64,000 nt of DNA, taken from the sequence record LR756508.1; one strand, given 5' to 3'. Below, piece by piece: positions 1-64,000 of this stretch. The notes under the pieces are model-generated. The model was not told the origin of the DNA. It did no database searches and saw only the letters and a program-made list of their open reading frames with translations. Position 1 is the stretch's first letter. The number at the start of each line of letters is the position of its first letter. The position numbers were made by a program, and so were the translations under genes.

Positions 1-2
1 AC

Positions 3-599
3 CTTGAACTTAATAATTTTGAAGAAAAATACGTCAAGTCAAAGACGAGAAAACATTTAAAAAGAGACGTAGAAAAAGCAATTAAAGCCTCTAAATCTAA
101 TTCGAAGCTAAAAGATGAAAAAAGAGAAATAGAGACTTCAAGAATAGTATATTTTAAAGAGAAAAACAAAATACTCGAAGACCACAATTACATTGAGAGC
201 TTAACAATTCGACCGAATAACTTGTTAGACGGGTTTGAGCCTGCAGTAAAAGCTACAGGAAGCGACGTCAGTAAAATACGTCTTATGTTTAAACCAGTTT
301 CTATTCATTACTTCTTAAGTGAGTTTGAACACTGCTTAGGTCGTTTCGCTAAAGGAATAACTCTTTCCTGTGATTTAAAACGTCTTGTGGCCAGGCTTTT
401 GTGGGACAATCTTAAAGTTGAAAACTTTTTGTATAACACGCGATTCCATTCTAAAGTTTTTGATTCTGTGGATGACTTTTACTCCCGAAACACAACCCGT
501 GATCATAAAGACATTGAGGCGATGATAAGATTCCGTCCCCACTTAGATTCTGTTACCTATAACTTTTTTATATTTTACCAAAGTTACTTCACGAGTTAG
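3..599 (+). CDS. hypothetical protein, 5'-truncated by the window
   Basis: Frame of ORF 222..599 stays open back to position 3. Confidence 0.7.
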   Translation, partial: LELNNFEEKYVKSKTRKHLKRDVEKAIKASKSNSKLKDEKREIETSRIVYFKEKNKILEDHNYIESLTIRPNNLLDGFEPAVKATGSDVSKIRLMFKPVSIHYFLSEFEHCLGRFAKGITLSCDLKRLVARLLWDNLKVENFLYNTRFHSKVFDSVDDFYSRNTTRDHKDIEAMIRFRPHLDSVTYNFFIFYQSYFTS

Positions 600-764
600 T
601 AGTTTTTTAGAATTTAGAGGGATTTTCAATCTAAACCGAAAAAACAAAAACATAATCCTTTCTTCAAAAAATCTTTGTTTTTCGAAAATATGACTGTGGA
701 ACAGAGAATTGTCGGAATTGTTTAAGTGGTGCATTTTATTTGAACGGACCAGCATTCCACTACT

Positions 765-1847
765 ATGCCCGATCTTAAAGATCCAACCACGAAAACTGTA
801 AATGGCGTTGATTTGACTCGCATGGATGACGTTGAGATTCCGGATGAAGTATACGAGCCTATGAAGACAGGCATTCCAGTCTTTGACGATTTTCTTTCTA
901 CGAAAGGTGGTGTTCCAAAAGCCACAATAAACGTGTGGGCGGGAGAACCTGGCGTAGGAAAGACCACTGTGGCCTGTAAGGCGCTCGCTAAAATCAATGG
1001 GGCCGAGAACCGCACTCTTTTCATCTCCTCTGAAATGGACCACGTCGATTTCAACGAGTATAGTAAGCGGTTCCCCGAGTTTGGAAAGTTTTACACGTTT
1101 TTTCCTAACTTGGAAAATAACATTCTTGACTCGCTTGAAGACCTAATCGAGCACGGTTTCGATATGATCCTGCTCGATTCTTTCCTTGACATTAAAGACA
1201 AGATTGCAGAGCAGGAGGGAATTACGAAAAAGAAAGCTGAGCTTTTTCTTGTGGATCTTCTGAAGAAAGCCAAGGGAGGAGTTGAAACAGGAAGCGAAAC
1301 GTATTATACGACGTGGATTGTGATCCAGCAAATGACAAAGGGGGGGGACATGGCTGGCTCGAAGTACCTGCAGCACGTAATTACATCGGACCTTCGACTT
1401 GTAAACGAAAATGAGCAGGAGGAGGTCCGTTACATGACTTTCAAGAAGAACCGTAGGGGGCAAGCGTTCGAGAAGCTTTACTACGAAATTGACGACGATG
1501 AAATCAACTTTGACATTGAACGTCGAGAACGGGAAAAGGAAGCTCTGGATTTCCTTGAGGAAGAAAAAGATCGAAAAGAGAATGAGGAGTTTGCCTCAAT
1601 CGAAGATCTTGAAAACGACCTCAATATGAACGTGGAGTCTGAAGGCTCCGTTGAAAGTGATGAAAGTGAAGGTAAAGAGGAAGAAGAGAGAGTTGAGGAG
1701 ATTCGTAAGCTATTTGTAGAAAACGATGGAAACCGCAGGGCAACTATGAGGGACGCTGTGCGTGGTGGACTCTGGAATGAAGAAGATTCTTATCACTACT
1801 TCCGCATCCTCTTAACGGAGAACGGTATGGACGACTACAGGCAATGA
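765..1847 (+). CDS. RadA/Sms-like RecA-superfamily ATPase with acidic C-terminal tail
   Basis: Walker A GEPGVGKT, Walker B ILLDS, QMTKGGDMAGSKYLQHV resembles RadA HVTKxGxIAGPxxLEH; no Zn finger or Lon domain seen. Confidence 0.75.
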   Translation: MPDLKDPTTKTVNGVDLTRMDDVEIPDEVYEPMKTGIPVFDDFLSTKGGVPKATINVWAGEPGVGKTTVACKALAKINGAENRTLFISSEMDHVDFNEYSKRFPEFGKFYTFFPNLENNILDSLEDLIEHGFDMILLDSFLDIKDKIAEQEGITKKKAELFLVDLLKKAKGGVETGSETYYTTWIVIQQMTKGGDMAGSKYLQHVITSDLRLVNENEQEEVRYMTFKKNRRGQAFEKLYYEIDDDEINFDIERREREKEALDFLEEEKDRKENEEFASIEDLENDLNMNVESEGSVESDESEGKEEEERVEEIRKLFVENDGNRRATMRDAVRGGLWNEEDSYHYFRILLTENGMDDYRQ

Positions 1848-2122
1848 AATTAAAGAAGACTTTGATTGAGTAACATATGTTGAATTGTATCTACAATAGG
1901 TAATTTCATTAAAAATGAGAGCACAAAGTGGGAGTTACACTTACTAAAAAAGAAATCTTTTACCTCCAGCAATTTGGAATTGAATTTGTAAGCTTAGGTT
2001 GGACTTTTTCCAAGAAGAAGAGTTTGGTCCGTAATTACTACATTTCCTCACTGCCTTGCATGCTCAAAAGCTCAATGTAGGTGGGTTAAAAGAGCATTGG
2101 TTAAACGGTAAAATTAGCCGAG

Positions 2123-2716
2123 ATGAGAAACTTGGATGTCACTTTCACCATTGATGAAAAAAACTACGTTCGGAAAAATGTAGCTAAAAAATCTCATCAA
2201 ATATACAACAAAGCATTGAGAAAAATAAAAGAACAGGGTAACTATGATCTAAAAGATAATATTTGTTTTGAATCTAAGTTTCGTGGGGGTTTTAATAAGG
2301 CTAATAGGGAAAATACATTCTCAAGCTTGAAAATCTCATTTCCTGATTTTGAAACCTACGAAGCCGACAAAAAAATTAAAAACTTGGAGGGGGCGAATAG
2401 GGTTGTCTTGAAGTCCGAAAAGATATCACTTCTCCATCTTTTTCATCAGGAAGCTCCAACTCTAAGCAAAGTGATTCACGAAGATAACAAATTTTTAGAA
2501 AACCTACTGACTGCAAGATCTACCGAGCATCTTACATCCAAACTCTTTAAACATTACTTTTCGCATCATAGTCAGTTCAAAGAGAAGTGTGCAAGCAGGC
2601 TTAATGAGATTTTAATGGGGAATGGAATTCAAGTGGGGATGTGGAAATGTGAATTCTGGACCATCAATACGACAAATATGCAAGCAGGGTTTTCGTTTGG
2701 AATGATGAAAACGTGA
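2123..2716 (+). CDS. hypothetical protein
   Basis: 197-aa ORF. Confidence 0.65.
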   Translation: MRNLDVTFTIDEKNYVRKNVAKKSHQIYNKALRKIKEQGNYDLKDNICFESKFRGGFNKANRENTFSSLKISFPDFETYEADKKIKNLEGANRVVLKSEKISLLHLFHQEAPTLSKVIHEDNKFLENLLTARSTEHLTSKLFKHYFSHHSQFKEKCASRLNEILMGNGIQVGMWKCEFWTINTTNMQAGFSFGMMKT

Positions 2717-2811
2717 CATAAGAGCAGTTTTCGAGCTCTGGTATTGTGTTTGTGATATAAAAAAGTGCGAATCGAGTTGAATTTTTTGAATCAAACTATT
2801 AATTTAAAAAC

Positions 2812-4743
2812 ATGGGCAAGACAATTGGAATTGACCTAGGAACTACGAACTCTGTTGTTTCTGTAATGGAAGGCGAGGAACCTGAGGTTATTGAAAATGA
2901 GGAAGGGTCTCGAACTACGCCGTCAGTCGTAGCATACAAAGACGACGGCGAGCGGCTTGTCGGCGACCCCGCTAAGCGACAAGCTATTACAAACCCTGAG
3001 AAGACAGTTTCTTCTATCAAACGCTTCATGGGAAGAGAGTATAATGAAGTGGATGAAGAAAGGGGTGAAGTGTCTTATGAAGTTGTGAAGGATGGCAATG
3101 GAATGGCGCGAGTAGAGGTAGATGGCGAACAGTATGCGCCGCAAGAAATTTCAAGTATGATCCTCCAGAAACTTAAGAAAACCGCCGAAGACCATCTCGG
3201 GCAGGAGGTCACGGATGCCGTAATTACCGTTCCTGCCTACTTTAACGAGGCCCAACGGAAAGCAACCAAAGAAGCAGGAGAAATTGCTGGTCTTAACGTA
3301 GAGCGAATCATAAACGAGCCGACCGCAGCTTCCCTAGCTTATGGTCTTGACGATAAGTCTGATCAAGTGGTTGCTGTATACGACTTAGGTGGTGGAACCT
3401 TTGACGTGTCAATCCTTGAGTTGGGCGACGACGTTTACGAGGTTCTCGCTACCTATGGCGATACTCAACTCGGGGGTGACAACTTTGATCAAGAGCTTAT
3501 TAATCACATGGCCGACGAGTTTGAAGCTAAGCACGGAATTGATCTTCAAGACGATCCTATGGCCCTGCAGCGGCTCCGAGAAGCCGCAGAGCAAGCAAAG
3601 ATCGAGCTTTCCAGCACCAAAACGACGAACGTCAATCTTCCATTTATCACGGCTACCGACAATGGTCCCGTTCATTTGGACATTGATATCACGAGAGCGG
3701 AGTTCGAAAATATGATCGGTGGCCTCGTAGAGGAGACCATTCCTCAGATGGAGAAAGCCATGAACGACGCCGAAGTTTCAAACTCCGACATTGATGAAGT
3801 AATTTTTGTTGGAGGCTCAACTAGAGTGCCTCTCGTTCAAGAGAAAGTTGAAGACTTTTTTGGGCAACAGGCAAATAAGTCCGTAAACCCTGATGAAGTT
3901 GTTTCTCTTGGAGCTGCTATTCAAGGAGGAGTTCTTTCTGGAGACGTTGATGACGTTCTTCTTTTGGATGTTACTCCTCTCGATCTTGGAATCGAAACTA
4001 TGGGTGGCGTGAAGACGACGCTTATTCCTGCCAACACTACTATTCCAACGCAGGAGACAGAAACATTTACTACCGCCGCAGATAACCAGCAGTCGGTGGA
4101 AGTTCACGTCCTGCAAGGAGATCGTGAAATGGCGAGAGACAACCGGACGTTAAGTAAGTTTCACCTGACTGGCATTCCTCCTGCTCCCCGAGGTACTCCG
4201 AAGATTGAGGTTTCGTTTGATATCGATGCCGATGGCATTCTCTCGGTAACGGCTGAAGACCAGGAGACTGGCAAAGAGCACTCAATTGAAGTCGAGGCTT
4301 CTAGTGGCTTGTCTGAAGATGAAATTGAAAAAATGAGGGAGGAAGCCGAGAAGCACGCCGAGGAAGACGAACGTCGAAAAGAGCGTGCCGATACGATCAA
4401 CGAAGCAACCTCACTTAGTTACAGCATTGGACAGGGACTTGATGAGTGGGGCGATCAAATCTCCGATGAAAAGAGGGAAGAAATCGAGTCTCTTAGAGAG
4501 GAGTTGGATGAAGCCCTTGAAACTGCCTCTGCAGATGAAGATATAAGTGAGGTCGAAAACACGATGGAAGACTTGCAGGAGGTCTACAAGTCCGTCGGTC
4601 AAGAAATCTATGGCCAGCAAGCCGCTGGTCAGCAGAGAGCTGCAGGGCCTCAAGCTGAAGCTGCTGGCCAAAGTGCCCAACAAGCAGGTCAAGAAGTAGA
4701 TGATGAAGACGTGACCGACGCCGACTATGAGGTAGTCGATTAA
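2812..4743 (+). CDS. dnaK: Hsp70 chaperone DnaK
   Basis: [37 protein letters not shown] motifs; full length. Confidence 0.98.
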
Positions 4744-4768
4744 ACTTAGAACTGGCCGAGTGGGATTC

Positions 4769-4800
4769 AAGGTGGTGGGTTTCCACCACCTTTTTTGTTT
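4769..4800 (+). terminator. intrinsic terminator after dnaK
   Basis: AAGGTGGTGG-GTTT-CCACCACCTT hairpin followed by a T tract. Confidence 0.85.
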
Positions 4801-4822
4801 GGCTGTTCTTCAAAGATCAGAT

Positions 4823-4849
4823 GGAACTTCTTTATGCAGCGCTGGTTAA
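4823..4849 (+). promoter_or_regulatory. ECF-sigma-like promoter GGAAC-N17-GTTAA
   Basis: Same motif and spacing at four intergenic sites. Confidence 0.45.
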
Positions 4850-4903
4850 ATCTTTTAGAGCTAAAAATCTAATCTGCCGACATGTTAAAAGCAGCCTAAA
4901 TAA

Positions 4904-5296
4904 ATGATTTACCTCGACCTTTTCTTTCTTGTTGTTATACTGGGCCTTTCGTATAATGAGTTCTCAGAGAAACATCGTTCTCTGCCGACGAAGTTCTTCA
5001 TGTCTCTACTGGCCACGTCTCTGGTTGGAGCTATCTGGCTGGTAATCTTTTTGTTTTATCCTGTTGAAGTGTCCGAACAGAGACTTCCCTCAACAAAGTA
5101 TGAAGTTTTAAAGACAGACGATAAGGTTGTTTTTGCATTAAAAGAACGGGAGGAGCTCTTGTCTCAAAACGATTATTTTGTTTATCAAAATGCCAGAGAC
5201 ACTTCTCAGGTCTTTTTGAAAGAGGTAAAAGAGTATAACAGGTTTGGCGGAACTATTAAAAAAGAAGTGAAAGTTGAAACTGACAGATCTCAATAG
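4904..5296 (+). CDS. 2-TM membrane protein, paralog family copy 1
   Basis: Two hydrophobic helices, then YEV..VVF..YQNARDTSQV. Confidence 0.75.
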   Translation: MIYLDLFFLVVILGLSYNEFSEKHRSLPTKFFMSLLATSLVGAIWLVIFLFYPVEVSEQRLPSTKYEVLKTDDKVVFALKEREELLSQNDYFVYQNARDTSQVFLKEVKEYNRFGGTIKKEVKVETDRSQ

Positions 5297-5325
5297 TCAT
5301 ATCAAAATTATAAGATACTCGACCA

Positions 5326-5577
5326 GTGGACTTCGGCATATCAGGTAGTTCCGATCCTCGGCTTAGAGAAGATAAGTTCGAGGCGAATACAGAATACGAT
5401 GGGAAAATAAAAGAAATTGAAAAATCTTATGTATTTGAAAACATCGATGTCAAATTGGAAGAGAAGTTTGAACTGAATTGGATAGCCGAAAAGTCAAATG
5501 AGCCCTTCTGCGAACCCGAAGACCAAATTGAACTTTTTGTCCGAAAAATCAAACAGCTCATAAATGCTAATCATTGA
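5326..5577 (+). CDS. hypothetical protein
   Basis: 83-aa ORF filling the gap. Confidence 0.5.
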   Translation: MDFGISGSSDPRLREDKFEANTEYDGKIKEIEKSYVFENIDVKLEEKFELNWIAEKSNEPFCEPEDQIELFVRKIKQLINANH

Positions 5578-5950
5578 TCTAGTTTTCGGTTTCATCATCG
5601 TGGGCGCTACCTATATTATTTTTCAATTCGATAGTGAGAGCTTGTCTTTAAGATTTGGAGTAAGTCTCTTTTTCTCCTTTATCGCTCTACTTTTTTGGGC
5701 TCTCATCTCTGGAACCATCGCCGTTAAAGGTGAAAAAGAACGTGTTTCTAGGTCTCAATACGAAATTCATCGGAGCCATTCTAAAGTGTTCTTTTCTTTG
5801 GAAGGTAAGAGGGACCCCATAACGAGATCCGATCATTATATTTACGAAAACGCAGGAGACACAACAAAAGTCTACATCACCAGAGAAAGGGGGTGGAATA
5901 GGTTTGGATACTTAATTAAAGAAGACATAGATTTTCAAACCAAAAAATAA
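5564..5950 (+). CDS. 2-TM membrane protein, paralog family copy 2
   Basis: YEI..VFF..YENAGDTTKV. Confidence 0.75.
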   Translation: MLIIDLVFGFIIVGATYIIFQFDSESLSLRFGVSLFFSFIALLFWALISGTIAVKGEKERVSRSQYEIHRSHSKVFFSLEGKRDPITRSDHYIYENAGDTTKVYITRERGWNRFGYLIKEDIDFQTKK

Positions 5951-5954
5951 AAAC

Positions 5955-6365
5955 ATGAGTTCTATTCCTATAGCATACTGGCTCCTTGTTGGAATTATAC
6001 TCTTCGTCGCAATTTTCTTCCAATACAGAATCATGAAAACTGGTGGGAGCAAAATTAAGATATTCTTTAAACTCTTTTTTAATGTCGGCTGCGCTATTTT
6101 GGCTTTAATGCTTGCCGGATTAGCAACTGGAAAAACTGTAAATACCGAGAAGATTGATCCCGAAAGGTATGAGGTAGTTAAAAAGAAAGAGTACGTCATA
6201 TTTGCGTTTCCCGATGAATTTGAGAAGCGAAACAAAAAAAGAAGCTACTTCATCTGGAAGCACGCCGAAGACACGAGTAAAGTCTGGTTTGAGGTCTCAA
6301 CATTCAAACCAACATACGGAAGTAGTTTCAAGATGAGCAAAAGTTTGGAAACAACAAAAGAATGA
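5955..6365 (+). CDS. 2-TM membrane protein, paralog family copy 3
   Basis: YEV..VIF..WKHAEDTSKV. Confidence 0.75.
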   Translation: MSSIPIAYWLLVGIILFVAIFFQYRIMKTGGSKIKIFFKLFFNVGCAILALMLAGLATGKTVNTEKIDPERYEVVKKKEYVIFAFPDEFEKRNKKRSYFIWKHAEDTSKVWFEVSTFKPTYGSSFKMSKSLETTKE

Positions 6366-6366
6366 T

Positions 6367-6774
6367 ATGAACCAACTACTATTTTTCGGCATTAATGTAG
6401 GATTAGCGTTATTCGTAGGGTTTTTTATTTACTTTGTTCTCATTCCAGTCTTTAAAGATGATACTGGCCTTGGAGTGCTGATTTCTCTTTTCTTGTTAAT
6501 CCCCATGACTGTTTCCTATGCTCTTCACGTCGATGGAACGAAAGAGGTAAAAAGAAATCTGATTCCTAAAGAAAAGTATCAAGTCGCCCGAACCAGCGAG
6601 TCAGTCGTTTTTGTATTGGAGGGAGAAAAACCAATAAGGTCAAATCGTGCTTTCGTATATAATAACGCCAAAGACACATCTAAAGTGAAACTATACCGAA
6701 TTAAAAAAATCAACTGGTTTAACTCTGTGAGGAACGTAAACATTAAAATTGAAACAGTAGAATCAGACTCTTAA
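6367..6774 (+). CDS. 2-TM membrane protein, paralog family copy 4
   Basis: YQV..VVF..YNNAKDTSKV. Confidence 0.75.
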   Translation: MNQLLFFGINVGLALFVGFFIYFVLIPVFKDDTGLGVLISLFLLIPMTVSYALHVDGTKEVKRNLIPKEKYQVARTSESVVFVLEGEKPIRSNRAFVYNNAKDTSKVKLYRIKKINWFNSVRNVNIKIETVESDS

Positions 6775-6776
6775 AA

Positions 6777-7046
6777 ATGAAAGACTCCGATAAAGTCGAA
6801 GTTATTAAAACTTTGAGAAAAGAAATCAATAAGATCGATGAAGACATTATTGATCTTTTAGAGAGGCGGGTAGAAGTAGCTAAAAAAATAATAAAAAATA
6901 AAAGAAAACTAGGAAAATCTAAGCACTCACCTGATAGAGAAAATAAACTGCTTTCACATTTAACGGAATACTCTAACCTTCCTGAAAGATTTGTTCGGAA
7001 AGTCTATGATGAAATTCTCATTATGGTTAAAACTCTTGTTAAATGA
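6777..7046 (+). CDS. chorismate mutase type II (AroQ/CM_2)-like
   Basis: LRKEINKIDEDIIDLLERR..K..DRENKLL matches the AroQ pattern LR..ID.ID..I..LL..R..K..RE. Confidence 0.75.
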   Translation: MKDSDKVEVIKTLRKEINKIDEDIIDLLERRVEVAKKIIKNKRKLGKSKHSPDRENKLLSHLTEYSNLPERFVRKVYDEILIMVKTLVK

Positions 7047-7122
7047 CGGTACTCTTTAGGTAAAAGAAATTCTCTCCTCTCTTAATTAACTGATTGTTTT
7101 TCATAGTCATTCGTAAACTTTT

Positions 7123-7347
7123 ATGTCTAAAACAACCACTATTTCTCCCTCCAAAGATATCGAGATCGGTCAACTAGTAGAAATGACTGGTTTCTATCGC
7201 TACGATGGAGTTGAGTTTAAGCTCGGTGAACTCTGCAGGATTGTTCATGGAGAGAATAATGGAACGGAGACTCATCTCATGCGTCTCCATGATCAAGTGA
7301 CACTCTATGTGCCTGACAGCAAATTTCAAAAAAGAAATGGCTTTTAG
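7123..7347 (+). CDS. hypothetical protein
   Basis: 74-aa ORF. Confidence 0.6.
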   Translation: MSKTTTISPSKDIEIGQLVEMTGFYRYDGVEFKLGELCRIVHGENNGTETHLMRLHDQVTLYVPDSKFQKRNGF

Positions 7348-7535
7348 GTCCATAAAATATGGAATTATGACGGCTTAAAGTACATATGGTAGTTCACTAT
7401 TATCATTTCTATTAACTCTCTGAAAGCCATAATAATAGGGTTTGTAGCTTTTAGATAAAAGCTCTACGTCTTATCTAGAATTGTAGAATGTACTTGACCA
7501 ATTAAAGCTATTTCAAACTGCCTTCATACCTAAAC

Positions 7536-7562
7536 GGAACTTCTGTGGTTCATGTGCGTGAA
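7536..7562 (+). promoter_or_regulatory. ECF-sigma-like promoter GGAAC-N17-GTGAA
   Basis: CGGAAC-N16-CGTGAAAGA; same core as 27324. Confidence 0.55.
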
Positions 7563-7608
7563 AGAGATGGCTAAACGAGGTAAATCCTCACCAACCACAC
7601 ACAGAGCC

Positions 7609-9057
7609 ATGAGCCAGAATTTAAACTGGAGCAATTATCAAAAACGCATTTTTGACTGGATCGAGAATGGATCCGGTCACGCCATTGTGGACGCGAAGGC
7701 AGGCGCTGGTAAAACAACCACGCTTGTTGAAGCCGCAAACCGCATTAACGGTTCGGGGCTGTTTGTAGCGTTTAACAAGCACATTCAAAGGGAGCTTGAC
7801 GACAAGCTTTCGGACACGGAGTTCATCTGCAAGACCGTTCACTCCTGCGGATACGGCGCTCTCGCCTACGCTGGCCACGACCTAACTGTTGAAAAAGAAA
7901 AGTATAAAGACATTGTAGACGGTTTTACTGAAAACCTGAAGTTCGAAACGCACAAGAAAACGGCGAAAGCTCACCTCCGCAGGCTCGCCTCTCTTGTTCG
8001 GTTGAACCTGGTAAATCCCGACAACCTTGATGGAATCGCTCGCGTGGCCAATCACCACGGAATAGCAACTAAGGAGGTTTATCATTTAGTTCGACCCGTG
8101 ATTCGCAGAGGCACGAAGCTGGCTAAAGAGCAGGGGTTGATCGACTTTGATGATATGATCTACCTCCCTGTGATCTGGAACCTCAATTTCTACCGAAACG
8201 ATTGGGTTCTTGTCGATGAAGCGCAGGACCTTAACACCTGCGAACGAGAGGTCTGCTCACGGATGGTGAAAAGCGACGGACGGATGATTTTCGTTGGAGA
8301 CCCGAGGCAGGCCATTTATGGATTTGCGGGAGCCGATAGCGACTCGTTTGAGCGGATTAAAGAAGAGTTTGACTGCACCGAGCTTCCGCTTAACATTACG
8401 TATCGCTGCCCGAAAAGTCATGTCGAACACGCTCAGCGCCTCGTTCCTGAAATTGAGGCTCGCGAAGATGCGCCGGAAGGTGAAATTAAAGAAGGCTCGC
8501 TCTCGGAGCTTACCGATGTGGTTGAATCTGGCGACTACATCTTATGCCGTACGAACGCCCCTCTGATTAAAAATGCCATTCGGCTTGTGAAGGCAGGCAT
8601 TCAGGCTAACGTGGTAGGCCGCAATATTAAGGATCGCCTGCTCTCGATTGTAGATCAGGTTGGATTTTCCAACTTCATTGAGAACTTGAAAGATTACCAC
8701 CGCAAACGTACGGAGAAAGTTAAAGAAAACGACGGTGGCGGAGGAAAGCTAGAGATACTTAGAGACCAGTTCAATTGCATTCAAGCTGTTTACGAGGCAT
8801 TCGCTCCCGATACGAAAGGGCAGTTGAAAGCTGAAATTAAAGATCTTTTCGAAGACAGTGAGGATGCGGTGAAGCTAATGACAGTTCACAAAGCGAAGGG
8901 TCTTGGAAATGATCGCATTATCATTATTCGTCCCGACCTCATGCCCCTTGAATGGAGGGGGCAGAAAGACTGGGAGAAGGAGCAGGAGGAAAACGTTCAG
9001 TATATTTCTCGGAGTAGGAGTACCGATACACTTATTTACCTTTCAAAAAATATGTGA
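7609..9057 (+). CDS. UvrD/Rep-like SF1 helicase
   Basis: AKAGAGKTT, LVDEAQD, VGDPRQAIYGFAGA, YRCPK, TVHKAKGL; ORF track starts at 7552. Confidence 0.92.
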   Translation: MSQNLNWSNYQKRIFDWIENGSGHAIVDAKAGAGKTTTLVEAANRINGSGLFVAFNKHIQRELDDKLSDTEFICKTVHSCGYGALAYAGHDLTVEKEKYKDIVDGFTENLKFETHKKTAKAHLRRLASLVRLNLVNPDNLDGIARVANHHGIATKEVYHLVRPVIRRGTKLAKEQGLIDFDDMIYLPVIWNLNFYRNDWVLVDEAQDLNTCEREVCSRMVKSDGRMIFVGDPRQAIYGFAGADSDSFERIKEEFDCTELPLNITYRCPKSHVEHAQRLVPEIEAREDAPEGEIKEGSLSELTDVVESGDYILCRTNAPLIKNAIRLVKAGIQANVVGRNIKDRLLSIVDQVGFSNFIENLKDYHRKRTEKVKENDGGGGKLEILRDQFNCIQAVYEAFAPDTKGQLKAEIKDLFEDSEDAVKLMTVHKAKGLGNDRIIIIRPDLMPLEWRGQKDWEKEQEENVQYISRSRSTDTLIYLSKNM

Positions 9058-9081
9058 AAGAAATTGAAGTGAGTTAACTTT

Positions 9082-10167
9082 TTAATGGTTAGGGTTTAAA
9101 GGTTTTACATCTTTATGCTTCTCTATTCTTTCAAGTTTAATAGATCCCACAGTTTTTCTATCGCAATTAAATTTAGATCCAATCTCAGATTGACTTAAAT
9201 CTGTATTTTTTACGTACCATTTTATCTTTCTGACTTCCTCTTTACTTAGTAAACGTGTTTTTTTAAGGTCTGGAATTTCGTCTGGTTTAGAAGCATCTAC
9301 TTTTTTATGAATTTTGTCATCTCTAATTTCTCTCACAGTTTCATGACAGATATTAAACTCTTTTCCGATAGATTTTGAAGTAAATTTCGTATTTTGAGAA
9401 AGCCATTTAATTTTTGATACTTCTTTTTTTAAAAGGAAGTTGGTTTGTTTTTTACCTTCAGGAACATCATCGGGTTTTTTAGGTCTTAATTCTTTGTATT
9501 TTGAAGGATTTGAACTTATTTCTGAAACTGGACTTACTGAGAAATCATATTGAGCTGCAATTTTTTTCTGAGGAAGTTTTCTGTTATTTAAAAGCCATTT
9601 CACCTCAGATTTTTCACGTTTTGTAACGTGATAATCAGATTTTTTGATATCAGGAATATTATCTGGCTTTTCAGCTTCAATATGTGACCAGTTTCTCTCG
9701 GTTTTGATACAACTCAAAGTTTGTTCTGATACATTATAGTAGTCAGCTATTTTAGACTGATCAAAGCTTTTGTTTTGAATAAGCCATTTGATACATTTAA
9801 CTTCATCGTTCGTTAACTTACTGTGAGACCATTCATCTCCTTTTTTATCACAACCACCATGACAACTCTGGCTTAGATTGGATAAGTTCTCGAATATTTC
9901 GAGGTCTTGTAGGATAAATTCTTCTGCTTCTTTTGCGTCTTCAAGGGTTAGCTTATCCCATATTTTCCTTGGATACACCTTCCAGTCATTTCTCTGGCAT
10001 TTTTTAATAATATTGGTCTTGTGCGGATTACGTGTATTTTCGAGACTATATTTCGTAAAGTGTTTTCTCATCCTCCGGTCACTTCCTCTTCCAATATAAA
10101 AAACTTGTGGAATATGGTTGTTAGATGGTTTCTCGTGAAACAGTCCGTATATGTAACAGTCTGACAT
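9082..10167 (-). CDS. GIY-YIG homing endonuclease with four tandem HTH repeats
   Basis: YIYGL..FYIGRG..R..H N-terminus; four ~58-aa repeats (EV..IKW...N...Q..I...F.....V..I..KPD). Confidence 0.75.
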   Translation of the reverse strand: MSDCYIYGLFHEKPSNNHIPQVFYIGRGSDRRMRKHFTKYSLENTRNPHKTNIIKKCQRNDWKVYPRKIWDKLTLEDAKEAEEFILQDLEIFENLSNLSQSCHGGCDKKGDEWSHSKLTNDEVKCIKWLIQNKSFDQSKIADYYNVSEQTLSCIKTERNWSHIEAEKPDNIPDIKKSDYHVTKREKSEVKWLLNNRKLPQKKIAAQYDFSVSPVSEISSNPSKYKELRPKKPDDVPEGKKQTNFLLKKEVSKIKWLSQNTKFTSKSIGKEFNICHETVREIRDDKIHKKVDASKPDEIPDLKKTRLLSKEEVRKIKWYVKNTDLSQSEIGSKFNCDRKTVGSIKLERIEKHKDVKPLNPNH

Positions 10168-10298
10168 AATAGTGATAAATTTGTGATCATTTCTTTTAAG
10201 AAAATATGAATATAAATTTCAAAAACCCAAACTGCACACTGAATTCACACTCTACTTAAACTCGAAGTTTCTAACCAAAACAAAAAAGAGAAGTTTCC

Positions 10299-10487
10299 TT
10301 GTCTATGCTACTTTTTGAAGAGAAAGATCTGCTTGAGATTGTCCGGAACACACTAAAACAGTTTAATGACACCAATCTTGAGTCAGAAGCCGCCCGCGAA
10401 GTAATTGCCAGAAAGATTAAAGAGGGAGTAAAAGATACAAGCGGTGAAATTGATAATCAACAATTCTTTTCGGGTCACCAAAATTAA
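10299..10487 (+). CDS. hypothetical protein
   Basis: 62-aa ORF. Confidence 0.55.
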   Translation: MSMLLFEEKDLLEIVRNTLKQFNDTNLESEAAREVIARKIKEGVKDTSGEIDNQQFFSGHQN

Positions 10488-10490
10488 GAC

Positions 10491-11051
10491 ATGTCAATTG
10501 TATTTTGGCTTGTTATATCTATTCCATTTCTCTTCGTTATAGCTCCATACATTTATCGAAACTATAAAGAATTTAAAATCTTACTCTACAAGTCGAGGCT
10601 AAAAGGTAGCATGCCTCACAAATTGGTTGATAACTTGATTCAATGGGAAGATGGAGACCAGATTCTTTTGAAAGAACATAAGCTATATGAAGACCCATCG
10701 ACTTGGACACTTTATTATAGGGGCGTAACCGACCAGAAAGAATTTGTTTTTTCAAAACGTTCCTATAAAGGAAGTAATTTAAGAAAGATGGACATAGGAG
10801 AGTTTCTTGGACGTTATGAGTACGAAAATACCGACTTGAAAAGCAGGCAGGAGTCCGAGAAAAACATAAAAGAAGAGCTTGAAAACTCACAGTATAATAA
10901 ATTCTTGAAGCAGACCAAAAAAGAACTTGAAAAGATCGAAAAAGAGTGGAAGAACCGGAGCCATCGAAAGGATGAAGACGTTCTTGAGTTCGAAAAAAAC
11001 AATCAGTTAGAAAATTCAAATGCAAACCAAAAAACAAAAGTCAAGTCCTAA
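10491..11051 (+). CDS. membrane-anchored hypothetical protein, paralog of 24950..25606
   Basis: N-terminal TM; shares IQWEDGD / IHWQSGD and L.NSQY..FL. Confidence 0.7.
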   Translation: MSIVFWLVISIPFLFVIAPYIYRNYKEFKILLYKSRLKGSMPHKLVDNLIQWEDGDQILLKEHKLYEDPSTWTLYYRGVTDQKEFVFSKRSYKGSNLRKMDIGEFLGRYEYENTDLKSRQESEKNIKEELENSQYNKFLKQTKKELEKIEKEWKNRSHRKDEDVLEFEKNNQLENSNANQKTKVKS

Positions 11052-11053
11052 TC

Positions 11054-11530
11054 ATGGATAAAAAAGTTTTACTTAAAAAGGTTGATGAAAAAGATGAATA
11101 TCATATCTTTGACATTGAAAAAAATGATGAAAAGAAAACGTTCGATGAAGCAGTGAGTGAAGACCTACTATACATCGACAGCGAGGGCAAAGTTCGGGTC
11201 ACTGAAAATGGACGTGATTTCATTGATGACAGACAAGATCAACCTAATAAACCTCAAGATGTTGCTCCCGACGTTACCCCTGGCTTCTCGGACTATTTTG
11301 ATGCACACAACTCAAAGCTGGATGCGGAAGAAGCTTTGGAAGACCTCCGAAACCTGGCAGAAGAGACGCCAATCAACAAAGAGCTTGAATCTGACGCCCG
11401 AATGGCGTATTCGTTCGCCAAAGATGCAGAACTATCTTACAAAGAAAAGCAAAGAATTTATCGATTAGTTAATGACGTGCGATTTCTAGCACGTAAACTC
11501 AATGAATTCTCTGAACCAAAAAACATTTAA
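11054..11530 (+). CDS. hypothetical protein
   Basis: 158-aa acidic ORF. Confidence 0.65.
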   Translation: MDKKVLLKKVDEKDEYHIFDIEKNDEKKTFDEAVSEDLLYIDSEGKVRVTENGRDFIDDRQDQPNKPQDVAPDVTPGFSDYFDAHNSKLDAEEALEDLRNLAEETPINKELESDARMAYSFAKDAELSYKEKQRIYRLVNDVRFLARKLNEFSEPKNI

Positions 11531-11541
11531 CACGATAAAAC

Positions 11542-11763
11542 ATGGCTGACAAGATTACCAAAGAAGGACATGTAGTTAAGGTTCATCCGAACTCTCAGTA
11601 CAAAGTCGAGTTGGATAACGGAAAAGAAGCTACTGGCCACCTCTGTGGAACAATGAAGCAGCACAACATTAATGTCATGGTTGGAGATCGAGTTGAAATC
11701 GATCTTTCGCCCTACGACCTCTCCCGAGGAATTATCCAGCGCCGAATCTCTGATGACGATTAA
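11542..11763 (+). CDS. infA: translation initiation factor IF-1
   Basis: EGHVVKVHPNSQYKVELDNG..GHLCGTMKQHNINVMVGDRVEIDLSPYDLSRGII. Confidence 0.92.
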   Translation: MADKITKEGHVVKVHPNSQYKVELDNGKEATGHLCGTMKQHNINVMVGDRVEIDLSPYDLSRGIIQRRISDDD

Positions 11764-11774
11764 TAAAAACTACT

Positions 11775-12035
11775 ATGAGTGAAAAAGATTTGGAAGATAA
11801 ACTTATTGATCTCTTGAGTTTCGTCCCCCACCGAACTCCAGAAAGCGTATACGATGGAGAAGAGATTGAAGATAATGCTCCACTTTTCTCGGAAGCTTAC
11901 CTGTATCACTTTTTAGGAAAACAAGAAGCAAGAATTGTATTAGGACTAATCAATTCAATCGCTAAGGAGACTAGTAATACTCGTAGAGAACTCATGAAGG
12001 AAGCTCGTCGTAGAAAAAATGCAGGATCCTCATAA
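11775..12035 (+). CDS. hypothetical protein
   Basis: 86-aa ORF. Confidence 0.6.
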   Translation: MSEKDLEDKLIDLLSFVPHRTPESVYDGEEIEDNAPLFSEAYLYHFLGKQEARIVLGLINSIAKETSNTRRELMKEARRRKNAGSS

Positions 12036-12108
12036 AAAAAAACTAAAGATATTGTAATTTTCATTTCCTCAAATTCACCAGAAATTTTAAGAAATATAGT
12101 ATACGTTA

Positions 12109-12303
12109 ATGAGATCTTTTCTCTATGAGTGGCGCGAACTAATTCTCCTTGGAGTGCTGACCTGGTTTGTTTTGTCATATACTCCTGCTTGGCTTAGTTC
12201 AAACAGTAATTTGTTATGCACTTTGGCTTTAGTCATCCCTCTTGCTATTGGTTTGATCATTTATCATTTTGCTTCTGAGAAGGGACTGACTGATGAGACT
12301 TAA
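12109..12303 (+). CDS. small 2-TM membrane protein
   Basis: Two hydrophobic segments. Confidence 0.55.
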   Translation: MRSFLYEWRELILLGVLTWFVLSYTPAWLSSNSNLLCTLALVIPLAIGLIIYHFASEKGLTDET

Positions 12304-12377
12304 CAGATAACATGAAGAGTTAGAAATAAACTATTCATTAACTTATCACTAACTTTAAATTAACAAATATTAGTTCA

Positions 12378-13274
12378 ATGAAAAAGGTTACGATTGGAAT
12401 TGGAGTTCTCGTTTTTCTTATTCTTTTTATCCTCCCTTGGGGATGCACGAGAGTTGATCAGGGGTTTAGGGCAGCAAAAGTTGATCTTATGGCTTCAGGA
12501 AAGGGAAGTGTTCAAGAGATTGGTCCTGGCCGAACGTTTTACGTCCCATGGCGAACCGATGTAGTTCCACTTCCAGTTCATATTCAGAGATATGCTTACG
12601 TGGCTGACAAAAATGAGGAGGCTGCTCAAGACCAAAGTATAAACGCAGTTTCTTCCGACAACCTCACTTTTAAAGTTGGAGTAGCATTGCACTATAAGGT
12701 CAATTCTTTGAATGGCTGTATCACTCGAATTTACCGAGAGTATAAAATTCAAAATTTCCGAAATTTTTCTCAGCAACAAATGCGTGATATTGTGCGCAGC
12801 AGTGTGAGAAACGTGTACAGCCAGTATGAAGCTACTCAGATATATGGGGAAATGCAACCTATCGTAATGGAGGAAGTCACGAATAGGGTAACAAAGGTTG
12901 TCTCGCAGAGAGTTTCGGTTGACGGACAGTCGTGCTTGATCGTAGATAATGTTAGTATTGTGGATATTGATCCTCCAAATGCCGTCAAGAAAGCTGTTCA
13001 GCGGAAGATGGAGGCTCAACAACGAGCACAAGAGGAGCAGTCAAACCTGCGCAGAGCTAAAATTGCTGCTAGAAAAGACAGTGTGAAAGCTTCGCAGCAG
13101 GCAGAGAACAATCGAATGATTCGGCAAAGCGTAACACCTGAACTAATCGAATGGAAGAAGATGCAGAACCAGATGGAGATCCTCCGAAAGAAGTGGGATG
13201 GCACTCTTCCTATGGTTCAAGGTGGCGGACAAGGTTTCATGTTTGATATGAGTGGCATCCAGAATAATCAGTAA
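12378..13274 (+). CDS. SPFH/band-7 (prohibitin-like) protein
   Basis: N-terminal TM, SSDNL..V.VAL.Y, IDPPNAVKKAVQRK coiled coil, KKWDGTLP. Confidence 0.88.
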   Translation: MKKVTIGIGVLVFLILFILPWGCTRVDQGFRAAKVDLMASGKGSVQEIGPGRTFYVPWRTDVVPLPVHIQRYAYVADKNEEAAQDQSINAVSSDNLTFKVGVALHYKVNSLNGCITRIYREYKIQNFRNFSQQQMRDIVRSSVRNVYSQYEATQIYGEMQPIVMEEVTNRVTKVVSQRVSVDGQSCLIVDNVSIVDIDPPNAVKKAVQRKMEAQQRAQEEQSNLRRAKIAARKDSVKASQQAENNRMIRQSVTPELIEWKKMQNQMEILRKKWDGTLPMVQGGGQGFMFDMSGIQNNQ

Positions 13275-13343
13275 ATGATCTTCACTTTAAGAGGTTATCA
13301 CATAAACTAAATTAATCGAAATCATTAGGAGTAGTTCAGCTAA

Positions 13344-13532
13344 ATGCATTTAAATCTAACAAACAAAACCTCTACAGTTCACTTGGGAAAAGATGAATGT
13401 TGGAAATGTAAAGGGACTGGAGAAACATTAGTTTCTAAACTTCAAATACAAAACACTGTCAGCTTTGATGAGGTACGTAAAACAAAAGAGTGTAGTAAGT
13501 GCGGAAGAACTGGAATGGTTCCGAAACGTTAA
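13344..13532 (+). CDS. small DnaJ-type zinc-finger protein
   Basis: CWKCKGTG and CSKCGRTG. Confidence 0.6.
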   Translation: MHLNLTNKTSTVHLGKDECWKCKGTGETLVSKLQIQNTVSFDEVRKTKECSKCGRTGMVPKR

Positions 13533-13547
13533 CAAACTGGATTTATT

Positions 13548-13772
13548 ATGTCTTTTCCATTTGATTTTGATCCTGAAAACTTTCAAATTCGAGAAGGAGT
13601 TCAGGGCGTTTGGCATTATCATCTTGCAAAAGGTGACAAATCAAATACTCTTTGTGGAGAACCCTCAATGAGCACAAAAGTTAGCATCTATCAATGGGGG
13701 AGTAAAAATCCTAGTCATATTCCTATTAGCTACTGTAGAGATTGCCAGAAAAAAGCCGTAAAACTTTCGTAG
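13548..13772 (+). CDS. hypothetical protein, possibly Zn-binding
   Basis: H..TLCG..CRDC. Confidence 0.6.
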   Translation: MSFPFDFDPENFQIREGVQGVWHYHLAKGDKSNTLCGEPSMSTKVSIYQWGSKNPSHIPISYCRDCQKKAVKLS

Positions 13773-13796
13773 GCTTGCTTAGAATTATCTTATAAT

Positions 13797-14063
13797 ATGC
13801 CTGTTTCCGAATACCTCGTTGTAAGTGATAAAAGCAACATAGTAGGTAAGGGGAATGGAGTCATTGAAGCCCTGCGGGATGCGGGTTTGAAAGTCACCGA
13901 AGCTGCTCTCTCGCCTGATGAGGGCTTACGAGATCCTAACAACTTTCTCGTCGCCCATGCCTCCAAGAAACTAGAAGAGAATGATATACAAAACGAGACA
14001 TTTGAAGTAAAGGTGGGCGAGGGACTAGGAGTAGGCAGCTATTTTAAACTCTATCCTCAGTAA
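13797..14063 (+). CDS. hypothetical protein
   Basis: 88-aa ORF. Confidence 0.6.
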   Translation: MPVSEYLVVSDKSNIVGKGNGVIEALRDAGLKVTEAALSPDEGLRDPNNFLVAHASKKLEENDIQNETFEVKVGEGLGVGSYFKLYPQ

Positions 14064-14156
14064 ATTGAAAGGAAATTCGTTTTCAGTCTTTGGTAGCAAA
14101 TTGAACTGATCTTAAAGTCAATAACGCTATATAATTAAGAGAAGCGTGGAAGTTCA

Positions 14157-14227
14157 TGCTTGGTAGCTCATTCTGGTTGAGCGTCGGCTCCTAAAGCCGA
14201 AGGTAGGTTCAATCCCTAACCGAGCAT
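14157..14227 (+). tRNA. tRNA with CTA anticodon (amber suppressor candidate; alternatively aberrant Arg-CCT)
   Basis: Acceptor TGCTTGG/CCGAGCA, D arm GCTC/GAGC, anticodon stem TCGGC/GCCGA around TCCTAAA, T arm GTAGG-TTCAATC-CCTAA; 2-nt variable region. Confidence 0.6.
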
Positions 14228-14232
14228 CATAA

Positions 14233-14324
14233 AAGCTGCGTACAGCAACCATTACCCTGGTTTCGTTGGTTCGAATCCAACCCAAAAAGAGCGGTGAAGC
14301 AAAACACCTAAAAAGCCGCAGCTT
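14233..14324 (+). ncRNA. clamp cassette A (degenerate permuted tRNA-like)
   Basis: AAGCTGCG/CGCAGCTT stem, TACAGCAA, T arm GTTGG-TTCGAAT-CCAAC placed before a GGTG/CACC hairpin. Confidence 0.7.
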
Positions 14325-14530
14325 GATATTCATTTCTTTTAAATCATTTCTCAAAAAAAATGAAAATGCCTGCAGGTCCAAGTCCTAAAGAGGTCAAATA
14401 TTCCAAAAAGGCTAATAAATATCTATGTGAAGAAAAAGAAAGCAATTTAAACTCTGAACCTCTCAACTTTGTAGACCTGCAGCTCTTCACTGAACAATTG
14501 GAGATTTTGAACAAAAAATATAAATAGCTC

Positions 14531-15229
14531 ATGTCACAAGACACATCTAACTTTTCATCTAGCTTAAAAAATCACTTCAATCCATTTACAGGCGTAGCAA
14601 AATTAGCTGCAGAGAAGATTGAAAGTATTGAAGGTTATACTGAAAAATCACCTTCAAAAATCAACGGGAGCTGGTATCAAGCAAAAACACACGTCATTGA
14701 TGAACCTAAAAACGATCAAGACGGTGATTTTATTGACAAGGTATTTTTAAACTTAGATCAGCATATCCAAGAAAATTTCCAAAACGAAAACATTTACGTT
14801 ACCGAAATTGACATTCAGTATGCACTTGCAAGTGAGAACGGCAGTGAGCCAGATTTTCAAAAGTTCGATGGCGTTATTGTTCGCCTGATTGTTGAAAATG
14901 ATGAATATAAAGCTGACCTGCAGGAAGTAGGATCTGTTTCTGACGTTGAAAACCTGCTTAGAGAGCACGACTCAAAACTCAAAGAAAAAAACGACTTTTC
15001 AATTGACGTAGGATATGGATTTGGAGAGTTGGGTCTCGATGAGCAGCTTGAAGATATAAAGGTTGATAATCAGTTGGGTTTTAAGGGTGATAGCTGGACC
15101 GGCTTCTATCTTGGGTTTCGTGCGAATGATGATGCAGACAGCTTGGAAGACGTATCTTCCATTGACTATGAACTTAAATCTAGAAAATTCGTTCGGGAAG
15201 ATGATGGTCAGGTCTACGAGGTAATATGA
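14531..15229 (+). CDS. hypothetical acidic protein
   Basis: 232-aa ORF. Confidence 0.7.
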   Translation: MSQDTSNFSSSLKNHFNPFTGVAKLAAEKIESIEGYTEKSPSKINGSWYQAKTHVIDEPKNDQDGDFIDKVFLNLDQHIQENFQNENIYVTEIDIQYALASENGSEPDFQKFDGVIVRLIVENDEYKADLQEVGSVSDVENLLREHDSKLKEKNDFSIDVGYGFGELGLDEQLEDIKVDNQLGFKGDSWTGFYLGFRANDDADSLEDVSSIDYELKSRKFVREDDGQVYEVI

Positions 15230-15452
15230 GGTTTATGTCAACGACTGAGTTGGTATAAAATTTTTTCTTTTTGAGAAAGAAGAAAACTATATGAACGAAG
15301 AGTGACCTGTGCTTTCCTTGGAGTTTCTAAAGATACAAATAGTATTAAAGAAAAGTGTAAGACTCTCAGAAAAAAATAAAATTGAAGCTACGAGAGACAG
15401 TATTTAAATCAATGACTGTTAGGTGTTGAAATGTAACTTAGACTGAAATAAA

Positions 15453-15803
15453 ATGGGGACTCCTAAAGGGTATAAAGTTCATAAGTTGTATAAGCTGAAT
15501 GGCAGTGAAATTGAATCAGTCAAAATCGAGTTTGACGAGAGAAATAAACACCTGTACAATTTCGCAGTTTCTCATCCCGAGTATTTCGCCCAAGAACCAA
15601 TATCTGTAAAAGATGATAACCATCCTCACGGTCTAATCGCTGCGACATCCTTTTCTGAAAAAGCAGAAACTCTGATTCGCTCAAGACAAAGTATCTCATT
15701 TCAAGAAAATCCTTTTAAGATTCTAAAAGAAAATAAGGATTTGATAATACTCTTTCTTTCAGGGATTGTTTGTGCAGTTCTCTCATTATACTTCATATTT
15801 TGA
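15453..15803 (+). CDS. hypothetical protein with C-terminal TM
   Basis: 116-aa ORF. Confidence 0.6.
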   Translation: MGTPKGYKVHKLYKLNGSEIESVKIEFDERNKHLYNFAVSHPEYFAQEPISVKDDNHPHGLIAATSFSEKAETLIRSRQSISFQENPFKILKENKDLIILFLSGIVCAVLSLYFIF

Positions 15804-15868
15804 AGACTTCGATTCTATTCTAAGTCTTAATGTAGAACAGAGGATAGGAGAACAAATCAAAATCATAT

Positions 15869-16078
15869 ATGAGTTTTTATGTAAATGACTGGAATGCTCC
15901 TTTCGTATCTCTTTTAGAAAACGAGATAAAATACTTGAAGGAACGAATTAGGTTTCCATTTGGAGTTCCTCAGAATATAAACTCAATCGTTTTAAAATAT
16001 AAGGAATATAAGGAAGAAGGTAGAAGTGAAGCAATGAGGAATTATAGAAGAAATAAAAAGGCTGATCCATTATTTTGA
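15869..16078 (+). CDS. hypothetical protein
   Basis: 69-aa ORF. Confidence 0.5.
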   Translation: MSFYVNDWNAPFVSLLENEIKYLKERIRFPFGVPQNINSIVLKYKEYKEEGRSEAMRNYRRNKKADPLF

Positions 16079-16124
16079 GTGACAAAAATAGTATAACTTG
16101 TTTCTTTCTTTTAAATTGTGTAAC

Positions 16125-16661
16125 ATGTCTGAATACAAGTGCTACGAGTGCGAGGTTGGATTGGATAAACATGACTATTGTGAAGACTGGTTTGGATACA
16201 CTATGGACACTGGATATATTTGTCCTTCTTGTGGTACCCAATACGAGAAAAAAGAATACTCTGAATTGAAGAGAAGAGATAAAAAGGAAGTTTGTCTGGT
16301 TGGAAGTCAGCGGCTTCGTTTAAAACATTTGGACAGCTTCGAAATCAAAGTTCCGTGGAACACTTCCGATAAAATTGAGTTTGAAGGAGAGGTATTTAAG
16401 AAATCTAGTGAAAAAACTAAAGATGGACATTTCAAATATAAGCTAGTTGACAGTATCTACGAAACTCAGATCAGTATAAAAAACTTGGAATCTCGTTACA
16501 TTCGGAAAAATGTAAATCAAAACACTCCTCCAAATTTCCTCGATTGGGAAGCTCCACATTCAGATGTAAGGATTGAAAATGATTCAATCTGGTCCTTCTT
16601 AGGATCAGTTAGCCTTAACGATCTAAATGAACTGAACTACTTACATAGGTATGACAGATGA
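16125..16661 (+). CDS. hypothetical protein with N-terminal Zn ribbon
   Basis: CYEC..CPSC; ORF track starts at 16098. Confidence 0.65.
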   Translation: MSEYKCYECEVGLDKHDYCEDWFGYTMDTGYICPSCGTQYEKKEYSELKRRDKKEVCLVGSQRLRLKHLDSFEIKVPWNTSDKIEFEGEVFKKSSEKTKDGHFKYKLVDSIYETQISIKNLESRYIRKNVNQNTPPNFLDWEAPHSDVRIENDSIWSFLGSVSLNDLNELNYLHRYDR

Positions 16662-16950
16662 CAGTAGTTTGATGGATGAAATTGACGAAAACGTTCACGT
16701 GCCTGTTTTCAAAAAACGACTTATGCAGAGAAAGATGGCTTTTCTGCATCAAGTTGACGAGGCACTTGCGGAGAAAGATATGACCGAGAAAGAACTTTTA
16801 GAGTTTGTTGGAACTGGTAAGTCTAATATGGCAGAGCTTTTTAGTGCCGATTACGACCTTTCTCTAAGAGAAATCACTCAACTTGAGTCAGCCTTGGATG
16901 AAGACCTGTTTAAAGTTAAGCGGAATATCGGACTGGAAGACGATAGTTAA
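16651..16950 (+). CDS. XRE/Cro-type HTH protein
   Basis: LAEKDMTEKELLEFVGTGKSNMAELFS..LSLREITQLESALD. Confidence 0.6.
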   Translation: MTDDSSLMDEIDENVHVPVFKKRLMQRKMAFLHQVDEALAEKDMTEKELLEFVGTGKSNMAELFSADYDLSLREITQLESALDEDLFKVKRNIGLEDDS

Positions 16951-16969
16951 TATATATTAATAGAAAGCA

Positions 16970-17023
16970 AGGCTGCTAACAGCAATGTATTGGATTCCTC
17001 TGTAAAAGGAAAAAATGCAGTCT
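16970..17023 (+). ncRNA. clamp cassette B (isolated Tyr-GTA anticodon stem-loop)
   Basis: AGGCTGC/GCAGTCT stem, TAACAGCAA, TTCCT-CTGTAAA-AGGAA. Confidence 0.75.
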
Positions 17024-17093
17024 GATGATCTTTCAGGTTATATTACTTTTTCTTAAGAATATTTCTATTTGTTTTTAAATATTGTAAGACTGA

Positions 17094-17209
17094 AAGCTAC
17101 CTGCAGCAATTCTCTTACCTCCTCGTAAAGGGAGAGGTTATGGGTTCGAGTCCCATCGCGCTGGCTTTTGGCGCGTAGCTCAATTGGTAGAGCGCTAACT
17201 GAGTAGCTT
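17094..17209 (+). ncRNA. clamp cassette C (circularly permuted tRNA, anticodon GTA or CGT)
   Basis: AAGCTAC/GTAGCTT stem; order is anticodon arm, T arm ATGGG-TTCGAGT-CCCAT, acceptor 3' CGCGCTG, linker, acceptor 5' TGGCGCG, D arm GCTC-AATTGGTA-GAGC. Confidence 0.85.
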
Positions 17210-17229
17210 GATGAGGTCTTTTATTTTTA

Positions 17230-17339
17230 AGGCTGCTAACAGCAGAACTTCTTATTATGGAAGCAGAAACACGTAGGTTCAAATCCTACCACTAGTGTGT
17301 GGCCGAGTCTGGTTAAGCATCTGCATAAAAATGCAGCCT
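17230..17339 (+). ncRNA. clamp cassette D (tRNA-Pro-like, opened at anticodon loop, 3-bp acceptor)
   Basis: AGGCTGC/GCAGCCT stem; TGGAA-GCAGA, T arm GTAGG-TTCAAAT-CCTAC, CAC-TAGT-GTG, D arm, then TCTGC which pairs with GCAGA. Confidence 0.8.
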
Positions 17340-17348
17340 GATATATTG

Positions 17349-17432
17349 TGGGTGAAGGAGTGGGACGACCCGCTCGATGACGTTTTCTACTGAGTTTTCT
17401 CGGGAGGACGTCATTCCGTAAGGATAAGCTCA
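17349..17432 (+). ncRNA. candidate four-way-junction structured RNA
   Basis: GAGTGGG/CCCGCTC, ATGACGT/ACGTCAT, TCC-GTAA-GGA, closing TGGGT/GCTCA. Confidence 0.4.
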
Positions 17433-17437
17433 TGAAA

Positions 17438-17512
17438 GCGGCAGTAGTTCAGTTTGATCAGAACACCGCGATGCCACTGCGGAAGTCGTGAGTTTAAATC
17501 TCGCCTGCCGCT
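17438..17512 (+). tRNA. tRNA-Gly(GCC), atypical D and T loops
   Basis: GCGGCAG/CTGCCGC acceptor, CCGCG-ATGCCAC-TGCGG, T loop TTTAAAT. Confidence 0.8.
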
Positions 17513-17684
17513 CTTTTCTTACCTATTAAAGACAAAACAACATGAAATTAAAGTTTAACATTCGTAAGCCAAATTTGAGAGGCACTGACGAGCCAAGAAA
17601 AATCGACAGGAAAAATGTAGTTGCTGCCGAGTCTTCTTCGGCTTGTAGTAGAAAGAAAAAGAAAAAAGAAGATTCAAAACAAAA

Positions 17685-17759
17685 GCGTCGGTAGTTCAAT
17701 TTGTAGAACATCTGATCTTTCCGATCAGAAGGTTGGAGGTTCAAATCCTCCCCGTCGCT
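17685..17759 (+). tRNA. Arg-type tRNA body with a 9-nt anticodon loop (identity undetermined)
   Basis: GCGTCGG/CCGTCGC, TCTGA-TCTTTCCGA-TCAGA, GGAGG-TTCAAAT-CCTCC. Confidence 0.6.
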
Positions 17760-17851
17760 CATTTGAATAGTTTTTGTAGCTGTTTATCAATAGTATTAAA
17801 AATAAGTTTTTTTGATATGGAAATTGATGTAAGGTAAAGGAAGATGGTTCC

Positions 17852-18259
17852 GTGGAGGCTAAGTCATCCTTCAAGCAACTTCTTAGTAGAGAGAAAAACA
17901 AGAGCCTGCTATCTGCAGGTTTGAGTCAAAACGAGCTTCCGTTCCATTGGAAAATGGTTGAACTTCCAAGTTTTCTTTATGATGGTGAGCCATACACGGC
18001 TAGAGCAACAAGAATTGATGTTAATGGAAGTCTTCTTGACGATTTCTTTAATGTCCTAAAAAAAGAGGTAGCCGAGGAAGATCTTAATAAGGAAGTTAGA
18101 GGTGTCTATAGAAGCGTCTTGGATAGCGTGTGGGATGAAGTGACTGATAATCTTTCTGAGATGCACAGCGAAGATGAAATGATTGGCTTCTACGAATTTG
18201 ATCTGGCTGACGTGGATGGACAAAAGATTCTACTTCTGCGGTATGCCGTGATCGATTAA
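17852..18259 (+). CDS. hypothetical protein
   Basis: 135-aa ORF. Confidence 0.65.
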   Translation: MEAKSSFKQLLSREKNKSLLSAGLSQNELPFHWKMVELPSFLYDGEPYTARATRIDVNGSLLDDFFNVLKKEVAEEDLNKEVRGVYRSVLDSVWDEVTDNLSEMHSEDEMIGFYEFDLADVDGQKILLLRYAVID

Positions 18260-18320
18260 ATTTTTCTTCATGGAACAGTATGTATATTCACACATTGAGT
18301 TAGAGTGACTTTGATGGGTA

Positions 18321-18380
18321 AAACTGCTAACAGCAACGCTGATTTTTTACCTTATCATTCACCAGGTAAAAAAGCAGTTT
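18321..18380 (+). ncRNA. clamp cassette E (single 10-bp hairpin)
   Basis: AAACTGC/GCAGTTT stem, TAACAGCAA, TTTTTTACCT-TATCATTCACC-AGGTAAAAAA. Confidence 0.75.
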
Positions 18381-18415
18381 GATGATCCCAATTTTTTTTA
18401 AACAAGTTTAACCTT

Positions 18416-18495
18416 GGAGATATGATCTAGTCTAGTCTAGGATGCGAGTTTGTCAAACTCGATGTCCCGAGTGCAAATCTCGGTGTCTCCGCCAT
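18416..18495 (+). tRNA. tRNA-Asp(GTC), encoded CCA
   Basis: GGAGATA/TGTCTCC, CGAGT-TTGTCAA-ACTCG, T loop TGCAAAT, ends GCCA. Confidence 0.8.
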
Positions 18496-18760
18496 ATTAT
18501 GCACTTTGATAAACTTCGGACTTGGCATGCGAGCGTGCTTAAACCGAGGCACGAGAGGCTTCCGTAGAAGCCTTAGTAGGTTTCCAGTAACCCAAAACGT
18601 AGAGCCCTTTTTGTTAGTATTGTCTTAGAGAGGCAAGCGGCAATGAGAGGAATTCCCATACTGGAATCCTCCGACTGCGTTCCGAAAGGCAGGCCCTCTC
18701 GAAGGAGTGGGCGTACCAGAGCCTCCAGGCAAGAAAGTCAAAAAGGGAAAACTGGAATAA

Positions 18761-18832
18761 GAGGCAGTAGTTTAGCTGGCAAAACGTTTGGATGCCATCC
18801 AGAAGTCGCTGGATCATTTCCAGCCTGCTGCT
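18761..18832 (+). tRNA. tRNA-Gly(GCC), second degenerate copy
   Basis: GAGGCAG/CTGCTGC, TTTGG-ATGCCAT-CCAGA, T loop ATCATTT. Confidence 0.6.
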
Positions 18833-19101
18833 CTTTTGATGAAGTAACAAAGTTTCTGCATTTTATGGCCTCTCCTCAAAATATACAAGAAGTATTTAAT
18901 GCTTCCAGCAAAATAGACAAGCAGCTTGAGGGCATACGGCCTTGTCGATCACACGCGATTCCACGGGGGGTTTCAGAGTCGGACCAGTTAGCGAACGATC
19001 AAGAAGAAAAATGCAAGTCGAAAAGTTCTGGAATGCATGCTGTCCTACGTAAGAGGCGGGAAGTTCCTGCAAAACTTCAAACAGTCGGGAAGTTTTAATA
19101 T

Positions 19102-19184
19102 CGCGGAGTAGAGCAGTCTGGTGTGCTCACTTGGTTCATGTCCAAGAGGTCGTCTTTTAAACGGTTCAAATCCTACCTCCGCTA
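19102..19184 (+). tRNA. initiator-type tRNA-Met(CAT) with an insertion in the T stem
   Basis: CGCGGAG start with C1 mismatch, CTTGG-TTCATGT-CCAAG, T stem GT[CTTTTAAAC]GG/CCTAC. Confidence 0.6.
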
Positions 19185-19198
19185 CACTTAAAAGCTTA

Positions 19199-19316
19199 AG
19201 GCTGCTCACAGCAAATCCTATATATTTTTTCCACATAAGGAAGAGATATGGGTTCGAGTCCCATCGGGCTGGAGTTTGGCGCGTAGCTTAACTGGTAAAG
19301 CTCTAATATGCAGCCT
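19199..19316 (+). ncRNA. clamp cassette F (circularly permuted tRNA, anticodon CAT)
   Basis: AGGCTGC/GCAGCCT stem; TTTTC-CACATAA-GGAAG, ATGGG-TTCGAGT-CCCAT, CGGGCTG-GAGTT-TGGCGCG, D arm GCTT-AACTGGTA-AAGC. Confidence 0.85.
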
Positions 19317-19322
19317 GTTTCT

Positions 19323-19399
19323 GGTCCCGTGGCCGAGTCTGGTTAGGCGCTTGTCTGCAAAACAAGTTTTTGACGTTAGTTCAAATCTAACCGGGACCT
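19323..19399 (+). tRNA. tRNA-Cys(GCA)
   Basis: GGTCCCG/CGGGACC, CTTGT-CTGCAAA-ACAAG, GTTAG-TTCAAAT-CTAAC. Confidence 0.88.
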
Positions 19400-19451
19400 C
19401 TTTTTTGTGTCTACTAAAAACATTTACCATAATCCAGCTCTCCTTTAGATC

Positions 19452-19739
19452 TTGACATGCAGCCAAAAAAGAGCAAATTTGAGAAAGTTTGTCAGAAACT
19501 CTGATCAAGACCTTAGCTCTATAATAGAATCCTTAAAAAACGAAGAGGAGATCGGGGGACTATTCTACTCAAAAAATACCGATCAAGTAACATTTCTTTC
19601 TCTCGCTAGTCGGAAGTCTTCTAACTTAAACCCATCCAAAAATGAAAGGATTAAGGTAAATGCCGTAAATAGATTGAAAAAGAGTGAAGTTCTAAACACT
19701 CTCCAAGAAATCAAACAAACACAGGATGGAAAGCGTTAA
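19452..19739 (+). CDS. hypothetical protein
   Basis: 95-aa ORF. Confidence 0.5.
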   Translation: MTCSQKRANLRKFVRNSDQDLSSIIESLKNEEEIGGLFYSKNTDQVTFLSLASRKSSNLNPSKNERIKVNAVNRLKKSEVLNTLQEIKQTQDGKR

Positions 19740-19968
19740 AGTTTGGAGTCGTTTTATCCGAGATCGCTACCGATGGGGAGTCTATGTTGATAATGAACTG
19801 CATGCTTTTGGGGTAGAAACTCAGAGGGTAACTTGGAGAGAAATGGATAAAGATAGGGATCGGTATCTGGAAAAAGCCCTCGAAGGGAAGACCGAACCTA
19901 CTCCGCACGATCCTTATAAAGTTCCGAATACGCCTCCTGAAGGTGCAGTCGAAAAGCTAAATACATGA
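19726..19968 (+). CDS. hypothetical protein
   Basis: 80-aa ORF. Confidence 0.6.
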   Translation: MESVKVWSRFIRDRYRWGVYVDNELHAFGVETQRVTWREMDKDRDRYLEKALEGKTEPTPHDPYKVPNTPPEGAVEKLNT

Positions 19969-20148
19969 GATGAGAGTAGGATAAAGAGTAATCGTTCTTA
20001 TTTCCAAAGTGCCAGTTTTACATTTCTTCAAAAGTCACCTGAGTACAATTAAAAAAGATTTTGATGCTCAATTTAATATTTAAATGTAAAATGAGGTGGA
20101 GTGTAAGAATTTAATCAAAATAAAAGACTCTCATAGAAAAGAACTCAT

Positions 20149-20475
20149 ATGAGCCACAAAGAAAGTAAGTTAAGAAAACTTATTCGTGAAGAAGTAAGAA
20201 GTATTTTAGAAGAAGATCATCAAATTGAGATTGGTAGTGTCGTTAGTCTTAAGAAGGACATTGATAAGGGTAAAGAAGGCAATGAGGCCATCGTTGTCGG
20301 TCGGTCTCAGAAAAACTATGACTGGAAAATTCTTTTGAAAAGAGACCTTCAAGGATATGTTTCTGTTGGAGAACTTCTTGTTTCATCCGAAGAAATTGAA
20401 CCTATTGGACGGACTCTTTCCGACGAAGAGTTAGATGATATCTACTCTGGCCGTGGATATGAAACTTGGGTCTAA
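20149..20475 (+). CDS. hypothetical protein with LRKLIREE N-terminal motif
   Basis: 108-aa ORF. Confidence 0.65.
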   Translation: MSHKESKLRKLIREEVRSILEEDHQIEIGSVVSLKKDIDKGKEGNEAIVVGRSQKNYDWKILLKRDLQGYVSVGELLVSSEEIEPIGRTLSDEELDDIYSGRGYETWV

Positions 20476-20557
20476 AAGATAAGTAAAGTTTAACAATCTG
20501 TTTCCTTAGAAATCGAGCTTTCTCATCTTTGGAAAGGACATCTAAATTAGATATGTC

Positions 20558-21355
20558 GTGAGATTTAAAGATCTGTTATTTGAGTATTCCGACGAAGAAC
20601 TTGAGAATTTGGATAAGGTTGTTCAAGAAGGCAACTGGCTTTATAATTTTGATCGTCCCATCTATAGGGCAAGTAAAGTTCAAGAAGAAAACTTCAAAGT
20701 TAAAGAAACTACAGAAAGAGGGGGGACGCGAGATACAATTTTTTATGTTGATGAGCTGATCCATCTTTTTTATGAGCAATGTTTTTCAAACCTTCCTGAT
20801 CGGAGACACAGCCGTTTCGGCTCGGTGTTCAGAGACAATATAGAGACTTATTTAGACCCTACACAAAGCATGGAGAAAGAGTCTTATGTTGTTCTCCCAC
20901 ATGCTTCTGCTAAAATAAGCTCACGAATTGAAGATCCTTTTACAGTTTTAGACGAAATAAAAAGATTCGCGGATCGTATTTTCAAGTATCCCTTAGATGA
21001 AAACTTCAACGATCTAATGGGCTACATAAAAGAAAGATCACAGTACATCTATAAGTTCGTTAAATTTCTTGGCGATTTGAAAAATCAAAAGACACCTGAC
21101 GTATCGATAAATGAGCTCGGTTGTCCCGAAAAACTCGAAAGTAAGATAAAACGTGAGGTAAAAGCTCTTGAGAATGATAAACTCGAAAATTATATATTAA
21201 ATACTGCTCAGAATATCTACCTGTACTTTGACGATATCGAATCTGGATACCCAAAAAGCTCAAAACAGGGAGGTGAAGTGATGTGGGATGGAAAATATCT
21301 TCAAATCAAAGAAGACTTCTACGAACATTACGTCTATCATAAAACAGGTAAATGA
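20558..21355 (+). CDS. hypothetical protein
   Basis: 265-aa ORF. Confidence 0.7.
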   Translation: MRFKDLLFEYSDEELENLDKVVQEGNWLYNFDRPIYRASKVQEENFKVKETTERGGTRDTIFYVDELIHLFYEQCFSNLPDRRHSRFGSVFRDNIETYLDPTQSMEKESYVVLPHASAKISSRIEDPFTVLDEIKRFADRIFKYPLDENFNDLMGYIKERSQYIYKFVKFLGDLKNQKTPDVSINELGCPEKLESKIKREVKALENDKLENYILNTAQNIYLYFDDIESGYPKSSKQGGEVMWDGKYLQIKEDFYEHYVYHKTGK

Positions 21356-21361
21356 AAACAT

Positions 21362-21434
21362 ACGGGAGAAATCTCAATTGGCGAGAGGCGAGGCTCCAAC
21401 CCTCGCAGGCTGGGTTCGATCCCCAGATCCCGTG
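21362..21434 (+). tRNA. tRNA-Trp(CCA)
   Basis: GCGAGG-CTCCAAC-CCTCGC, CTGGG-TTCGATC-CCCAG, ACGGGA/TCCCGT acceptor. Confidence 0.8.
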
Positions 21435-21931
21435 CTACTTAATGTCATATAAGAAAACTGAATAACTATACTTCGTAAGGTATGGATGATAAAACTAAAA
21501 ATGCGCTGGAAGACTTAAGAAAAAACACTGGCAAACGTCGTCCTAAAGTAATCAAAAAGACGGAATACCATACTGTTGTGTATCAGCCTGAAAACAGAGA
21601 ACGGTTAAGTAAAAACTTCAAGTCTTCAGGAAATATTGATGATTCGTAGAGTTAATCGGTTAGGTGTAACTTAAGTGTATGGCGTAAATAACTTCAGTCT
21701 TAAACTATGGCAAAAAAGAAAACAACTGCTGCTGAGACCTATCACTCTAAGAAAGATCGAAAAAAATTTCTTGAGGTTGATAAGGCAGCTCGTCTTTTGA
21801 TTGAGAAAATAGAAAACAAGGAAGACGTGGGATAGAACCGAAGCTGTATTCATCTATAAACTGTTTAGTAAAGTTTCATAATTTCCTAAGAACATTATCT
21901 GAACACTATTGTAAAAATTAATGGATTAAAT

Positions 21932-22015
21932 GTGGAGCATTGGCAAGTCTGGTCGAAGCCGCTAGGTCGTGGTCCTAGTAATCCTCATTCGTTGGTTCAA
22001 ATCCAACTGCTCCAC
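21932..22015 (+). tRNA. tRNA-His(GTG) with 12-nt variable loop
   Basis: G-1 plus TGGAGCA/TGCTCCA, C73, CTAGG-TCGTGGT-CCTAG. Confidence 0.85.
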
Positions 22016-22114
22016 CTTTAAAATTAAATCAAGACAACATACTAAATTGAATACACACCGACTAAACGCTTATATAAATGCACAATTAAAAAAGTTATAA
22101 ATAAAGCAAATTTG

Positions 22115-22873
22115 ATGAGCAAATATAAAGATGACATAATACGACTCCGTAAGCAAGAAAAAACTTATGATGAAATCGAGGAAAAGCTTGACTGTTCAAG
22201 AGCTACGATATCTCTCCACTGTCAGAAAAAAGGTCTCGGAGGAAAACAGGAAAATATAAGCGATAAAAAAGCTAAAAAAATCGATTAGCTTCGTTTGGAT
22301 GGAATATCGATAAGAAAAATTAGTAAAAAATTAGATGTTTCTGAAGGTTCTGTTCAGAAATATACCTCTGAGGAAACGAAACAAAAATTGCAAAAAGAAA
22401 GAATAAAAACTGGAAGTGAAAAACGAAAATCAATTGACAGAGAAGAATTTATTGAGAGTAAATTTTATAAGGGGGTTGTAGCAGAAGAGAAAGTAAAAAC
22501 AAAATTCATTGAACTTGGATATAAAGTATATGAACCTTTGATTAGGTCGGTTGAAGATCTCATAGTTAAAATTGATACTGAATTCAAAAAGGTTCAGGTA
22601 AAACATGGAACTTATAGAAATGGATGTGTCGTAGCAGATTTAGGACGAAGTTGCAACTCTTATAACGATTCAATGAAAGCAAAATGTTATCATAAAGATG
22701 ATGTTGATATATTTGTAATTTATTCTTCGAAAATAGATAAAGTTTATTTTGTAAAGTTTGAGGATGCTCCTAATCATTCTATAAACTTGAGAGTTGAAGA
22801 TCCAAAGAAAAATGATGTTGGAAATATAAGATGGGCAAAAGACTACGAAATAAAAAGAGTTTTAGGTAGATAA
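22115..22873 (+). CDS. HTH plus PD-(D/E)XK homing endonuclease interrupted by an in-frame TAG (22286)
   Basis: ATG 22115 is in frame with ORF 22295; DLIV..KKVQVKH..VDIFVIY PD-(D/E)XK pattern; readthrough or pseudogene. Confidence 0.7.
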
Positions 22874-23114
22874 TAAGAACTTTTCTGGCATTGATAGGTT
22901 TAAAACTCAACTGTTTCATTCCTAAAAAAATTGAAAGTTTTTGGAAGATTTTTACTGAACTCAAAAATTTTTCGACTGTCCCAAAATTTTTTACTCCTTC
23001 AACCGACATCTTCAAAAAAACTAACAGTCTAATGATGTAACATATCAAAAAAACTTTAACCTAAAATATTCCAATCAAATCTTCGAGTTTAAACCCAAAA
23101 CTTAACCACTTCCG

Positions 23115-23471
23115 ATGGGAAAATTCAAAGATGCCTATCCTAACCCTTTCTTGTCTGAAGAAATCGATCAGTTCCTACAGAATGCAGATTTCAAACTAGG
23201 TTTTCCCGAATCTATTGAGTTTGAAAACAAAGTTGGTTATAAAAATGTGTTTGTGACAAAAGATGACAACTGCGTCCACATTCATATAAACTCAAATAAA
23301 TTAAGTGCTTATTTAGTTGAAAATATTTCTGGAAAAGAGGTTGCAACTGAAGCCTATAAAATAAAAGATATTCATAAAGAGTCTCAACAGTCTTTTGAAA
23401 ACTACTTAGACAGAGTTTTTGAAGAGTTAAAAATTGAAAGCATCTATGTTGACTACTGTCAACTGTGTTGA
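23115..23471 (+). CDS. hypothetical protein
   Basis: 118-aa ORF. Confidence 0.6.
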   Translation: MGKFKDAYPNPFLSEEIDQFLQNADFKLGFPESIEFENKVGYKNVFVTKDDNCVHIHINSNKLSAYLVENISGKEVATEAYKIKDIHKESQQSFENYLDRVFEELKIESIYVDYCQLC

Positions 23472-23553
23472 TGAGTTAGATAAACGTTAGTGGAGTGTTT
23501 GAATCTCCAAGAACTTTTTCTTAAACTGCTTTAGGCTCAACCAAAAGTTAAGT

Positions 23554-23994
23554 GTGAATTTTCTCAAAGACTTCCTTATCTACTTTAATTTAAACGGTGA
23601 GGAGAAAAAAGAAAAGTCATATGAAGGAGTAGAAGTCTCTGAAGATTATACCGAAACCTCCGACTATCTAAAACGAACAATAAACCGCTCTTTTCTTTAC
23701 TTCATCGAGGAGTGTGAATACGCCTGCCGAAGTTACGAAAAAGATGCGTCTAAAGAAGAAATTTTGAACTCTTTTGAGAAAAGGTTAGAAGAAGAGTTGA
23801 ATCGAAAGTATGCTCGGGACACTGCTGAAGCTTACTGGATTCTTCGCTTTAAAATTCCCGAACTAAATAAGAAGATGAAAGGTGCTCAAAAAGAAGGCGA
23901 CGACCGATGGGTTCGGTTTGAGTCTCAGATAACTTACCTGGAGTTTAAAGCGGCTGATTTGATATCTAATCATCTCCAAAATTTGTGGGTATGA
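23554..23994 (+). CDS. hypothetical protein
   Basis: 146-aa ORF. Confidence 0.6.
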   Translation: MNFLKDFLIYFNLNGEEKKEKSYEGVEVSEDYTETSDYLKRTINRSFLYFIEECEYACRSYEKDASKEEILNSFEKRLEEELNRKYARDTAEAYWILRFKIPELNKKMKGAQKEGDDRWVRFESQITYLEFKAADLISNHLQNLWV

Positions 23995-24269
23995 TGGAAG
24001 AAGAGTATGAAAGTGAGCTGAGTTTATTTAAGATTATTCCTAAAAGAATTAAAGATCTTGGTATCTCTTCTTTCGATTCAAAAAAAGAAATAATTGAACT
24101 CGCAACCCAAGAAATTCATGAAACTGGTGAGTTTAACCCTGTTCGTTACAAGGCACTCATGATTTTATTAAAAGAGATTATAAAAGGAGAGGTGGAGAAA
24201 GATTTAAACAAAAAAGTGGTCATAAAAAAAGGTCTTAAAAAATTAGCTAATCGCAGTGAAGATAGCTAA
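23985..24269 (+). CDS. hypothetical protein
   Basis: 94-aa ORF with overlapping start/stop junctions. Confidence 0.6.
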   Translation: MGMMEEEYESELSLFKIIPKRIKDLGISSFDSKKEIIELATQEIHETGEFNPVRYKALMILLKEIIKGEVEKDLNKKVVIKKGLKKLANRSEDS

Positions 24270-24969
24270 CATTTCTATTACTCAAAAAGAGAAAAAGTAT
24301 AGCAAACCCTTTCTCATTAAGGCCGTCCCTGAATTTTTTAATCAACGGTACAGTAAAATTTATGGCTTTCAAAAAGAAAAGTATGGTAAACGTTCTGGTG
24401 TAGATGAAAAAGAAGTCCGTTCGGATCTAAGAAACTGGACAAAAACCCAGGTAGGAGACATCGAAACTCACCTTAAAGATAAAGTTAATATAAACTCAAA
24501 AAATTTTACACTCTACGAATTTTTAAAAAAAGAGGAAAGTCTTTCACATTCTAGCATTTCGAAAAAGGATATTAGAGAAATACTTCTCCACGTTTATAAA
24601 GATATAACTGAGTCTTCAGTAATAAACAAATCCGACTTACTTACCTATTTTACTTATTACTCCAATTATGGTGATCCATCCAAAACGATGGATAATAGAG
24701 ACATTCCATTTAGAATACGAAGAACTTTCATACATATAGAAAGACAGTTGTTACAAGGTTTGTTCGCCCAATCTCAATTTTTTTATTTGTTTGAGAGTGG
24801 GATAAAAAAGATCATTGAGGACAAGTTTGATACTTCCGACTTGACAAAACAATCTCCAGAATTTTTGGTCAGTTACAAATCTACTACTAATGAGTTTTCA
24901 GACGTTGAACTTCAATTTATCATCAACTATAAAGATGAGACGTATCCAAATGTCACAGGGTCGTCCTGA
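24256..24969 (+). CDS. hypothetical protein
   Basis: 237-aa ORF. Confidence 0.65.
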   Translation: MKIANISITQKEKKYSKPFLIKAVPEFFNQRYSKIYGFQKEKYGKRSGVDEKEVRSDLRNWTKTQVGDIETHLKDKVNINSKNFTLYEFLKKEESLSHSSISKKDIREILLHVYKDITESSVINKSDLLTYFTYYSNYGDPSKTMDNRDIPFRIRRTFIHIERQLLQGLFAQSQFFYLFESGIKKIIEDKFDTSDLTKQSPEFLVSYKSTTNEFSDVELQFIINYKDETYPNVTGSS

Positions 24970-25606
24970 CTTAAAAGTTTTGGAAGAAGACGATTTAGTT
25001 CCAGAGCTTTATAAAACCTTAGAAACAGTCGGCTGGCCATTTTTTATAGGAGGTTTGATTGTTTTAGCCATTGGACTTTTTCTAGGTCTTCCGCTTTTTT
25101 TTGCGTTATTCATTACAATTATGGGAGGGGGGGCGTTAACTATCGCAAAGTACAAAGCGAATACAACTCTGCAAAGCCACGAGTTTAAAGCCAAGAAACT
25201 ACGTCCTCCACACCAGGTTCTAGAAAACTTTATTCACTGGCAAAGTGGCGATGAGCTTGAATATGACCTGTCTAACTATCTTTCAAGTTACAATATGCCT
25301 CGCTTCTATATTGGAGTTTTAGATGACAACTCTATTGTTTTAATGGACGAGCCAAAACCCGAATGGGCGAACGAAGCTGCGAGGGTATCTGCCGATTTTT
25401 TGAAAGATGTAAATGTAAAAAACAGAAGCTTCATAAAAAGGTCCAAAGAGAAGCAGGTTGAAACTTTGAATGAGGCGCTTAACGACTCTCAATATGAAGG
25501 CTTTTTAAATACTGTTCAGAGCGAGTTTGAGAAACTTGAATCGGAGAATGAGAGGAACATTGGAGGCGGTGATGGGTTAGATAAATTGGAAGATGGAGCC
25601 ATCTAA
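24950..25606 (+). CDS. 2-TM membrane protein, paralog of 10491..11051
   Basis: Two TM helices plus the shared WxxGD domain; ORF track starts at 24890. Confidence 0.7.
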   Translation: MSQGRPDLKVLEEDDLVPELYKTLETVGWPFFIGGLIVLAIGLFLGLPLFFALFITIMGGGALTIAKYKANTTLQSHEFKAKKLRPPHQVLENFIHWQSGDELEYDLSNYLSSYNMPRFYIGVLDDNSIVLMDEPKPEWANEAARVSADFLKDVNVKNRSFIKRSKEKQVETLNEALNDSQYEGFLNTVQSEFEKLESENERNIGGGDGLDKLEDGAI

Positions 25607-25656
25607 TAGGACTTTTAAGGCGATTTCAGTCCTTCCTGATAACAAAACTTAAGCCA

Positions 25657-25881
25657 ATGGCTAACACTCCGAGTTTTCGGCCACGCGACCGAGCTCCCAA
25701 GACCGATAAAGAGACTGTTGGAATCGGCGAGTGGATGCTTACCATTCCGTTTATGATGATCCCCATTCTGAACATTTTCATCGCCGCTCTGCTTGGATAC
25801 ATTGACAGAACCAGCAAGACAAAGCAAAATTTCTATCTTGCTGTTATCATCTACTCCACATTTCTAGTCTTTTTTCTTTAG
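25657..25881 (+). CDS. small membrane protein
   Basis: GEWMLTIPFMMIPILNI hydrophobic segment. Confidence 0.65.
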   Translation: MANTPSFRPRDRAPKTDKETVGIGEWMLTIPFMMIPILNIFIAALLGYIDRTSKTKQNFYLAVIIYSTFLVFFL

Positions 25882-25884
25882 CGC

Positions 25885-26571
25885 ATGAGAGGCGGCAGTG
25901 ACAAGTTCCAGAAAAGTGGCTTTGATCTGGTAAATTATCTTGCCGAAGAGGAGGGCATTCGTAATGGAGAAGCACCTTGGATGCGGGTAGCTGATGACAT
26001 CGGAAACGGAGATAAGCAAAAAGAGAAAGTGCTAGATCGAATCTTGTGTCTTTTTGTAGAGCAATATCATAAGTTTACTTACGAGGAACTTGACTTGATA
26101 TTTTTAATTCTGCTTTCCTCCGACGATTTATCTAACGTATCAAAATACGTTTTGAAAACTTTCGCTACAAAAGACTTTTTTTGGAATGCTTCTTTTTTTG
26201 AAAAAGAAGATCAAAAGAGCCTTCATTCCAGGGCGCTACAAGCTGTAATTTCTCAAGATATTGATCTTCCCAAATCATTTTGGATGAAACAGCTTAAGCG
26301 AGATCAACAAGAATACGGTCTGAAAACTTTTGTTGGGATTAGAAAAGCAGAAGGACTCAATGAAGCTTTAGATGTACTTCGAGAGTTGGACCTTAACCAA
26401 ACTGATTTAGTCACCGATCTGCACTCCGAGTGGAGAGGTCTTATTCGCGTAAAAGATTCAGGAGTAACGGAAGAAAATTTTGAAGAATCGTGGGAAGAGT
26501 TGAAAGACGAGTTTAACATCGTAGAAAAAGATTACCAATCTCGAAAAACTCCTTCCCACTCAAATTCATAA
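25885..26571 (+). CDS. hypothetical protein
   Basis: 228-aa ORF. Confidence 0.65.
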   Translation: MRGGSDKFQKSGFDLVNYLAEEEGIRNGEAPWMRVADDIGNGDKQKEKVLDRILCLFVEQYHKFTYEELDLIFLILLSSDDLSNVSKYVLKTFATKDFFWNASFFEKEDQKSLHSRALQAVISQDIDLPKSFWMKQLKRDQQEYGLKTFVGIRKAEGLNEALDVLRELDLNQTDLVTDLHSEWRGLIRVKDSGVTEENFEESWEELKDEFNIVEKDYQSRKTPSHSNS

Positions 26572-26581
26572 TACCTCAATT

Positions 26582-27280
26582 ATGAGATTGAAAAGCTGCG
26601 ATAAACTTCTGATAATTGGAGATGTTCACGGTCTCATCGGTGAATACTACGATCTTCTGGAGGAAAAAGTTGTTAGTTCTAATGAAACTATTAAGTCAAT
26701 TCAACTTGGAGACTTTGGATTTGAAAAAGAGTATAAGAAGCGGAATCAAATTTTTGAGAAATCTCCTAATTTAAACAAAAACCGTCATCTTTTCTTCGGT
26801 GGAAACCATGACGATTATAACTCACTTCCTGAGTTTCACATAGGAGACTTCGGCGAACTTCCTTTTATTGAAGATTCTTATTTTGTTCGCGGCGCAGAGT
26901 CTATAGATAAAGCAAAACGAACTCCTGGACACGACTGGTGGCCTGAAGAGGAACTGAATTGGAAGCAAGCCAGGAAGTGTGCCGCAGATTATGAAGAAAA
27001 GGACCCTTCTGTTGTAGTCACACACGACGCTCCTGGAAAAGTCTGCAGAAAGATATTTCCAGACAAAAAAATCAATAGTTCAACCACCAGTAAACTCCTT
27101 CAGGCGCAATACGAAGCCTCGCCTCCAGACCTTTGGATTTTCGGCCACTGGCATGAAGATAAAGTAAAAAAAGTGGACCAAACAATCTTCGTGTGCCTCG
27201 ATGAATTGAGCATATTTGAATTCGAAAGCGACAGAAGCCTGAAGGCCGACATTAAAACTCACGTTGAAAAACTGCAGTGA
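26582..27280 (+). CDS. calcineurin-like metallophosphoesterase
   Basis: GDVHG, LGDFG, GNHD, THDAP, FGHWH. Confidence 0.9.
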   Translation: MRLKSCDKLLIIGDVHGLIGEYYDLLEEKVVSSNETIKSIQLGDFGFEKEYKKRNQIFEKSPNLNKNRHLFFGGNHDDYNSLPEFHIGDFGELPFIEDSYFVRGAESIDKAKRTPGHDWWPEEELNWKQARKCAADYEEKDPSVVVTHDAPGKVCRKIFPDKKINSSTTSKLLQAQYEASPPDLWIFGHWHEDKVKKVDQTIFVCLDELSIFEFESDRSLKADIKTHVEKLQ

Positions 27281-27323
27281 TCTTTCGAATATTGAGCTAA
27301 CTATATTCATCTCTTAGCTGGTC

Positions 27324-27350
27324 GGAACAAAGTTCTGTTTTCAGCGTGAA
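27324..27350 (+). promoter_or_regulatory. ECF-sigma-like promoter GGAAC-N17-GTGAA
   Basis: CGGAAC-N16-CGTGAAAGA, as at 7536. Confidence 0.55.
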
Positions 27351-27388
27351 AGAAATGTAAGTTATCTGGTCTAATAGATACATAGCCC

Positions 27389-28000
27389 ATGACCACTCTC
27401 GAAGAGGTTACGACGGTTCCGAAAGAGTTCGAACTTCCACATCCTTCCGAGCTTGAAGATGAGAGCTGTGGGCAGGATCGCCTTTATACAATTCCAGATC
27501 TTGTTGAGTTTCTCCTCAACGTTCCAAAAAGGGCGAGTTTTGTTACTTTTCGCTCCCGAACCACCCCTCGCATGAGGAAAACTGGTAATCCATACTGGAA
27601 TCCGAACAACCGAGAATGGAATATCAGTAAGATTTCAATCGTCAATGGAATCATCAATTTCATCTACGCCAACTCCGTTGAAAACCAGCGAGAACGAGAG
27701 GGACTCGATCTTGACCAGTTCGAGCCGCAGCCTCGCCGATGGGGGAATCGCATTTTTAACACTCCGCTTGTTAGACACAAGGGAAGTTACTACCTAGAAG
27801 TAAAGGTTGAAAACGTCTTCGAAACCACCTACGTCAATTCTAACGGCGATGAAGTTGACCGCGAAGAGATTGAAGAATTCCTCTATTCTTCGTCACAGCC
27901 TTCTACGCAGAAGACTGAAGAAGAGATTGTGCTTCGCGACTACAAGATTCAAAACCTGGAGCAGGTCAAAATGTATGGAGATGTTTTTAATCTCTATTAG
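27389..28000 (+). CDS. hypothetical phage protein
   Basis: 203-aa ORF. Confidence 0.75.
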   Translation: MTTLEEVTTVPKEFELPHPSELEDESCGQDRLYTIPDLVEFLLNVPKRASFVTFRSRTTPRMRKTGNPYWNPNNREWNISKISIVNGIINFIYANSVENQREREGLDLDQFEPQPRRWGNRIFNTPLVRHKGSYYLEVKVENVFETTYVNSNGDEVDREEIEEFLYSSSQPSTQKTEEEIVLRDYKIQNLEQVKMYGDVFNLY

Positions 28001-28036
28001 ATGAATAAGAAAGTCACTGATAGAACAGTAATATAA

Positions 28037-28756
28037 ATGAGTAGTCTGTATGATTCTAAAAAACTAAGTAAAAAAGAGCATGACTTTCTTCTTCAGTTTC
28101 TTGAATTCAACCTTTATGAGATAAAATACTATAATACAGAAAGTAATACTAACAACCTCCGTGAAAAGTTTGAAGCATCGTATCAGAGTGCTTTCAATGA
28201 TCTAAATCTTTTCATTTCTAAAGAAGTTGAAAATCCTCTTCAAATTATAATAGTTCATTCTCACATTCGTCTCTTGAACACCTCAGATTTTCATAGAAAA
28301 AATTATGAAAGAGCAACACAAGAGCTTGAAAATCAAATTAAACCTGAACAAGAAATCATAATCCCCCATCCTGACATAACTGGGTATTTGTCTCTGAAAG
28401 ACGAATGTGCTAACATTCTTGCACGTCAAAATTGGAAAGAGATCTATAAGACAGCTCTTAAACAAGCCGGGTTATGGTTCACCTATACTCAATCTGGCTT
28501 TGAGCAAAACAGCTCAAAATTCGATGAGGACTTCAAAGCAAAATGGATATCCTCTATGAAATTTTTGAATGATAAAGTGGACTCTCTTATCGAAGAAAGA
28601 AGTATCGATAAGATGGTGGAACCTGAAGTAGTAAACTCGAATGATAAAAGACCAGACTCTTTTCTCTTCTCTTTTCAATCCAGGTTAGAAAAGAAAATTT
28701 ATGAGACTGGTTTCACATTTAAAGAGTTTTTTCCTGTAAAATTTAACCATACTTGA
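28037..28756 (+). CDS. hypothetical protein
   Basis: 239-aa ORF. Confidence 0.65.
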   Translation: MSSLYDSKKLSKKEHDFLLQFLEFNLYEIKYYNTESNTNNLREKFEASYQSAFNDLNLFISKEVENPLQIIIVHSHIRLLNTSDFHRKNYERATQELENQIKPEQEIIIPHPDITGYLSLKDECANILARQNWKEIYKTALKQAGLWFTYTQSGFEQNSSKFDEDFKAKWISSMKFLNDKVDSLIEERSIDKMVEPEVVNSNDKRPDSFLFSFQSRLEKKIYETGFTFKEFFPVKFNHT

Positions 28757-28801
28757 GATCTTTATAATCTTTAAGTTCTGTCTATAACAATAGTTTTTGA
28801 T

Positions 28802-29242
28802 ATGCAAAAAAGTTTTGCTCACATTTTATCTACAAAAGGACAATTGAACTGGATGAAAGGAGATATAATTGAAGACTTTAAGGTTATTGATCCCTGCGCG
28901 TTGGTGAGAAAAAGTGCGCAACATCCAAAAGGATATGAGATTTGTAGAGCAGTTCTTATTGGAATACAGAATCCTAACGGGGGATGGGAGAGTGAGCATT
29001 TCATTCCACGTTATAAGTCTGGAGACCAGCACTGGGATGATGAATTTAAGAATCAAGGATATCACAATGAGTTTACTTATCTAAGTGAAAAAGAGGCTAA
29101 TAAGCTAATAAGTAATCCAAATAAGATACAAAATATTATTGGAGTTAACTATAAGAATCAAAGGTTCACGATTGGGATGGAGGAAGAGACGCGAGAAGAG
29201 TTTCAAACTAAGTGGATGGACCCTGACTATCTTTTTGCTTAA
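28802..29242 (+). CDS. hypothetical protein
   Basis: 146-aa ORF. Confidence 0.65.
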   Translation: MQKSFAHILSTKGQLNWMKGDIIEDFKVIDPCALVRKSAQHPKGYEICRAVLIGIQNPNGGWESEHFIPRYKSGDQHWDDEFKNQGYHNEFTYLSEKEANKLISNPNKIQNIIGVNYKNQRFTIGMEEETREEFQTKWMDPDYLFA

Positions 29243-29363
29243 AGCTGGAGTTGAGCCCTTGAAGTTTTGGATGAAATTTGAGAGAGAAATATCAAAACTA
29301 AAATATTCCATTTTCAGTTTGATATTTAACAATGAATCCTCAGCTTAGATAAAGAGAATACCT

Positions 29364-30278
29364 TTGGACTACTCAAACTTTGCTAAAGATCTATTTACTG
29401 AAGACCAAAAGAAAAATCTCCAGGAAAAATTAATTCTTTACAATGACGGAGCCAGATACGGTCAAGCCGTCTTCTTAGCTGGTGGGACCGCTTCTGGAAA
29501 AAGTTTTGCGATCAAAAATTTTTTGGAAGGTGAAAAATTTAAAGTTTTGGATGTTGACAAATGGAAAGAGGTTTATTCCAATCTAAAAAAGAAGATGGAA
29601 AAATTTCCAAAACTAATGAAAAAAAGTGACCTGGCTGACAGGTATCCTGATATTCAAGACTTAGACCTTGATAATCCTCAAGATGTTAAGAAGCTCCATC
29701 AGTTCATTAAAGACAAAGAGATACATAAAAAATATATATCAAATCTTGTAGGAGAAAAAGATTCTGAGAGGCTGCCAAATATACTATTTGATGTAACCTT
29801 AAAAGACATATCTAAGGTTCACACCTTTCTTCCTCAGTTAAAAAAATCTGGTTATAAATCAAAAAACATCCACATAACCTGGGTTCTTACTGACTATGAG
29901 ATTGCCGTAGAAAGAAATCGCGAAAGAGATAGAATTGTCCCTGATGATATCGTTCTTAAATCTCACAAGGGTTCTGCAGAAACAATGATTGATATTGTTA
30001 AAAAAGGAACGCCCAAAGGGATCGACGGCTCCATTCGAATTATTCTTAACAATCCCGAAACAACAGTTTTTTGGAAAAGAGAAGGAGATCCAGTTCAAAC
30101 GTCAAAAGATGAAGATTACTTTGTTATTGATGACTTTGAGTATGTTACTTTGAAAGAAGCAGGAAAGTCATTCAAAGATACTCGTTCAATTAAAAAACAA
30201 TTGTTCAAATGGATAAAAAACAATGTTCCGAAAACTGCAGACATATGGAAGAAGATGAAAAAGAGCACAAAGAAGTAG
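29364..30278 (+). CDS. P-loop kinase, zeta-toxin/AAA_33-like
   Basis: VFLAGGTASGKSF, LDVD, ILFDVT, ERNRERDRIVP. Confidence 0.7.
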   Translation: MDYSNFAKDLFTEDQKKNLQEKLILYNDGARYGQAVFLAGGTASGKSFAIKNFLEGEKFKVLDVDKWKEVYSNLKKKMEKFPKLMKKSDLADRYPDIQDLDLDNPQDVKKLHQFIKDKEIHKKYISNLVGEKDSERLPNILFDVTLKDISKVHTFLPQLKKSGYKSKNIHITWVLTDYEIAVERNRERDRIVPDDIVLKSHKGSAETMIDIVKKGTPKGIDGSIRIILNNPETTVFWKREGDPVQTSKDEDYFVIDDFEYVTLKEAGKSFKDTRSIKKQLFKWIKNNVPKTADIWKKMKKSTKK

Positions 30279-30395
30279 ACAATAATGAAAACCAAAAATA
30301 TACAAAAGGGACGGTTAGTAGAGAAAGGTGGAAGGAAATTTTAAATAAAGCTGAATAGTTCTGTAAGAAAACAACAAAAAAAGTTAAATCTGGTT

Positions 30396-31082
30396 ATGAA
30401 GTATTTTTCACTTGATATAGAAACCACTGGCCTTGACAAAGAAAATCATCAAGTCCTTGAAATTGGCGGGGTTATTGACGATCTAGAAAACCCACTTCCT
30501 TTAAGTCAGCTTCCCGAGTTTCACTGTTACGTCACACACGACGTTTATAACGTTTCCGAGTACTGCCTGGGTCTCCATACCGAAACTGGAATTTTTGATG
30601 ACTTGTCAGATCGAAAAGACGAGTACAGATATCTAAGACCGAATCGTGTCGCGTATCATATAGGTAAGTTTGTCTACGATGAATACCTCTCCGAAGAAGA
30701 CCGTTATACCGATAAATTGGGAAACGTATTAGAATGGAAAAAAGTTTACGACGAGCTTCTAGAGTCGGGAGAGGGACGGCATATTATTCCCGTTGACGAC
30801 TTTCTGCCTATGACAGTAGTCGCCGCTGGCAAAAACTTCAACTCTTTTGATTCTGACTTTATCAATCAGATCCCTAACATTCAAAATATTATCCGTTTTC
30901 ATCATCGCGTTGTAGACCCTGGACCTATGTATTTGGAGTCTACAGACGAGAAGCCTCCAAACCTAAAAACCTGCCTGGAACGAGCCGGGATGGACGACGA
31001 AGTTCCTCACAATGCTGTAGACGATTCTAAATTAGTAGTCAAACTAATTCGAAATTATTTTGGAATAGAGTTAGAAGAGTAA
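30396..31082 (+). CDS. DEDDh 3'-5' exonuclease
   Basis: LDIETTG, GKNFNSFD, HNAVDD. Confidence 0.85.
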   Translation: MKYFSLDIETTGLDKENHQVLEIGGVIDDLENPLPLSQLPEFHCYVTHDVYNVSEYCLGLHTETGIFDDLSDRKDEYRYLRPNRVAYHIGKFVYDEYLSEEDRYTDKLGNVLEWKKVYDELLESGEGRHIIPVDDFLPMTVVAAGKNFNSFDSDFINQIPNIQNIIRFHHRVVDPGPMYLESTDEKPPNLKTCLERAGMDDEVPHNAVDDSKLVVKLIRNYFGIELEE

Positions 31083-31085
31083 GAA

Positions 31086-31367
31086 ATGCACATCAAAGTT
31101 TATAAGAATACTAAAGAATCCAAAAACAAAGGAATTAAAAACTGGCCATCAAACGCAAAGTATGTTTTTAGTGTCCAGTGCTATTCAGTGAGATCTGCTT
31201 TAAACCTGATTAAGAACTCAGATGAAGGAGATTTAGAAAAGCTGGATGTAAGTGATGGGGACTTTCTGGTTGCCGAAGATGGAGTTCCATATATTGTGTC
31301 TGATAACTGCTCAGTTGTAAAGCGCTTCAATGGAAAGAAACTTGAAGTCACGTCCTATGGCCAATAG
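31086..31367 (+). CDS. hypothetical protein
   Basis: 93-aa ORF. Confidence 0.6.
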   Translation: MHIKVYKNTKESKNKGIKNWPSNAKYVFSVQCYSVRSALNLIKNSDEGDLEKLDVSDGDFLVAEDGVPYIVSDNCSVVKRFNGKKLEVTSYGQ

Positions 31368-31381
31368 CATAAACTTAAGGA

Positions 31382-31717
31382 ATGAAGCCTAAAATTAATT
31401 CTTTAGTAGAAGCGAACACCGAAGATGAGGTAGTATCTATCCTCAAGTCTCTTGACCCCCTCCGGCTATATGAGCTTTGTCGACATGTAGCTAAAAACTT
31501 TGGAACTGAAATTGAAAGTGGTTTTGCATTTAAAGATCAGAGTTTGATAATCGATTTTTTCGAAGAAAATAAAAAGATAGTTTTCGCCATAGCTAAGCCA
31601 GAAAAAGGGTACCGAAAGGTTTTAGAATGGGGAGAAAATGGATTAACATACATCGATCCGATTCCGTTATGGCGAAATGTGCATAAACTTGAAGAGAAAT
31701 TCAATCAAAAAACTTAG
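31382..31717 (+). CDS. hypothetical protein
   Basis: 111-aa ORF. Confidence 0.6.
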   Translation: MKPKINSLVEANTEDEVVSILKSLDPLRLYELCRHVAKNFGTEIESGFAFKDQSLIIDFFEENKKIVFAIAKPEKGYRKVLEWGENGLTYIDPIPLWRNVHKLEEKFNQKT

Positions 31718-31721
31718 TTTT

Positions 31722-31970
31722 ATGGAAACTATATCGCTTAATGACGTTCAACAATACGAGAATATTACGGCTTCGGTCTCGAAAACTCCGACCGTTTCAA
31801 ACACCCTGAATGAACTCAGCAGAAAAGTGAAAGCGAGGGCTAATAATAAAGAAGGAAACTGGAAATTCCTCGGTGGAATTAAAACTTTTGATCGGGATGG
31901 CAACTTTTATGCTGCTCAAACTATAGTGAAAGTTGCCGAAGGAGAAGATGGCAAAGAACTTTTGACTTAG
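31722..31970 (+). CDS. hypothetical protein
   Basis: ATG at 31722; ORF track starts at 31677. Confidence 0.55.
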   Translation: METISLNDVQQYENITASVSKTPTVSNTLNELSRKVKARANNKEGNWKFLGGIKTFDRDGNFYAAQTIVKVAEGEDGKELLT

Positions 31971-32084
31971 CTGTTAACGGGTTCTCTAAGGCTTTAAAAC
32001 CCCTCTTTATGGTAGTTAAGTGTGTAAAAAAAGTTCTCAAGAGTGGAACCTAACCATAACTAATAAAAGGTTATACTTAATACT

Positions 32085-32840
32085 ATGCAAGCAAATCCGT
32101 CCAGCCGCTGGAAAAACGAAGCGGTAAAACTCGTTGAGAATCACGACTTTACTTACAAAACTTCCTACGACGCTGGCAGAGAGTTCAGGCAGGAAGACCA
32201 CCAGTGTGATTTCTGTGGAACCCATTTGAGGTACACAGTAGTTATTAAGGCGAAAGATAATCCAAACATCAAAAAAGAGATTGGATTAGACTGCCTTGAG
32301 CACGCTTTTGGAACTTCGTGGAGTAGACTTCAAGACGTAGAGCGAGATATTGAGGAGCTTAAAGAAGAAGCGAAAAAGAAAAGAAGAAAAGAAAAGTATC
32401 AAGAAGAGTTTGGAGAACTGATAGAGTGGATTAGAAATTACTTGGACGTAAAATATAACGGTTTCCTTGAAGACATGTTGGAGATCTTGGAAACGGGAAA
32501 AAGCGAGTGGACAAGAAACATGGAAGATGCAGTTCGTGAGATCGTAAATGAAACCGACTTGGAAGAACTGGAGCGTAAAAAAAGAGATCAAGAGCGAGAT
32601 AAGGAAAGCAAGACTAGAAAAATTAAGAAGCTGAAAACCTTAATTGAAGAAGTAGACGACAGGATTGATCCTGAAGATTCGGAAATGGAGAAAAGAGCGC
32701 TCTGTTCATCTTATGATTTTGCAGCCGACGTTTTGGAGTTTCTACAAAGAAGGGATTATATCACTGAGGGTCAGATGGAAGCTATAAACGATACCTGGAG
32801 CGACTACAAAGAAAAGGAAAAAGAGGAAGTACCAGCTTAA
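32085..32840 (+). CDS. hypothetical protein with Zn-binding N-terminus and coiled coil
   Basis: CDFCG..IGLDC. Confidence 0.7.
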   Translation: MQANPSSRWKNEAVKLVENHDFTYKTSYDAGREFRQEDHQCDFCGTHLRYTVVIKAKDNPNIKKEIGLDCLEHAFGTSWSRLQDVERDIEELKEEAKKKRRKEKYQEEFGELIEWIRNYLDVKYNGFLEDMLEILETGKSEWTRNMEDAVREIVNETDLEELERKKRDQERDKESKTRKIKKLKTLIEEVDDRIDPEDSEMEKRALCSSYDFAADVLEFLQRRDYITEGQMEAINDTWSDYKEKEKEEVPA

Positions 32841-33136
32841 CTCCTATCCTTTAGAAACTGTATTAGCTTCTTCTGCTTTTCTATCATTTCTTCTTTTGAG
32901 ACACTTCTAAGTAAGTCTTTGTACAAACTTCCGTTTTCATAAAACTTCCTCAGCCGAATTGAAATCATAAATGCGGCAATGTAGCATAAAGATAGGATAA
33001 CTAAGCCAGATAAGGTTTCAAACTGCAGACCCACGTACAAAAACCCTTGATTCAAAAGCAAAATAAGCAGAAACCCAATCGATCCACAGATGAAGTCCCG
33101 CAGCAGGTTTTGTACAAAGCTCAAAAAGTTTTTCAT
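32837..33136 (-). CDS. 2-TM membrane protein
   Basis: Minus-strand ORF with hydrophobic segments, convergent with its neighbour. Confidence 0.55.
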   Translation of the reverse strand: MKNFLSFVQNLLRDFICGSIGFLLILLLNQGFLYVGLQFETLSGLVILSLCYIAAFMISIRLRKFYENGSLYKDLLRSVSKEEMIEKQKKLIQFLKDRS

Positions 33137-33169
33137 ATCACTTGCACTTTTTGAAATAATTAAATACCA

Positions 33170-33427
33170 ATGTTAAATAGCTATATCTTGTCTAAACTAC
33201 GTAAAGCCCATAAGTTCTTAACGTTGAATGTAGTGGGATTCCCTTTTTGGATCATTCGACATGTAAATGGCTCTGAGTGGTTTGTAATTAAGAGTTTTTC
33301 GGTTTTCCAAGTTCCATTTGTCACTGCTTTTTTTGGCGTAAATGGTCCATACTACAAGAAAGAGGATGCCGAACAGGTTTTGAAGCTTGTGAAAAATGGA
33401 AAAGCCGAGATGGTTCCCTCCTCTTAA
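33170..33427 (+). CDS. hypothetical protein
   Basis: 85-aa ORF. Confidence 0.5.
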   Translation: MLNSYILSKLRKAHKFLTLNVVGFPFWIIRHVNGSEWFVIKSFSVFQVPFVTAFFGVNGPYYKKEDAEQVLKLVKNGKAEMVPSS

Positions 33428-33447
33428 AAATTCTTCATAGTTTCTAC

Positions 33448-33474
33448 GGAACGTCCATTCATTAGCTTTGTTAA
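33448..33474 (+). promoter_or_regulatory. ECF-sigma-like promoter GGAAC-N17-GTTAA
   Basis: Same motif and spacing, upstream of ORF 33514. Confidence 0.45.
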
Positions 33475-33513
33475 ATTAATACATCATATCAATCACCTAT
33501 ATCCTATTCAAAT

Positions 33514-34605
33514 ATGGCTTCTTACACTGAATTTAAAGAAGAGGCAATTGAAAATCAGCCTCGCTACTACAAAACGCGCCTAAAGCACTTCCGCCTGGAA
33601 TCTCCGAATAAGATCAATATCGAGGGAAAGAAGTTTCCTCTTTCCGATGATGGCCTCGATTCCATCCGAGATTTTGTTCGGATGCCGAAGAGGTTTTCCG
33701 CTCGAATGACAAAAAGACTCGGAGACGACGCAACGGTTTCACTTATGGATGCCCTTCGAAAAGGCAAGGCAAACATGAGTGAAGACAAGCAGGTGTTCGT
33801 TGTCTTTGATCCTGATTCTTCGGACGTGAAAGCAATCAAAAACCATTATCCACGTCTTACGAGGAAAGGGTATTTTGACCTTGTGGAGCGTGTAATTGAC
33901 GAATTCAATCTTGATATTATCGGATACTCCGAAGATGACGATGGTGAAAATATGCTTCGCGTGAAGACCGAAAAGAAAGGTGAAAAAGTTCGGATGGCAG
34001 ATGTGGAGAACGAGGTTTTTCGCGCTGGCCCCGCATTTGTTTCGGATTTTGGAAACCTTGGCATCCACTCATTTATGCTCCGAATGGTCTGCTCCAACGG
34101 AATGATTGTCCGTAGGGAGGAACAAGACTTTCAAGCCAAGCTTAACCGTGAAGACATGACGGAATTCTTCGAATACATGACCGAGCTTGAAGAGAATCAT
34201 TTCGTTCCCGAGTCTTTTCGCGATAACGTTTATCGGGCAATGGAGCACCCTGCATCCTTTCGGGAGCTTGAACAAGTTCGGAGCGTAATCCGAAATGATG
34301 GTGAATGGACCTCCGACGATGGCGAGGTCGACAGGTTCGTTCCTTACTACGAAAACGTCTCAGCGTATCGCGATGTTGGAGTAGATGTAAACGAGATGTC
34401 TCACCGAGAGAAGCGAAATGCCCGGACGAACATTGAGGTATGGGATCTTGTCAATAACTTGACGAGCTTCGCTACCCACGACCCGCTGGATATTGGGTTC
34501 TCCGAAAGCGATGAAGACCAGATGATTACAAAGGCTGGAGAGATTTTGAGTGGAAAGTTCGATACCGAAGACCTCCCACCCCAGCCGAACTTTCGGATGA
34601 ATTAG
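33514..34605 (+). CDS. DUF932-like phage protein
   Basis: LRMVCSNGMIV motif; WDLVNNLTSFATH. Confidence 0.7.
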   Translation: MASYTEFKEEAIENQPRYYKTRLKHFRLESPNKINIEGKKFPLSDDGLDSIRDFVRMPKRFSARMTKRLGDDATVSLMDALRKGKANMSEDKQVFVVFDPDSSDVKAIKNHYPRLTRKGYFDLVERVIDEFNLDIIGYSEDDDGENMLRVKTEKKGEKVRMADVENEVFRAGPAFVSDFGNLGIHSFMLRMVCSNGMIVRREEQDFQAKLNREDMTEFFEYMTELEENHFVPESFRDNVYRAMEHPASFRELEQVRSVIRNDGEWTSDDGEVDRFVPYYENVSAYRDVGVDVNEMSHREKRNARTNIEVWDLVNNLTSFATHDPLDIGFSESDEDQMITKAGEILSGKFDTEDLPPQPNFRMN

Positions 34606-34621
34606 GTTCCTCCGAGTTTTG

Positions 34622-34659
34622 AGGAGTGGGGGAGTGATCCCCCACTCCTTAACTTTTTG
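34622..34659 (+). terminator. intrinsic terminator
   Basis: AGGAGTGGGGG-AGTGAT-CCCCCACTCCT, then TAACTTTTT. Confidence 0.75.
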
Positions 34660-34859
34660 TTAGTCTATATTGAGTAAAAATACGTAAACTTAATACAGAA
34701 GTATGATAGAATATTTGATTCTCATCATAATCGTAACTGCCTCAATTTTGATCATTCCTCAAATGCTAACTAAAAAGATTTAGGTTTAGTTTAAAGTCCT
34801 ACAAACTGCTATATATCTTTGAGTTAAAAACACACTGATACAAAAAAGGTAACTTTATA

Positions 34860-36833
34860 ATGAGTGAAGAATCCGATTCAGTAGTAGAAAATTTCGGTAG
34901 AAATCTTACTGAATTAGCTAAGAAGGGCGAACTTGATCCGGTTATTGGTCGAGAACAAGAGATCAAGAGAGTCTCGCAGGTTCTGGTTCGTAGGAAGAAG
35001 AATAATCCCGTCCTTATTGGGAGTCCTGGCGTTGGAAAGTCGGCAATAATCGAGGGTCTTGCAAAAAAAATTGTCCAAAGAGATACAAATCGCTCCCTTT
35101 TTGATGTTGAAATTGTAGAGTTAAATTTGACATCCCTTGTAGCAGGAACAAGATACCGAGGGCAGTTTGAAGACCGAATGAGAGCAGTTATCGATGAGCT
35201 TGAAAATGAAGAGGACAAGCTTCTTTTCATCGATGAACTTCATACGATTATGGGAACAGGCCAGGCGAGAGGTGGACTGGATGCGTCCAACATGTTAAAA
35301 CCTGCGCTCGCGGACGGAAGGCTTCAATGCATCGGTGCAACAACCTTGGAAGAATATCGGAATATTGAAGATAATGGTGCCCTAGAGAGGAGGTTTCAAA
35401 AGGTAGTTGTTGATCCATCCAGCGAGGAGGAAACTAAAAACATCTTACGAAATATTCGGCAATACTACGAAGACTTCCACAATGTAAAGTATAGCGATGA
35501 AATTATTGACCGAGCCGTCCAGCTTGCTGCAAGATATATTACAAACAGGTATTTTCCCGATAAGGCGGTCGATATCATCGATGAGGTAGGCTCTCGTGTA
35601 AATATTGAAAACATCGAGCCTCCTGAAAAACTTATTGAGATTGAAGAAAAATATGATGAACTTGAAGAAGAAAAACAGGAGGCCGTGTCTGAGCAGGAGT
35701 TTGAAGCTGCTGCTGACCTGCGAGATAAACAGGAGCAGCTTGAAAATCTCTATGAACAAGAAAAAGAAAACTGGAAAGAGGTAAGAAATGAAAACTACTA
35801 CGACGTAAAGGAAGATGATATTGCAGAAGTGGTTTCTATGATTACCGATATTCCAAAAGAAAAGATTTCTGCAGACACGAAAGATAAGGTTCTCGGGCTC
35901 GACAAGAGAATGAAAGAACGTGTAGTTGGACAGGATCGAGCTATCGAGACCGTGACAAGTGCCATGAAAAGAGCCACGAGCGGTATTAAAGACCCTGATC
36001 GCCCGATTGGCACTTTTCTTTTTCTGGGTCCCACCGGGGTGGGGAAAACTCTGAGCGCTAAAGTTCTTACCGAAGAGATCTTTGAATCTCAAAAGAATCT
36101 TGTTCGGATTGACATGAGTGAGTACCAGGAAAAGTTTGAATCTACAAAACTCATGGGATCTCCTCCTGGTTACGTTGGGCACGAAGAGGGTGGCGATCTT
36201 ACCGAAAAGGTTCGTAGAAATCCGTACTCGGTCGTTCTACTTGATGAAATTGAGAAAGCCCACCCTGATATTTTTAATACCCTCCTGCAAATCATGGACG
36301 ATGGGATCATGACCGATGGAATGGGCCGAGAAGTTGACTTTACGAACACAATCCTCATCATGACCTCTAATGTTGGAAGTGAAGAGCTTGTATCAAGCGG
36401 TTCGGACATCGGGTTTAGTCCAGGAGATTCAGGTGACCCACTTTCTTATGAAACTATCAAGACAAAAGTTGAAGACAAGCTCGGTGACACATTTAAACCT
36501 GAGTTCCTGAATAGGTTAGATGACGTTGTAATCTTCAATGCTCTTAAAAAAGATCACATTAGAGAGATCATTGACATCGAGCTTGAAGACCTTCGAGATC
36601 GCCTAGATCTCCAAGAGATTACTTTGAACATCACTGATGGAGCTAAAGACGTATTGATTGAAAAAGGATATGACATGGAGTATGGAGCTAGGCCCCTCAA
36701 AAGGACGCTCCGAAAGCAAATTGAAGAGCCACTTTCTGATATGATTATCTCTGAAGATGTCGATGAAGGGGACGAAGTTCGAGTTAGAAAGAGAAGAAAC
36801 GAAATGGAAGTTGAAATTGATGTCAATCCTTGA
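34860..36833 (+). CDS. ClpC/ClpE-type Hsp100 ATPase lacking the N-domain
   Basis: Two AAA+ modules (GSPGVGKS; GPTGVGKT), UVR-like QEFEAAADLRD, GSPPGYVG, YGARPL. Confidence 0.9.
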   Translation: MSEESDSVVENFGRNLTELAKKGELDPVIGREQEIKRVSQVLVRRKKNNPVLIGSPGVGKSAIIEGLAKKIVQRDTNRSLFDVEIVELNLTSLVAGTRYRGQFEDRMRAVIDELENEEDKLLFIDELHTIMGTGQARGGLDASNMLKPALADGRLQCIGATTLEEYRNIEDNGALERRFQKVVVDPSSEEETKNILRNIRQYYEDFHNVKYSDEIIDRAVQLAARYITNRYFPDKAVDIIDEVGSRVNIENIEPPEKLIEIEEKYDELEEEKQEAVSEQEFEAAADLRDKQEQLENLYEQEKENWKEVRNENYYDVKEDDIAEVVSMITDIPKEKISADTKDKVLGLDKRMKERVVGQDRAIETVTSAMKRATSGIKDPDRPIGTFLFLGPTGVGKTLSAKVLTEEIFESQKNLVRIDMSEYQEKFESTKLMGSPPGYVGHEEGGDLTEKVRRNPYSVVLLDEIEKAHPDIFNTLLQIMDDGIMTDGMGREVDFTNTILIMTSNVGSEELVSSGSDIGFSPGDSGDPLSYETIKTKVEDKLGDTFKPEFLNRLDDVVIFNALKKDHIREIIDIELEDLRDRLDLQEITLNITDGAKDVLIEKGYDMEYGARPLKRTLRKQIEEPLSDMIISEDVDEGDEVRVRKRRNEMEVEIDVNP

Positions 36834-37129
36834 TGGCTAACCAATATTCTCTGAATATTAAAAAACGAGAAAGAGTCTACATTTTGAAAAGAAACTCTCT
36901 TCTGTTTCATAAGATCTCCGAAATTTTAAAAAATCGCACAGAAGGAAAGTTAAATCCCATGCTTAGATCAAGCGTAAACAGGGTATCGAGATCAATATTT
37001 AGTCTCGTTAAAAGATTCAAGCATGGCTCTAAACTTTTCCAGAACGAAAATGCAGATTTAAAGACCTTAAACCAAAATTTTGAGAGCATAAAAGATTATC
37101 CGAAGCGGTATAACATTCCATTCTATTAG
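36830..37129 (+). CDS. hypothetical protein
   Basis: 99-aa ORF. Confidence 0.5.
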   Translation: MMANQYSLNIKKRERVYILKRNSLLFHKISEILKNRTEGKLNPMLRSSVNRVSRSIFSLVKRFKHGSKLFQNENADLKTLNQNFESIKDYPKRYNIPFY

Positions 37130-37159
37130 TATTTCTAACTTAGTTTTAATAATTACATT

Positions 37160-37381
37160 ATGTCAAGAAAAAGATTTCAATACGGTCAAAGCGTCTACGT
37201 TCATTATAAAGGCGCTGGCTACGAAGGAGAGTATAAAGGCGTTGATACCTTTGAGCGAAACAAAAAGCATACTGTAGAAATTCCAAGTATGCATAGGGAG
37301 CTTTCTTTTGCAGATAACGATATTTTCGGTTCTTTAGAAGAACTTGAAGAAGCTCATCCCCAGGTAAGCTCCAACCTTTAG
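37160..37381 (+). CDS. hypothetical protein
   Basis: 73-aa ORF. Confidence 0.6.
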   Translation: MSRKRFQYGQSVYVHYKGAGYEGEYKGVDTFERNKKHTVEIPSMHRELSFADNDIFGSLEELEEAHPQVSSNL

Positions 37382-37477
37382 CTTTTCTTAACACGAGAGG
37401 CTGAAACTTTCTACTTTTCATCTCATTGAATGGGTGAATGAAAGATTGAATCCTAACCGATAACAAACCAAAAACCA

Positions 37478-38488
37478 ATGAAAGAATCGATTAACAAGGA
37501 GAAGAGTGCCATCACCATCACCGAAGAAGCAGAGGAGGCCGGAGAGTCTGTTCATCTCCCTGAAAACTTGAGTCAAATTCGCAGGTTTATTCGAAACGAG
37601 GCTCCTGACCTTCTTCCCGATGGCTTGAAGATGAAAGAGTCGAAGTGGAAGACGTTGATTCGTTCCATTCTTCGGGGGAAGAACATCTTGTTTACAGGGC
37701 ACTCTGGCTGCGGGAAAACCATCGCTGCCATGTCTGCAGTTCGCGCCTTGAAGCGAAAGTTTTTTTACTTTAACCTTGGCGCAACCCAGCGACCGCGAAC
37801 AAGCCTGATCGGAACTCGCGAAGTTGAAGATGGATCGACATACTTTTCTCCTTCCGTTTTCGTGGAAGCCATTCAAACTGAAGGGGCAGTAATCCTTCTC
37901 GATGAGCTTTCACGGGCGCACCCTGAAGCTATTAACATTCTCCTTACTCCTCTCGATCCGAAGCAGCGCTACCTGCGACTTGACGAGTCCGACGAGGAGG
38001 ATACTGTAAAGGTTCACGATAGCGTTTCCTTTGTCGGAACTGCCAACATTGGAAACGAGTATACTGCGGCACGGCGGATCGACAGGGCCATGTGGGATCG
38101 GTTCACGGTTATTGAAATGGATCTTCTCGGGCGAGAAGAAGAAAAAGATCTTATCCTGGAAACCTACCCCGAGTTGAAAGAAGAAACAGCCGCCAAGCTC
38201 GCTCGGATTGCGGAGCAAACGCGAGATCAAGCTCAAAGTAGCAGTCCCGAGGTTGAAACAATTATTTCTACTCGACAAAACCTGGAAGCCGCTGAAATGA
38301 TTCGGGACGGATTGTCGCTTGAAGAATCCGCTGAGGTAGCTTACTACCCAAACTACGATAAGGAAGGTGGAGTCGATTCTCCCCGAAACTACGTGAAGAA
38401 AGTTGTGCAGCGGGAAATTGATGATGAAAGCGACGATGAGCTATTCTCAAGTCGAGACATCGAGGAAGCTCCGCGCCGCAATAATTAA
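37478..38488 (+). CDS. MoxR-family (CbbQ/NirQ-like) AAA+ ATPase
   Basis: GHSGCGKT, ILLDELSRA, TANIG, AMWDRF. Confidence 0.88.
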   Translation: MKESINKEKSAITITEEAEEAGESVHLPENLSQIRRFIRNEAPDLLPDGLKMKESKWKTLIRSILRGKNILFTGHSGCGKTIAAMSAVRALKRKFFYFNLGATQRPRTSLIGTREVEDGSTYFSPSVFVEAIQTEGAVILLDELSRAHPEAINILLTPLDPKQRYLRLDESDEEDTVKVHDSVSFVGTANIGNEYTAARRIDRAMWDRFTVIEMDLLGREEEKDLILETYPELKEETAAKLARIAEQTRDQAQSSSPEVETIISTRQNLEAAEMIRDGLSLEESAEVAYYPNYDKEGGVDSPRNYVKKVVQREIDDESDDELFSSRDIEEAPRRNN

Positions 38489-38508
38489 ATCACAAACCAT
38501 TAGCGTTT

Positions 38509-40407
38509 ATGAAGCCTACCACTAAAAAATCCCAAAACTACTCCGATTGGTGGCTCGATGACATTACCAAGCGGAGCGTCAGAAAAGCCAGAAATGGCAA
38601 GAGTCAGTCGGAAAAAGACCTTGCCGCGCTTGCTTCCGTCAAGAGGTCCATAGCACAGTTTGTCCACATTCTTACGGGAAAGAGGCTGCGCGTGAAGTTC
38701 AAGGAAGAAGGCAAGGAGTCTTTCACCGACGGCGAGACCGTGGTTGTTTCTTCGGACATCGGTCCAGAGACTTACGATCAAACTGTCGGAATTGCCCTCC
38801 ACGAGGGCTCTCACATTGTGAAAACGGACTTCTACATCTTCAAAAACATTGAAGATTATATTCCAAGTCACATCGAAGACTTGGCTGACAAGAAGTTCGG
38901 AGAAACTGAGTTTTTGGAGCAAGTTCTCCATAAAATTCTAAATTACGTAGAAGACAGGCGGATCGATAATTGGGTGTTTTCTACCTCGCCTGGATACAAA
39001 GGCTACTACCATTCGATGTATGAAGCTCATTGGCACAACGAGAAGATTACCGAGCGCCTCAAGTCCGACGACTTTCGCGATGAGACGATGCAGTCCTATA
39101 TGTTTCGCCTCATTAACCTCACGAACGATGCAGGCGATCTGGATGCGTTGAACGGGCTCCGCGAGATCCATGATAGAATTGATCTCGATAACATCGCTCG
39201 TCTCCAAAGCACCGAAGATGTGTTGGAAGTCTCTCAAGACATCTTGGAGATTATTATCGAGAACGTCAATGACATTGAGTTCGAGGAAGGGGGCGACGTG
39301 AAGTTTGTTCCTGGCGAAGGCGATGGAGATGGCGATCCCATCGATTGGGACGAGCTTTCTGAAGAAGAAAAAGAAGCTCTTAAAGATGCCATTGAAGACC
39401 AGATGGACTTTTTGGATGGTAACATTGATAAAGAGCCAATTGATCCTGAAGACGCTGAAGAGCTTGAAGCTTTGGAAGACGCTGGCGTCTCTACGCACGA
39501 GGTGGGTGAGGGAACCGGCAATCCTCATGGCATTGATTGTGTAGTTATCGATAAGCTTACCGAGAGGCTTGTTAACAAGAGCAAGTTCCCGATCCTAAAA
39601 ACCTATGAGGTCGATAGGTCCAAAGAAGCCGTAAATCAAGGCGTTGTTCTTGGAAGGAAGCTCGGCAAAAAGCTCAAAGTTCGAGACACAAAACGAAATA
39701 CGAAATTTTCCCGCAGAAAAAGTGGACGATTGGATCAAGCTCTTCTCTCGGAGGTAGGCCACACCGAGCGCCTTTTCTATGAGGAAATTATTGATGAGTA
39801 CGATGACGCATTCGTTCATATAAGCGTGGACGCAAGTGGCTCGATGTCAAATGACAAGTGGAGCGAAGCCATGAAAACGTGCGTGGCCGTAGCTAAGGCT
39901 TGCTCTATGATTGGAAACGTTCGGGTCCAGATTTCTTTTCGGTCAACAACGAGCGCTGGATTTTCTTCGGGGGAAACCAAGCCTCTTATTTTGATGGCTT
40001 ACGATTCCGATGAAAGTTCGTTTAATCACGTCAAGAAGTACTTTCCGAACATTAATTCTGGAGGCACGACTCCTGCTGGCCTTACATTTGAGGCCATTCA
40101 AGAGAAAATTCTTCTTGTGAAAGACGACGAAGATGGGTATTTCGTAAACCTGTCTGATGGTAGGCCAAACTTTAGCGCAGATGATTTCCAATACGGATCT
40201 GAAAACGGGGCTGCTCACACTAGAAAACAGGTCCGGAAAATCAAAAAGAAAGGAATTGAAGTCGTCGCTTACTTCATTTCGTCAGGAAGTAGCAGCGTTG
40301 ACTCCGCATTTAGCAGGATGTATGGCCCTGACGACTACTACATCGATCCATCAAATATCACCCAAGTCTCGAAAACTCTAAACAAAAAGTTCCTTAAAGA
40401 AAAGTGA
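38509..40407 (+). CDS. VWA-domain protein with N-terminal HExxH domain (MoxR partner)
   Basis: ALHEGSH, NYVEDRRI, VDASGSM MIDAS, GGTTP, LSDG. Confidence 0.85.
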   Translation: MKPTTKKSQNYSDWWLDDITKRSVRKARNGKSQSEKDLAALASVKRSIAQFVHILTGKRLRVKFKEEGKESFTDGETVVVSSDIGPETYDQTVGIALHEGSHIVKTDFYIFKNIEDYIPSHIEDLADKKFGETEFLEQVLHKILNYVEDRRIDNWVFSTSPGYKGYYHSMYEAHWHNEKITERLKSDDFRDETMQSYMFRLINLTNDAGDLDALNGLREIHDRIDLDNIARLQSTEDVLEVSQDILEIIIENVNDIEFEEGGDVKFVPGEGDGDGDPIDWDELSEEEKEALKDAIEDQMDFLDGNIDKEPIDPEDAEELEALEDAGVSTHEVGEGTGNPHGIDCVVIDKLTERLVNKSKFPILKTYEVDRSKEAVNQGVVLGRKLGKKLKVRDTKRNTKFSRRKSGRLDQALLSEVGHTERLFYEEIIDEYDDAFVHISVDASGSMSNDKWSEAMKTCVAVAKACSMIGNVRVQISFRSTTSAGFSSGETKPLILMAYDSDESSFNHVKKYFPNINSGGTTPAGLTFEAIQEKILLVKDDEDGYFVNLSDGRPNFSADDFQYGSENGAAHTRKQVRKIKKKGIEVVAYFISSGSSSVDSAFSRMYGPDDYYIDPSNITQVSKTLNKKFLKEK

Positions 40408-40805
40408 TGTCTGAACAGAGAGAAAAAGCTCTCGAACTTGGAAGGGTAAAGGCTGTCCGTGAGCAAACGAAAATCCAAGTTTACAAAGATAAAAGCACGG
40501 AAAACGAAGATTATCTTGTTTCCCCAAAAGACTTAAGCGAAAAGACTGATTTAAGACTTGTGGACACCTTCGATTCGAGCCTGGAGTCTAAGGAAGATGA
40601 CGACGAGATCGTTTCCATTGAGAATTATTCAAACCTCAAAGAAGGCGATCAAGTATTGATAAATGAAGAGGAAAGTGATCAAGTTATTCGAGTTACTCAA
40701 AGGCAGCTTGTAACGCTTTCTGGCGATAAGTTTCGTAGGTCGGACGGGAAGCTATGGGGAAACAACAATAACGAACGTCAGATCACTCATAAGGTTTTGG
40801 TATAA
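40404..40805 (+). CDS. hypothetical protein
   Basis: 133-aa ORF. Confidence 0.6.
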   Translation: MMSEQREKALELGRVKAVREQTKIQVYKDKSTENEDYLVSPKDLSEKTDLRLVDTFDSSLESKEDDDEIVSIENYSNLKEGDQVLINEEESDQVIRVTQRQLVTLSGDKFRRSDGKLWGNNNNERQITHKVLV

Positions 40806-40806
40806 C

Positions 40807-41037
40807 ATGAACGGAGTGATAAGCGGCACTTGCGATTATGGCTGCGGGCAAAGTGCCTCTCACATATTCAAAAATGGGACAAAGTGCTGCTCGAAATATC
40901 CGGTCAAATGCCCGATGATTCGAGAGCGAATTTCCAGAAGCGTAAGTGAATACTATGATAAGACAAATGGAGGGATAAAGAAAACGAAAACAGTCACGTG
41001 CCAAGAAACTGACTTTTTCAAGAAACTGAAACAGTAA
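40807..41037 (+). CDS. small Cys-rich protein
   Basis: CDYGCG..CCSKYPVKCP. Confidence 0.55.
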   Translation: MNGVISGTCDYGCGQSASHIFKNGTKCCSKYPVKCPMIRERISRSVSEYYDKTNGGIKKTKTVTCQETDFFKKLKQ

Positions 41038-41318
41038 TGTCTGAATCCGAAGAGCAGAGTCAAAATGAAATAGCACAAAGTTTTCTTGAGGGACTTCCAC
41101 AGGAAAATCTTGATGTTCCCAAACTTAATGAACCCCAATTTCTTTTTGCTAATCTCTTGTACAAAACTGATTTCTCCGAGTCGGAGATTTCTGATATCTT
41201 GGAGTGGACTCCTACTGAAGATGACCTCGACCAGATATATGAAGTAATCGATTACTGGATTGAATCTGAAATTTCCTCGCGCCGTAATAATCAAATTCAA
41301 TCAACAATTATTCTTTAG
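41037..41318 (+). CDS. hypothetical acidic protein
   Basis: 93-aa ORF. Confidence 0.6.
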   Translation: MSESEEQSQNEIAQSFLEGLPQENLDVPKLNEPQFLFANLLYKTDFSESEISDILEWTPTEDDLDQIYEVIDYWIESEISSRRNNQIQSTIIL

Positions 41319-41322
41319 AATC

Positions 41323-41640
41323 ATGAATAGCGACGTTCTTGAAACTGATGAGTTTTATAAACTCGTAGTTCGGAATAACGATAAAACCATCGTCTTGGAT
41401 CTTCCAAACAAGTGGGTCCGAATTCGAGTAACGGATCAAAATTATATTGATCCGCAGGTTGCACCTACTTTTCAAGACCTTGATATTCCTCAAAAGGCGT
41501 TTGACGAGGCGAAAAAATCAGACAACCTGAAATCAGCAGTGAGGCAGGTATTTGGGAACTACCAGATCAAGAGGGCTTACGTGGTAGAAAACGAAACCAT
41601 CGAAAGAAAACGGCAAACCGAAAGTAAAAGAGTGACGTAA
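41323..41640 (+). CDS. hypothetical protein
   Basis: ATG 41323; ORF track starts at 41260. Confidence 0.6.
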   Translation: MNSDVLETDEFYKLVVRNNDKTIVLDLPNKWVRIRVTDQNYIDPQVAPTFQDLDIPQKAFDEAKKSDNLKSAVRQVFGNYQIKRAYVVENETIERKRQTESKRVT

Positions 41641-42086
41641 TGGAAGATCAGACGTTTCTTAGGTGCGCAAATGTAATCTCAAAAGAATCCTATTGCGTTT
41701 CCGAAAAAGTAGGTTGCCTTATCGTTTTAGACGACAGAATTGTTTCTGTCGGTTATAACGGCACTCCATCGGGGTATACAAACTGCAATGAAAAGTTTGA
41801 GGGGACAAGTAAGGCCCATACCGAGTGGTCTCAAAAATACGAAATACACGCCGAAATGAACGCTCTCTTGTATGCTGCCAAGAATGGAATTTCAGTCAAT
41901 GGTGCTACCTTGTACTCGACGCTACGACCTTGTTGGCAGTGCTCGAAAAATGTGATACAAGCTGGCGTCGAAGAAGTGGTTTATGCCAAAGAGTATGATC
42001 GATTAGAGTCAAAAGAAGAAAAGTTAAGAAAATTTTTGGAAGAAAATGGAGTTTCTATCAATCACGTTCCAATGGATTTCTCTTGA
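41640..42086 (+). CDS. dCMP deaminase
   Basis: VGCLIV..GYNGTP, HAEMNA, PCWQC. Confidence 0.92.
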   Translation: MEDQTFLRCANVISKESYCVSEKVGCLIVLDDRIVSVGYNGTPSGYTNCNEKFEGTSKAHTEWSQKYEIHAEMNALLYAAKNGISVNGATLYSTLRPCWQCSKNVIQAGVEEVVYAKEYDRLESKEEKLRKFLEENGVSINHVPMDFS

Positions 42087-42161
42087 GGAACAATAGTCAG
42101 TTTTAACCTTTTAACCGAGTAGTATCAATAATCATAACCCAATCAATCACAAAGCAGAGTT

Positions 42162-42416
42162 ATGAACTCTAACAGCCAAGCAGAAGAGCAGGAAGAGAAG
42201 ATTCACACTCTCGCCGAACTCGTAATCGACAACGACGAGGAAGGTCGCGATGAAGTGGAAGAGCTTATCCATCCCGACTTTATTTCGGCAATGGAAGCCC
42301 TGGCTGAACTTCAAAAGCAAGGCGACCTCTCAAAGAAGACGATGAAGGAGGTAAACGATCTTTACCGTAAGCACAAGAGCATCATGGAAGAGAGCGAGGT
42401 AACAAGCGATGCCTAA
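42162..42416 (+). CDS. hypothetical acidic protein
   Basis: 84-aa ORF. Confidence 0.6.
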   Translation: MNSNSQAEEQEEKIHTLAELVIDNDEEGRDEVEELIHPDFISAMEALAELQKQGDLSKKTMKEVNDLYRKHKSIMEESEVTSDA

Positions 42417-42942
42417 GATGAAAGATCATTACGTCGAATTCGAGGAGGAGAAATCCTATCTGGAGAATAAGGTAGATCCAATCAAGAAAGAAATTGATGA
42501 TACTCTCTCCTTGAAAAAGACGAAGACGGATTATGCCAGAGTCGTCGTGAATGCCATAAAACTTCAGGAGAGGTGGATCGATAAGTGCCTCCTGGATACG
42601 CCTCACGAAGCTGTGATGAACTTTCGCAAGAAAGTTGACCAGCTCGAAGAAGTTAAATCCCTCCACGGTGAAAATAAAATCAAGGATATTGATAAATTTA
42701 TTGAGTCATTTCGGAGAGTGGTTAGGCGAAACTTGTCGAGCAAAAAACTCGATGCTACTCCTGAGCAGCGCGTCGAAAATGTAAAAACTTTTCTGCTTAA
42801 AAACCTCGGTTTAGAAGAAGAGGAAGGTTTTATTTCCAAGAAGATCGATAAACTCGTCAAGCAGACGCTCGTACAGGAAACCTTTAAAGAAATCTACGAC
42901 GACTCTGAGATTCCTAGACACGTATACGAATATCTAAGCTAA
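42409..42942 (+). CDS. hypothetical protein
   Basis: 177-aa ORF. Confidence 0.65.
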   Translation: MPKMKDHYVEFEEEKSYLENKVDPIKKEIDDTLSLKKTKTDYARVVVNAIKLQERWIDKCLLDTPHEAVMNFRKKVDQLEEVKSLHGENKIKDIDKFIESFRRVVRRNLSSKKLDATPEQRVENVKTFLLKNLGLEEEEGFISKKIDKLVKQTLVQETFKEIYDDSEIPRHVYEYLS

Positions 42943-42946
42943 ATGA

Positions 42947-43555
42947 ATGGATACAAAATTTCACGTAGGCGTTGATTGTGATGGGATTCTTCGAAACTTC
43001 CACGAGTCGGCATTTAGATTTTTCTTTCAAGAGTATCCTCATCTTAAAGAATATTTTAAAAGTCCTCCCGTCCCCACCGCCTGGGGACTCAAAAGCGCAA
43101 TGAAAACTTTCGATGAGGAGGTATACAGCCAATTTAGAGAATTTGCATTTGAAAACGTAGAGTCCAGCTACAAAGTCTTCCGCCGAGCAGAGCCTTTTGA
43201 CGAAGTCTCGGAGTTTTCGAGATATTATAATATGCTTAAAAAGGCAGGTGGGCGAGTTTCTATCTGCACTACACAGAAAGAAGCCTGGCACCGGGTAGCT
43301 ACAGTTCAGTGGCTTGAAAACTCCGCCGTCAACTTTGATGAAATAATTCTTTCTGGCGGTGAAAAAGGACACTTCGGTTTAGATTATCACATCGATGACA
43401 AGTGGCAGAATATAGCCGCCGTGGAATCTTCTGGTGGTGAGGGTTATATGCTCCTTCGGAAATGGAATAAAGACTCAACAAACCGAGTTGATAACACGGT
43501 CTCTGATATCAAAGAATTCGTTGATAGAATTCTTAACGAAGAAGTCAAAAGTTGA
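42947..43555 (+). CDS. HAD-family 5'(3')-deoxyribonucleotidase-like
   Basis: VDCDGIL, ICT, HIDDK, WN. Confidence 0.8.
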   Translation: MDTKFHVGVDCDGILRNFHESAFRFFFQEYPHLKEYFKSPPVPTAWGLKSAMKTFDEEVYSQFREFAFENVESSYKVFRRAEPFDEVSEFSRYYNMLKKAGGRVSICTTQKEAWHRVATVQWLENSAVNFDEIILSGGEKGHFGLDYHIDDKWQNIAAVESSGGEGYMLLRKWNKDSTNRVDNTVSDIKEFVDRILNEEVKS

Positions 43556-43770
43556 AGCTTATCTTTTTTCTCTCTATTTGTGAGGTAGACTGATAGAAAT
43601 TCATAATTAGAATTATATTTAACTCGTCTCATGCTGTCTGCCTCTCAAACACCTCTAATATTTAGTCTAAAAAGTTCTAATTCAAGATAGGGGTAGCTAC
43701 TTTTTCTTTTCTCAGTCTTAGAGATGTCCCTATCATCACTAACACACAAACTTAAAACTAAGGTCTTAGC

Positions 43771-44229
43771 ATGTACCGCAGCACAAAAGATATTGAAGAT
43801 GCTCCCGACGTCGAGAAAGTTGCAGAGGAAGTTATATCTGATAAGAACATTGACTTATCAATGTGTGAAGTGAGCTATATTAAAGTATATCCAAACATCT
43901 CTAAGACTACAGTCGGAAAGTGTAGAGTTGCAGGTCGGCGAGAACATTTCTTCTCTGGCGCAGACTATATCATCTCAATGAGTGGTGATATCTGGGATGA
44001 GCTTGGAGATGAACGTAAGTATATTCTTACCTGGCATGAGCTTGAACACATTGCTCCAGAATACTCTGAATCTAGAGGAGAATGGAATTATAAAGTTAAA
44101 GGGCACGACGTCGAGGACTTCATTGATATTATTGAAGAGCATGGAGTTGACTGGTTCAATGATATGAAGGATATCGTTATGTCTTTTCACGATCTGAATC
44201 CGAAGAAAAAGAAAAACATTTCCGCATGA
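43771..44229 (+). CDS. putative phage metallopeptidase
   Basis: GKC, HELEHI, HDVEDF. Confidence 0.75.
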   Translation: MYRSTKDIEDAPDVEKVAEEVISDKNIDLSMCEVSYIKVYPNISKTTVGKCRVAGRREHFFSGADYIISMSGDIWDELGDERKYILTWHELEHIAPEYSESRGEWNYKVKGHDVEDFIDIIEEHGVDWFNDMKDIVMSFHDLNPKKKKNISA

Positions 44230-44230
44230 T

Positions 44231-44578
44231 ATGGATGAAACGACTGAATTTTTGAATAACTTAGAATTTGACGAAGCTCAAAATTCCAAAGATGCTGCCC
44301 TATCTTTTTGGAAAGCTTTAGAAGAGGGGGATAGCTTTCGTAAACCAACTATTGGGGTTGGTGTCGAGGGAAATATCCATTTTAGCTGGAGAGAGGATCA
44401 AAACTACCTGGAGTGCGAATTCTTTGATTCAGACTATATTGAAGCTTTTCACGAGAAAAACCTAGGTAAAGAAAAGGCAGATTTTGTGAAAGAGGTAGAA
44501 AACAAGAAATTCCGGAGCCCTAAAAGCGCCGCCAATTGGATAAAACATAAAACAGAAAATGAGCAACCAAGAATTTAA
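44231..44578 (+). CDS. hypothetical protein
   Basis: 115-aa ORF. Confidence 0.6.
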   Translation: MDETTEFLNNLEFDEAQNSKDAALSFWKALEEGDSFRKPTIGVGVEGNIHFSWREDQNYLECEFFDSDYIEAFHEKNLGKEKADFVKEVENKKFRSPKSAANWIKHKTENEQPRI

Positions 44579-44777
44579 AACAAATAAACAAACGGTTGAA
44601 AATCCAGACACATTTTCTGTCGTGTTTCACAATCACGAAGGAGATGAGGCTGGAAAACTTATTATAAGACCGAATAAACCTACTAAGTTTGAGGGGGACG
44701 TTGAAGAAAGTGCTGAGATGTTTTTTGATCACCTAAAAGAAAAAATTGATCATTATATTCTTGACAATAAGATTTGA
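44559..44777 (+). CDS. hypothetical protein
   Basis: 72-aa ORF. Confidence 0.55.
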   Translation: MSNQEFKTNKQTVENPDTFSVVFHNHEGDEAGKLIIRPNKPTKFEGDVEESAEMFFDHLKEKIDHYILDNKI

Positions 44778-45508
44778 AAAGCTTTTTGGACTATCATCTC
44801 ATATTCTCCAATCCAAGATCGGGATCAACCACACTCGCTCACTTCTTGGATGAAGCAATAAATGGACGGTTTGTTGATGAACCGTTTCATCCTGAAAAGC
44901 AAGATGACCTTTTTAGTTTCAATTCAAGAAAAAGACTAAAATCTGGAGAGTCGATAGAATCTGTTTTGACCGATGTTCAAAAAGAGTTTGATGGTTTCAA
45001 ATATTTATATGGAGTCTCAGATCCTTTGATGATTCAATATGATGAAGACGTAGTAAGAAATGCAAACAAGATTGTTTTTCTTTATCGTAGAAACGTGTTT
45101 AAGGCAACACTTTCTTTAAAAGTAGCTTTTTTTACTGACAAGTTCCAAGTTTATGACGATAAAGAAATCGGCTCATCTTCGCTCCACATCAAACCAGCAA
45201 ATTTTGAAAAAAGATTTGAGAAATTTAAAAATTTTTATCCATTCGTAAGATCTCTAAGGAGTGATGTAGAATCTATTACTTTAACATACAAAAATCTTTA
45301 CTTTAATAAAACAGAGGAAAAGGTTAACGAGATCTTAAACTTTTTTGATTTAGATTATAAGGCCAAAGATAAAATTAAAAGCTTAAAAGAAAAGTGGTTT
45401 TCTAAGACTAACAAGTTAAACTCGGAATCTTCTTACTGTAATATCGTTGAAAATTTAGAGGAGATAAAGAATAAATTTGGATCAAAAAAGTGGGGAACAC
45501 TTGGATGA
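44774..45508 (+). CDS. Stf0-like sulfotransferase, copy 1
   Basis: PRSGST PAPS-binding loop, EPFH, LYRRN..S. Confidence 0.72.
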   Translation: MKSFLDYHLIFSNPRSGSTTLAHFLDEAINGRFVDEPFHPEKQDDLFSFNSRKRLKSGESIESVLTDVQKEFDGFKYLYGVSDPLMIQYDEDVVRNANKIVFLYRRNVFKATLSLKVAFFTDKFQVYDDKEIGSSSLHIKPANFEKRFEKFKNFYPFVRSLRSDVESITLTYKNLYFNKTEEKVNEILNFFDLDYKAKDKIKSLKEKWFSKTNKLNSESSYCNIVENLEEIKNKFGSKKWGTLG

Positions 45509-46548
45509 ACATAGCTTTTCTCGTTAGAGATCATCCGTTTGAGTGGGATGAAGGTTCTTTAGAGAATGGAATGCTCGGAGGAACTGAGGAATGTGTAGTA
45601 AGAGTTTCTTCTTTTTTAGCTAAAGAGTTAGAAGCAGAAGTTTTCGTTTTTAACCAGCCTCCAGAAAACAAAGATTTCAACCATGGAGATGGTACAGTCA
45701 AGTATAGAAACTACAAAGAGTTTAACTGCTTTTCTGGCTGGGACGATTTATATTTTTTGGACTTTAATTATCTTCATGATGAAGACCTGATAGATTTAGA
45801 CGGACCCAGAAAGTTTTTCTGGGTTCATAACAATGTGAAAGATCAATTTTATCTAAATCAAAAAGATAATTTTGACAAGTTCCTTTTTGTAAGCGAATGG
45901 CAGAAGAATTCTGTTCCAGATATTCCAAATAAACTAGTTGTAGGAAATGGCGTGAACGTAAAAAATTTCAACGAAAAAAGAAAAAAGAATCCCAGTTATT
46001 GTATTAACACTTCATCTCCAAGAAGAGGACTGCTTACATTAGTAAGGGGCATATGGCCACGAATTAAAAATAAGGTCGATGCTGAACTGCACTGGTTCTA
46101 CGGGTGGGAAATTTTCGACTGGACTGGTGGCGATCAAGACTATAAAAATAAAGTAAAAAAAGAAATTGAAAGAACGGATGGGTTCTACTCACATGGAAGG
46201 ATCTCAACAACCGAACTAAAAGAGAAGTTTGAAAAAGCGAATATCTGGCTTTATCCAACTGAGTTTAAAGAGACATGCTGTATTTCAGCCCTGGAAGCTC
46301 AAGCTGCAAAAGCTCTGCCTATTACTACCGGTATAGCGGCCCTAAATCAAAACGTTCAATTTGGATACAAGTCGTCTTGTCCAGATATATACTCCAACTC
46401 TAACTGCCAAAAAGAAATAGCTAGTAAAGCTGTATATTATATTGAGAATTTTGACGAAGCTCGAAAAGAGATGGAAGGTAGTAGAGAGTGGGTAAAAGAG
46501 AATAGGAGCTGGCGGAGAGTATACAATAATTTTTTGACTTTGTATTAA
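45505..46548 (+). CDS. GT-B (family 4-like) glycosyltransferase
   Basis: GGTE, NGV, SSPRRGL, YPTEFKETCCISALEAQA. Confidence 0.85.
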   Translation: MNIAFLVRDHPFEWDEGSLENGMLGGTEECVVRVSSFLAKELEAEVFVFNQPPENKDFNHGDGTVKYRNYKEFNCFSGWDDLYFLDFNYLHDEDLIDLDGPRKFFWVHNNVKDQFYLNQKDNFDKFLFVSEWQKNSVPDIPNKLVVGNGVNVKNFNEKRKKNPSYCINTSSPRRGLLTLVRGIWPRIKNKVDAELHWFYGWEIFDWTGGDQDYKNKVKKEIERTDGFYSHGRISTTELKEKFEKANIWLYPTEFKETCCISALEAQAAKALPITTGIAALNQNVQFGYKSSCPDIYSNSNCQKEIASKAVYYIENFDEARKEMEGSREWVKENRSWRRVYNNFLTLY

Positions 46549-46554
46549 GCTCAG

Positions 46555-47472
46555 TTGCATATGAAAGAAAGAGGGATTGTTTTTCTTGCAGTAGATAATG
46601 CCATTTTCCTTTATCTTGCTTATAATGCAGCCGCCTCTATTAGAGTTAATAATAAAAACATTCCAATCACACTTTTTTATGATCCCAATTCAAATATACC
46701 AAAACACATACGAGAGACTGATCACGTCTCTTTGATGTTCGATGAGCTCGTTGAAATCCCAACCGAGGAGTATGTATTTGATGGAAAAAAAGAGATTGGC
46801 GTTATAAAAAGTGATCTATACTCTTCTACCCGATATGAAAAAACTATTTTTATTGATGCCGATTCTCAAATAACCCAAGGCTTTGACATCTCTGAAGCTT
46901 TTAAGCTGTTTGAAAACTCATCTCTATGGTTTAACGTGGATAAAACTTATAGCAGAAAACAGTTAGAATCTGATAGCGACTCATTTCACAACACCCTAAG
47001 CTGGGTCAATTTTGAGGAAATTAAAAAAAGAGAAACTAGAAAATACCAGAGATATCCCCAACTGGGTAGCTTTTTTCATGGTTTTAAAAAGGGGGGAGAA
47101 TGCGATAATTTTTTTGAAACAGTTGAAAATGTTCAGGTTAAATTTCTAAACAACGATCTCTGGTATAACGACTTCTGGCATGGAATGATTCCCGATGAGG
47201 CCATATTCATAAGCTCACTTGTGAAGCACCCCGAACTCTTTAGAAATAACAACGAGGTGAAACATCATTTCTTCTGCGATCAGATTGGAACTATAGATGA
47301 GTATGGCCTTGATAAAGTCAACGATGAATTCATGGGCATTACTTATTCTGGTGATGAAATGTCTGGTAAAGACATTTTCTATTATGAAAAGATGAACCGA
47401 GAAAACTTTTGTAATCTTGATATCGAATATAATTCTGCCCCCAACTATAAGTTCAGTCTTTTCAGACATTAA
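46555..47472 (+). CDS. GT-A fold glycosyltransferase, paralog of 48262
   Basis: IDAD DxD motif, AASIR, PDEA. Confidence 0.7.
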   Translation: MHMKERGIVFLAVDNAIFLYLAYNAAASIRVNNKNIPITLFYDPNSNIPKHIRETDHVSLMFDELVEIPTEEYVFDGKKEIGVIKSDLYSSTRYEKTIFIDADSQITQGFDISEAFKLFENSSLWFNVDKTYSRKQLESDSDSFHNTLSWVNFEEIKKRETRKYQRYPQLGSFFHGFKKGGECDNFFETVENVQVKFLNNDLWYNDFWHGMIPDEAIFISSLVKHPELFRNNNEVKHHFFCDQIGTIDEYGLDKVNDEFMGITYSGDEMSGKDIFYYEKMNRENFCNLDIEYNSAPNYKFSLFRH

Positions 47473-47474
47473 TA

Positions 47475-48269
47475 ATGGCTACAAGTGATGTTTTATTTTT
47501 GTCAATGGCTTTTGGAGAATCCTACTCTAAAAGTTATAAAAAATATGCACTTCCGACTCAGAAAGAGTATGCTTTAAACAACAACTTTGATTTTGATCTA
47601 ATAACAAAAAGAGAGGATTCGAGAAGACATGTCACCTGGCAGAAGATAGTTGAAATTAAAAAAAGAATTCTGGATTACAACTTTGTAGTCTGGTTAGACT
47701 CAGACGTCATGATAATGAATCAAATGAAAGATATTTTTGATTATTATGATCAGTCGTGTAGATTAACAATATCTGAAGACTTAGACTACAGGAAGATTGA
47801 AAACAATAAAATTCGAGTTAATACTGGCATAATGATTTGGAAGGGGGGGCAGAAGAGTAAGGAGATGTTAGAAAAGATATGGTCTGCTGATAACTGGTAT
47901 GTGAACAATTCAGAAAAACATCCTTACGAACAGGGGTCCTTAATGTGGTGTATGAGAAGCGACAAAAGCTTCTCAAACAATGTAAATGTAGATAACGCTG
48001 GTCAGCTAAGTAACTACTGGTTCCCTGCATCTAATAGCCTAAAAATGGAGGACATTCTTCTAAATAATAGAGATCCGTCTTCTTTAGAAAGAATTTTATA
48101 TGACTTATCCCCGCCCGAAAAAATTAAAACAAGAGCATTTAAAGAAACGTGGAATAGAAATTTACTCTTTGAAAAAAATGATTTTATAGTTCATTTTGCA
48201 GGCATTAGACAGGACGAAAGAAATAAATTGTATAAAAAGTTCTCAAACCATGTAAGATGGCATGAGTGA
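47475..48269 (+). CDS. GT34/GMA12-MNN10-like glycosyltransferase, copy 1
   Basis: TWQKI, WLDSD, NTG, EQG, VHFAG. Confidence 0.78.
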   Translation: MATSDVLFLSMAFGESYSKSYKKYALPTQKEYALNNNFDFDLITKREDSRRHVTWQKIVEIKKRILDYNFVVWLDSDVMIMNQMKDIFDYYDQSCRLTISEDLDYRKIENNKIRVNTGIMIWKGGQKSKEMLEKIWSADNWYVNNSEKHPYEQGSLMWCMRSDKSFSNNVNVDNAGQLSNYWFPASNSLKMEDILLNNRDPSSLERILYDLSPPEKIKTRAFKETWNRNLLFEKNDFIVHFAGIRQDERNKLYKKFSNHVRWHE

Positions 48270-49143
48270 TAAAGGAATTTTACTTATTGCCGCAGATAAT
48301 AAGAAGTATCTGCACATGGCCTGTAACTTATCTGCTTCAATTCGGCAGAGTAATGAAAAAGTACCCATCGCTCTTTATTATGATAAAGAAAGCAATATAG
48401 AAGAGAGGATCGAAGAGCTGAGTTTTGTTGATGGTCTCTTTGATATTATCCATCCAATTAATAACAAACACTTTAAATATGGTGGCCAAAAAGAAGTCGG
48501 ATACCTAAAAAATAATGTCTATAATTTTTCTCCATTTAAGAAAACTCTTTACATTGATGTTGATTCTCTAATTTTTAGAGATAATAACATCTCAGATTTA
48601 TTCAGTCTGGTTAATTCAAGGTCTTTTTGTTTTCCTCACACACTTGTTAAGAGTTATGGTTCACTGAGGAGTGGAGATAACAGTTTGGACTGGTTCGATT
48701 TTAGTGACATCGAACCTTTTTTAAGTCCAAAGTTAAATGCAGTAAATGAATTAAAGTCTTATTTTTTTCTTTTCAAAAAATGCAAAGAAACCTCAACTTT
48801 TTTTGAAAGAGTTAATTATTACTTTAAAAAAATGTATGATGGTAAAATCCAACAAACTTTTGACTGGCATCATTCTGTAAGTGATGAACCAGTTTTTATT
48901 TTGGCTCTACATGATGATAAAGAGTGGAAAGATTTTACGATTAAAAATAACTACATGTTTAATCATTTTAATGGCAACACAACTAAAAATGTAAGAAAAA
49001 AGTATTACGGAGTTACATATTCTGGAGTAAAAATTTCTAGTGAACATATTTTTGAATATGAAAACTGTAATAGAAGAAACTTTGATAATCTCTCCATCCC
49101 ATATGACACTAAGTTAAAATATAATTTTGTAAACTTTGACTGA
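48262..49143 (+). CDS. GT-A fold glycosyltransferase, paralog of 46555
   Basis: IDVD, SASIR, SDEP. Confidence 0.7.
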   Translation: MSDKGILLIAADNKKYLHMACNLSASIRQSNEKVPIALYYDKESNIEERIEELSFVDGLFDIIHPINNKHFKYGGQKEVGYLKNNVYNFSPFKKTLYIDVDSLIFRDNNISDLFSLVNSRSFCFPHTLVKSYGSLRSGDNSLDWFDFSDIEPFLSPKLNAVNELKSYFFLFKKCKETSTFFERVNYYFKKMYDGKIQQTFDWHHSVSDEPVFILALHDDKEWKDFTIKNNYMFNHFNGNTTKNVRKKYYGVTYSGVKISSEHIFEYENCNRRNFDNLSIPYDTKLKYNFVNFD

Positions 49144-49847
49144 TGGCTGAGTATAATACCTTTCCCTTAATATTTGCCGAGCCCAGGTCAGGGTCAACGT
49201 CATTATCGAAAATATGCCACGCTTCTCAAGAGATTGACTTTTATAACGAACCTTTCAATGGAATAAACAAAGACTGGAAAGATAGAATAGAGAAAGGGGA
49301 AGAAAGCGTTTTTTACTACCTAAAAAACTTTGACCTGCAAAATAACGGTTTTAAACATTGCCCACCTAACATTTCCCCAGGTATTAACAATCTCCTACTT
49401 TTTAACTCTTCTCGCATCCTTTTTTTAGAGCGGAAAAATGTAGTAAGTCAAATTATATCCTGGCAGGTAGCAGACAGATCTGATAAATGGCACAAGTTTC
49501 TTGATGGAAACCATGAAGAAGTGAACTACTCACCTCTAAAAATGAAGGAGGTAAAAGAAAAGATTAAAAAATTGCGAAAATATAAAGAATATAAGAAGAT
49601 GGTAAAAGAATGGGCGGGATGGCAAGGAAGTACAAAAACGTTTCATTATGAAAAAATATTTGGAGAAGAAAGAAATTTAAAACTAAAACAAGTTTATAAT
49701 TTCTTTGATTTAGACTGGAACAAAAAGGATAAAGCTGAAGTAAACAAATGGAAAAATAGAAAAAACAAAATAGTAAAAGAAAATGAAAAAAGAAAAATCG
49801 AGAACTATACAGAGATTAAAAATTTGATAAATTCGATTTTAGAATGA
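49143..49847 (+). CDS. Stf0-like sulfotransferase, copy 2
   Basis: PRSGST, EPFN, LERKN..S. Confidence 0.72.
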   Translation: MAEYNTFPLIFAEPRSGSTSLSKICHASQEIDFYNEPFNGINKDWKDRIEKGEESVFYYLKNFDLQNNGFKHCPPNISPGINNLLLFNSSRILFLERKNVVSQIISWQVADRSDKWHKFLDGNHEEVNYSPLKMKEVKEKIKKLRKYKEYKKMVKEWAGWQGSTKTFHYEKIFGEERNLKLKQVYNFFDLDWNKKDKAEVNKWKNRKNKIVKENEKRKIENYTEIKNLINSILE

Positions 49848-50935
49848 ATACAAGTTTTGATGTTTTTCAAGTTTTTAATAATCTAACTAAAAGAGATCAC
49901 ATCTGGAAGTTTGAAAATTTTAAAGGAGTAGAACTACCTGCTGTAACACAAAATTTGAAAGGTCTAAATCGCGACGAGGATATGGTTATTGTCGCACACG
50001 TCTGGGATGACCTTCGGTACATGAAGTCTCTTTACCTTTCGCTTATTTCAGCTTACCTGTATACTGATATAAAGAAGTTTGATATCAAACTTTTCTTCTC
50101 AAAGTCGCTAGAAGAATTCAAACCATTTCTTAATACGTTATTCTCGCCTCTCGTAACTCACACATCTTATAAACACCATAGGTTTAAATACTTCACCAGT
50201 TTTTATGAAGAAACCCAGAACTATGATTTTATAAGTCACCTCGATTCTGATTTATTTTTTTGCGGCACCAAGGAGCCGTTTTTTTCCAGGTTAAAGAAAA
50301 TGCATGTTAATTACAGAAATAACGGATACTACAGCCCTTATATCTGTTTTAACTATTATCCTTACAGGTCCTCAGAATTTAGAGTGTGTGATCATCTCCA
50401 AGACCAGTTAGATCTCGAAAGTTATTCAGATGTTAAAAACTGGTTAGCCGAAAACTCAACGTTAGATACTAACGTAGAAAATTTGGAGAACTGGATTGGA
50501 GAAGAAGAATGGCCCTGGAACGTTTTTTACTCTTACGACGCAGAAGCTTTTCGTAAAGAAAGTTTTCAAGAACTCGTTAAATGGTGGTATGATGATACCG
50601 ATGAATGGTGGGAAGAAGAAAAACTTTACTGGTTTTGGATGAACAACAATGACTTTCCCTATTTCCCTTTGAATCGGGTTCTTGATGACCCTTCAATAAA
50701 TCCAATTAATCCTTACTACTTTACCGATAAGATTCCAGAAGGAGTTACAAAGGATGATTATGATGTTCTTGATCAACTTAATATTAAAAATACATTAGAA
50801 GAAATTCCCTGGGAAAATCAAAGTAAGCTATACCTCGTTCACCCCTTCGAGTATCATAGCCAACTTATGGGCGAAAACGAAACAAATAAGAGGTTTATTA
50901 AGTTTTTAGCTGAGAAAAGAAAAGAACTTCCATGA
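49844..50935 (+). CDS. GT-A-like protein (family with 53237 and 55451)
   Basis: HLDSD DxD; KSLYLSLISAYLYTDI shared segment. Confidence 0.55.
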   Translation: MNTSFDVFQVFNNLTKRDHIWKFENFKGVELPAVTQNLKGLNRDEDMVIVAHVWDDLRYMKSLYLSLISAYLYTDIKKFDIKLFFSKSLEEFKPFLNTLFSPLVTHTSYKHHRFKYFTSFYEETQNYDFISHLDSDLFFCGTKEPFFSRLKKMHVNYRNNGYYSPYICFNYYPYRSSEFRVCDHLQDQLDLESYSDVKNWLAENSTLDTNVENLENWIGEEEWPWNVFYSYDAEAFRKESFQELVKWWYDDTDEWWEEEKLYWFWMNNNDFPYFPLNRVLDDPSINPINPYYFTDKIPEGVTKDDYDVLDQLNIKNTLEEIPWENQSKLYLVHPFEYHSQLMGENETNKRFIKFLAEKRKELP

Positions 50936-51642
50936 AAATAGCCATAGTAACTTTATATACCCCCGATCTCTTAACTCCTGCGTTTATATCCAAAAGATTA
51001 CCGAATCTTAGAAGTTACGCTAATAAACACGGATATTACCTTAAAGAGTATAAAAAGAATTTGGACAAAAACCGAGATCCTCAATGGTCAAAAATCAAAG
51101 CTGTCTTTAATGTATTAAAAACTGGCGAATTTGACTGGATATTCTGGTGTGATGCGGATACATTGTTTTTGGATAAAGAGCGAAAAATCGAGAGCTTTAT
51201 AGATCCAAACTTTAACTTTATTTTCTGCTCCGATTTATCTTCAACTCTCTGGATTAACACTGGAGCCTTTCTCGTTAAAAACACTTCCTATTCACTTCAA
51301 TTTCTAAAAAAAATATACTATGATGATAATTACTACGCTCGTCAAAAAACCGAGTTCGACCATGAGCAGGGATCTTTGAGAGAACTTCTTTATGAAGATA
51401 GAAGAAATGAAAAGATTAAGATTACCGAGACTGAAGATTCAAATGAGCGTTTTCAACACTTCTGGTATATGAATGATCCCGAGCCACTCTTCAAACGTGA
51501 CGACAATTATTTTAGTAAAGAAAAACTTAACCTAAACCTGACCTATTCTCCTGGCGACTTTCTTGTCCATTTTGCTGGGTGTGACAATGAAGACACTTTG
51601 TATCGCAAATTCACCTCACTAAAGAATAATGGAGTATTATGA
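50932..51642 (+). CDS. GT34/GMA12-MNN10-like glycosyltransferase, copy 2
   Basis: WSKI, WCDAD, NTG, EQG, VHFAG. Confidence 0.8.
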   Translation: MKIAIVTLYTPDLLTPAFISKRLPNLRSYANKHGYYLKEYKKNLDKNRDPQWSKIKAVFNVLKTGEFDWIFWCDADTLFLDKERKIESFIDPNFNFIFCSDLSSTLWINTGAFLVKNTSYSLQFLKKIYYDDNYYARQKTEFDHEQGSLRELLYEDRRNEKIKITETEDSNERFQHFWYMNDPEPLFKRDDNYFSKEKLNLNLTYSPGDFLVHFAGCDNEDTLYRKFTSLKNNGVL

Positions 51643-51724
51643 TATATGGAGAATTGGTGGAACAAAATGGCTGGCTCATATTATAAATTTAAGCCTTAAA
51701 GCTTTCTAAAACCAAAACACATCA

Positions 51725-52876
51725 ATGGAAAAGCCTTTGGAAATTCAAACTTTTTTGAGAGGTGAGGGCTCTATGAGTGAACTTAAGAAAGAGCCCTACA
51801 ATTTGAAGATTAATACCGATGACAAAGGAAGACGCATTCTTTTCAAATACAACCAGATCAAGTCAGATCTAAGTCTTAAAATTACGAGAGAAGCAAGAGG
51901 ATTAATTCTTGATCGAAAAAACAACTGGAAAGTGGTAAGTTTTCCTTTCAAAAAGTTCTTTAACTGGGAAGAAGACTTTGCTGTTGATATAGACTGGGAA
52001 ACTGCTAAAGTGTATGACAAGTTGGATGGAACTTGCTCAATCATTTATTTATATGATGGCGAGTGGATAATGCATACTCTTGGAACCGTCGAGGGCGGCG
52101 GACCTGTCCACACCGACGAGTTAATCTCACTTCCTTTTGATGGAACCTTTTCCGATCTTTTCTTTCACGCCTGGAAGAAAGAGTATGGAGAAGAAAAATT
52201 TGAGTCTTTAAACAAAGACTACATCTACGTTTTTGAGCTCATGACTCCATACAACATCGTTGTAAAGGAACACAGCGATTATAAAATCTCTCTACTTGCC
52301 GTAAGAGATCGTAAGACATTAAATGAACTGCCAGTTGAACAATTTTCCGACCAGTTTAAAACTCCAAGAACCTATAGTTTTTCGGATTTGACTCCCGAAA
52401 AATTAAAGAAAACACTGGAGGATTTTCCTCCTGATGAAGAAGGGTACGTGGTCCGGGACGATAACTTTAACAGGATAAAGTTAAAGAATCCTGGCTACGT
52501 AATGAAGCATAGAATGAAAAATAATGCCGTTAATAGAAAACACGGCATTTTAGAAATTGTTCTTAACGAGGAAGAAGATGACTTTATATCCTCTTTTCCC
52601 GGCCTAAAAAAACAGATCGAAGGCGTCAAAGATGACCTGGATGAACTGATTGGTTTTTTGGAGCAGAAGTATCAAAACTTTAATGGTGAAAGCGTAGACC
52701 CACAGGACAGTCAAGAACGAAAAGAGTTTGCCCTGAAAGTTCAAGATCAAATTCCATCAAGTCTGCAAGGGTATATGTTTGCCAGGCTTTCAACCGATGA
52801 TAGCTTCGAAGAAATACTAAAAGACTCTAACGTTTCAAATGTAGCCACCTCTTTAAATAATTTCAACGATAGGTAG
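51725..52876 (+). CDS. T4 Rnl1-like RNA ligase
   Basis: REARG, FPFKKFFN, motif I KLDG, FELM, EGYV, IKLKN. Confidence 0.85.
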   Translation: MEKPLEIQTFLRGEGSMSELKKEPYNLKINTDDKGRRILFKYNQIKSDLSLKITREARGLILDRKNNWKVVSFPFKKFFNWEEDFAVDIDWETAKVYDKLDGTCSIIYLYDGEWIMHTLGTVEGGGPVHTDELISLPFDGTFSDLFFHAWKKEYGEEKFESLNKDYIYVFELMTPYNIVVKEHSDYKISLLAVRDRKTLNELPVEQFSDQFKTPRTYSFSDLTPEKLKKTLEDFPPDEEGYVVRDDNFNRIKLKNPGYVMKHRMKNNAVNRKHGILEIVLNEEEDDFISSFPGLKKQIEGVKDDLDELIGFLEQKYQNFNGESVDPQDSQERKEFALKVQDQIPSSLQGYMFARLSTDDSFEEILKDSNVSNVATSLNNFNDR

Positions 52877-52937
52877 TTCGGTAATTCTCTACTTAAATGC
52901 GAGTGTAATATCTTCATGTAATCATAATTGAAGTCCC

Positions 52938-53231
52938 ATGAAAAAGAAGTCAGATAGTAAAGAGGTCTTGAAGTCTCTTTTGAAAGAGGAAATATCTCCT
53001 TCTGAAAAAGAAGAGATTGAAGAAAAGCTCTGCAAAAACATCGAAAAGTTAGTAGATTATATTCTTGTCCAGTTTGACTGTCATAAAAAAGGACTTTCCG
53101 AGCAACAAGCAGGATATCTTTTTCATAAAGTTGTTGAAACTTTGGACGGAAAGATTAAAGAATTCACAACTAAGAAAAGGCCATCAAACCTCAGCAACTT
53201 TGAAGAAATAATTGAAAAACTAGATATTTAA
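52938..53231 (+). CDS. hypothetical protein
   Basis: 97-aa ORF. Confidence 0.55.
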   Translation: MKKKSDSKEVLKSLLKEEISPSEKEEIEEKLCKNIEKLVDYILVQFDCHKKGLSEQQAGYLFHKVVETLDGKIKEFTTKKRPSNLSNFEEIIEKLDI

Positions 53232-53236
53232 GTTAG

Positions 53237-54460
53237 ATGTACACAAAAACGTTTACAGAGGTTGCAAAAGAAAATGGTTTTGGTGACATTAATGAAACTG
53301 AAGACGAGAAGTTTTCTACTGTAAAAGATTATGTAGTAAATGTTTATAAGACCCATGAGGAAGTTGGCTTTGTGGACAACCTGGACCATCCACATACATC
53401 TGATATTTCTGATGTCAACCACTCGACATATTTAAAGGAAGAGGCAGTTCAAGATGTGACTGTCTGCTATACGCTCTGGCAAAATCCTCTCTACGTCAAA
53501 CTTCTTTATCTTTCTTTTTTATCTCAGATTCTATACAGTGACATTTTGAATGTCAAAAAATTTGTGATCGTTACTGATTACAAACTTGAACCACTCGTTT
53601 GGGATGTCTTTCGTCCATTTGCACAGGATCATTCAGGAAACTTCGAGTTAGAAGTGAAAGCAGTTGACAGGCAAAGAGTGGTCTGGTCTGATGTTGCTCC
53701 AAACGTAAGAATGCCTGTAAGATTGAATAAATATGTCGTTTCCACGTTTGATGACTTAAGAAAAACTGATCTACTTGTTTTATCTGACTGCGAAAGCTTT
53801 ATCTTTGGAGAAAAAAGTCAGATTTATAGTCAACTACATTCGCAGTATTCGGAATCAGATAATTTTCCAGTTCTCGGCTGCGAAGAAAATCACAACAGCT
53901 CTTCCGTCTTCCTGCAGCGGCGAGAAGATCTGGCTAATATGATGCACGACAATGAAGAGTATGTCAACTGGTGTGCAAAAAGATTGGAGGTATCTAAAGA
54001 TAATTTTGTAGATAAAGTAGTAAAAAGAAACAATTGGTTTTTAACCTGCTGGTTCGTATTTGATAATGAAAAATATAAGCTCAATGATTCTCACTGGCAA
54101 GATTACGTTGAATGGTCAAACCTTTACTCGATGTACTGCGACGAGTCCATTTATTTAACTTATGGATGGTGCGCAGAAGATTACACAGTTAAAGACGTTA
54201 AAGTTATTAACGGGTTAGAATTTATTCATTCTCCTTACTGCGAGTCTTTTTTTGAACAAGACGAGTATGATAAAACAGGAATTGTCCATCCGCTGCACGG
54301 AAAATGGGCTGAAGATTTCTGGGTTCATGATTTCTATGACTCGATTCAAGATGGATTCGAGGCGGAGTTGAAACAAGCTATGAGTGAAAAAGTAAGCTTA
54401 AGGGAGTTACTGCCTCAATATAAAGATAGCTACTATACTGAGCCAATTCAAAACGAATGA
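53237..54460 (+). CDS. GT-A-like protein (family with 49844 and 55451)
   Basis: KLLYLSFLSQILYSDI, LSDCE, CDE, HP. Confidence 0.5.
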   Translation: MYTKTFTEVAKENGFGDINETEDEKFSTVKDYVVNVYKTHEEVGFVDNLDHPHTSDISDVNHSTYLKEEAVQDVTVCYTLWQNPLYVKLLYLSFLSQILYSDILNVKKFVIVTDYKLEPLVWDVFRPFAQDHSGNFELEVKAVDRQRVVWSDVAPNVRMPVRLNKYVVSTFDDLRKTDLLVLSDCESFIFGEKSQIYSQLHSQYSESDNFPVLGCEENHNSSSVFLQRREDLANMMHDNEEYVNWCAKRLEVSKDNFVDKVVKRNNWFLTCWFVFDNEKYKLNDSHWQDYVEWSNLYSMYCDESIYLTYGWCAEDYTVKDVKVINGLEFIHSPYCESFFEQDEYDKTGIVHPLHGKWAEDFWVHDFYDSIQDGFEAELKQAMSEKVSLRELLPQYKDSYYTEPIQNE

Positions 54461-55449
54461 TCACTCTTGCCAACGAGTTTTCTCGCGCTATCGATAAAAT
54501 GCGAGATACACCTCAACCTAAACAATATCATCCCGAGGTTTGGGTGTGGAATCACGAATCTCTCGTTTTTTATAGCATTCTAAACAATACTTCTCACCTC
54601 TCTAATACTCAACAAAAAGAACTCTTGTGGACCGCTCTTTTCCACGATCTGGGGAAAATTGATAAAACCTGGTATAGAGAAAAGAAGGAACGTTACGTCT
54701 CTTACGGTCACGAAAAAGCCGCACTTCCTTATTATGATGCCACAAAAGAAGCACTTGTTGATAAAGACCTTCGACCTGAGGTAATCCGTTTTCTTATAAG
54801 ACAGCATATGAAGCCGAAATTTATAGATAGGATGAATGAAGGCACGGTCGAAAAGTTAAAAAAAGAAGCGAACAATATTAGTGAAGACGTTTGGAATCTC
54901 CTCATGGAATTTGCCGAACACGACGATGCCTCCAAGCTTTACAAGAATTCTGACAAAACCGATAGATACGAAGCTCAATGGCTTTTTCATAACTTCTGTG
55001 AAAAAGCCATAGAAAAAATCAATTTAACTTATTCTAACGAAAAGGACAGTTTCACTGGTGAACTGTTTATTCTGAGAGGTGCATCTGGATCCGGAAAATC
55101 AACGGTTGCTCAGCTTCTTGAAAATAATGGAGCCTATCAAATTTCTGCTGATCAGTTTTTCATAAGAGAGGACGGTAAGTATCGTTATGACGGGAGCAAA
55201 ATTTCAGAAGCTCACGACTATTCCAAACGTAGAACTGAAGATGGAATGGTTGCTGAGAGAGAAACCATTGCCGTTCATAACACCTTTACCGAAGACTGGC
55301 AGATGATCTATTATTTTTATCTGGCAGCAAAGTATAACTACAGGGTTCATACCTTACTGGTTGAAAACAGGCATGAAAGCGATACTATACATAATGTTCC
55401 CGAAAACAAAATTGAAGATCAGAGGGAAGAAATGGAACTGAAACTTTAG
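54457..55449 (+). CDS. HD-domain phosphoesterase fused to a polynucleotide kinase (HD-Pnk-like)
   Basis: YHPE..H, LFHDLGK, GHE, HM; LRGASGSGKS, SADQF, VHNTF. Confidence 0.82.
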   Translation: MITLANEFSRAIDKMRDTPQPKQYHPEVWVWNHESLVFYSILNNTSHLSNTQQKELLWTALFHDLGKIDKTWYREKKERYVSYGHEKAALPYYDATKEALVDKDLRPEVIRFLIRQHMKPKFIDRMNEGTVEKLKKEANNISEDVWNLLMEFAEHDDASKLYKNSDKTDRYEAQWLFHNFCEKAIEKINLTYSNEKDSFTGELFILRGASGSGKSTVAQLLENNGAYQISADQFFIREDGKYRYDGSKISEAHDYSKRRTEDGMVAERETIAVHNTFTEDWQMIYYFYLAAKYNYRVHTLLVENRHESDTIHNVPENKIEDQREEMELKL

Positions 55450-55450
55450 T

Positions 55451-56395
55451 ATGCTTTTCAGAGATCTGATAAAGCCATATGGTTTTTCTCTCGATAGTTT
55501 GAATGGCTATGATCTTGAAACACTCCGCAACCTAAAGCTTCCTGTTGTTGAAAATTTAAGTCTAAAAAAACCTGAATCTTACCTTTCGATTAATATAGCC
55601 TATCCAGTTCGTGATAAACTCCTATTTTTAAAGGGGGTTTATGTATCTATACTTTCTCAGATTGCGAACACAGATTTTTTGCGGGTAGGAAGTGTTACAT
55701 TATTTCTCCCGAAAAGATATCATAGTTTTACTAAAGACTTATTCTCTGGACTTAGTAGTCACTTAAGTTTGAGTATTTATACGAGAAAACCGTTTCGAAA
55801 ACACTATGGTTACTATAGGCTTACTAGAAGGTCGATTTTAAGACATGGACTGGTTCGCTCTAATGGCCCTTACGTTTCACCTTCTCAGTTTTTTTTCGCA
55901 GAAAAAATTCCTCAGAACTTTTATAAGAGGTTATACAAGTTCTTAAAAAACAAAGATGTAGTATGTGGAGTTGAAAGCTCAAAAAGAGAGGCGCTTAATA
56001 GAGAGTATGTCAAAAACGGTTTCTTTTATGATTTTGATGAGTACACTTCTCTTTTGGAACGAATAGAAAAGAAATTGAATAAATCGGATAAGACTTTTTT
56101 AAAAAGAAAAAAGTGGCTTGGTAATAATTTTGTAGCACTTTCTGAAGACACGTTGAGAAAAAAGAGTTGTTTGTGGAACGAGTGGAAAAAACACGAGTCG
56201 TTAGTTGCTCAATACCAGTTCCATGACCTCGGTGTTCTGTTAACACCCTTTTTAGTTCAAAAGTCCAAAAACCCAGTCTTTTTAAGTCAAATTTTCGAAA
56301 AAGAAAAGATTAAAACGTATAATTTAGCGGAAGATAATCTAAATGCTTCCTATTTAAATAATGAAGTGAATAATATCATTAACAAAATAACTTGA
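55451..56395 (+). CDS. divergent member of the 49844/53237 family
   Basis: KGVYVSILSQIANTDF segment. Confidence 0.45.
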   Translation: MLFRDLIKPYGFSLDSLNGYDLETLRNLKLPVVENLSLKKPESYLSINIAYPVRDKLLFLKGVYVSILSQIANTDFLRVGSVTLFLPKRYHSFTKDLFSGLSSHLSLSIYTRKPFRKHYGYYRLTRRSILRHGLVRSNGPYVSPSQFFFAEKIPQNFYKRLYKFLKNKDVVCGVESSKREALNREYVKNGFFYDFDEYTSLLERIEKKLNKSDKTFLKRKKWLGNNFVALSEDTLRKKSCLWNEWKKHESLVAQYQFHDLGVLLTPFLVQKSKNPVFLSQIFEKEKIKTYNLAEDNLNASYLNNEVNNIINKIT

Positions 56396-56401
56396 AAGAA
56401 T

Positions 56402-56680
56402 ATGTCTCTTAGTACTGCTTCCACAATGGAAAACTTTACACTCGATAGCACTGAAAACGATTCAAGTGATATTGAGTATCGTGCTTCCTGGGAAGGCGGT
56501 TATCCTCCTTACCAGTATGAACTGCGTGAACGTGAATCTTTGAAAGTTGTTGATTCAGGAAGCACCGATGAACAATCTGTAAGAGGAGTGCTTTCCGACC
56601 CCGATACCGACAAGTATACAATTCGAGTAACTGACGCGGGTGGAGATGTTATTTCATCAACGACAGTCCACGTTTCTTGA
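56402..56680 (+). CDS. small Ig-like (SprB-repeat-like) protein
   Basis: GGYPPYQY..YTIRVTDAG. Confidence 0.5.
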   Translation: MSLSTASTMENFTLDSTENDSSDIEYRASWEGGYPPYQYELRERESLKVVDSGSTDEQSVRGVLSDPDTDKYTIRVTDAGGDVISSTTVHVS

Positions 56681-57591
56681 TGGTTTACGTCCACATTGAT
56701 GATTATGTAAATGACAGCTGGGGCAAGTCATTTGCTAATGTTTTAGAAAAAGAAAAGATAGAATTTCAGACGTTAGATCTCTTAAAATTCAATTCTTTTT
56801 CTAAAGTAGAAGAAGGTTCTACTCTTGTAGCAAGGTTTGGACATGACCCGAAAGAGAAAAGGAAGCTGAAACCTAAACTCCCGAAAATTTATAATACATG
56901 GGAAACCATCTTCCCATCAAAAAAGGCTTATAATCTTTACGATAATAAGTGGAAAGAATATAAATTTTTACGTAAAAACGATCTTCCAGTTGTAAAGACT
57001 GAAAACGTAAGTAACAAACCAGAACTTATAAGCTTTCTGGTCGAAAACCAGATCGATTTTCCAGTAGTCGTAAAGAAAAACGAAGGTGCTGGATCAAATA
57101 AAGTCTGGTTAAAACACACTTTATCAAACTTCTCAAGTGATTTATTCCCACTTCTTATTCAGCCTTACGTTTCTTCAAACTTTGATCTACGCATCTTTTA
57201 TCTAAACGGTAAAGTCTTTGGATTTAAAAGAAAACATGAAAAAGGTTCTAATTTTCCCTATGGGGGAAAATGGTATGAGGGAGAAGCTGAAAAGATCGAC
57301 GTTTTAGATTACATTTCGGAAGAGTTTATCAAAAAAGTGCACTCTACCTTCCAAAACAGTGTTCCCTCACCTACTATGTCTTTTGATCTTGTTTTTGATG
57401 AAAATAATTCACCTAAGATTTTAGAGTTTTCTTACTGTTTTGCAAAAAACCAAGTCTTAGAATGCGACTCCTATTATCAACTGCCAACTATGAAAAGAAA
57501 TATATACTTTGAGGATGGCAGGTATGATAACGTTGACTACCTTAAAAATCTTGTAGCTTATGAAACTTTAAAGTGGCTTGATGTTCTCTAA
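56677..57591 (+). CDS. ATP-grasp ligase (RimK-like)
   Basis: DNKWKEY, FPVVVK, GAGS, IQPYV, DLRI, FDLV, ILEFS. Confidence 0.8.
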   Translation: MMVYVHIDDYVNDSWGKSFANVLEKEKIEFQTLDLLKFNSFSKVEEGSTLVARFGHDPKEKRKLKPKLPKIYNTWETIFPSKKAYNLYDNKWKEYKFLRKNDLPVVKTENVSNKPELISFLVENQIDFPVVVKKNEGAGSNKVWLKHTLSNFSSDLFPLLIQPYVSSNFDLRIFYLNGKVFGFKRKHEKGSNFPYGGKWYEGEAEKIDVLDYISEEFIKKVHSTFQNSVPSPTMSFDLVFDENNSPKILEFSYCFAKNQVLECDSYYQLPTMKRNIYFEDGRYDNVDYLKNLVAYETLKWLDVL

Positions 57592-57877
57592 CCTGTTTTC
57601 GATAATAAGAAATTTTTTTACGAATGGAGAAAACCAGGATAACCTCATAAAAAGAGAAGTTTCTTTTCAAGAATACAAAAAAATTCTTAAAAAAAGCAGC
57701 GACTTAGATAAAATTGAAGAAGTAACCATTGAGTTCTCCACAACAGATCCAGGTGAAGGAACTGTTTTGATGAAATTAGAAAAGCCAGATAACTACAGCG
57801 AAACAAAAAGAATAACATATCAGGATAAACCCATCACAATGAGAAAACCCAAATTTGAAGAGTATGACCGAGGATGA
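57578..57877 (+). CDS. hypothetical protein
   Basis: 99-aa ORF. Confidence 0.55.
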   Translation: MMFSNLFSIIRNFFTNGENQDNLIKREVSFQEYKKILKKSSDLDKIEEVTIEFSTTDPGEGTVLMKLEKPDNYSETKRITYQDKPITMRKPKFEEYDRG

Positions 57878-57911
57878 GTTTAAAATTTAAAGAAATATCT
57901 GCAACCGACGA

Positions 57912-58361
57912 ATGAAAAAGTTCTTTCAAGAGACAAACATAAAGGAAGAAAAAGGTGATCTTTTTTCTGTTAAAAATTCAAGTCCTATTTTTGCTCACTG
58001 CGTCAGTTCGGACGGGAAAATGGGTGCTGGAATTGCTAAACAGTTTGTGAGGCGATATGGGAGTAGCCTGCGAGATTCAGTAGACGGATTTGAGGTTGGG
58101 GATGCTGCTCCTTATAAAAATGGCGATACAAAAATTTATAATTTGATCACAAAAGAAAAATACTGGAAAAAACCGACTTTTAAATCAATCCAATCTTCTT
58201 TAAAATCTCTTAGAAAAAGGCTTGCCGAAAATAACGAAGAGAAAATTTACATGCCTCGAATAGCCTCCGGTCTAGATGGAAAAGACTGGAACAAGGTCAA
58301 GACGAAAATTAAAGACGTTTTCGATGGTTCTGATATTCAGATAACAATAAGGTTCTTATGA
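57912..58361 (+). CDS. macrodomain, TARG1/OARD1/DarG-like
   Basis: AHCVSSDGKMGAGIAKQF, YNLITKEKYW.KPT, MPRIASGLDG. Confidence 0.88.
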   Translation: MKKFFQETNIKEEKGDLFSVKNSSPIFAHCVSSDGKMGAGIAKQFVRRYGSSLRDSVDGFEVGDAAPYKNGDTKIYNLITKEKYWKKPTFKSIQSSLKSLRKRLAENNEEKIYMPRIASGLDGKDWNKVKTKIKDVFDGSDIQITIRFL

Positions 58362-58588
58362 CTCGCAAGGAGAACGAAACTGTTATTGTCCATGATTATG
58401 CAAAAGAAAAGGTTTTTTTCTACACGACACGAAAAGGTGAACGAAGAAATCTACTAAAAAGAATTGGAGAAGAAAACGTAAAAATCAACACGAAAAGAAA
58501 CCGCTCGGGAGATGAAATTGCCTGGGAAATTGAAATTGATATGGAGTATTGTAGAGATGCATACATGGTAACAAAAGTTATTAATTAG
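58358..58588 (+). CDS. hypothetical protein
   Basis: 76-aa ORF. Confidence 0.6.
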   Translation: MTRKENETVIVHDYAKEKVFFYTTRKGERRNLLKRIGEENVKINTKRNRSGDEIAWEIEIDMEYCRDAYMVTKVIN

Positions 58589-58601
58589 ACATAAAGATGT
58601 T

Positions 58602-59414
58602 ATGTTTGTAAAAGTAAAAGGAAAACAAGACTTGTGGCATGTCTTCGGTGAAACAAGAAACGTCACATATAGTGAAAACGTAGATGATGAAGACGTAGCA
58701 CTTGAATCTAAAGTTAGTGCTGCCGATCATTCCGATACAATTAACACTGGAGAAGAGAGTCAACACTTTCTCTTTTTTACTGCAGGCGGCGAAGATCATG
58801 CACTGATTTTTGATACTGTAGCCTATCTTAATAGCAACTCCGGAGAAGTTTTGGAAACTGTTGGAGAATTGGATGATGAAAGAAATGGTTCCGAACAAGT
58901 TAAGGATCAAAATAAGTACAAAATGGGAGATGGCCTAAGTGACCTTCAAGACTTTTTTGAAAGAGTAGACGAGGAAGGTAGCGATCCAATGAAAAAAAGA
59001 CTTCAAAAACTGGCTGGTTTCGATCCAATTAAAGATAGAGATACTCAAGATAGCAATCATTCAGTTTTTGACCCTGAAAGGAACGAGTTCTTTCAAGCGG
59101 TCCAAGAAAACATTAGTTTTATGAAGCGCGTGAGGGAGTTTATCGAGGAAGAAAGTGTTTTGGAAGGATCTCCAGATTCTTTTACCAGCATGGATGAGTT
59201 GGATAACTGGCTTGAAGGTCATGGAGTGGACACGGAACGCGAATTTGAAAACTTCCAAGACTTGAAAAACTTTGAAGCTCAATCTGCTTCTGATCTTAAT
59301 GAAGAACAACAACGCAGGAATGGAGATCAACACAGTGCAGATTCTGAAAAAGAAGATACTTCAAGAGTTGAGTTTTCTAATCGTCATAGTGGCTTTCAAC
59401 CCGATAAGAATTGA
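58602..59414 (+). CDS. hypothetical acidic protein
   Basis: 270-aa ORF. Confidence 0.7.
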   Translation: MFVKVKGKQDLWHVFGETRNVTYSENVDDEDVALESKVSAADHSDTINTGEESQHFLFFTAGGEDHALIFDTVAYLNSNSGEVLETVGELDDERNGSEQVKDQNKYKMGDGLSDLQDFFERVDEEGSDPMKKRLQKLAGFDPIKDRDTQDSNHSVFDPERNEFFQAVQENISFMKRVREFIEEESVLEGSPDSFTSMDELDNWLEGHGVDTEREFENFQDLKNFEAQSASDLNEEQQRRNGDQHSADSEKEDTSRVEFSNRHSGFQPDKN

Positions 59415-59420
59415 ATTAAT

Positions 59421-59825
59421 GTGAGACTGCTACCTTTGCTTTTAGAGGAAGTGTCAGAGAACGATCAAGAGTATTATATGTCAGAAGGCTGCACTTACTT
59501 CGCTTTAGCTCTTAACGAGGTATTTGATTATGAAATTCTTCTTCTCAAAGACGGGGCGAGAATGTGGGATGAAAATTTTCAAATGATCCCTCATGTGTTC
59601 TGTAATGATGATTACCTTCAGCCAGTCGATGTAAAAGGAAAAAGAAGCTTCCAAAGGGTTTTAAGCGATTTTCCTGAAGTTGAAGATCCAAGAACTGAAA
59701 AGGTTACATCTTCACGTCTAATTGAAAACTACATGGGACCTAGCAAACCTTTCTTCGATTACGACTCGGATGAAGTAAAAAGAGCTAAAGAAATAATTCA
59801 AAATAACAAAAAGTTGTTCAATTGA
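59421..59825 (+). CDS. hypothetical protein
   Basis: GCTYFALAL..PHVF. Confidence 0.65.
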   Translation: MRLLPLLLEEVSENDQEYYMSEGCTYFALALNEVFDYEILLLKDGARMWDENFQMIPHVFCNDDYLQPVDVKGKRSFQRVLSDFPEVEDPRTEKVTSSRLIENYMGPSKPFFDYDSDEVKRAKEIIQNNKKLFN

Positions 59826-59826
59826 T

Positions 59827-60072
59827 ATGGGCAAAGCTCCATTTTCACCACTAGCTAGACGTCTTTTTTCTGATAGAGAAACAGGCCATAAGATTGTGAA
59901 TGCGGCTCGAAAGGGGGGTGGGACGATTGAAGCTCACGACGGAAAAAAATATAAAGTTCGACCCGCTTCAAGATACAACCCAAAAGAACACGAAGAAGAT
60001 AACAATGATGAGTCTTTTTGGAGTAAACTTAAAAACTGCTTCTCTCCTCACATCAAATTCTCCGAAAGTTGA
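59827..60072 (+). CDS. hypothetical protein
   Basis: 81-aa ORF. Confidence 0.6.
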   Translation: MGKAPFSPLARRLFSDRETGHKIVNAARKGGGTIEAHDGKKYKVRPASRYNPKEHEEDNNDESFWSKLKNCFSPHIKFSES

Positions 60073-60219
60073 GTAACAGAAAATTCAGATCGAAGAGCCT
60101 GCTTACAACTACCCTCATCCTGCAGATCTTTGAACTACTGGTTAAGTTCTGCTTTGAGAGTGAATTTCTAAGAATATCTGAATATTTATAGACAGATTTT
60201 AAAATAAACTGCTGTTTTC

Positions 60220-60327
60220 ATGAGCCGATTTCATACGCTGCCACTTATTAATATTCTCAACGCCAACCTAGCACTGGCGAATAACAATCCTATATCTCTT
60301 TCTGGCAGTTCGGCTCTTGACGCTTAA
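60220..60327 (+). CDS. candidate Asn/Leu-rich attenuator leader peptide (35 aa)
   Basis: MSRFHTLPLINILNANLALANNNPISLSGSSALDA*; overlaps pairing segments 1 and 2. Confidence 0.5.
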   Translation: MSRFHTLPLINILNANLALANNNPISLSGSSALDA

Positions 60328-60390
60328 AACCTCATAATTATTGTTGTTTATAAGCCGAGCTGCCGAGAGGCGGTTCGGCTTTTGCTTTTG
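60222..60390 (+). promoter_or_regulatory. attenuator-like 1:2 / 2:3 / 3:4 structure with terminator hairpin
   Basis: Seg1 GAGCCGA..GCTGCCA, seg2 TGGCAGTTCGGCTC, seg3 AAGCCGAGCTGCC, seg4 GGCGGTTCGGCTT plus TTGCTTTTG. Confidence 0.6.
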
Positions 60391-60408
60391 CTTCAAACTT
60401 TCAAAACC

Positions 60409-60741
60409 ATGACAGAATATACTTTAAAAAGAGTAGAAGGCTTGTCTGAAGAGACTGAAACTGAAACTGTTGAGTATGAAGGACTAATTTACCTTGTTGA
60501 TATGCCGAAAAGCAGCCTGCCACTTTCAGATAAAATTAAGCTTCGAATATATTCAAATTTTGTTCGGAGTGAATTCTATAGAAAGCATGAAGATGTAAAC
60601 ACTAGCGAGTATGATGAAACAATGATCACTAACCTGTTGTATGTATGGTGGAATAAAAAAGATGGAGTAATTGAATATGACGTGATCTCAAAAGATTTTG
60701 AAATTTTGGACACAAACTGGTTTCATTTTGGTGGCGAATAG
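60409..60741 (+). CDS. hypothetical protein
   Basis: ATG 60409; ORF track starts at 60382. Confidence 0.6.
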   Translation: MTEYTLKRVEGLSEETETETVEYEGLIYLVDMPKSSLPLSDKIKLRIYSNFVRSEFYRKHEDVNTSEYDETMITNLLYVWWNKKDGVIEYDVISKDFEILDTNWFHFGGE

Positions 60742-60778
60742 TGATTCCGATTCGGTTTCTTGAACTCTAGTTTCTGGT

Positions 60779-61039
60779 ATGCTCAAGCCTTTTGAACATG
60801 GTTATGTATTGTCCCGCATTGACCAGGAGATTTTAAAGGAACAAGAAAAAGGAGGTTTCGTCAATAGAAGAAAAAAGGAACTGCAAGACCGAAAAGATGT
60901 AATGCAAATAAAGTTGAGTGAATACTTTGCTGAACGAATTGCATTCTCAACTTACGTTGAGGCTATAAGAGACTCCGTTGATAAAGTGAAGAAAGCAGGA
61001 AGTATAGGAACTTTTGATGAATTGAAAAAAGAGTTGTAA
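60779..61039 (+). CDS. hypothetical protein
   Basis: 86-aa ORF. Confidence 0.55.
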   Translation: MLKPFEHGYVLSRIDQEILKEQEKGGFVNRRKKELQDRKDVMQIKLSEYFAERIAFSTYVEAIRDSVDKVKKAGSIGTFDELKKEL

Positions 61040-61050
61040 CTTCATAAGAT

Positions 61051-61137
61051 GCCCGAGTGACGGAATAAGGAATACGTACGAGGCCGAGATTCTCGTGGCT
61101 GAGATAAGCCGTGTGGGTTCGAGTCCCTCCTCGGGCA
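61051..61137 (+). tRNA. tRNA-Leu(GAG)
   Basis: GCCCGAG/CTCGGGC, CGAGG-CCGAGAT-TCTCG, long variable arm GGCT/AGCC. Confidence 0.88.
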
Positions 61138-61157
61138 CTTCAAACTTTAAAAACTAT

Positions 61158-61230
61158 TCCTCGGTAATTCAACTGGTAGAATGCCGCACTGTTAATGCGG
61201 TCGTTGCTGATTCAAGTTCAGCCCGAGGAG
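61158..61230 (+). tRNA. tRNA-Asn(GTT)
   Basis: TCCTCGG/CCGAGGA, CCGCA-CTGTTAA-TGCGG. Confidence 0.9.
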
Positions 61231-61276
61231 CTTAATTTAATTGATAAAAAGAAAGCGTGAAGAAACTAAAACACGG

Positions 61277-61305
61277 TTGACAATCAACCCTCTCTTTTTT
61301 AAACT
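61277..61305 (+). promoter_or_regulatory. sigma70-like promoter upstream of the large ncRNA
   Basis: TTGACA-N17-TAAACT. Confidence 0.55.
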
Positions 61306-61311
61306 AAGTAT

Positions 61312-61940
61312 TCCACTAGTTGAGGAAGAGAGACTTGAAAAAAGATTCTTTGACATAATGCGAAAAGAGGCAGTAGGTCCGAGCAAGGGACAGGACCAAA
61401 AGCAGGCGCAGGTCTCCGTTCAGATCGGTTCGAATCCGATTTAGCCATGAGCCCTATAGGTAACGAGACTTGGCGGTTCGATTCCGCAACTGTTGGTAGC
61501 GACAAAACTGCTGGTTTCGTGCTGGCAAGTTGACGAAGCACGCACCACTGCGCTCACACAGTCACCTGAAAAGAGCGTAGTTTCCGACTGGATAGCTTAT
61601 CTGGTCGAGAGAGGTTACTGAAGCCATAGGTTTTCAAAAACACTGTGAGTTGAAACCCTCTATAAAAAGTTAATGGCCGGGTTGAAGGAGAAGTCGCCCT
61701 CGAAGCGGCTGCATGGTCAGGTTCAAATTCCACCCAACCCGGCTGGCCCGTTGCGGCCTACCATCGGATTTCAATCAGGATCGGCTGTGAAGCGTCTGAT
61801 CAACATGTGAAAGAAGAACCCCAATTGAAGTTCGGTCAGCAAACGCAACAAAATGGACTGCGAACTTGGAGGCTTTATAGGCTACGGTTCGAATCCGTTT
61901 TTCTGGCAAAAAAGAGGTTCAACTCCTCTCCAGTCCACAT
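61312..61940 (+). ncRNA. GOLLD-like giant structured RNA
   Basis: About 600 nt, GC-elevated, no convincing ORF; five T-loop-like hairpins; AAAACTGCTG..CGTGC and GTAGTT..CCGAC..GATAG..GGTCGAGAGA segments recalled from GOLLD; TGGACTG/CAGTCCA closing stem; follows tRNAs. Confidence 0.62.
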
Positions 61941-62149
61941 TCATTCAGAACCTATTATTTTACGTTTGATGAGTAGTATCTCGTGTTTTTCCAATTCATT
62001 AAACTATATTATGAAGCTGTTTCGACTTCGTCCGAATCCGAGTAGAGATTTAAAACGAATAGTAAAGGAAATATCTGCGGCCCATTTCCAGCTACGACAT
62101 TAAAACTAGATCCGTCGTTTGCGCAGAATTAGAGGAGGAGGTTCGTAAG

Positions 62150-62350
62150 ATGATTGAAGAAAACGCTGGTGATGAGATCTACGCCACCTATGGAAAGTGG
62201 TCTAACGGTGACACAGTTCGTGAAGAGCTGGAAGAAGACGAGTTTGTTCACTACGAAGGAGTCTGGACAAATGAAAACCTCGTTGAGTGCGTTGAACTTA
62301 GCGGAGAAGGTGAAGAAGGAATCGTTTTGAGTAGCTATAAACGCGAGTAA
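62150..62350 (+). CDS. hypothetical acidic protein
   Basis: 66-aa ORF; may be the 3' part of a frameshifted gene from ATG 62010. Confidence 0.5.
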   Translation: MIEENAGDEIYATYGKWSNGDTVREELEEDEFVHYEGVWTNENLVECVELSGEGEEGIVLSSYKRE

Positions 62351-62619
62351 AACACCGAAACATAATTTGGTTCCAATTTAAAGTCGATCATTAGTAATTG
62401 ACGTTTTGCAGTAAAACTAATAACTTTTTAAACAAATAATCTACATTCCAACCCCATGAAAACATTTTATCTCGTACAAGACAGGCAATCTTACGACTTA
62501 CTTTTTCAACCGAAAGATGGGCATACAAACCTTCCAGAAGTAACCATGAAAAACCTTCCACCCTCGGAGCTTGAGAATAATATCGTGTAGAGTTTGAGAA
62601 GGGCTTATATTCGGTTTTA

Positions 62620-63923
62620 ACCGAGTGATATATAAACCCTCTCTCATGATTCTGCACTGCAGAACCTTATAGAGGTACGACTGTTACTGACACTATCATG
62701 ACACACGAGATCAAGCGCACATATCAGTATCGGATTTATCCGAACGAGGGGCAGAGGCAAGAACTCGCTCGCACGTTCGGATGTAGCCGATGGGTGTATA
62801 ACTGGGCGCTTGAGACCAAAACGAAGGCGTACTACCAGGATGAAAAGTCGCTTTCGTTCACCGATCTCAGCAGCCGTCTCACTTCCAAGAAGAAAGAAGA
62901 GGAGACGGAGTGGCTTTCGGAGGTCAGTGCGGTCACGCTCCAACAGAGCCTTCGTAACCTGAATCAAGCGTTCATTAACTTCTTTGAGGGGCGGGCCGAG
63001 TATCCGTCCTTCAAATCGAAGAAGGGCGATCAGACAGCTCGATACGTCGGAAGCTCCTTCGACACCCGAAAGGAAAATGGAAAACGGAAGCTCTGGCTCT
63101 CGAAGATGCCAGGACTGGTTAATATTCGATGGTCGAGGGAGCTTCCTTCCGAGCCGAGTAGCTGCACCGTCACGAAAAACGCGGCGGGGCAGTACCACGT
63201 CTGCTTCGTCTGCAGCGAAGAGATCCAGACTCTCCCGAGAGTCAACGGAGAGGATGGCGATCTTCGGTTTGTGGGCGTAGACCTCGGCATAGAGAGCCTT
63301 TTGACGCTTTCGACTGGCGAGAAAGTCGGGAATCCGCGCTGGTTCGAAAACAAATATGATCGGCTTCGCAGAGAGCAACAGAAGCTCTCTCGAAAAGAGA
63401 AAGGATCGAACAACTGGGTGCGGCAGAAAAAACGTGTAGCGAAAGTCCACCAGCGCATTCAGGATCGGCGCAAAGACTTCATCGAGAAGCTGACCACACG
63501 ACTTGTCGAAAGCTGGGATGTGATCGTCGTTGAGGACCTTTCGGTGAAGGCGATGCAGCAGAACGAGAGTCTTGCTCGTCACATGGGACAAGCAGGATGG
63601 GGACAGATTGTCCGTCGCCTTAGAGACAAGTGCAGGTGGTACGGTCGCACGCTTGTGATCGCCGACAAGTGGTTCCCTTCCAGCCAGCGCTGTTCTGAAT
63701 GTGGAAATGTCGATGACAAGAAGCCGCTTGACGTTCGAGATTGGACGTGTCCTGAATGTGGAGAACATCACGACAGAGACATCAATGCAGCGAGGAATCT
63801 CAGTAGGGTCGGGCAGATCCGACTTCAAGCACCTGGAGACCTGGGTAAACCCGACGCGTTTGAGGTCGTCGGTTCCGGTCGATGAATGGTAGAATCCCTT
63901 GGATTTATCCTGGGGAGTGTCAA
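62620..63923 (+). mobile_element. IS200/IS605-family (IS1341-like) element, TnpB only
   Basis: Right-end hairpin TCCCTTGG-ATTTAT-CCTGGGGA, then GTGTCAA ending at 63923; left end uncertain (hairpin TTCTGC/GCAGAA at 62650-62664). Confidence 0.8.
62698..63885 (+). CDS. tnpB: TnpB RNA-guided endonuclease
   Basis: YRIYPN HTH, GVDLG, VEDL, CSECG..CPECG, DRDINAARN; RuvC D-E-D intact. Confidence 0.95.
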   Translation: MTHEIKRTYQYRIYPNEGQRQELARTFGCSRWVYNWALETKTKAYYQDEKSLSFTDLSSRLTSKKKEEETEWLSEVSAVTLQQSLRNLNQAFINFFEGRAEYPSFKSKKGDQTARYVGSSFDTRKENGKRKLWLSKMPGLVNIRWSRELPSEPSSCTVTKNAAGQYHVCFVCSEEIQTLPRVNGEDGDLRFVGVDLGIESLLTLSTGEKVGNPRWFENKYDRLRREQQKLSRKEKGSNNWVRQKKRVAKVHQRIQDRRKDFIEKLTTRLVESWDVIVVEDLSVKAMQQNESLARHMGQAGWGQIVRRLRDKCRWYGRTLVIADKWFPSSQRCSECGNVDDKKPLDVRDWTCPECGEHHDRDINAARNLSRVGQIRLQAPGDLGKPDAFEVVGSGR

Positions 63924-64000
63924 CGCGATAGCGATGAGGCCGAGAGGTTTGTCAATCGACACCCTGAACGACCCGGATTCCAAGTCCGTCAAGTCCAGAT

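What the first reader, a model, noticed from the sequence alone, without database searches (positions are those of the whole stretch)
17230..17339. Cassette D: tRNA-Pro-like mimic opened at the anticodon loop with a sealed 3-bp acceptor
Seen: the 5' end carries TGGAA-GCAGA (anticodon TGG plus 3' stem strand). The 3' end carries the D arm then TCTGC, which pairs perfectly with GCAGA. The acceptor is only CAC-TAGT-GTG. The permutation point therefore differs from C and F, and no chargeable acceptor can form. Inference: it mimics a tRNA elbow or a tRNA broken at the anticodon, so it could be a substrate or decoy for nucleases or repair enzymes. This argues that at least some cassettes are mimics, not translation tRNAs.
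Basis: partly seen in the sequence, partly recalled or inferred. Interest (0 to 1): 0.75.

Follow-up and report, generated by a model that had tools for sequence, protein, structure and literature searches.

The report
Y-RNA-like tRNA mimic in phage
Cassette D is a small non-coding RNA that copies the body of a tRNA but cannot be charged. It belongs to a large RNA family, absent from Rfam, that sits next to a Ro60-like protein and often an RtcB RNA-repair ligase in phages and gut bacteria.

Summary
A covariance model built only from unrelated metagenomic phage sequences hits 17227-17342 full length (58.3 bits, E=2.5e-9).

D is not a stand-alone oddity. Its two ends form a 7-bp stem (AGGCTGC/GCAGCCT) next to a conserved loop motif, ACAGCA(A/G). 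This "handle" recurs in more than 400 non-redundant elements in phage contigs and bacterial genomes, and the stem covaries at all 7 positions.

The handle carries cargo that ranges from a bare anticodon-like hairpin to a nearly complete, circularly permuted tRNA body (T arm, closed acceptor, D arm). D is the permuted type.

In 59 of 80 bacterial loci and 28 of 70 phage loci the RNAs lie next to one protein family, almost always on the same strand. In the bacterial loci they mostly lie upstream of the gene (median gap 26 nt). The family is Pfam DUF2828 + DUF7788, and its predicted fold matches Ro60/TROVE+vWA. RtcB ligase and WYL regulators are the next commonest neighbours.

The window's phage (LR756508.1) encodes this protein about 350 kb away. 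D is therefore best read as a Y-RNA-like (YrlA-like) tRNA mimic on a presumed Ro-binding handle.

Its 3-bp acceptor is the shortest in the family, where 7-8 bp is usual, so it may be a trimmed copy. Its function as tether, gate or decoy is inferred, not shown.

The parts
17230..17236 (+). P1 5' strand AGGCTGC (terminal 7-bp stem of the handle)
   Evidence: Pairs with 17333-17339. It is in the MFE and the centroid. The same stem covaries at all 7 positions in the family. It aligns to the P1 pairs of model R1.
17237..17245 (+). TA + ACAGCAG: the family's conserved internal-loop motif (NN-ACAGCA[A/G]) and presumed protein-binding site
   Evidence: The motif is present in every window cassette and in more than 400 elements elsewhere. 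D carries the rarer G at the last position (about 4% of the family). That G creates GCAGA at 17242-17246, which can pair with 17320-17324.
17248..17263 (+). local hairpin CTTCT-TATTAT-GGAAG, at the position of the family's anticodon-arm element
   Evidence: MFE. It overlaps the G of GCAGA, so only 3-4 bp survive in the tRNA-like conformer.
17258..17267 (+). TGGAA (3' part of an anticodon-like loop) + GCAGA (positions 39-43, the 3' strand of the anticodon-type stem)
   Evidence: Sequence. It aligns to the model columns '..auAAaccag'.
17268..17289 (+). variable loop AACAC + T arm GTAGG-TTCAAAT-CCTAC
   Evidence: Perfect 5-bp stem with a canonical T loop. The T-arm pairs covary in the family. The 15-mer GGTTCAAATCCTACC also occurs in the tRNA-Met at 19163.
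17290..17299 (+). sealed acceptor-like stem CAC-TAGT-GTG (3 bp, 4-nt loop)
   Evidence: Sequence. It is the shortest of 40 permuted members, whose mode is 7-8 bp. In the R1 alignment this part of the acceptor-like stem spans 4 nt in D where the model has 14 positions.
17300..17319 (+). U8 G9, D arm GCC-GAGTCTGGTTA-AGC (one C.A mismatch), A26
   Evidence: Sequence. The mismatch is flagged in the R1 alignment. The 17-mer GTGGCCGAGTCTGGTTA is identical to the tRNA-Cys at 19329.
17320..17324 (+). TCTGC, positions 27-31: the 5' strand of the anticodon-type stem
   Evidence: Perfect complement of GCAGA at 17263-17267, and equally of GCAGA at 17242-17246. This is the '5+0' split type seen in 6 of 25 aligned relatives.
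17325..17332 (+). A-rich 3' linker ATAAAAAT
   Evidence: A-rich linkers before the P1 3' strand are a family feature.
17333..17340 (+). P1 3' strand GCAGCCT followed by an unpaired G
   Evidence: In a search that did not require the G, most real-looking elements still had it. Later scans required it.

Best explanation
Cassette D is a Y-RNA-like non-coding RNA of about 110 nt. It is the RNA partner, or a trimmed copy of one, of a divergent Ro60-type protein (Pfam DUF2828 + DUF7788/vWA) that the same phage encodes elsewhere.

Shown:
- Its ends pair into a 7-bp stem beside a conserved ACAGCA(A/G) internal loop (the 'handle').
- The interior is a circularly permuted tRNA body in the order anticodon-type stem 3' strand, variable loop, T arm, closed acceptor-like hairpin, D arm, anticodon-type stem 5' strand. 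All elbow contacts are intact. This is the architecture of bacterial YrlA.
- Family members cluster with the Ro-like gene, often with RtcB and WYL regulators, almost always on the same strand. In bacterial loci they mostly lie directly upstream of it.

Inferred:
- D is transcribed with the tRNA array and released by the processing of the neighbouring tRNAs.
- The handle binds the Ro-like ring, as the terminal stem and CGAA loop of Y RNAs bind Ro60.
- The tRNA-like module is displayed to tRNA-binding factors such as repair ligases, exoribonucleases, modification enzymes or host anticodon nucleases. The RNP would then act as a tether, gate or decoy in tRNA damage and repair conflicts during infection.

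Because the acceptor is a sealed 3-bp hairpin, D cannot be cut by RNase P into a chargeable end and cannot be aminoacylated.
For: Family membership:
- The independent model R1 hits D at 58.3 bits, E=2.5e-9. It also hits its neighbours C (84.9 bits) and F (77.6 bits).
- Cassettes C and F give sub-threshold Rfam YrlA matches (43.8 bits, E=2.7e-7; 27.5 bits).

Reality of the handle:
- Of 1338 ACAGCAR sites, 211 have an in-register 7-bp P1 followed by G. Shifted registers give 15-27.
- All 7 P1 pairs show several Watson-Crick types.

Protein partner:
- One family is found in 28 of 70 phage loci, against 9 of 184 control loci. In all 28 it is on the same strand, usually less than 400 nt away.
- In an independent genome collection it is found in 59 of 80 loci, on the same strand in 58 of 59, at a median distance of 26 nt.
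- Pfam assigns DUF2828 to 9 of 9 members, DUF7788 to 8 of 9, and a weak VWA_2 match.
- The AlphaFold model has pLDDT 76.7 and pTM 0.72.
- The top 7 Foldseek PDB hits are all full-length Ro60/TROVE: 9kop, 9l5y (phage phiLo Ro60), 2nvo (Rsr), 2i91, 1yvp and 9nf8, with E from 4.5e-9 to 2e-5.

This phage:
- It has the gene at record 85,184-86,756 (E=4e-113 and 5e-41).

Repair context:
- RtcB is present in 20 loci and WYL regulators in 17+8 loci.
- The window encodes a T4 Rnl1-type ligase and an HD+kinase protein.

Known precedent:
Against: - No binding, expression or processing data exist for any member.
- In this phage the Ro-like gene is not adjacent. It is about 350 kb away on the linear record, or 132 kb if the genome is circular. 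It is also read as two ORFs in different frames, so it could be broken, split or mis-assembled.
- D departs from the family norm in several ways: a 3-bp acceptor, a C.A mismatch in the D stem, a G at the last motif position, and the lowest score of the three permuted cassettes. It may be a decaying copy.
- The motif is not the GNCGAA Ro-binding motif of canonical Y RNAs.
- D itself gets no Rfam YrlA hit at E<=5.
- Foldseek TM-scores are only 0.35-0.52.
- P1 pairing was a selection criterion in my scans. Its covariation is therefore supported mainly by the register control rather than by an unbiased alignment.
Confidence: 0.72

Rival explanations
1. D is a decayed, non-functional copy. It would be a relic of a once normal family member, or of a tRNA-Met/tRNA-Cys recombination, that no longer does anything.
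For: - Its acceptor is 3 bp against a family mode of 7-8 bp.
- It has a D-stem mismatch and scores below C and F.
- It has a rare motif variant.
- Its D-arm and T-loop strings are identical to the neighbouring phage tRNA-Cys and tRNA-Met, which suggests a recent chimeric origin.
- The phage's Ro-like gene is read in two frames.
Against: - Everything else is intact: a perfect 7-bp P1, a perfect 5-bp T stem and 5-bp anticodon-type stem, and all elbow nucleotides.
- The model match is full length at E=2.5e-9.
- In YrlA the acceptor-like stem is the most length-variable part and is not needed for the L-shape (10.1101/312249).
Confidence: 0.18
2. D is a genuine circularly permuted tRNA gene. Its transcript would be circularised and reopened at the acceptor to give a working tRNA-Pro, as in Cyanidioschyzon merolae.
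For: - It has the permuted order with an anticodon-like UGG next to the 3' stem strand.
- Several relatives carry N73-CCA plus a short linker between 7-bp acceptor strands, for example L241, L160, L165, L212 and L189.
- M. smegmatis YrlA is cut by RNase P and receives CCA (PMC4201824).
Against: - D's acceptor is 3 bp closed by 4 nt, with no CCA and no room for an RNase P site.
- Positions 33 and 37 are not tRNA-like.
- No bulge-helix-bulge motif is apparent in the sequence.
- The same handle also carries bare hairpins and non-permuted cores, which splicing could not turn into tRNAs.
Confidence: 0.03
3. The shared flanks are a processing device that trims tRNA-array transcripts, either a small self-cleaving ribozyme or an RNase site. 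The tRNA-like interior would be incidental.
For: - The elements sit between tRNAs with short A/U-rich spacers.
- Some window copies have CUGAUGA-like 3' flanks, and cassette C has a K-turn-like outer stem.
- HDV-like ribozymes downstream of phage tRNAs are known (from my own knowledge).
Against: - No Rfam ribozyme matched, even at E<=5.
- The UGAUGA flank is not conserved outside this phage.
- In bacterial genomes the elements form arrays upstream of the Ro-like gene, not within tRNA arrays.
- Their anticodon-like loops are strongly enriched.
Confidence: 0.05

Closest known systems
YrlA, the bacterial and phage Y RNAs that bind Rsr/Ro60 (Rfam RF02553; Chen et al. 2014, PMC4201824; Wang et al. 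2018, bioRxiv 10.1101/312249)
   Same: - The RNA is modular: a stem formed by the 5' and 3' ends lies beside a conserved loop.
- It carries a tRNA-like domain in the order T arm, closed acceptor-like hairpin, D arm, with the elbow contacts conserved.
- It has no free CCA.
- The genes cluster with a Ro60-fold protein and often RtcB.
- Some copies are encoded next to tRNAs.
- An origin from tRNAs has been proposed.
   Different: - The partner protein is DUF2828/DUF7788. Sequence profiles do not recognise it as TROVE. It has no Pfam TROVE hit, and the PDB profile E-values are 0.046-1.5.
- The loop motif is ACAGCA(A/G), not GNCGAA(N)G.
- D gets no Rfam YrlA match, and C and F fall below the gathering score.
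- Cargo is far more varied, from bare anticodon-like hairpins to non-permuted cores.
- Copies occur as arrays of up to 8.
- D's acceptor-like stem is only 3 bp.
Thermus phage phiLo Ro60 with Yrl1/Yrl2 (PMC12135203; PDB 9KOP, 9L5Y)
   Same: - It is a phage-encoded Ro60-fold protein with phage-encoded partner RNAs.
- The RNAs have a 5'-3' stem flanking an internal loop.
- These two entries are the best structural matches of the protein family found here.
   Different: - phiLo Ro60 is a canonical TROVE protein.
- Its RNAs were found through the CGAA motif.
- No tRNA-like module is described for them.
Circularly permuted tRNA genes of Cyanidioschyzon merolae and some other algae
   Same: The 3' half precedes the 5' half, and the acceptor strands are joined by a linker.
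   Different: Those genes have full acceptor stems and a bulge-helix-bulge junction, and they mature into working tRNAs through a circular intermediate. D has none of these features.
Band-7-associated tRNA-like RNA (b7a-tRNA) next to RtcB (Burroughs and Aravind 2016, as cited in 10.1101/312249)
   Same: It is a tRNA-like ncRNA in RNA-repair gene neighbourhoods. The window has a Band-7/SPFH gene (12378-13274) just upstream of the tRNA and cassette array.
   Different: b7a-tRNA is described as closely resembling an authentic tRNA. No handle motif is reported for it. I did not test the relation.

Membership tests
   AGGCTGC / TA-ACAGCAG / ATAAAAAT / GCAGCCT-G at 17230-17340. Full-length R1 match at 58.3 bits, E=2.5e-9.
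   The gene is present in LR756508.1 at 85,184-86,756 on the same strand. It is about 350 kb from D and is read as two frames. Adjacency holds in 59 of 80 and 28 of 70 other loci.
   D has a T arm, a closed acceptor hairpin, a D arm and a 5-bp anticodon-type stem. It is one of 40 such members.
YrlA / Y RNA (RF02553) | Score at or above the Rfam gathering threshold (69 bits) | tested here: not met
   D has no YrlA match at E<=5. C scores 43.8 bits and F 27.5 bits.
YrlA / Y RNA (RF02553) | GNCGAA(N)G Ro-binding motif on the 5' strand of the terminal stem or loop | tested here: not met
   D has TAACAGCAG at that position. The motif is defined in PMC4201824.
YrlA / Y RNA (RF02553) | tRNA-like domain with T arm, closed acceptor-like stem-loop and D arm, and conserved elbow contacts | tested here: met
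   Sequence. G18, G19, the T loop UUCAAAU, G53-C61, G15:C48, U8 and A14 are all present.
YrlA / Y RNA (RF02553) | Physical binding to a Ro60/Rsr protein | not testable with these tools
   Only genomic linkage to a Ro60-fold protein is shown.
Transfer RNA (RF00005) | Contiguous cloverleaf with a 7-bp open acceptor stem and a 7-nt anticodon loop | tested here: not met
   ARAGORN and Rfam call no tRNA within 17230-17339. The only Rfam tRNA match touching it (17175-17290, 25.4 bits) joins the 5' half of C to the 3' half of D. The acceptor is 3 bp and closed.
Functional circularly permuted tRNA gene | Full acceptor stem with a discriminator (and CCA or a site for its addition), plus a junction that is processed and ligated | tested here: not met
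   The acceptor is CAC-TAGT-GTG only. No CCA is present and no bulge-helix-bulge motif is apparent in the sequence.
Known self-cleaving ribozymes (hammerhead, twister, HDV-like, hatchet, pistol) | Match to the family's covariance model | tested here: not met
   The Rfam E-value search of 13500-22500 gave none. Five bacterial loci gave none.

The most novel reading that the evidence does not exclude
The handle RNAs would be a programmable display library. Each copy presents a different anticodon arm or tRNA body on a common Ro-like-binding handle. The RNP would use these mimics either to soak up host anticodon nucleases or to bring RtcB or Rnl1-type ligases and exonucleases to cleaved tRNAs.

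Lys-UUU-like and Asn-GUU-like loops are the commonest, and those tRNAs are classical targets of such nucleases.

D would mimic a tRNA already broken on the 5' side of the anticodon loop. Its two GCAGA copies would let it switch between a form that exposes the handle and a form that occludes it.

If true, this is a second, previously unrecognised Ro/Y-RNA-type system that is common in Bacillota and their phages.
Probability: 0.25. Interest if true: 0.85.

Novelty: new variant of a known kind. Interest (0 to 1): 0.7.

Why it matters
Ro60/Y-RNA particles are known from animals, about 5% of bacteria and a few phages. What their tRNA-like modules bind is still an open question.

Following cassette D leads to a separate set of loci. 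They are numerous in the collections scanned, and the same logic recurs in them:
- a ring protein with a Ro60 fold
- an RNA with a terminal-stem handle
- a tRNA mimic
- an RtcB neighbour
- a nucleic-acid-sensing regulator

They differ from the known systems in several ways:
- the protein family (DUF2828) is currently of unknown function
- the RNA motif is different
- the RNAs come in arrays that show many different anticodon-like loops

This would give DUF2828 a testable function. It would add an RNA family that Rfam lacks. It would also provide cultured hosts (Clostridium tertium, Enterococcus, Oribacterium) in which the role of tRNA mimicry in RNA repair or phage-host conflict can be tested directly.

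For annotating this phage, it means that at least seven 'cassettes' in its tRNA arrays are not tRNAs and not junk.

Tried and rejected
1. Hammerhead, K-turn or C/D-box reading of the CUGAUGA-like 3' flank. The flank is not conserved in other phages. Only cassette C has a convincing K-turn-like outer stem.
2. Twister-like 'stem-UAA-CA' or an HDV-like theta ribozyme. There is no Rfam match and no second helix.
3. T4 stable RNAs C and D of the tRNA cluster. I fetched them and they have no handle motif.
4. tmRNA-like reading (GCA-AAC after the motif). P1 has no G3.U70, the handle has no adjacent T arm, and the cargo start is not conserved.
5. Hfq ARN-repeat idea. I had no way to test it and dropped it.
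6. Searching for relatives of the phage through the neighbouring ORF 16098-16661 found none.
7. BLAST of the array against cultured phages hit only the source record and tRNAs.
8. The 14-mer GGCTGCTAACAGCA alone was too unspecific.
9. The window's 632-aa ORF after a MoxR ATPase, and a 407-aa ORF, were checked as possible Ro proteins. Neither had a PDB or Pfam hit, and the family HMM found nothing in the window.
10. Supplementary tables of Chen et al. 2014 are not held.
11. Literature searches for DUF2828, permuted phage tRNAs, tRNA decoys and RtcB/WYL/TROVE found no description of this family.

Full report
**1. Observation**

In 5' to 3' order the elements are:
- TGGAA-GCAGA
- a 5-nt variable loop
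- a perfect T arm (GTAGG-TTCAAAT-CCTAC)
- a 10-nt acceptor-like hairpin, CAC-TAGT-GTG
- U8 G9
- a D arm, GCC-GAGTCTGGTTA-AGC
- A26
- TCTGC

The nucleotides that build a tRNA elbow are all in place (A14, G18, G19, G15:C48, G53-C61 and the T loop UUCAAAU). ARAGORN and Rfam call no tRNA here.

- The stated limits are exactly the two strands of a 7-bp terminal stem, AGGCTGC/GCAGCCT. It is followed on the 5' side by TA-ACAGCAG.
- GCAGA occurs twice, at 17242-17246 and 17263-17267, so TCTGC has two equivalent partners. ViennaRNA slightly prefers the first (-33.9 against -30.4 kcal/mol).

**2. The flanks define a family**

The same flanks bracket five other cassettes in the window's tRNA array. They start at 14233, 16970, 17094 (C), 18321 and 19199 (F). 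The stem sequence changes in a compensatory way between them.

The window is the last 64 kb of LR756508.1, an unannotated 484-kb uncultured phage.

Pattern scans of IMG/VR found the motif in the tRNA arrays of unrelated phages. A script required a 7-bp complement in register, followed by G. It recovered 210 non-redundant elements there and 427 once the bacterial loci were added.

This is not an artefact of the search. Of 1338 ACAGCAR sites, 211 have the in-register stem, against 15-27 when the register is shifted. All seven pairs occur as several Watson-Crick types.

The consensus reads, 5' to 3':
- an A/U-rich leader
- P1 (about ARGAYNC)
- NN-ACAGCAA
- a G-poor linker
- the cargo
- an A-rich linker
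- the P1 3' strand
- G, then U/A

**3. Cargo**

Cargo length is bimodal.

Short cargo is a hairpin. Among 269 folded short-cargo elements, 35% have 7-nt loops and 25% fit the CU-NNN-RA signature of an anticodon loop. Shuffled sequences give 0-3%. UUU and GUU are the commonest triplets.

Long cargo is a tRNA body. It usually has the permuted order T arm, closed acceptor, D arm (40 cases). Sometimes it is a non-permuted core in which P1 takes the acceptor's place (for example L245, L246, L220).

RNAalifold on 25 permuted members finds P1, the T stem, the acceptor-like stem and the D stem on its own. 19 of 21 pairs show double changes.

The handle leaves the tRNA body on the 5' side of the anticodon arm. 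The point at which it leaves varies between 2+3, 3+2 and 5+0. D is 5+0 and C is 2+3.

**4. D is a member**

Covariance model R1 was built from those 25 foreign sequences. It finds the following matches:

| Element | Bits | E-value |
|---|---|---|
| C (window) | 84.9 | 1.1e-14 |
| F (window) | 77.6 | 3.4e-13 |
| D (window) | 58.3 | 2.5e-9 |
| 14230 (window) | 39.3 | 1.7e-5 |
| L257 22206 (elsewhere in the genome) | 34 | 1.9e-4 |

The match to D covers the whole model.

D's deviations from the family norm are:
- an acceptor-like stem of 3 bp, where the family mode is 7-8 bp
- one C.A mismatch in the D stem
- G instead of A at the last motif position

Its D-arm 17-mer equals the phage's tRNA-Cys and its T-loop 15-mer equals the tRNA-Met. 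This points to a chimeric, tRNA-derived origin.

**5. Partner protein**

I clustered ORFs from the element-bearing phage loci. One family was present in 28 of 71 loci, and the next commonest in 7. An HMM of this family hits 28 of 70 element loci against 9 of 184 others. In all 28 loci it is on the same strand as the elements, mostly within 400 nt.

An independent scan of GTDB genomes used one handle variant, for which about 2 chance hits were expected. The hits are mainly Bacillota MAGs, plus Clostridium tertium DSM 2485, Oribacterium parvum ACB1 and Enterococcus species.
- 59 of 80 loci carry the gene.
- In 58 of those 59 the RNAs are on the same strand.
- The median gap is 26 nt.
- Each locus has 1-8 RNAs, mostly upstream of the gene.

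The evidence on what the protein is:
- Pfam assigns DUF2828 + DUF7788, with a weak VWA_2 match and a DxSxS MIDAS motif.
- A profile search of PDB sequences gives only marginal Ro60 hits.
- The AlphaFold model has pLDDT 76.7 and pTM 0.72.
- The seven best Foldseek matches are all full-length Ro60/TROVE proteins: phiLo Ro60, D. radiodurans Rsr, and Xenopus and human Ro60, with E from 4.5e-9 to 2e-5.

The next commonest neighbours are RtcB (PF01139) in 20 loci and WYL-domain proteins in 17+8 loci. The arrangement parallels the Salmonella rtcR-rsr-yrlBA-rtcBA operon (PMC7790460; 10.1101/312249).

**6. This phage**

The family HMM finds nothing in the window. It does find the gene at record 85,184-86,756. 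There it is read as two overlapping ORFs in different frames. The C-terminal ORF starts at an ATG 14 nt before the stop of the N-terminal ORF. I cannot tell whether this is a split gene, a frameshift or an assembly error.

A seventh handle RNA lies in a small tRNA cluster at record 71,209.

The window also encodes a T4 Rnl1-type RNA ligase and an HD+kinase protein. A Band-7 protein lies just upstream of the array.

**7. Interpretation**

[quoted passage not shown] They are bound to Rsr through the terminal stem and loop, and their elbow is thought to recruit an unknown tRNA-binding effector (10.1101/312249; PMC4201824). D fits this architecture.

D differs from YrlA in three respects:
- its handle motif
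- the sequence family of its partner protein
- its Rfam score

I therefore file it as a new variant of the Y-RNA kind and not as a YrlA member.

Binding of the handle to the Ro-like protein, and any tether, gate or decoy role, are inferences from synteny and analogy.

The main rival is that D is a trimmed, possibly inert copy. At family level that criterion is met. However, acceptor length is also the most variable and least constrained part of YrlA.

**8. Novelty**

I found no description of this RNA family, or of DUF2828 as a Ro60-like protein, in:
- Rfam 15
- the paper library

The library lacks most subscription journals, so the family may have been described somewhere I could not search.

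Noticed in passing
window 14233-14324, 16970-17023, 17094-17209, 18321-18380, 19199-19316; L257 22209-22263 (record 71,209): Six further handle RNAs belong to the same family. 17094 (C) and 19199 (F) are permuted tRNA mimics with 7-bp closed acceptors. 14233 carries a T arm only. 16970 carries an anticodon-like hairpin (loop CUGUAAA). 18321 and L257 22209 carry other hairpins.
   Followed up: partly
window 17087-17100 with 17203-17221: Cassette C alone has an outer stem (AAGAC/GUCUU) separated from P1 by UGA on one strand and GAUGAG on the other. This fits a K-turn (3-nt bulge plus tandem G.A pairs). The 5' strand GACUGAAAG also resembles the canonical Ro-binding GNCGAA(N)G motif.
   Followed up: partly
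window 12378-13274 and 14157-14228: An SPFH/Band-7 gene lies just upstream of the array. The first gene of the array is a tRNA with anticodon CUA (an amber suppressor type, which ARAGORN labels Pyl). Band-7-associated tRNA-like RNAs next to RtcB have been described. TAG still ends 6 of 48 long ORFs, so recoding is unclear.
   Followed up: no
window 51725-52876 and 54457-55449: A T4 Rnl1-family RNA ligase and an HD-domain + P-loop kinase protein lie here. Together they are a likely tRNA healing-and-sealing pair.
   Followed up: no
L257 36184-37756 (LR756508.1 85,184-86,756): The phage's Ro-like DUF2828/vWA gene is read as two overlapping ORFs in different frames. The second ORF starts with an ATG 14 nt before the first ORF's TAA stop. 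This could be a split gene, a frameshift or an assembly error.
   Followed up: partly
window 17340-17435, 18495-18760, 18880-19080: These G+C-rich stretches between tRNAs look structured. They match no Rfam family and are not handle RNAs. A 151-aa ORF overlaps 18643-19098.
   Followed up: no
window 19102-19185: The tRNA-Met call is 84 nt long with a weak Rfam score (31.2 bits). It has an odd insertion before the T loop, and its T stem is poorly paired.
   Followed up: no
window 37478-40407 and 62698-63885: A MoxR-type AAA+ ATPase is followed by a 632-aa protein with no detectable family. A TnpB/IS605 OrfB-type gene lies near the end of the window.
   Followed up: no
Genome-contig loci L265-L344: Two uncharacterised families sit upstream of the RNA arrays in 17 loci each. 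One is 412 aa with a WYL domain. The other is 303 aa with no Pfam match. They are probably regulators of the Ro-like/RtcB operon.
   Followed up: partly

What the first reader, a model, noticed from the sequence alone, without database searches (positions are those of the whole stretch)
60220..61230. trp-style attenuator with an Asn/Leu-rich leader upstream of tRNA-Leu and tRNA-Asn
Seen: a 35-codon ORF (6 Asn including AAT-AAC-AAT at 60280-60288; 7 Leu) overlaps segment 1 (60222-60243) and segment 2 (60303-60316). Segment 2 can pair with segment 1 or with segment 3 (60352-60364). Segments 3 and 4 form a 13-bp GAGA-loop hairpin followed by a T-rich tract. The Asn run ends about 15 nt before segment 2, and the stop codon lies just after segment 2. 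Established: this is the geometry of ribosome-mediated attenuators such as trp and his. Downstream lie two ORFs, then tRNA-Leu(GAG) and tRNA-Asn(GTT), which read the enriched codons. Inference: the phage may sense depletion of host Asn/Leu tRNA and switch on its replacement tRNAs.
Basis: partly seen in the sequence, partly recalled or inferred. Interest (0 to 1): 0.85.

Follow-up and report, generated by a model that had tools for sequence, protein, structure and literature searches.

The report
Conserved switchable terminator before phage tRNAs
A huge uncultured phage carries a conserved RNA switch, overlapped by a tiny open reading frame, that can stop or pass transcription into two unknown genes and its own tRNA genes. 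The idea that it senses asparagine or leucine tRNA shortage remains unproven.

Summary
A 35-codon ORF (60220-60327) overlaps segments 1 and 2. Segment 2 can pair with segment 1 or segment 3, and segments 3 and 4 form a 13-bp GNRA-loop terminator followed by a U-rich tract. The complementarities far exceed chance, and two other strong terminators in the window lack them.

The window is part of LR756508.1, a 484-kb uncultured phage. Eight related lineages keep the 274-nt element (60135-60408), while the adjacent spacer has diverged to 36% identity. Six of eight stem substitutions keep pairing on the + strand. The terminator and antiterminator folds are nearly isoenergetic in the six full-length lineages folded.

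The small ORF is intact in all lineages, with an ATG or GTG start, a TAA stop and one in-frame 3-nt deletion. The coding signal is weak: P=0.12 for intactness, and pN/pS equals a shifted-frame control.

The Asn run is not placed as in trp or his. A ribosome stalled there leaves segment 1 free, and only codons 1-13 favour read-through. NNN is NIN or SNN in three lineages. tRNA-Asn is missing from three lineages, whereas tRNA-Leu(GAG) is always present.

Verdict: a real, previously undescribed phage attenuator, plausibly ribosome-mediated. The sensing of Asn/Leu tRNA is unproven.

The parts
60135..60219 (+). Conserved upstream block (candidate promoter and/or 5' UTR); invariant TTAAGTT at 60142-48
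   Evidence: 71% pairwise identity with invariant blocks, against 36% for the adjacent spacer 60073-60134. No convincing sigma-70 or Bacteroidota-type promoter could be assigned. The motif is not enriched elsewhere in the window.
60220..60327 (+). Leader ORF of 35 codons (34 in L010)
   Evidence: Open in all lineages, with an ATG start in 5, a GTG start in 3, and a TAA stop. One in-frame 3-nt deletion. pN/pS is 0.52, the same as a shifted-frame control. P(intact by chance)=0.117.
60222..60243 (+). Segment 1 (1a 60222-28, 8-nt variable bulge, 1b 60237-43); it contains the start codon's G and codons 1-8
   Evidence: The paired blocks are invariant in the first five lineages and the bulge is variable. 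L011 and L014 each have one disruptive change in 1b.
60280..60288 (+). Asn codons 21-23 (AAT AAC AAT), in the loop between segments 1 and 2
   Evidence: NNN in 5 lineages, NIN in 2, SNN in 1. A stall here does not mask segment 1.
60303..60316 (+). Segment 2, which pairs with segment 1 (anti-antiterminator) or segment 3 (antiterminator)
   Evidence: 94% identity. Duplex energies and shuffles. The changes T>C at 60309 and C>T at 60311 keep both pairings.
60325..60327 (+). Leader stop codon TAA within the conserved TTAAAAC
   Evidence: The stop is TAA in the nine loci with readable sequence here (it is masked by N in L014), and the block is near-invariant, while the three preceding codons vary.
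60352..60381 (+). Segments 3 and 4: a 13-bp terminator hairpin with a GNRA loop (GAGA or GAAA), -24 kcal/mol
   Evidence: 95% identity. Substitutions at 60353, 60358 and 60371 all give G.U pairs.
60382..60395 (+). U-rich tract TTGCTTTTGCTT (60382-60393); it ends 15 nt before the ORF110 start codon
60409..60741 (+). ORF110, the first regulated gene; function unknown, and the family is confined to this phage clade
   Evidence: The AlphaFold model has low confidence (pLDDT 46).
60779..61039 (+). ORF86, a small charged protein (helical by inspection of the sequence) of unknown function
   Evidence: The 37-44 nt spacer before it is unconserved and has no hairpin.
61051..61138 (+). tRNA-Leu(GAG), starting 11 nt after the ORF86 stop
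   Evidence: A tRNA-Leu(GAG) follows ORF86 in every lineage with downstream sequence. In L003 the aligned copy is replaced by a shorter 76-nt gene a little further downstream.
61158..61231 (+). tRNA-Asn(GTT)
   Evidence: Present only in the window, L006 and L012/L013.

Best explanation
The 274-nt element at 60135-60408 is a transcription attenuator. It is a conditional intrinsic terminator in the leader of a small phage operon: ORF110, ORF86, tRNA-Leu(GAG), and in some lineages tRNA-Asn(GTT).

Shown:
- The RNA can adopt two mutually exclusive, nearly isoenergetic folds.
- One fold is 1:2 plus 3:4, which forms the terminator.
- The other is 2:3, optionally nested inside 1:4, which leaves no terminator.
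- The element is under strong purifying selection on the + strand.

Inferred:
- The choice between the folds is most likely made by a ribosome translating the 34-35-codon leader ORF.
- With no ribosome, 1:2 forms first and transcription terminates.
- A ribosome that reaches the TAA covers 60310-16, so 3:4 forms and transcription terminates.
- A ribosome held within roughly codons 1-13 (S R F x T L P L I N I L/I) masks segment 1, so segment 2 captures segment 3 and RNA polymerase reads through.
- The Asn21-23 run could contribute only indirectly. One route is a trailing ribosome queued about 10 codons behind the stalled one, which would sit on segment 1b.

Which codons are sensed, and whether the signal is tRNA-Asn, tRNA-Leu or general translational distress, is not established.
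For: Structure and significance.

Position:
- The terminator lies 280 nt after the previous gene and 27 nt before the next start codon.
- The two other strong terminators in the window directly follow genes and have no antiterminator.

Conservation:
- Segments 2 and 3-4 are 94-95% identical. Flanking genes are 83-84% identical and the neutral spacer is 36% identical.
- Six of eight stem substitutions keep pairing, by G.U in five cases and by a gained or retained Watson-Crick pair in the others. They do so only on the + strand.
- The loop stays GNRA.

Bistability: the two global folds differ by -3.3 to +5.8 kcal/mol in six lineages.

ORF evidence:
- The ORF is intact in all lineages.
- The start codon is only ever ATG or GTG, although the 8 nt before it vary freely.
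- TAA is fixed.
- The only indel inside the ORF is 3 nt, whereas the spacer after the stop has a 1-nt indel.
- Unpaired ORF positions vary at 52%, 35% and 54% by codon position, against 70-88% in the flanking unpaired RNA.

Operon evidence:
- The phage does not use Shine-Dalgarno sites (5 of 43 genes), so the missing SD is uninformative.
- There is no conserved hairpin or promoter between ORF110, ORF86 and tRNA-Leu.
Against: - pN/pS of the leader (0.52) equals the +1 shifted-frame control (0.53).
- ORF intactness alone has P=0.12.
- Synonymous divergence is half that of real genes (0.25 against 0.55). This shows RNA-level constraint in the loop that a pure leader-peptide model does not need.
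- The start codon sits at the base of the -27 kcal/mol 1:2 helix, so initiation must beat folding.
- The most striking codon run (Asn21-23) is outside the antitermination window of the footprint model. It is not better conserved than other codons.
- No transcription start site, 3' end or ribosome data exist.
Confidence: 0.45

Rival explanations
1. The same three helices form, but the switch is not set by a ribosome. The 1:2 helix would be the closing stem (P1) of a 95-nt sensor domain that binds a small ligand, a protein (possibly ORF110 or ORF86, acting as an autoregulator) or an RNA. Binding stabilises 1:2 and so favours the terminator. The ORF would be incidental.
For: - The P1, antiterminator, terminator layout is also that of OFF riboswitches and protein-dependent attenuators (established knowledge).
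- Nucleotides in the 59-nt loop are conserved at synonymous sites (pS 0.25 against 0.55).
- Invariant blocks include CTTATT and CTGGCGAATA.
- pN/pS is the same as in a shifted frame.
- The start codon is buried in helix 1:2.
Against: - There is no Rfam match even at E<=10.
- The loop is AU-rich with almost no conserved internal structure. The single 5-bp mini-hairpin is broken in L006.
- This model does not explain the ATG/GTG-only start, the fixed TAA, the in-frame deletion or the lower variability inside the ORF than just outside it.
- ORF110 and ORF86 show no RNA-binding family or fold.
Confidence: 0.25
2. The hairpin is a constitutive (leaky) terminator, or the 3' end of a small non-coding RNA of about 180 nt transcribed from 60135-60219. 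Segments 1 and 2 would be an old duplicate of the hairpin. The alternative pairing would be a by-product, and downstream genes would be expressed by fixed read-through.
For: - Segment 1 resembles segment 3 and segment 2 resembles segment 4, as a duplication would produce.
- Many 5'-UTR attenuators also yield stable small RNAs (established knowledge).
- An unrelated GC-rich contig carries the same hairpin alone.
Against: - Segments 1 and 2 and the near-equal energies of both folds are maintained in eight lineages, while neutral DNA next to them has diverged beyond alignment.
- Segment 2 is as conserved as the terminator itself.
- ORF110 has no room for a promoter of its own after the terminator (14-27 nt).
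Confidence: 0.15
3. The ORF encodes a functional 35-aa peptide, and the hairpins are just its mRNA structure plus its terminator.
For: - Residues 1-23 are fairly conserved (MSRFxTLPLINIxxANLALANxN).
- All replacements in codons 11-18 are conservative, and none hits a second codon position.
Against: - pN/pS is 0.52 against 0.12-0.16 in neighbouring genes, and equals a shifted frame.
- No gene caller called the ORF in any relative.
- There is no Pfam or PHROG hit.
- This model does not explain the conserved 2:3 complementarity.
Confidence: 0.08
4. The repeated 12-mers are DNA operator half-sites for a phage repressor and not RNA helices.
For: The motif AGCCGA(N)CTGCC occurs four times in alternating orientation.
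Against: - Six of the eight substitutions in the stems are transitions, and those six keep RNA pairing on the + strand. Most do so as G.U, while breaking DNA symmetry.
- A GNRA loop and a U-rich tract follow.
- Half-sites 1 and 2 lie 59 nt apart, and site 1 is interrupted by 8 nt.
Confidence: 0.03

Closest known systems
Leader-peptide transcription attenuators of amino-acid operons (E. coli trp, his, leu, thr, pheA, ilv)
   Same: - A short leader ORF.
- Helices 1:2, 2:3 and 3:4 with mutually exclusive pairing.
- An intrinsic terminator with a U tract directly before the first structural gene.
- A stop codon placed so that a terminating ribosome covers part of segment 2.
- Termination as the default both without translation and with smooth translation.
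   Different: - The start codon lies inside segment 1.
- The conspicuous codon run (Asn21-23) lies in the 59-nt loop and not in or just before segment 1, so a ribosome stalled there does not mask segment 1.
- The leader is long (35 codons), and its sequence is more conserved than the putative control codons.
- Segments 1 and 4 are complementary, giving a nested second global fold.
- The regulated genes are two unknown ORFs plus tRNA genes of a phage, not a biosynthetic operon.
- There is no match to the Rfam leader families.
OFF-type transcriptional riboswitches and protein-dependent attenuators (for example TRAP at trp or PyrR at pyr in Bacillus)
   Same: A 5' sensor domain whose closing helix competes with an antiterminator, which in turn competes with a terminator.
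   Different: There is no recognisable aptamer, little conserved structure inside the domain, and no repeated protein-binding triplets. A conserved ORF exactly spans the domain.
T-box leaders (sensing of uncharged tRNA)
   Same: Both would link tRNA status to read-through of a terminator.
   Different: There is no T-box sequence, no specifier-loop architecture and no bulged antiterminator. Rfam gives no hit at E<=10. T-box leaders control synthetase, transporter and biosynthesis genes, not tRNA genes.
Phage tRNA clusters thought to offset codon bias or tRNA-targeting host defences (T4, T5, huge phages)
   Same: The tRNA genes are phage-encoded and embedded among small ORFs of unknown function.
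   Different: Searches of the held literature found no described case in which such tRNAs sit behind a leader-ORF attenuator. This is absence of evidence within that library only.

Membership tests
Ribosome-mediated (leader-peptide) attenuator, trp/his class | An intrinsic terminator (GC-rich hairpin plus U tract) in the 5' leader, directly before the regulated genes | tested here: met
   A 13-bp hairpin of -24 kcal/mol followed by a U-rich tract, 27 nt before the ORF110 ATG. Conserved at 95%.
Ribosome-mediated (leader-peptide) attenuator, trp/his class | An antiterminator (2:3) that is mutually exclusive with the terminator | tested here: met
   12 contiguous pairs, -23.7 kcal/mol, 0 of 500 shuffles. 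Maintained in all lineages.
Ribosome-mediated (leader-peptide) attenuator, trp/his class | An anti-antiterminator or pause helix (1:2) | tested here: met
   7+7 bp with an 8-nt bulge, -21.7 kcal/mol, 0 of 500 shuffles. The paired blocks are conserved and the bulge is variable. L011 and L014 each have one disruptive change.
Ribosome-mediated (leader-peptide) attenuator, trp/his class | A short leader ORF with a usable start codon, conserved among relatives | tested here: inconclusive
   The ORF is intact in 8 lineages, with ATG/GTG only, a fixed TAA and an in-frame 3-nt deletion. However, P(intact)=0.117, pN/pS equals the shifted frame, and the start codon is paired in helix 1:2.
Ribosome-mediated (leader-peptide) attenuator, trp/his class | A run of control codons that is the best-conserved part of the leader peptide | tested here: not met
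   NNN occurs in 5 lineages, NIN in 2 and SNN in 1. Asn11 changes to Asp and Asn14 to His in some lineages. Asn codons vary at 39%, against 42% overall, and LALA (codons 17-20) is better conserved.
Ribosome-mediated (leader-peptide) attenuator, trp/his class | Control codons placed so that the stalled ribosome masks segment 1 but leaves segment 2 free | tested here: not met
   In the footprint model, an A site at codons 21-23 gives 1:2 plus 3:4 (P about 0.8-1.0). Only codons 1-13 give 2:3. The model ignores steric effects and queued ribosomes.
Ribosome-mediated (leader-peptide) attenuator, trp/his class | A stop codon placed so that a terminating ribosome blocks segment 2 | tested here: met
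   A ribosome with TAA in the A site covers about 60310-60336, which is the 3' half of segment 2. The terminator probability is then 1.0.
Ribosome-mediated (leader-peptide) attenuator, trp/his class | Regulated genes tied to the sensed amino acid | tested here: inconclusive
   tRNA-Leu(GAG) follows in every lineage. tRNA-Asn(GTT) follows in the window, L006 and L012/13 only, and does not track NNN. Leu enrichment is not significant.
Ribosome-mediated (leader-peptide) attenuator, trp/his class | Read-through responds to translation of the leader or to charged-tRNA supply | not testable with these tools
   This needs reporter, Term-seq or ribosome-profiling experiments.
Rfam leader, T-box and riboswitch families | A match to a curated covariance model | tested here: not met
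   Nothing appears at gathering score in the window. Nothing relevant appears at E<=10 in 59900-62700.

The most novel reading that the evidence does not exclude
A huge phage uses a leader-ORF attenuator as a sensor of tRNA supply. When ribosomes stall on Asn and/or CUY-Leu codons of the leader, for example after host anticodon nucleases or starvation deplete those tRNAs, transcription reads through into the phage's own tRNA-Leu(GAG) and tRNA-Asn(GTT) and two accessory proteins. That would be a self-regulated tRNA back-up circuit.
Probability: 0.12. Interest if true: 0.85.

Novelty: new variant of a known kind. Interest (0 to 1): 0.55.

Why it matters
Phage tRNA genes are usually treated as constitutively expressed cargo. 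A conserved, bistable attenuator in front of a tRNA-containing operon would show that a phage regulates its tRNA supply. If the switch is ribosome-driven, that supply would respond to the state of translation in the infected cell. This bears on how huge phages cope with codon mismatch and with tRNA-cleaving defences.

Independently of the signal, the element is a compact four-segment RNA switch with no Rfam family. It comes from a lineage that does not use Shine-Dalgarno sites and whose likely host belongs to the Bacteroidota/Rhodothermota group. Ribosome-mediated attenuation has been little studied in that group.

Tried and rejected
Searches for more relatives or copies:
- Relatives in IMG/VR, by protein and by the exact hairpin: none.
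- Relatives in metagenome contigs by protein pattern: none.
- Hairpin pattern in metagenome and genome collections: one unrelated GC-rich contig (L008) with the same hairpin and no segments 1 or 2, judged coincidental. There was nothing in the genomes.
- Profile search of 1.84 billion representatives with ORF110: only its own cluster, so no distant relatives are available for covariation.
- Paralogous copies in LR756508 by blastn: none.

Function of the downstream genes:
- Structure prediction of ORF110 gave pLDDT 46, so it was not used for a fold search.
- PDB, Pfam, PHROG and NCBIfam searches of ORF110, ORF86, ORF82 and ORF134 found nothing.

Promoter assignment:
- No promoter could be assigned in 60135-60219. 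GGTTAAGTTCT is not enriched in the window, and no convincing -35/-10 or Bacteroidota -33/-7 match was seen.
- The sigma-70-like site at 61022-61050 ends at tRNA position +1 and is not conserved.

Ideas tested and dropped:
- A link between NNN and the presence of tRNA-Asn looked possible with five lineages. It was broken by L012/L013.
- The idea that N/H/D changes preserve a class of codons read by queuosine tRNAs was dropped, because NAY codons are not enriched relative to the proteome.
- An extension of helix 1:2 across the start codon (A-U to G-C in L001) was not consistent in the other lineages.
Full report
**1. What is there**

- A 35-codon ORF runs from 60220 to 60327 and encodes MSRFHTLPLINILNANLALANNNPISLSGSSALDA.
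- Segment 1 consists of two blocks, GAGCCGA (60222-28) and GCTGCCA (60237-43), separated by an 8-nt bulge.
- Segment 2 (TGGCAGTTCGGCTC, 60303-16) pairs with both blocks.
- Segment 2 is also complementary over 12 contiguous positions to segment 3 (60353-64).
- Segments 3 and 4 form a 13-bp hairpin with a GAGA loop, followed by TTGCTTTTGCTT.

The features are well beyond chance.
- The region folds to -55.7 kcal/mol with z = -4.55, and none of 200 shuffles folds as well.
- Taken separately, the 1:2 domain is -27.3 kcal/mol, 2:3 is -22.8 and 3:4 is -24.0.
- The 2:3 and 1:2 duplexes were matched by 0 of 500 shuffled upstream sequences.
- The two other strong + strand terminators in the window (about 4794 and about 34655, each right after a gene) have no such partner.
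- The hairpin is unique in the window.

**2. Where it comes from**

The window is identical to LR756508.1, an unannotated 484,177-bp "uncultured phage".
- All genes around the site are on the + strand.
- Only 5 of 43 gene starts have a Shine-Dalgarno-like motif, which is below the 19% background. The missing SD before the leader ORF is therefore uninformative.
- A TnpB gene at 62698-63885 is 87% identical to one in a 55-57% GC contig of a Longimonas MAG (Rhodothermota, FCB group).
- This is a hint to the host, and it fits SD-independent initiation.

**3. Comparative evidence**

The downstream 110-aa ORF and the upstream 82-aa ORF each led to syntenic contigs.
- These gave eight distinct lineages of the leader: the window, L001/2, L003/4, L005/12/13, L006, L010, L011 and L014 (the last two are partial).
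- L010 and L014 contain runs of N, which were left as they are.

Conservation by region:

| Region | Pairwise identity |
|---|---|
| Spacer 60073-60134 | 36% |
| Upstream block 60135-60219 | 71% |
| Leader ORF | 84% |
| Segment 2 | 94% |
| Segments 3-4 | 95% |
| Flanking genes | 83-84% (strong third-position bias) |

- The element at 60135-60408 is therefore under strong selection.
- The ORF110-ORF86 spacer, by contrast, is unconserved.

Stem substitutions:
- Pairing-compatible changes are 60237 G>A, 60309 T>C, 60311 C>T, 60353 A>G, 60358 A>G and 60371 C>T.
- Each keeps or improves pairing in every helix it takes part in. They do so only on the + strand, where G.U pairs are allowed.
- Two changes in block 1b are disruptive (L011 60238 C>G; L014 60243 A>C).
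- The loop is GAGA or GAAA, so it stays GNRA.
- There is no full compensatory double change, so the support is by conservation and wobble compatibility, not by covariation.

Bistability:
- Because segment 1 resembles segment 3 and segment 2 resembles segment 4, a second global fold exists, with 2:3 nested inside 1:4.
- In six lineages the two folds differ by only -3.3 to +5.8 kcal/mol, on a scale of about -52 to -56.

**4. Is it an attenuator?**

- The terminator lies 280 nt after the previous stop codon. Its stem ends 27 nt, and its U-rich tract about 15 nt, before the ORF110 ATG.
- ORF110 therefore cannot have its own promoter after the terminator.
- Expression of ORF110, ORF86 and the tRNAs that follow (gaps of 37 nt and 11 nt) must pass through this hairpin. 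The alternative is an internal promoter, which I could not exclude.
- The sigma-70-like site at 61022-61050 ends at tRNA position +1 and is not conserved.
- Together with the conserved antiterminator and anti-antiterminator, this makes a conditional terminator the best reading. I put that at about 0.7-0.75, summing the ribosome-driven and factor-driven versions.

**5. Is it ribosome-mediated?**

In favour:
- The ORF is open in all lineages and keeps the same stop codon.
- The first codon is ATG in five lineages and GTG in three, and never anything else. The eight nucleotides before it vary freely.
- TTAAAAC, which contains the stop codon, is invariant, while the three codons before it vary.
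- The only indel inside the ORF is 3 nt (L010, codon 13). The spacer after the stop carries a 1-nt indel.
- Unpaired positions inside the ORF vary less (52%, 35% and 54% by codon position) than unpaired positions just outside it (70% before the start, 88% after the stop).

Against:
- Placing the observed substitutions at random leaves the ORF intact in 11.7% of trials.
- pN/pS is 0.52, against 0.12-0.16 for neighbouring genes, and equals a +1 shifted control at 0.53.
- Synonymous divergence is half that of real genes, so the loop is also constrained as RNA.
- The start codon sits at the base of helix 1:2.

I rate translation as more likely than not, but unproven.

**6. Is the geometry that of trp or his?**

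Only in part.
- In trp the control codons lie in segment 1 (established knowledge), so the stalled ribosome hides it.
- Here I masked a 27-nt footprint at each codon and refolded.
- With the A site at codons 1-13, the antiterminator 2:3 dominates. Its probability is 0.67-1.0 before segment 4 emerges.
- At codons 16-23, which include the Asn run, 1:2 re-forms and the terminator follows.
- From codon 26 to the stop, segment 2 is covered and the terminator forms.
- The Asn21-23 run could act only indirectly. A second ribosome queued about 10 codons behind would sit on block 1b. This is inference and was not tested.
- The codons inside the direct window are S R F x T L P L I N I (L/I). They include Leu9 CTT and, in two lineages, Leu13 CTC, both read by tRNA-Leu(GAG).

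**7. Are Asn and Leu sensed?**

- Six Asn is unusual for the composition (P=0.00015 for Asn; P=0.002 for any two-codon amino acid). Seven Leu is not unusual (P=0.21), and neither is a run of three identical residues (P=0.17).
- Relatives have 3-6 Asn.
- The triplet at codons 21-23 is NNN in five lineages, NIN in two and SNN in one.
- Asn11 is Asp in one lineage, and Asn14 is His in most.
- Asn codons are no better conserved than the rest.
- tRNA-Leu(GAG) follows ORF86 in every lineage with downstream sequence.
- tRNA-Asn(GTT) is present in the window, L006 and L012/13. It is absent from L001, L003 and L005.
- L012/13 combine a NIN leader with tRNA-Asn.
- The proposed circuit, sensing Asn/Leu tRNA depletion and switching on replacements, is therefore possible but has no specific support.

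**8. Comparison with known systems**

- There is no Rfam family match at gathering score, and nothing relevant at E<=10.
- Literature searches found no phage attenuator in front of tRNA genes.
- ORF110 and ORF86 have no detectable family or fold, and ORF110 is confined to this clade.
- The element works like a leader-peptide attenuator or an OFF riboswitch.
- It fails two defining tests of the trp/his class: the placement of the control codons and their conservation.
- I therefore file it as a new variant of a known kind, not as a member of that class.

**9. Verdict**

- The best explanation is a conserved bistable attenuator, probably read by a ribosome on the leader ORF (confidence 0.45). 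The sensed signal is unresolved.
- Interest is 0.55.

Noticed in passing
window 61345-61945 (+); L006:2530-3088: A roughly 600-nt ORF-free, GC-richer stretch lies right after tRNA-Leu and tRNA-Asn. It is about 95% identical between the window and L006, although neighbouring genes are only about 84% identical, and L006 has a 69-nt insertion. By eye it contains three or four T-arm-like hairpins (GGTTCGAATCC or GGTTCGATTCC). ARAGORN calls no tRNA there, Rfam gives only an 18-bit tRNA hit at 61855-61937, and there is no similar DNA in the phage collection. It is a candidate large structured RNA or a string of tRNA-like modules. Its position next to phage tRNAs recalls GOLLD and ROOL RNAs, but it matches neither.
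   Followed up: partly
window 62698-63885 (+); L003:2017-3309 (-); L005:6520-7734 (+): IS605-family TnpB genes occupy different positions in related phages, so the elements appear to be mobile within the clade. The window's copy is 87% identical to one in a Longimonas (Rhodothermota) MAG, and its region has 49% GC against about 38% for the phage. This is a hint to the host.
   Followed up: partly
window 14157-14228 (+): A tRNA with anticodon CTA, called tRNA-Pyl by ARAGORN, is a potential amber suppressor. It raises the possibility that part of this phage uses TAG as a sense codon. ORF calls elsewhere in the window were not re-examined under that code.
   Followed up: no
window, all + strand gene starts: Shine-Dalgarno motifs are essentially absent (5 of 43 starts, below the 19% background). 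By eye, the sequences upstream of the starts are A-rich instead.
   Followed up: partly
L003:4639-4838: In L003 the start of the usual 88-nt tRNA-Leu(GAG) is still recognisable, but it is followed by unrelated sequence and then a different 76-nt tRNA-Leu(GAG). The tRNA gene appears to have been replaced.
   Followed up: no
L008:150-190: An unrelated GC-rich metagenome contig carries an almost identical terminator hairpin (GAAGCCGAGCTGCCGAAAGGTGGTTCGGCTTTTT) without segments 1 or 2. It is probably a coincidence.
   Followed up: partly
window 61232-61305: A 70-nt insertion relative to L006 lies right after tRNA-Asn. It carries a small hairpin plus T-run (61275-61289) and a TTGACA-17-TAAACT promoter-like site. 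It may be a window-specific boundary of a transcription unit.
   Followed up: no
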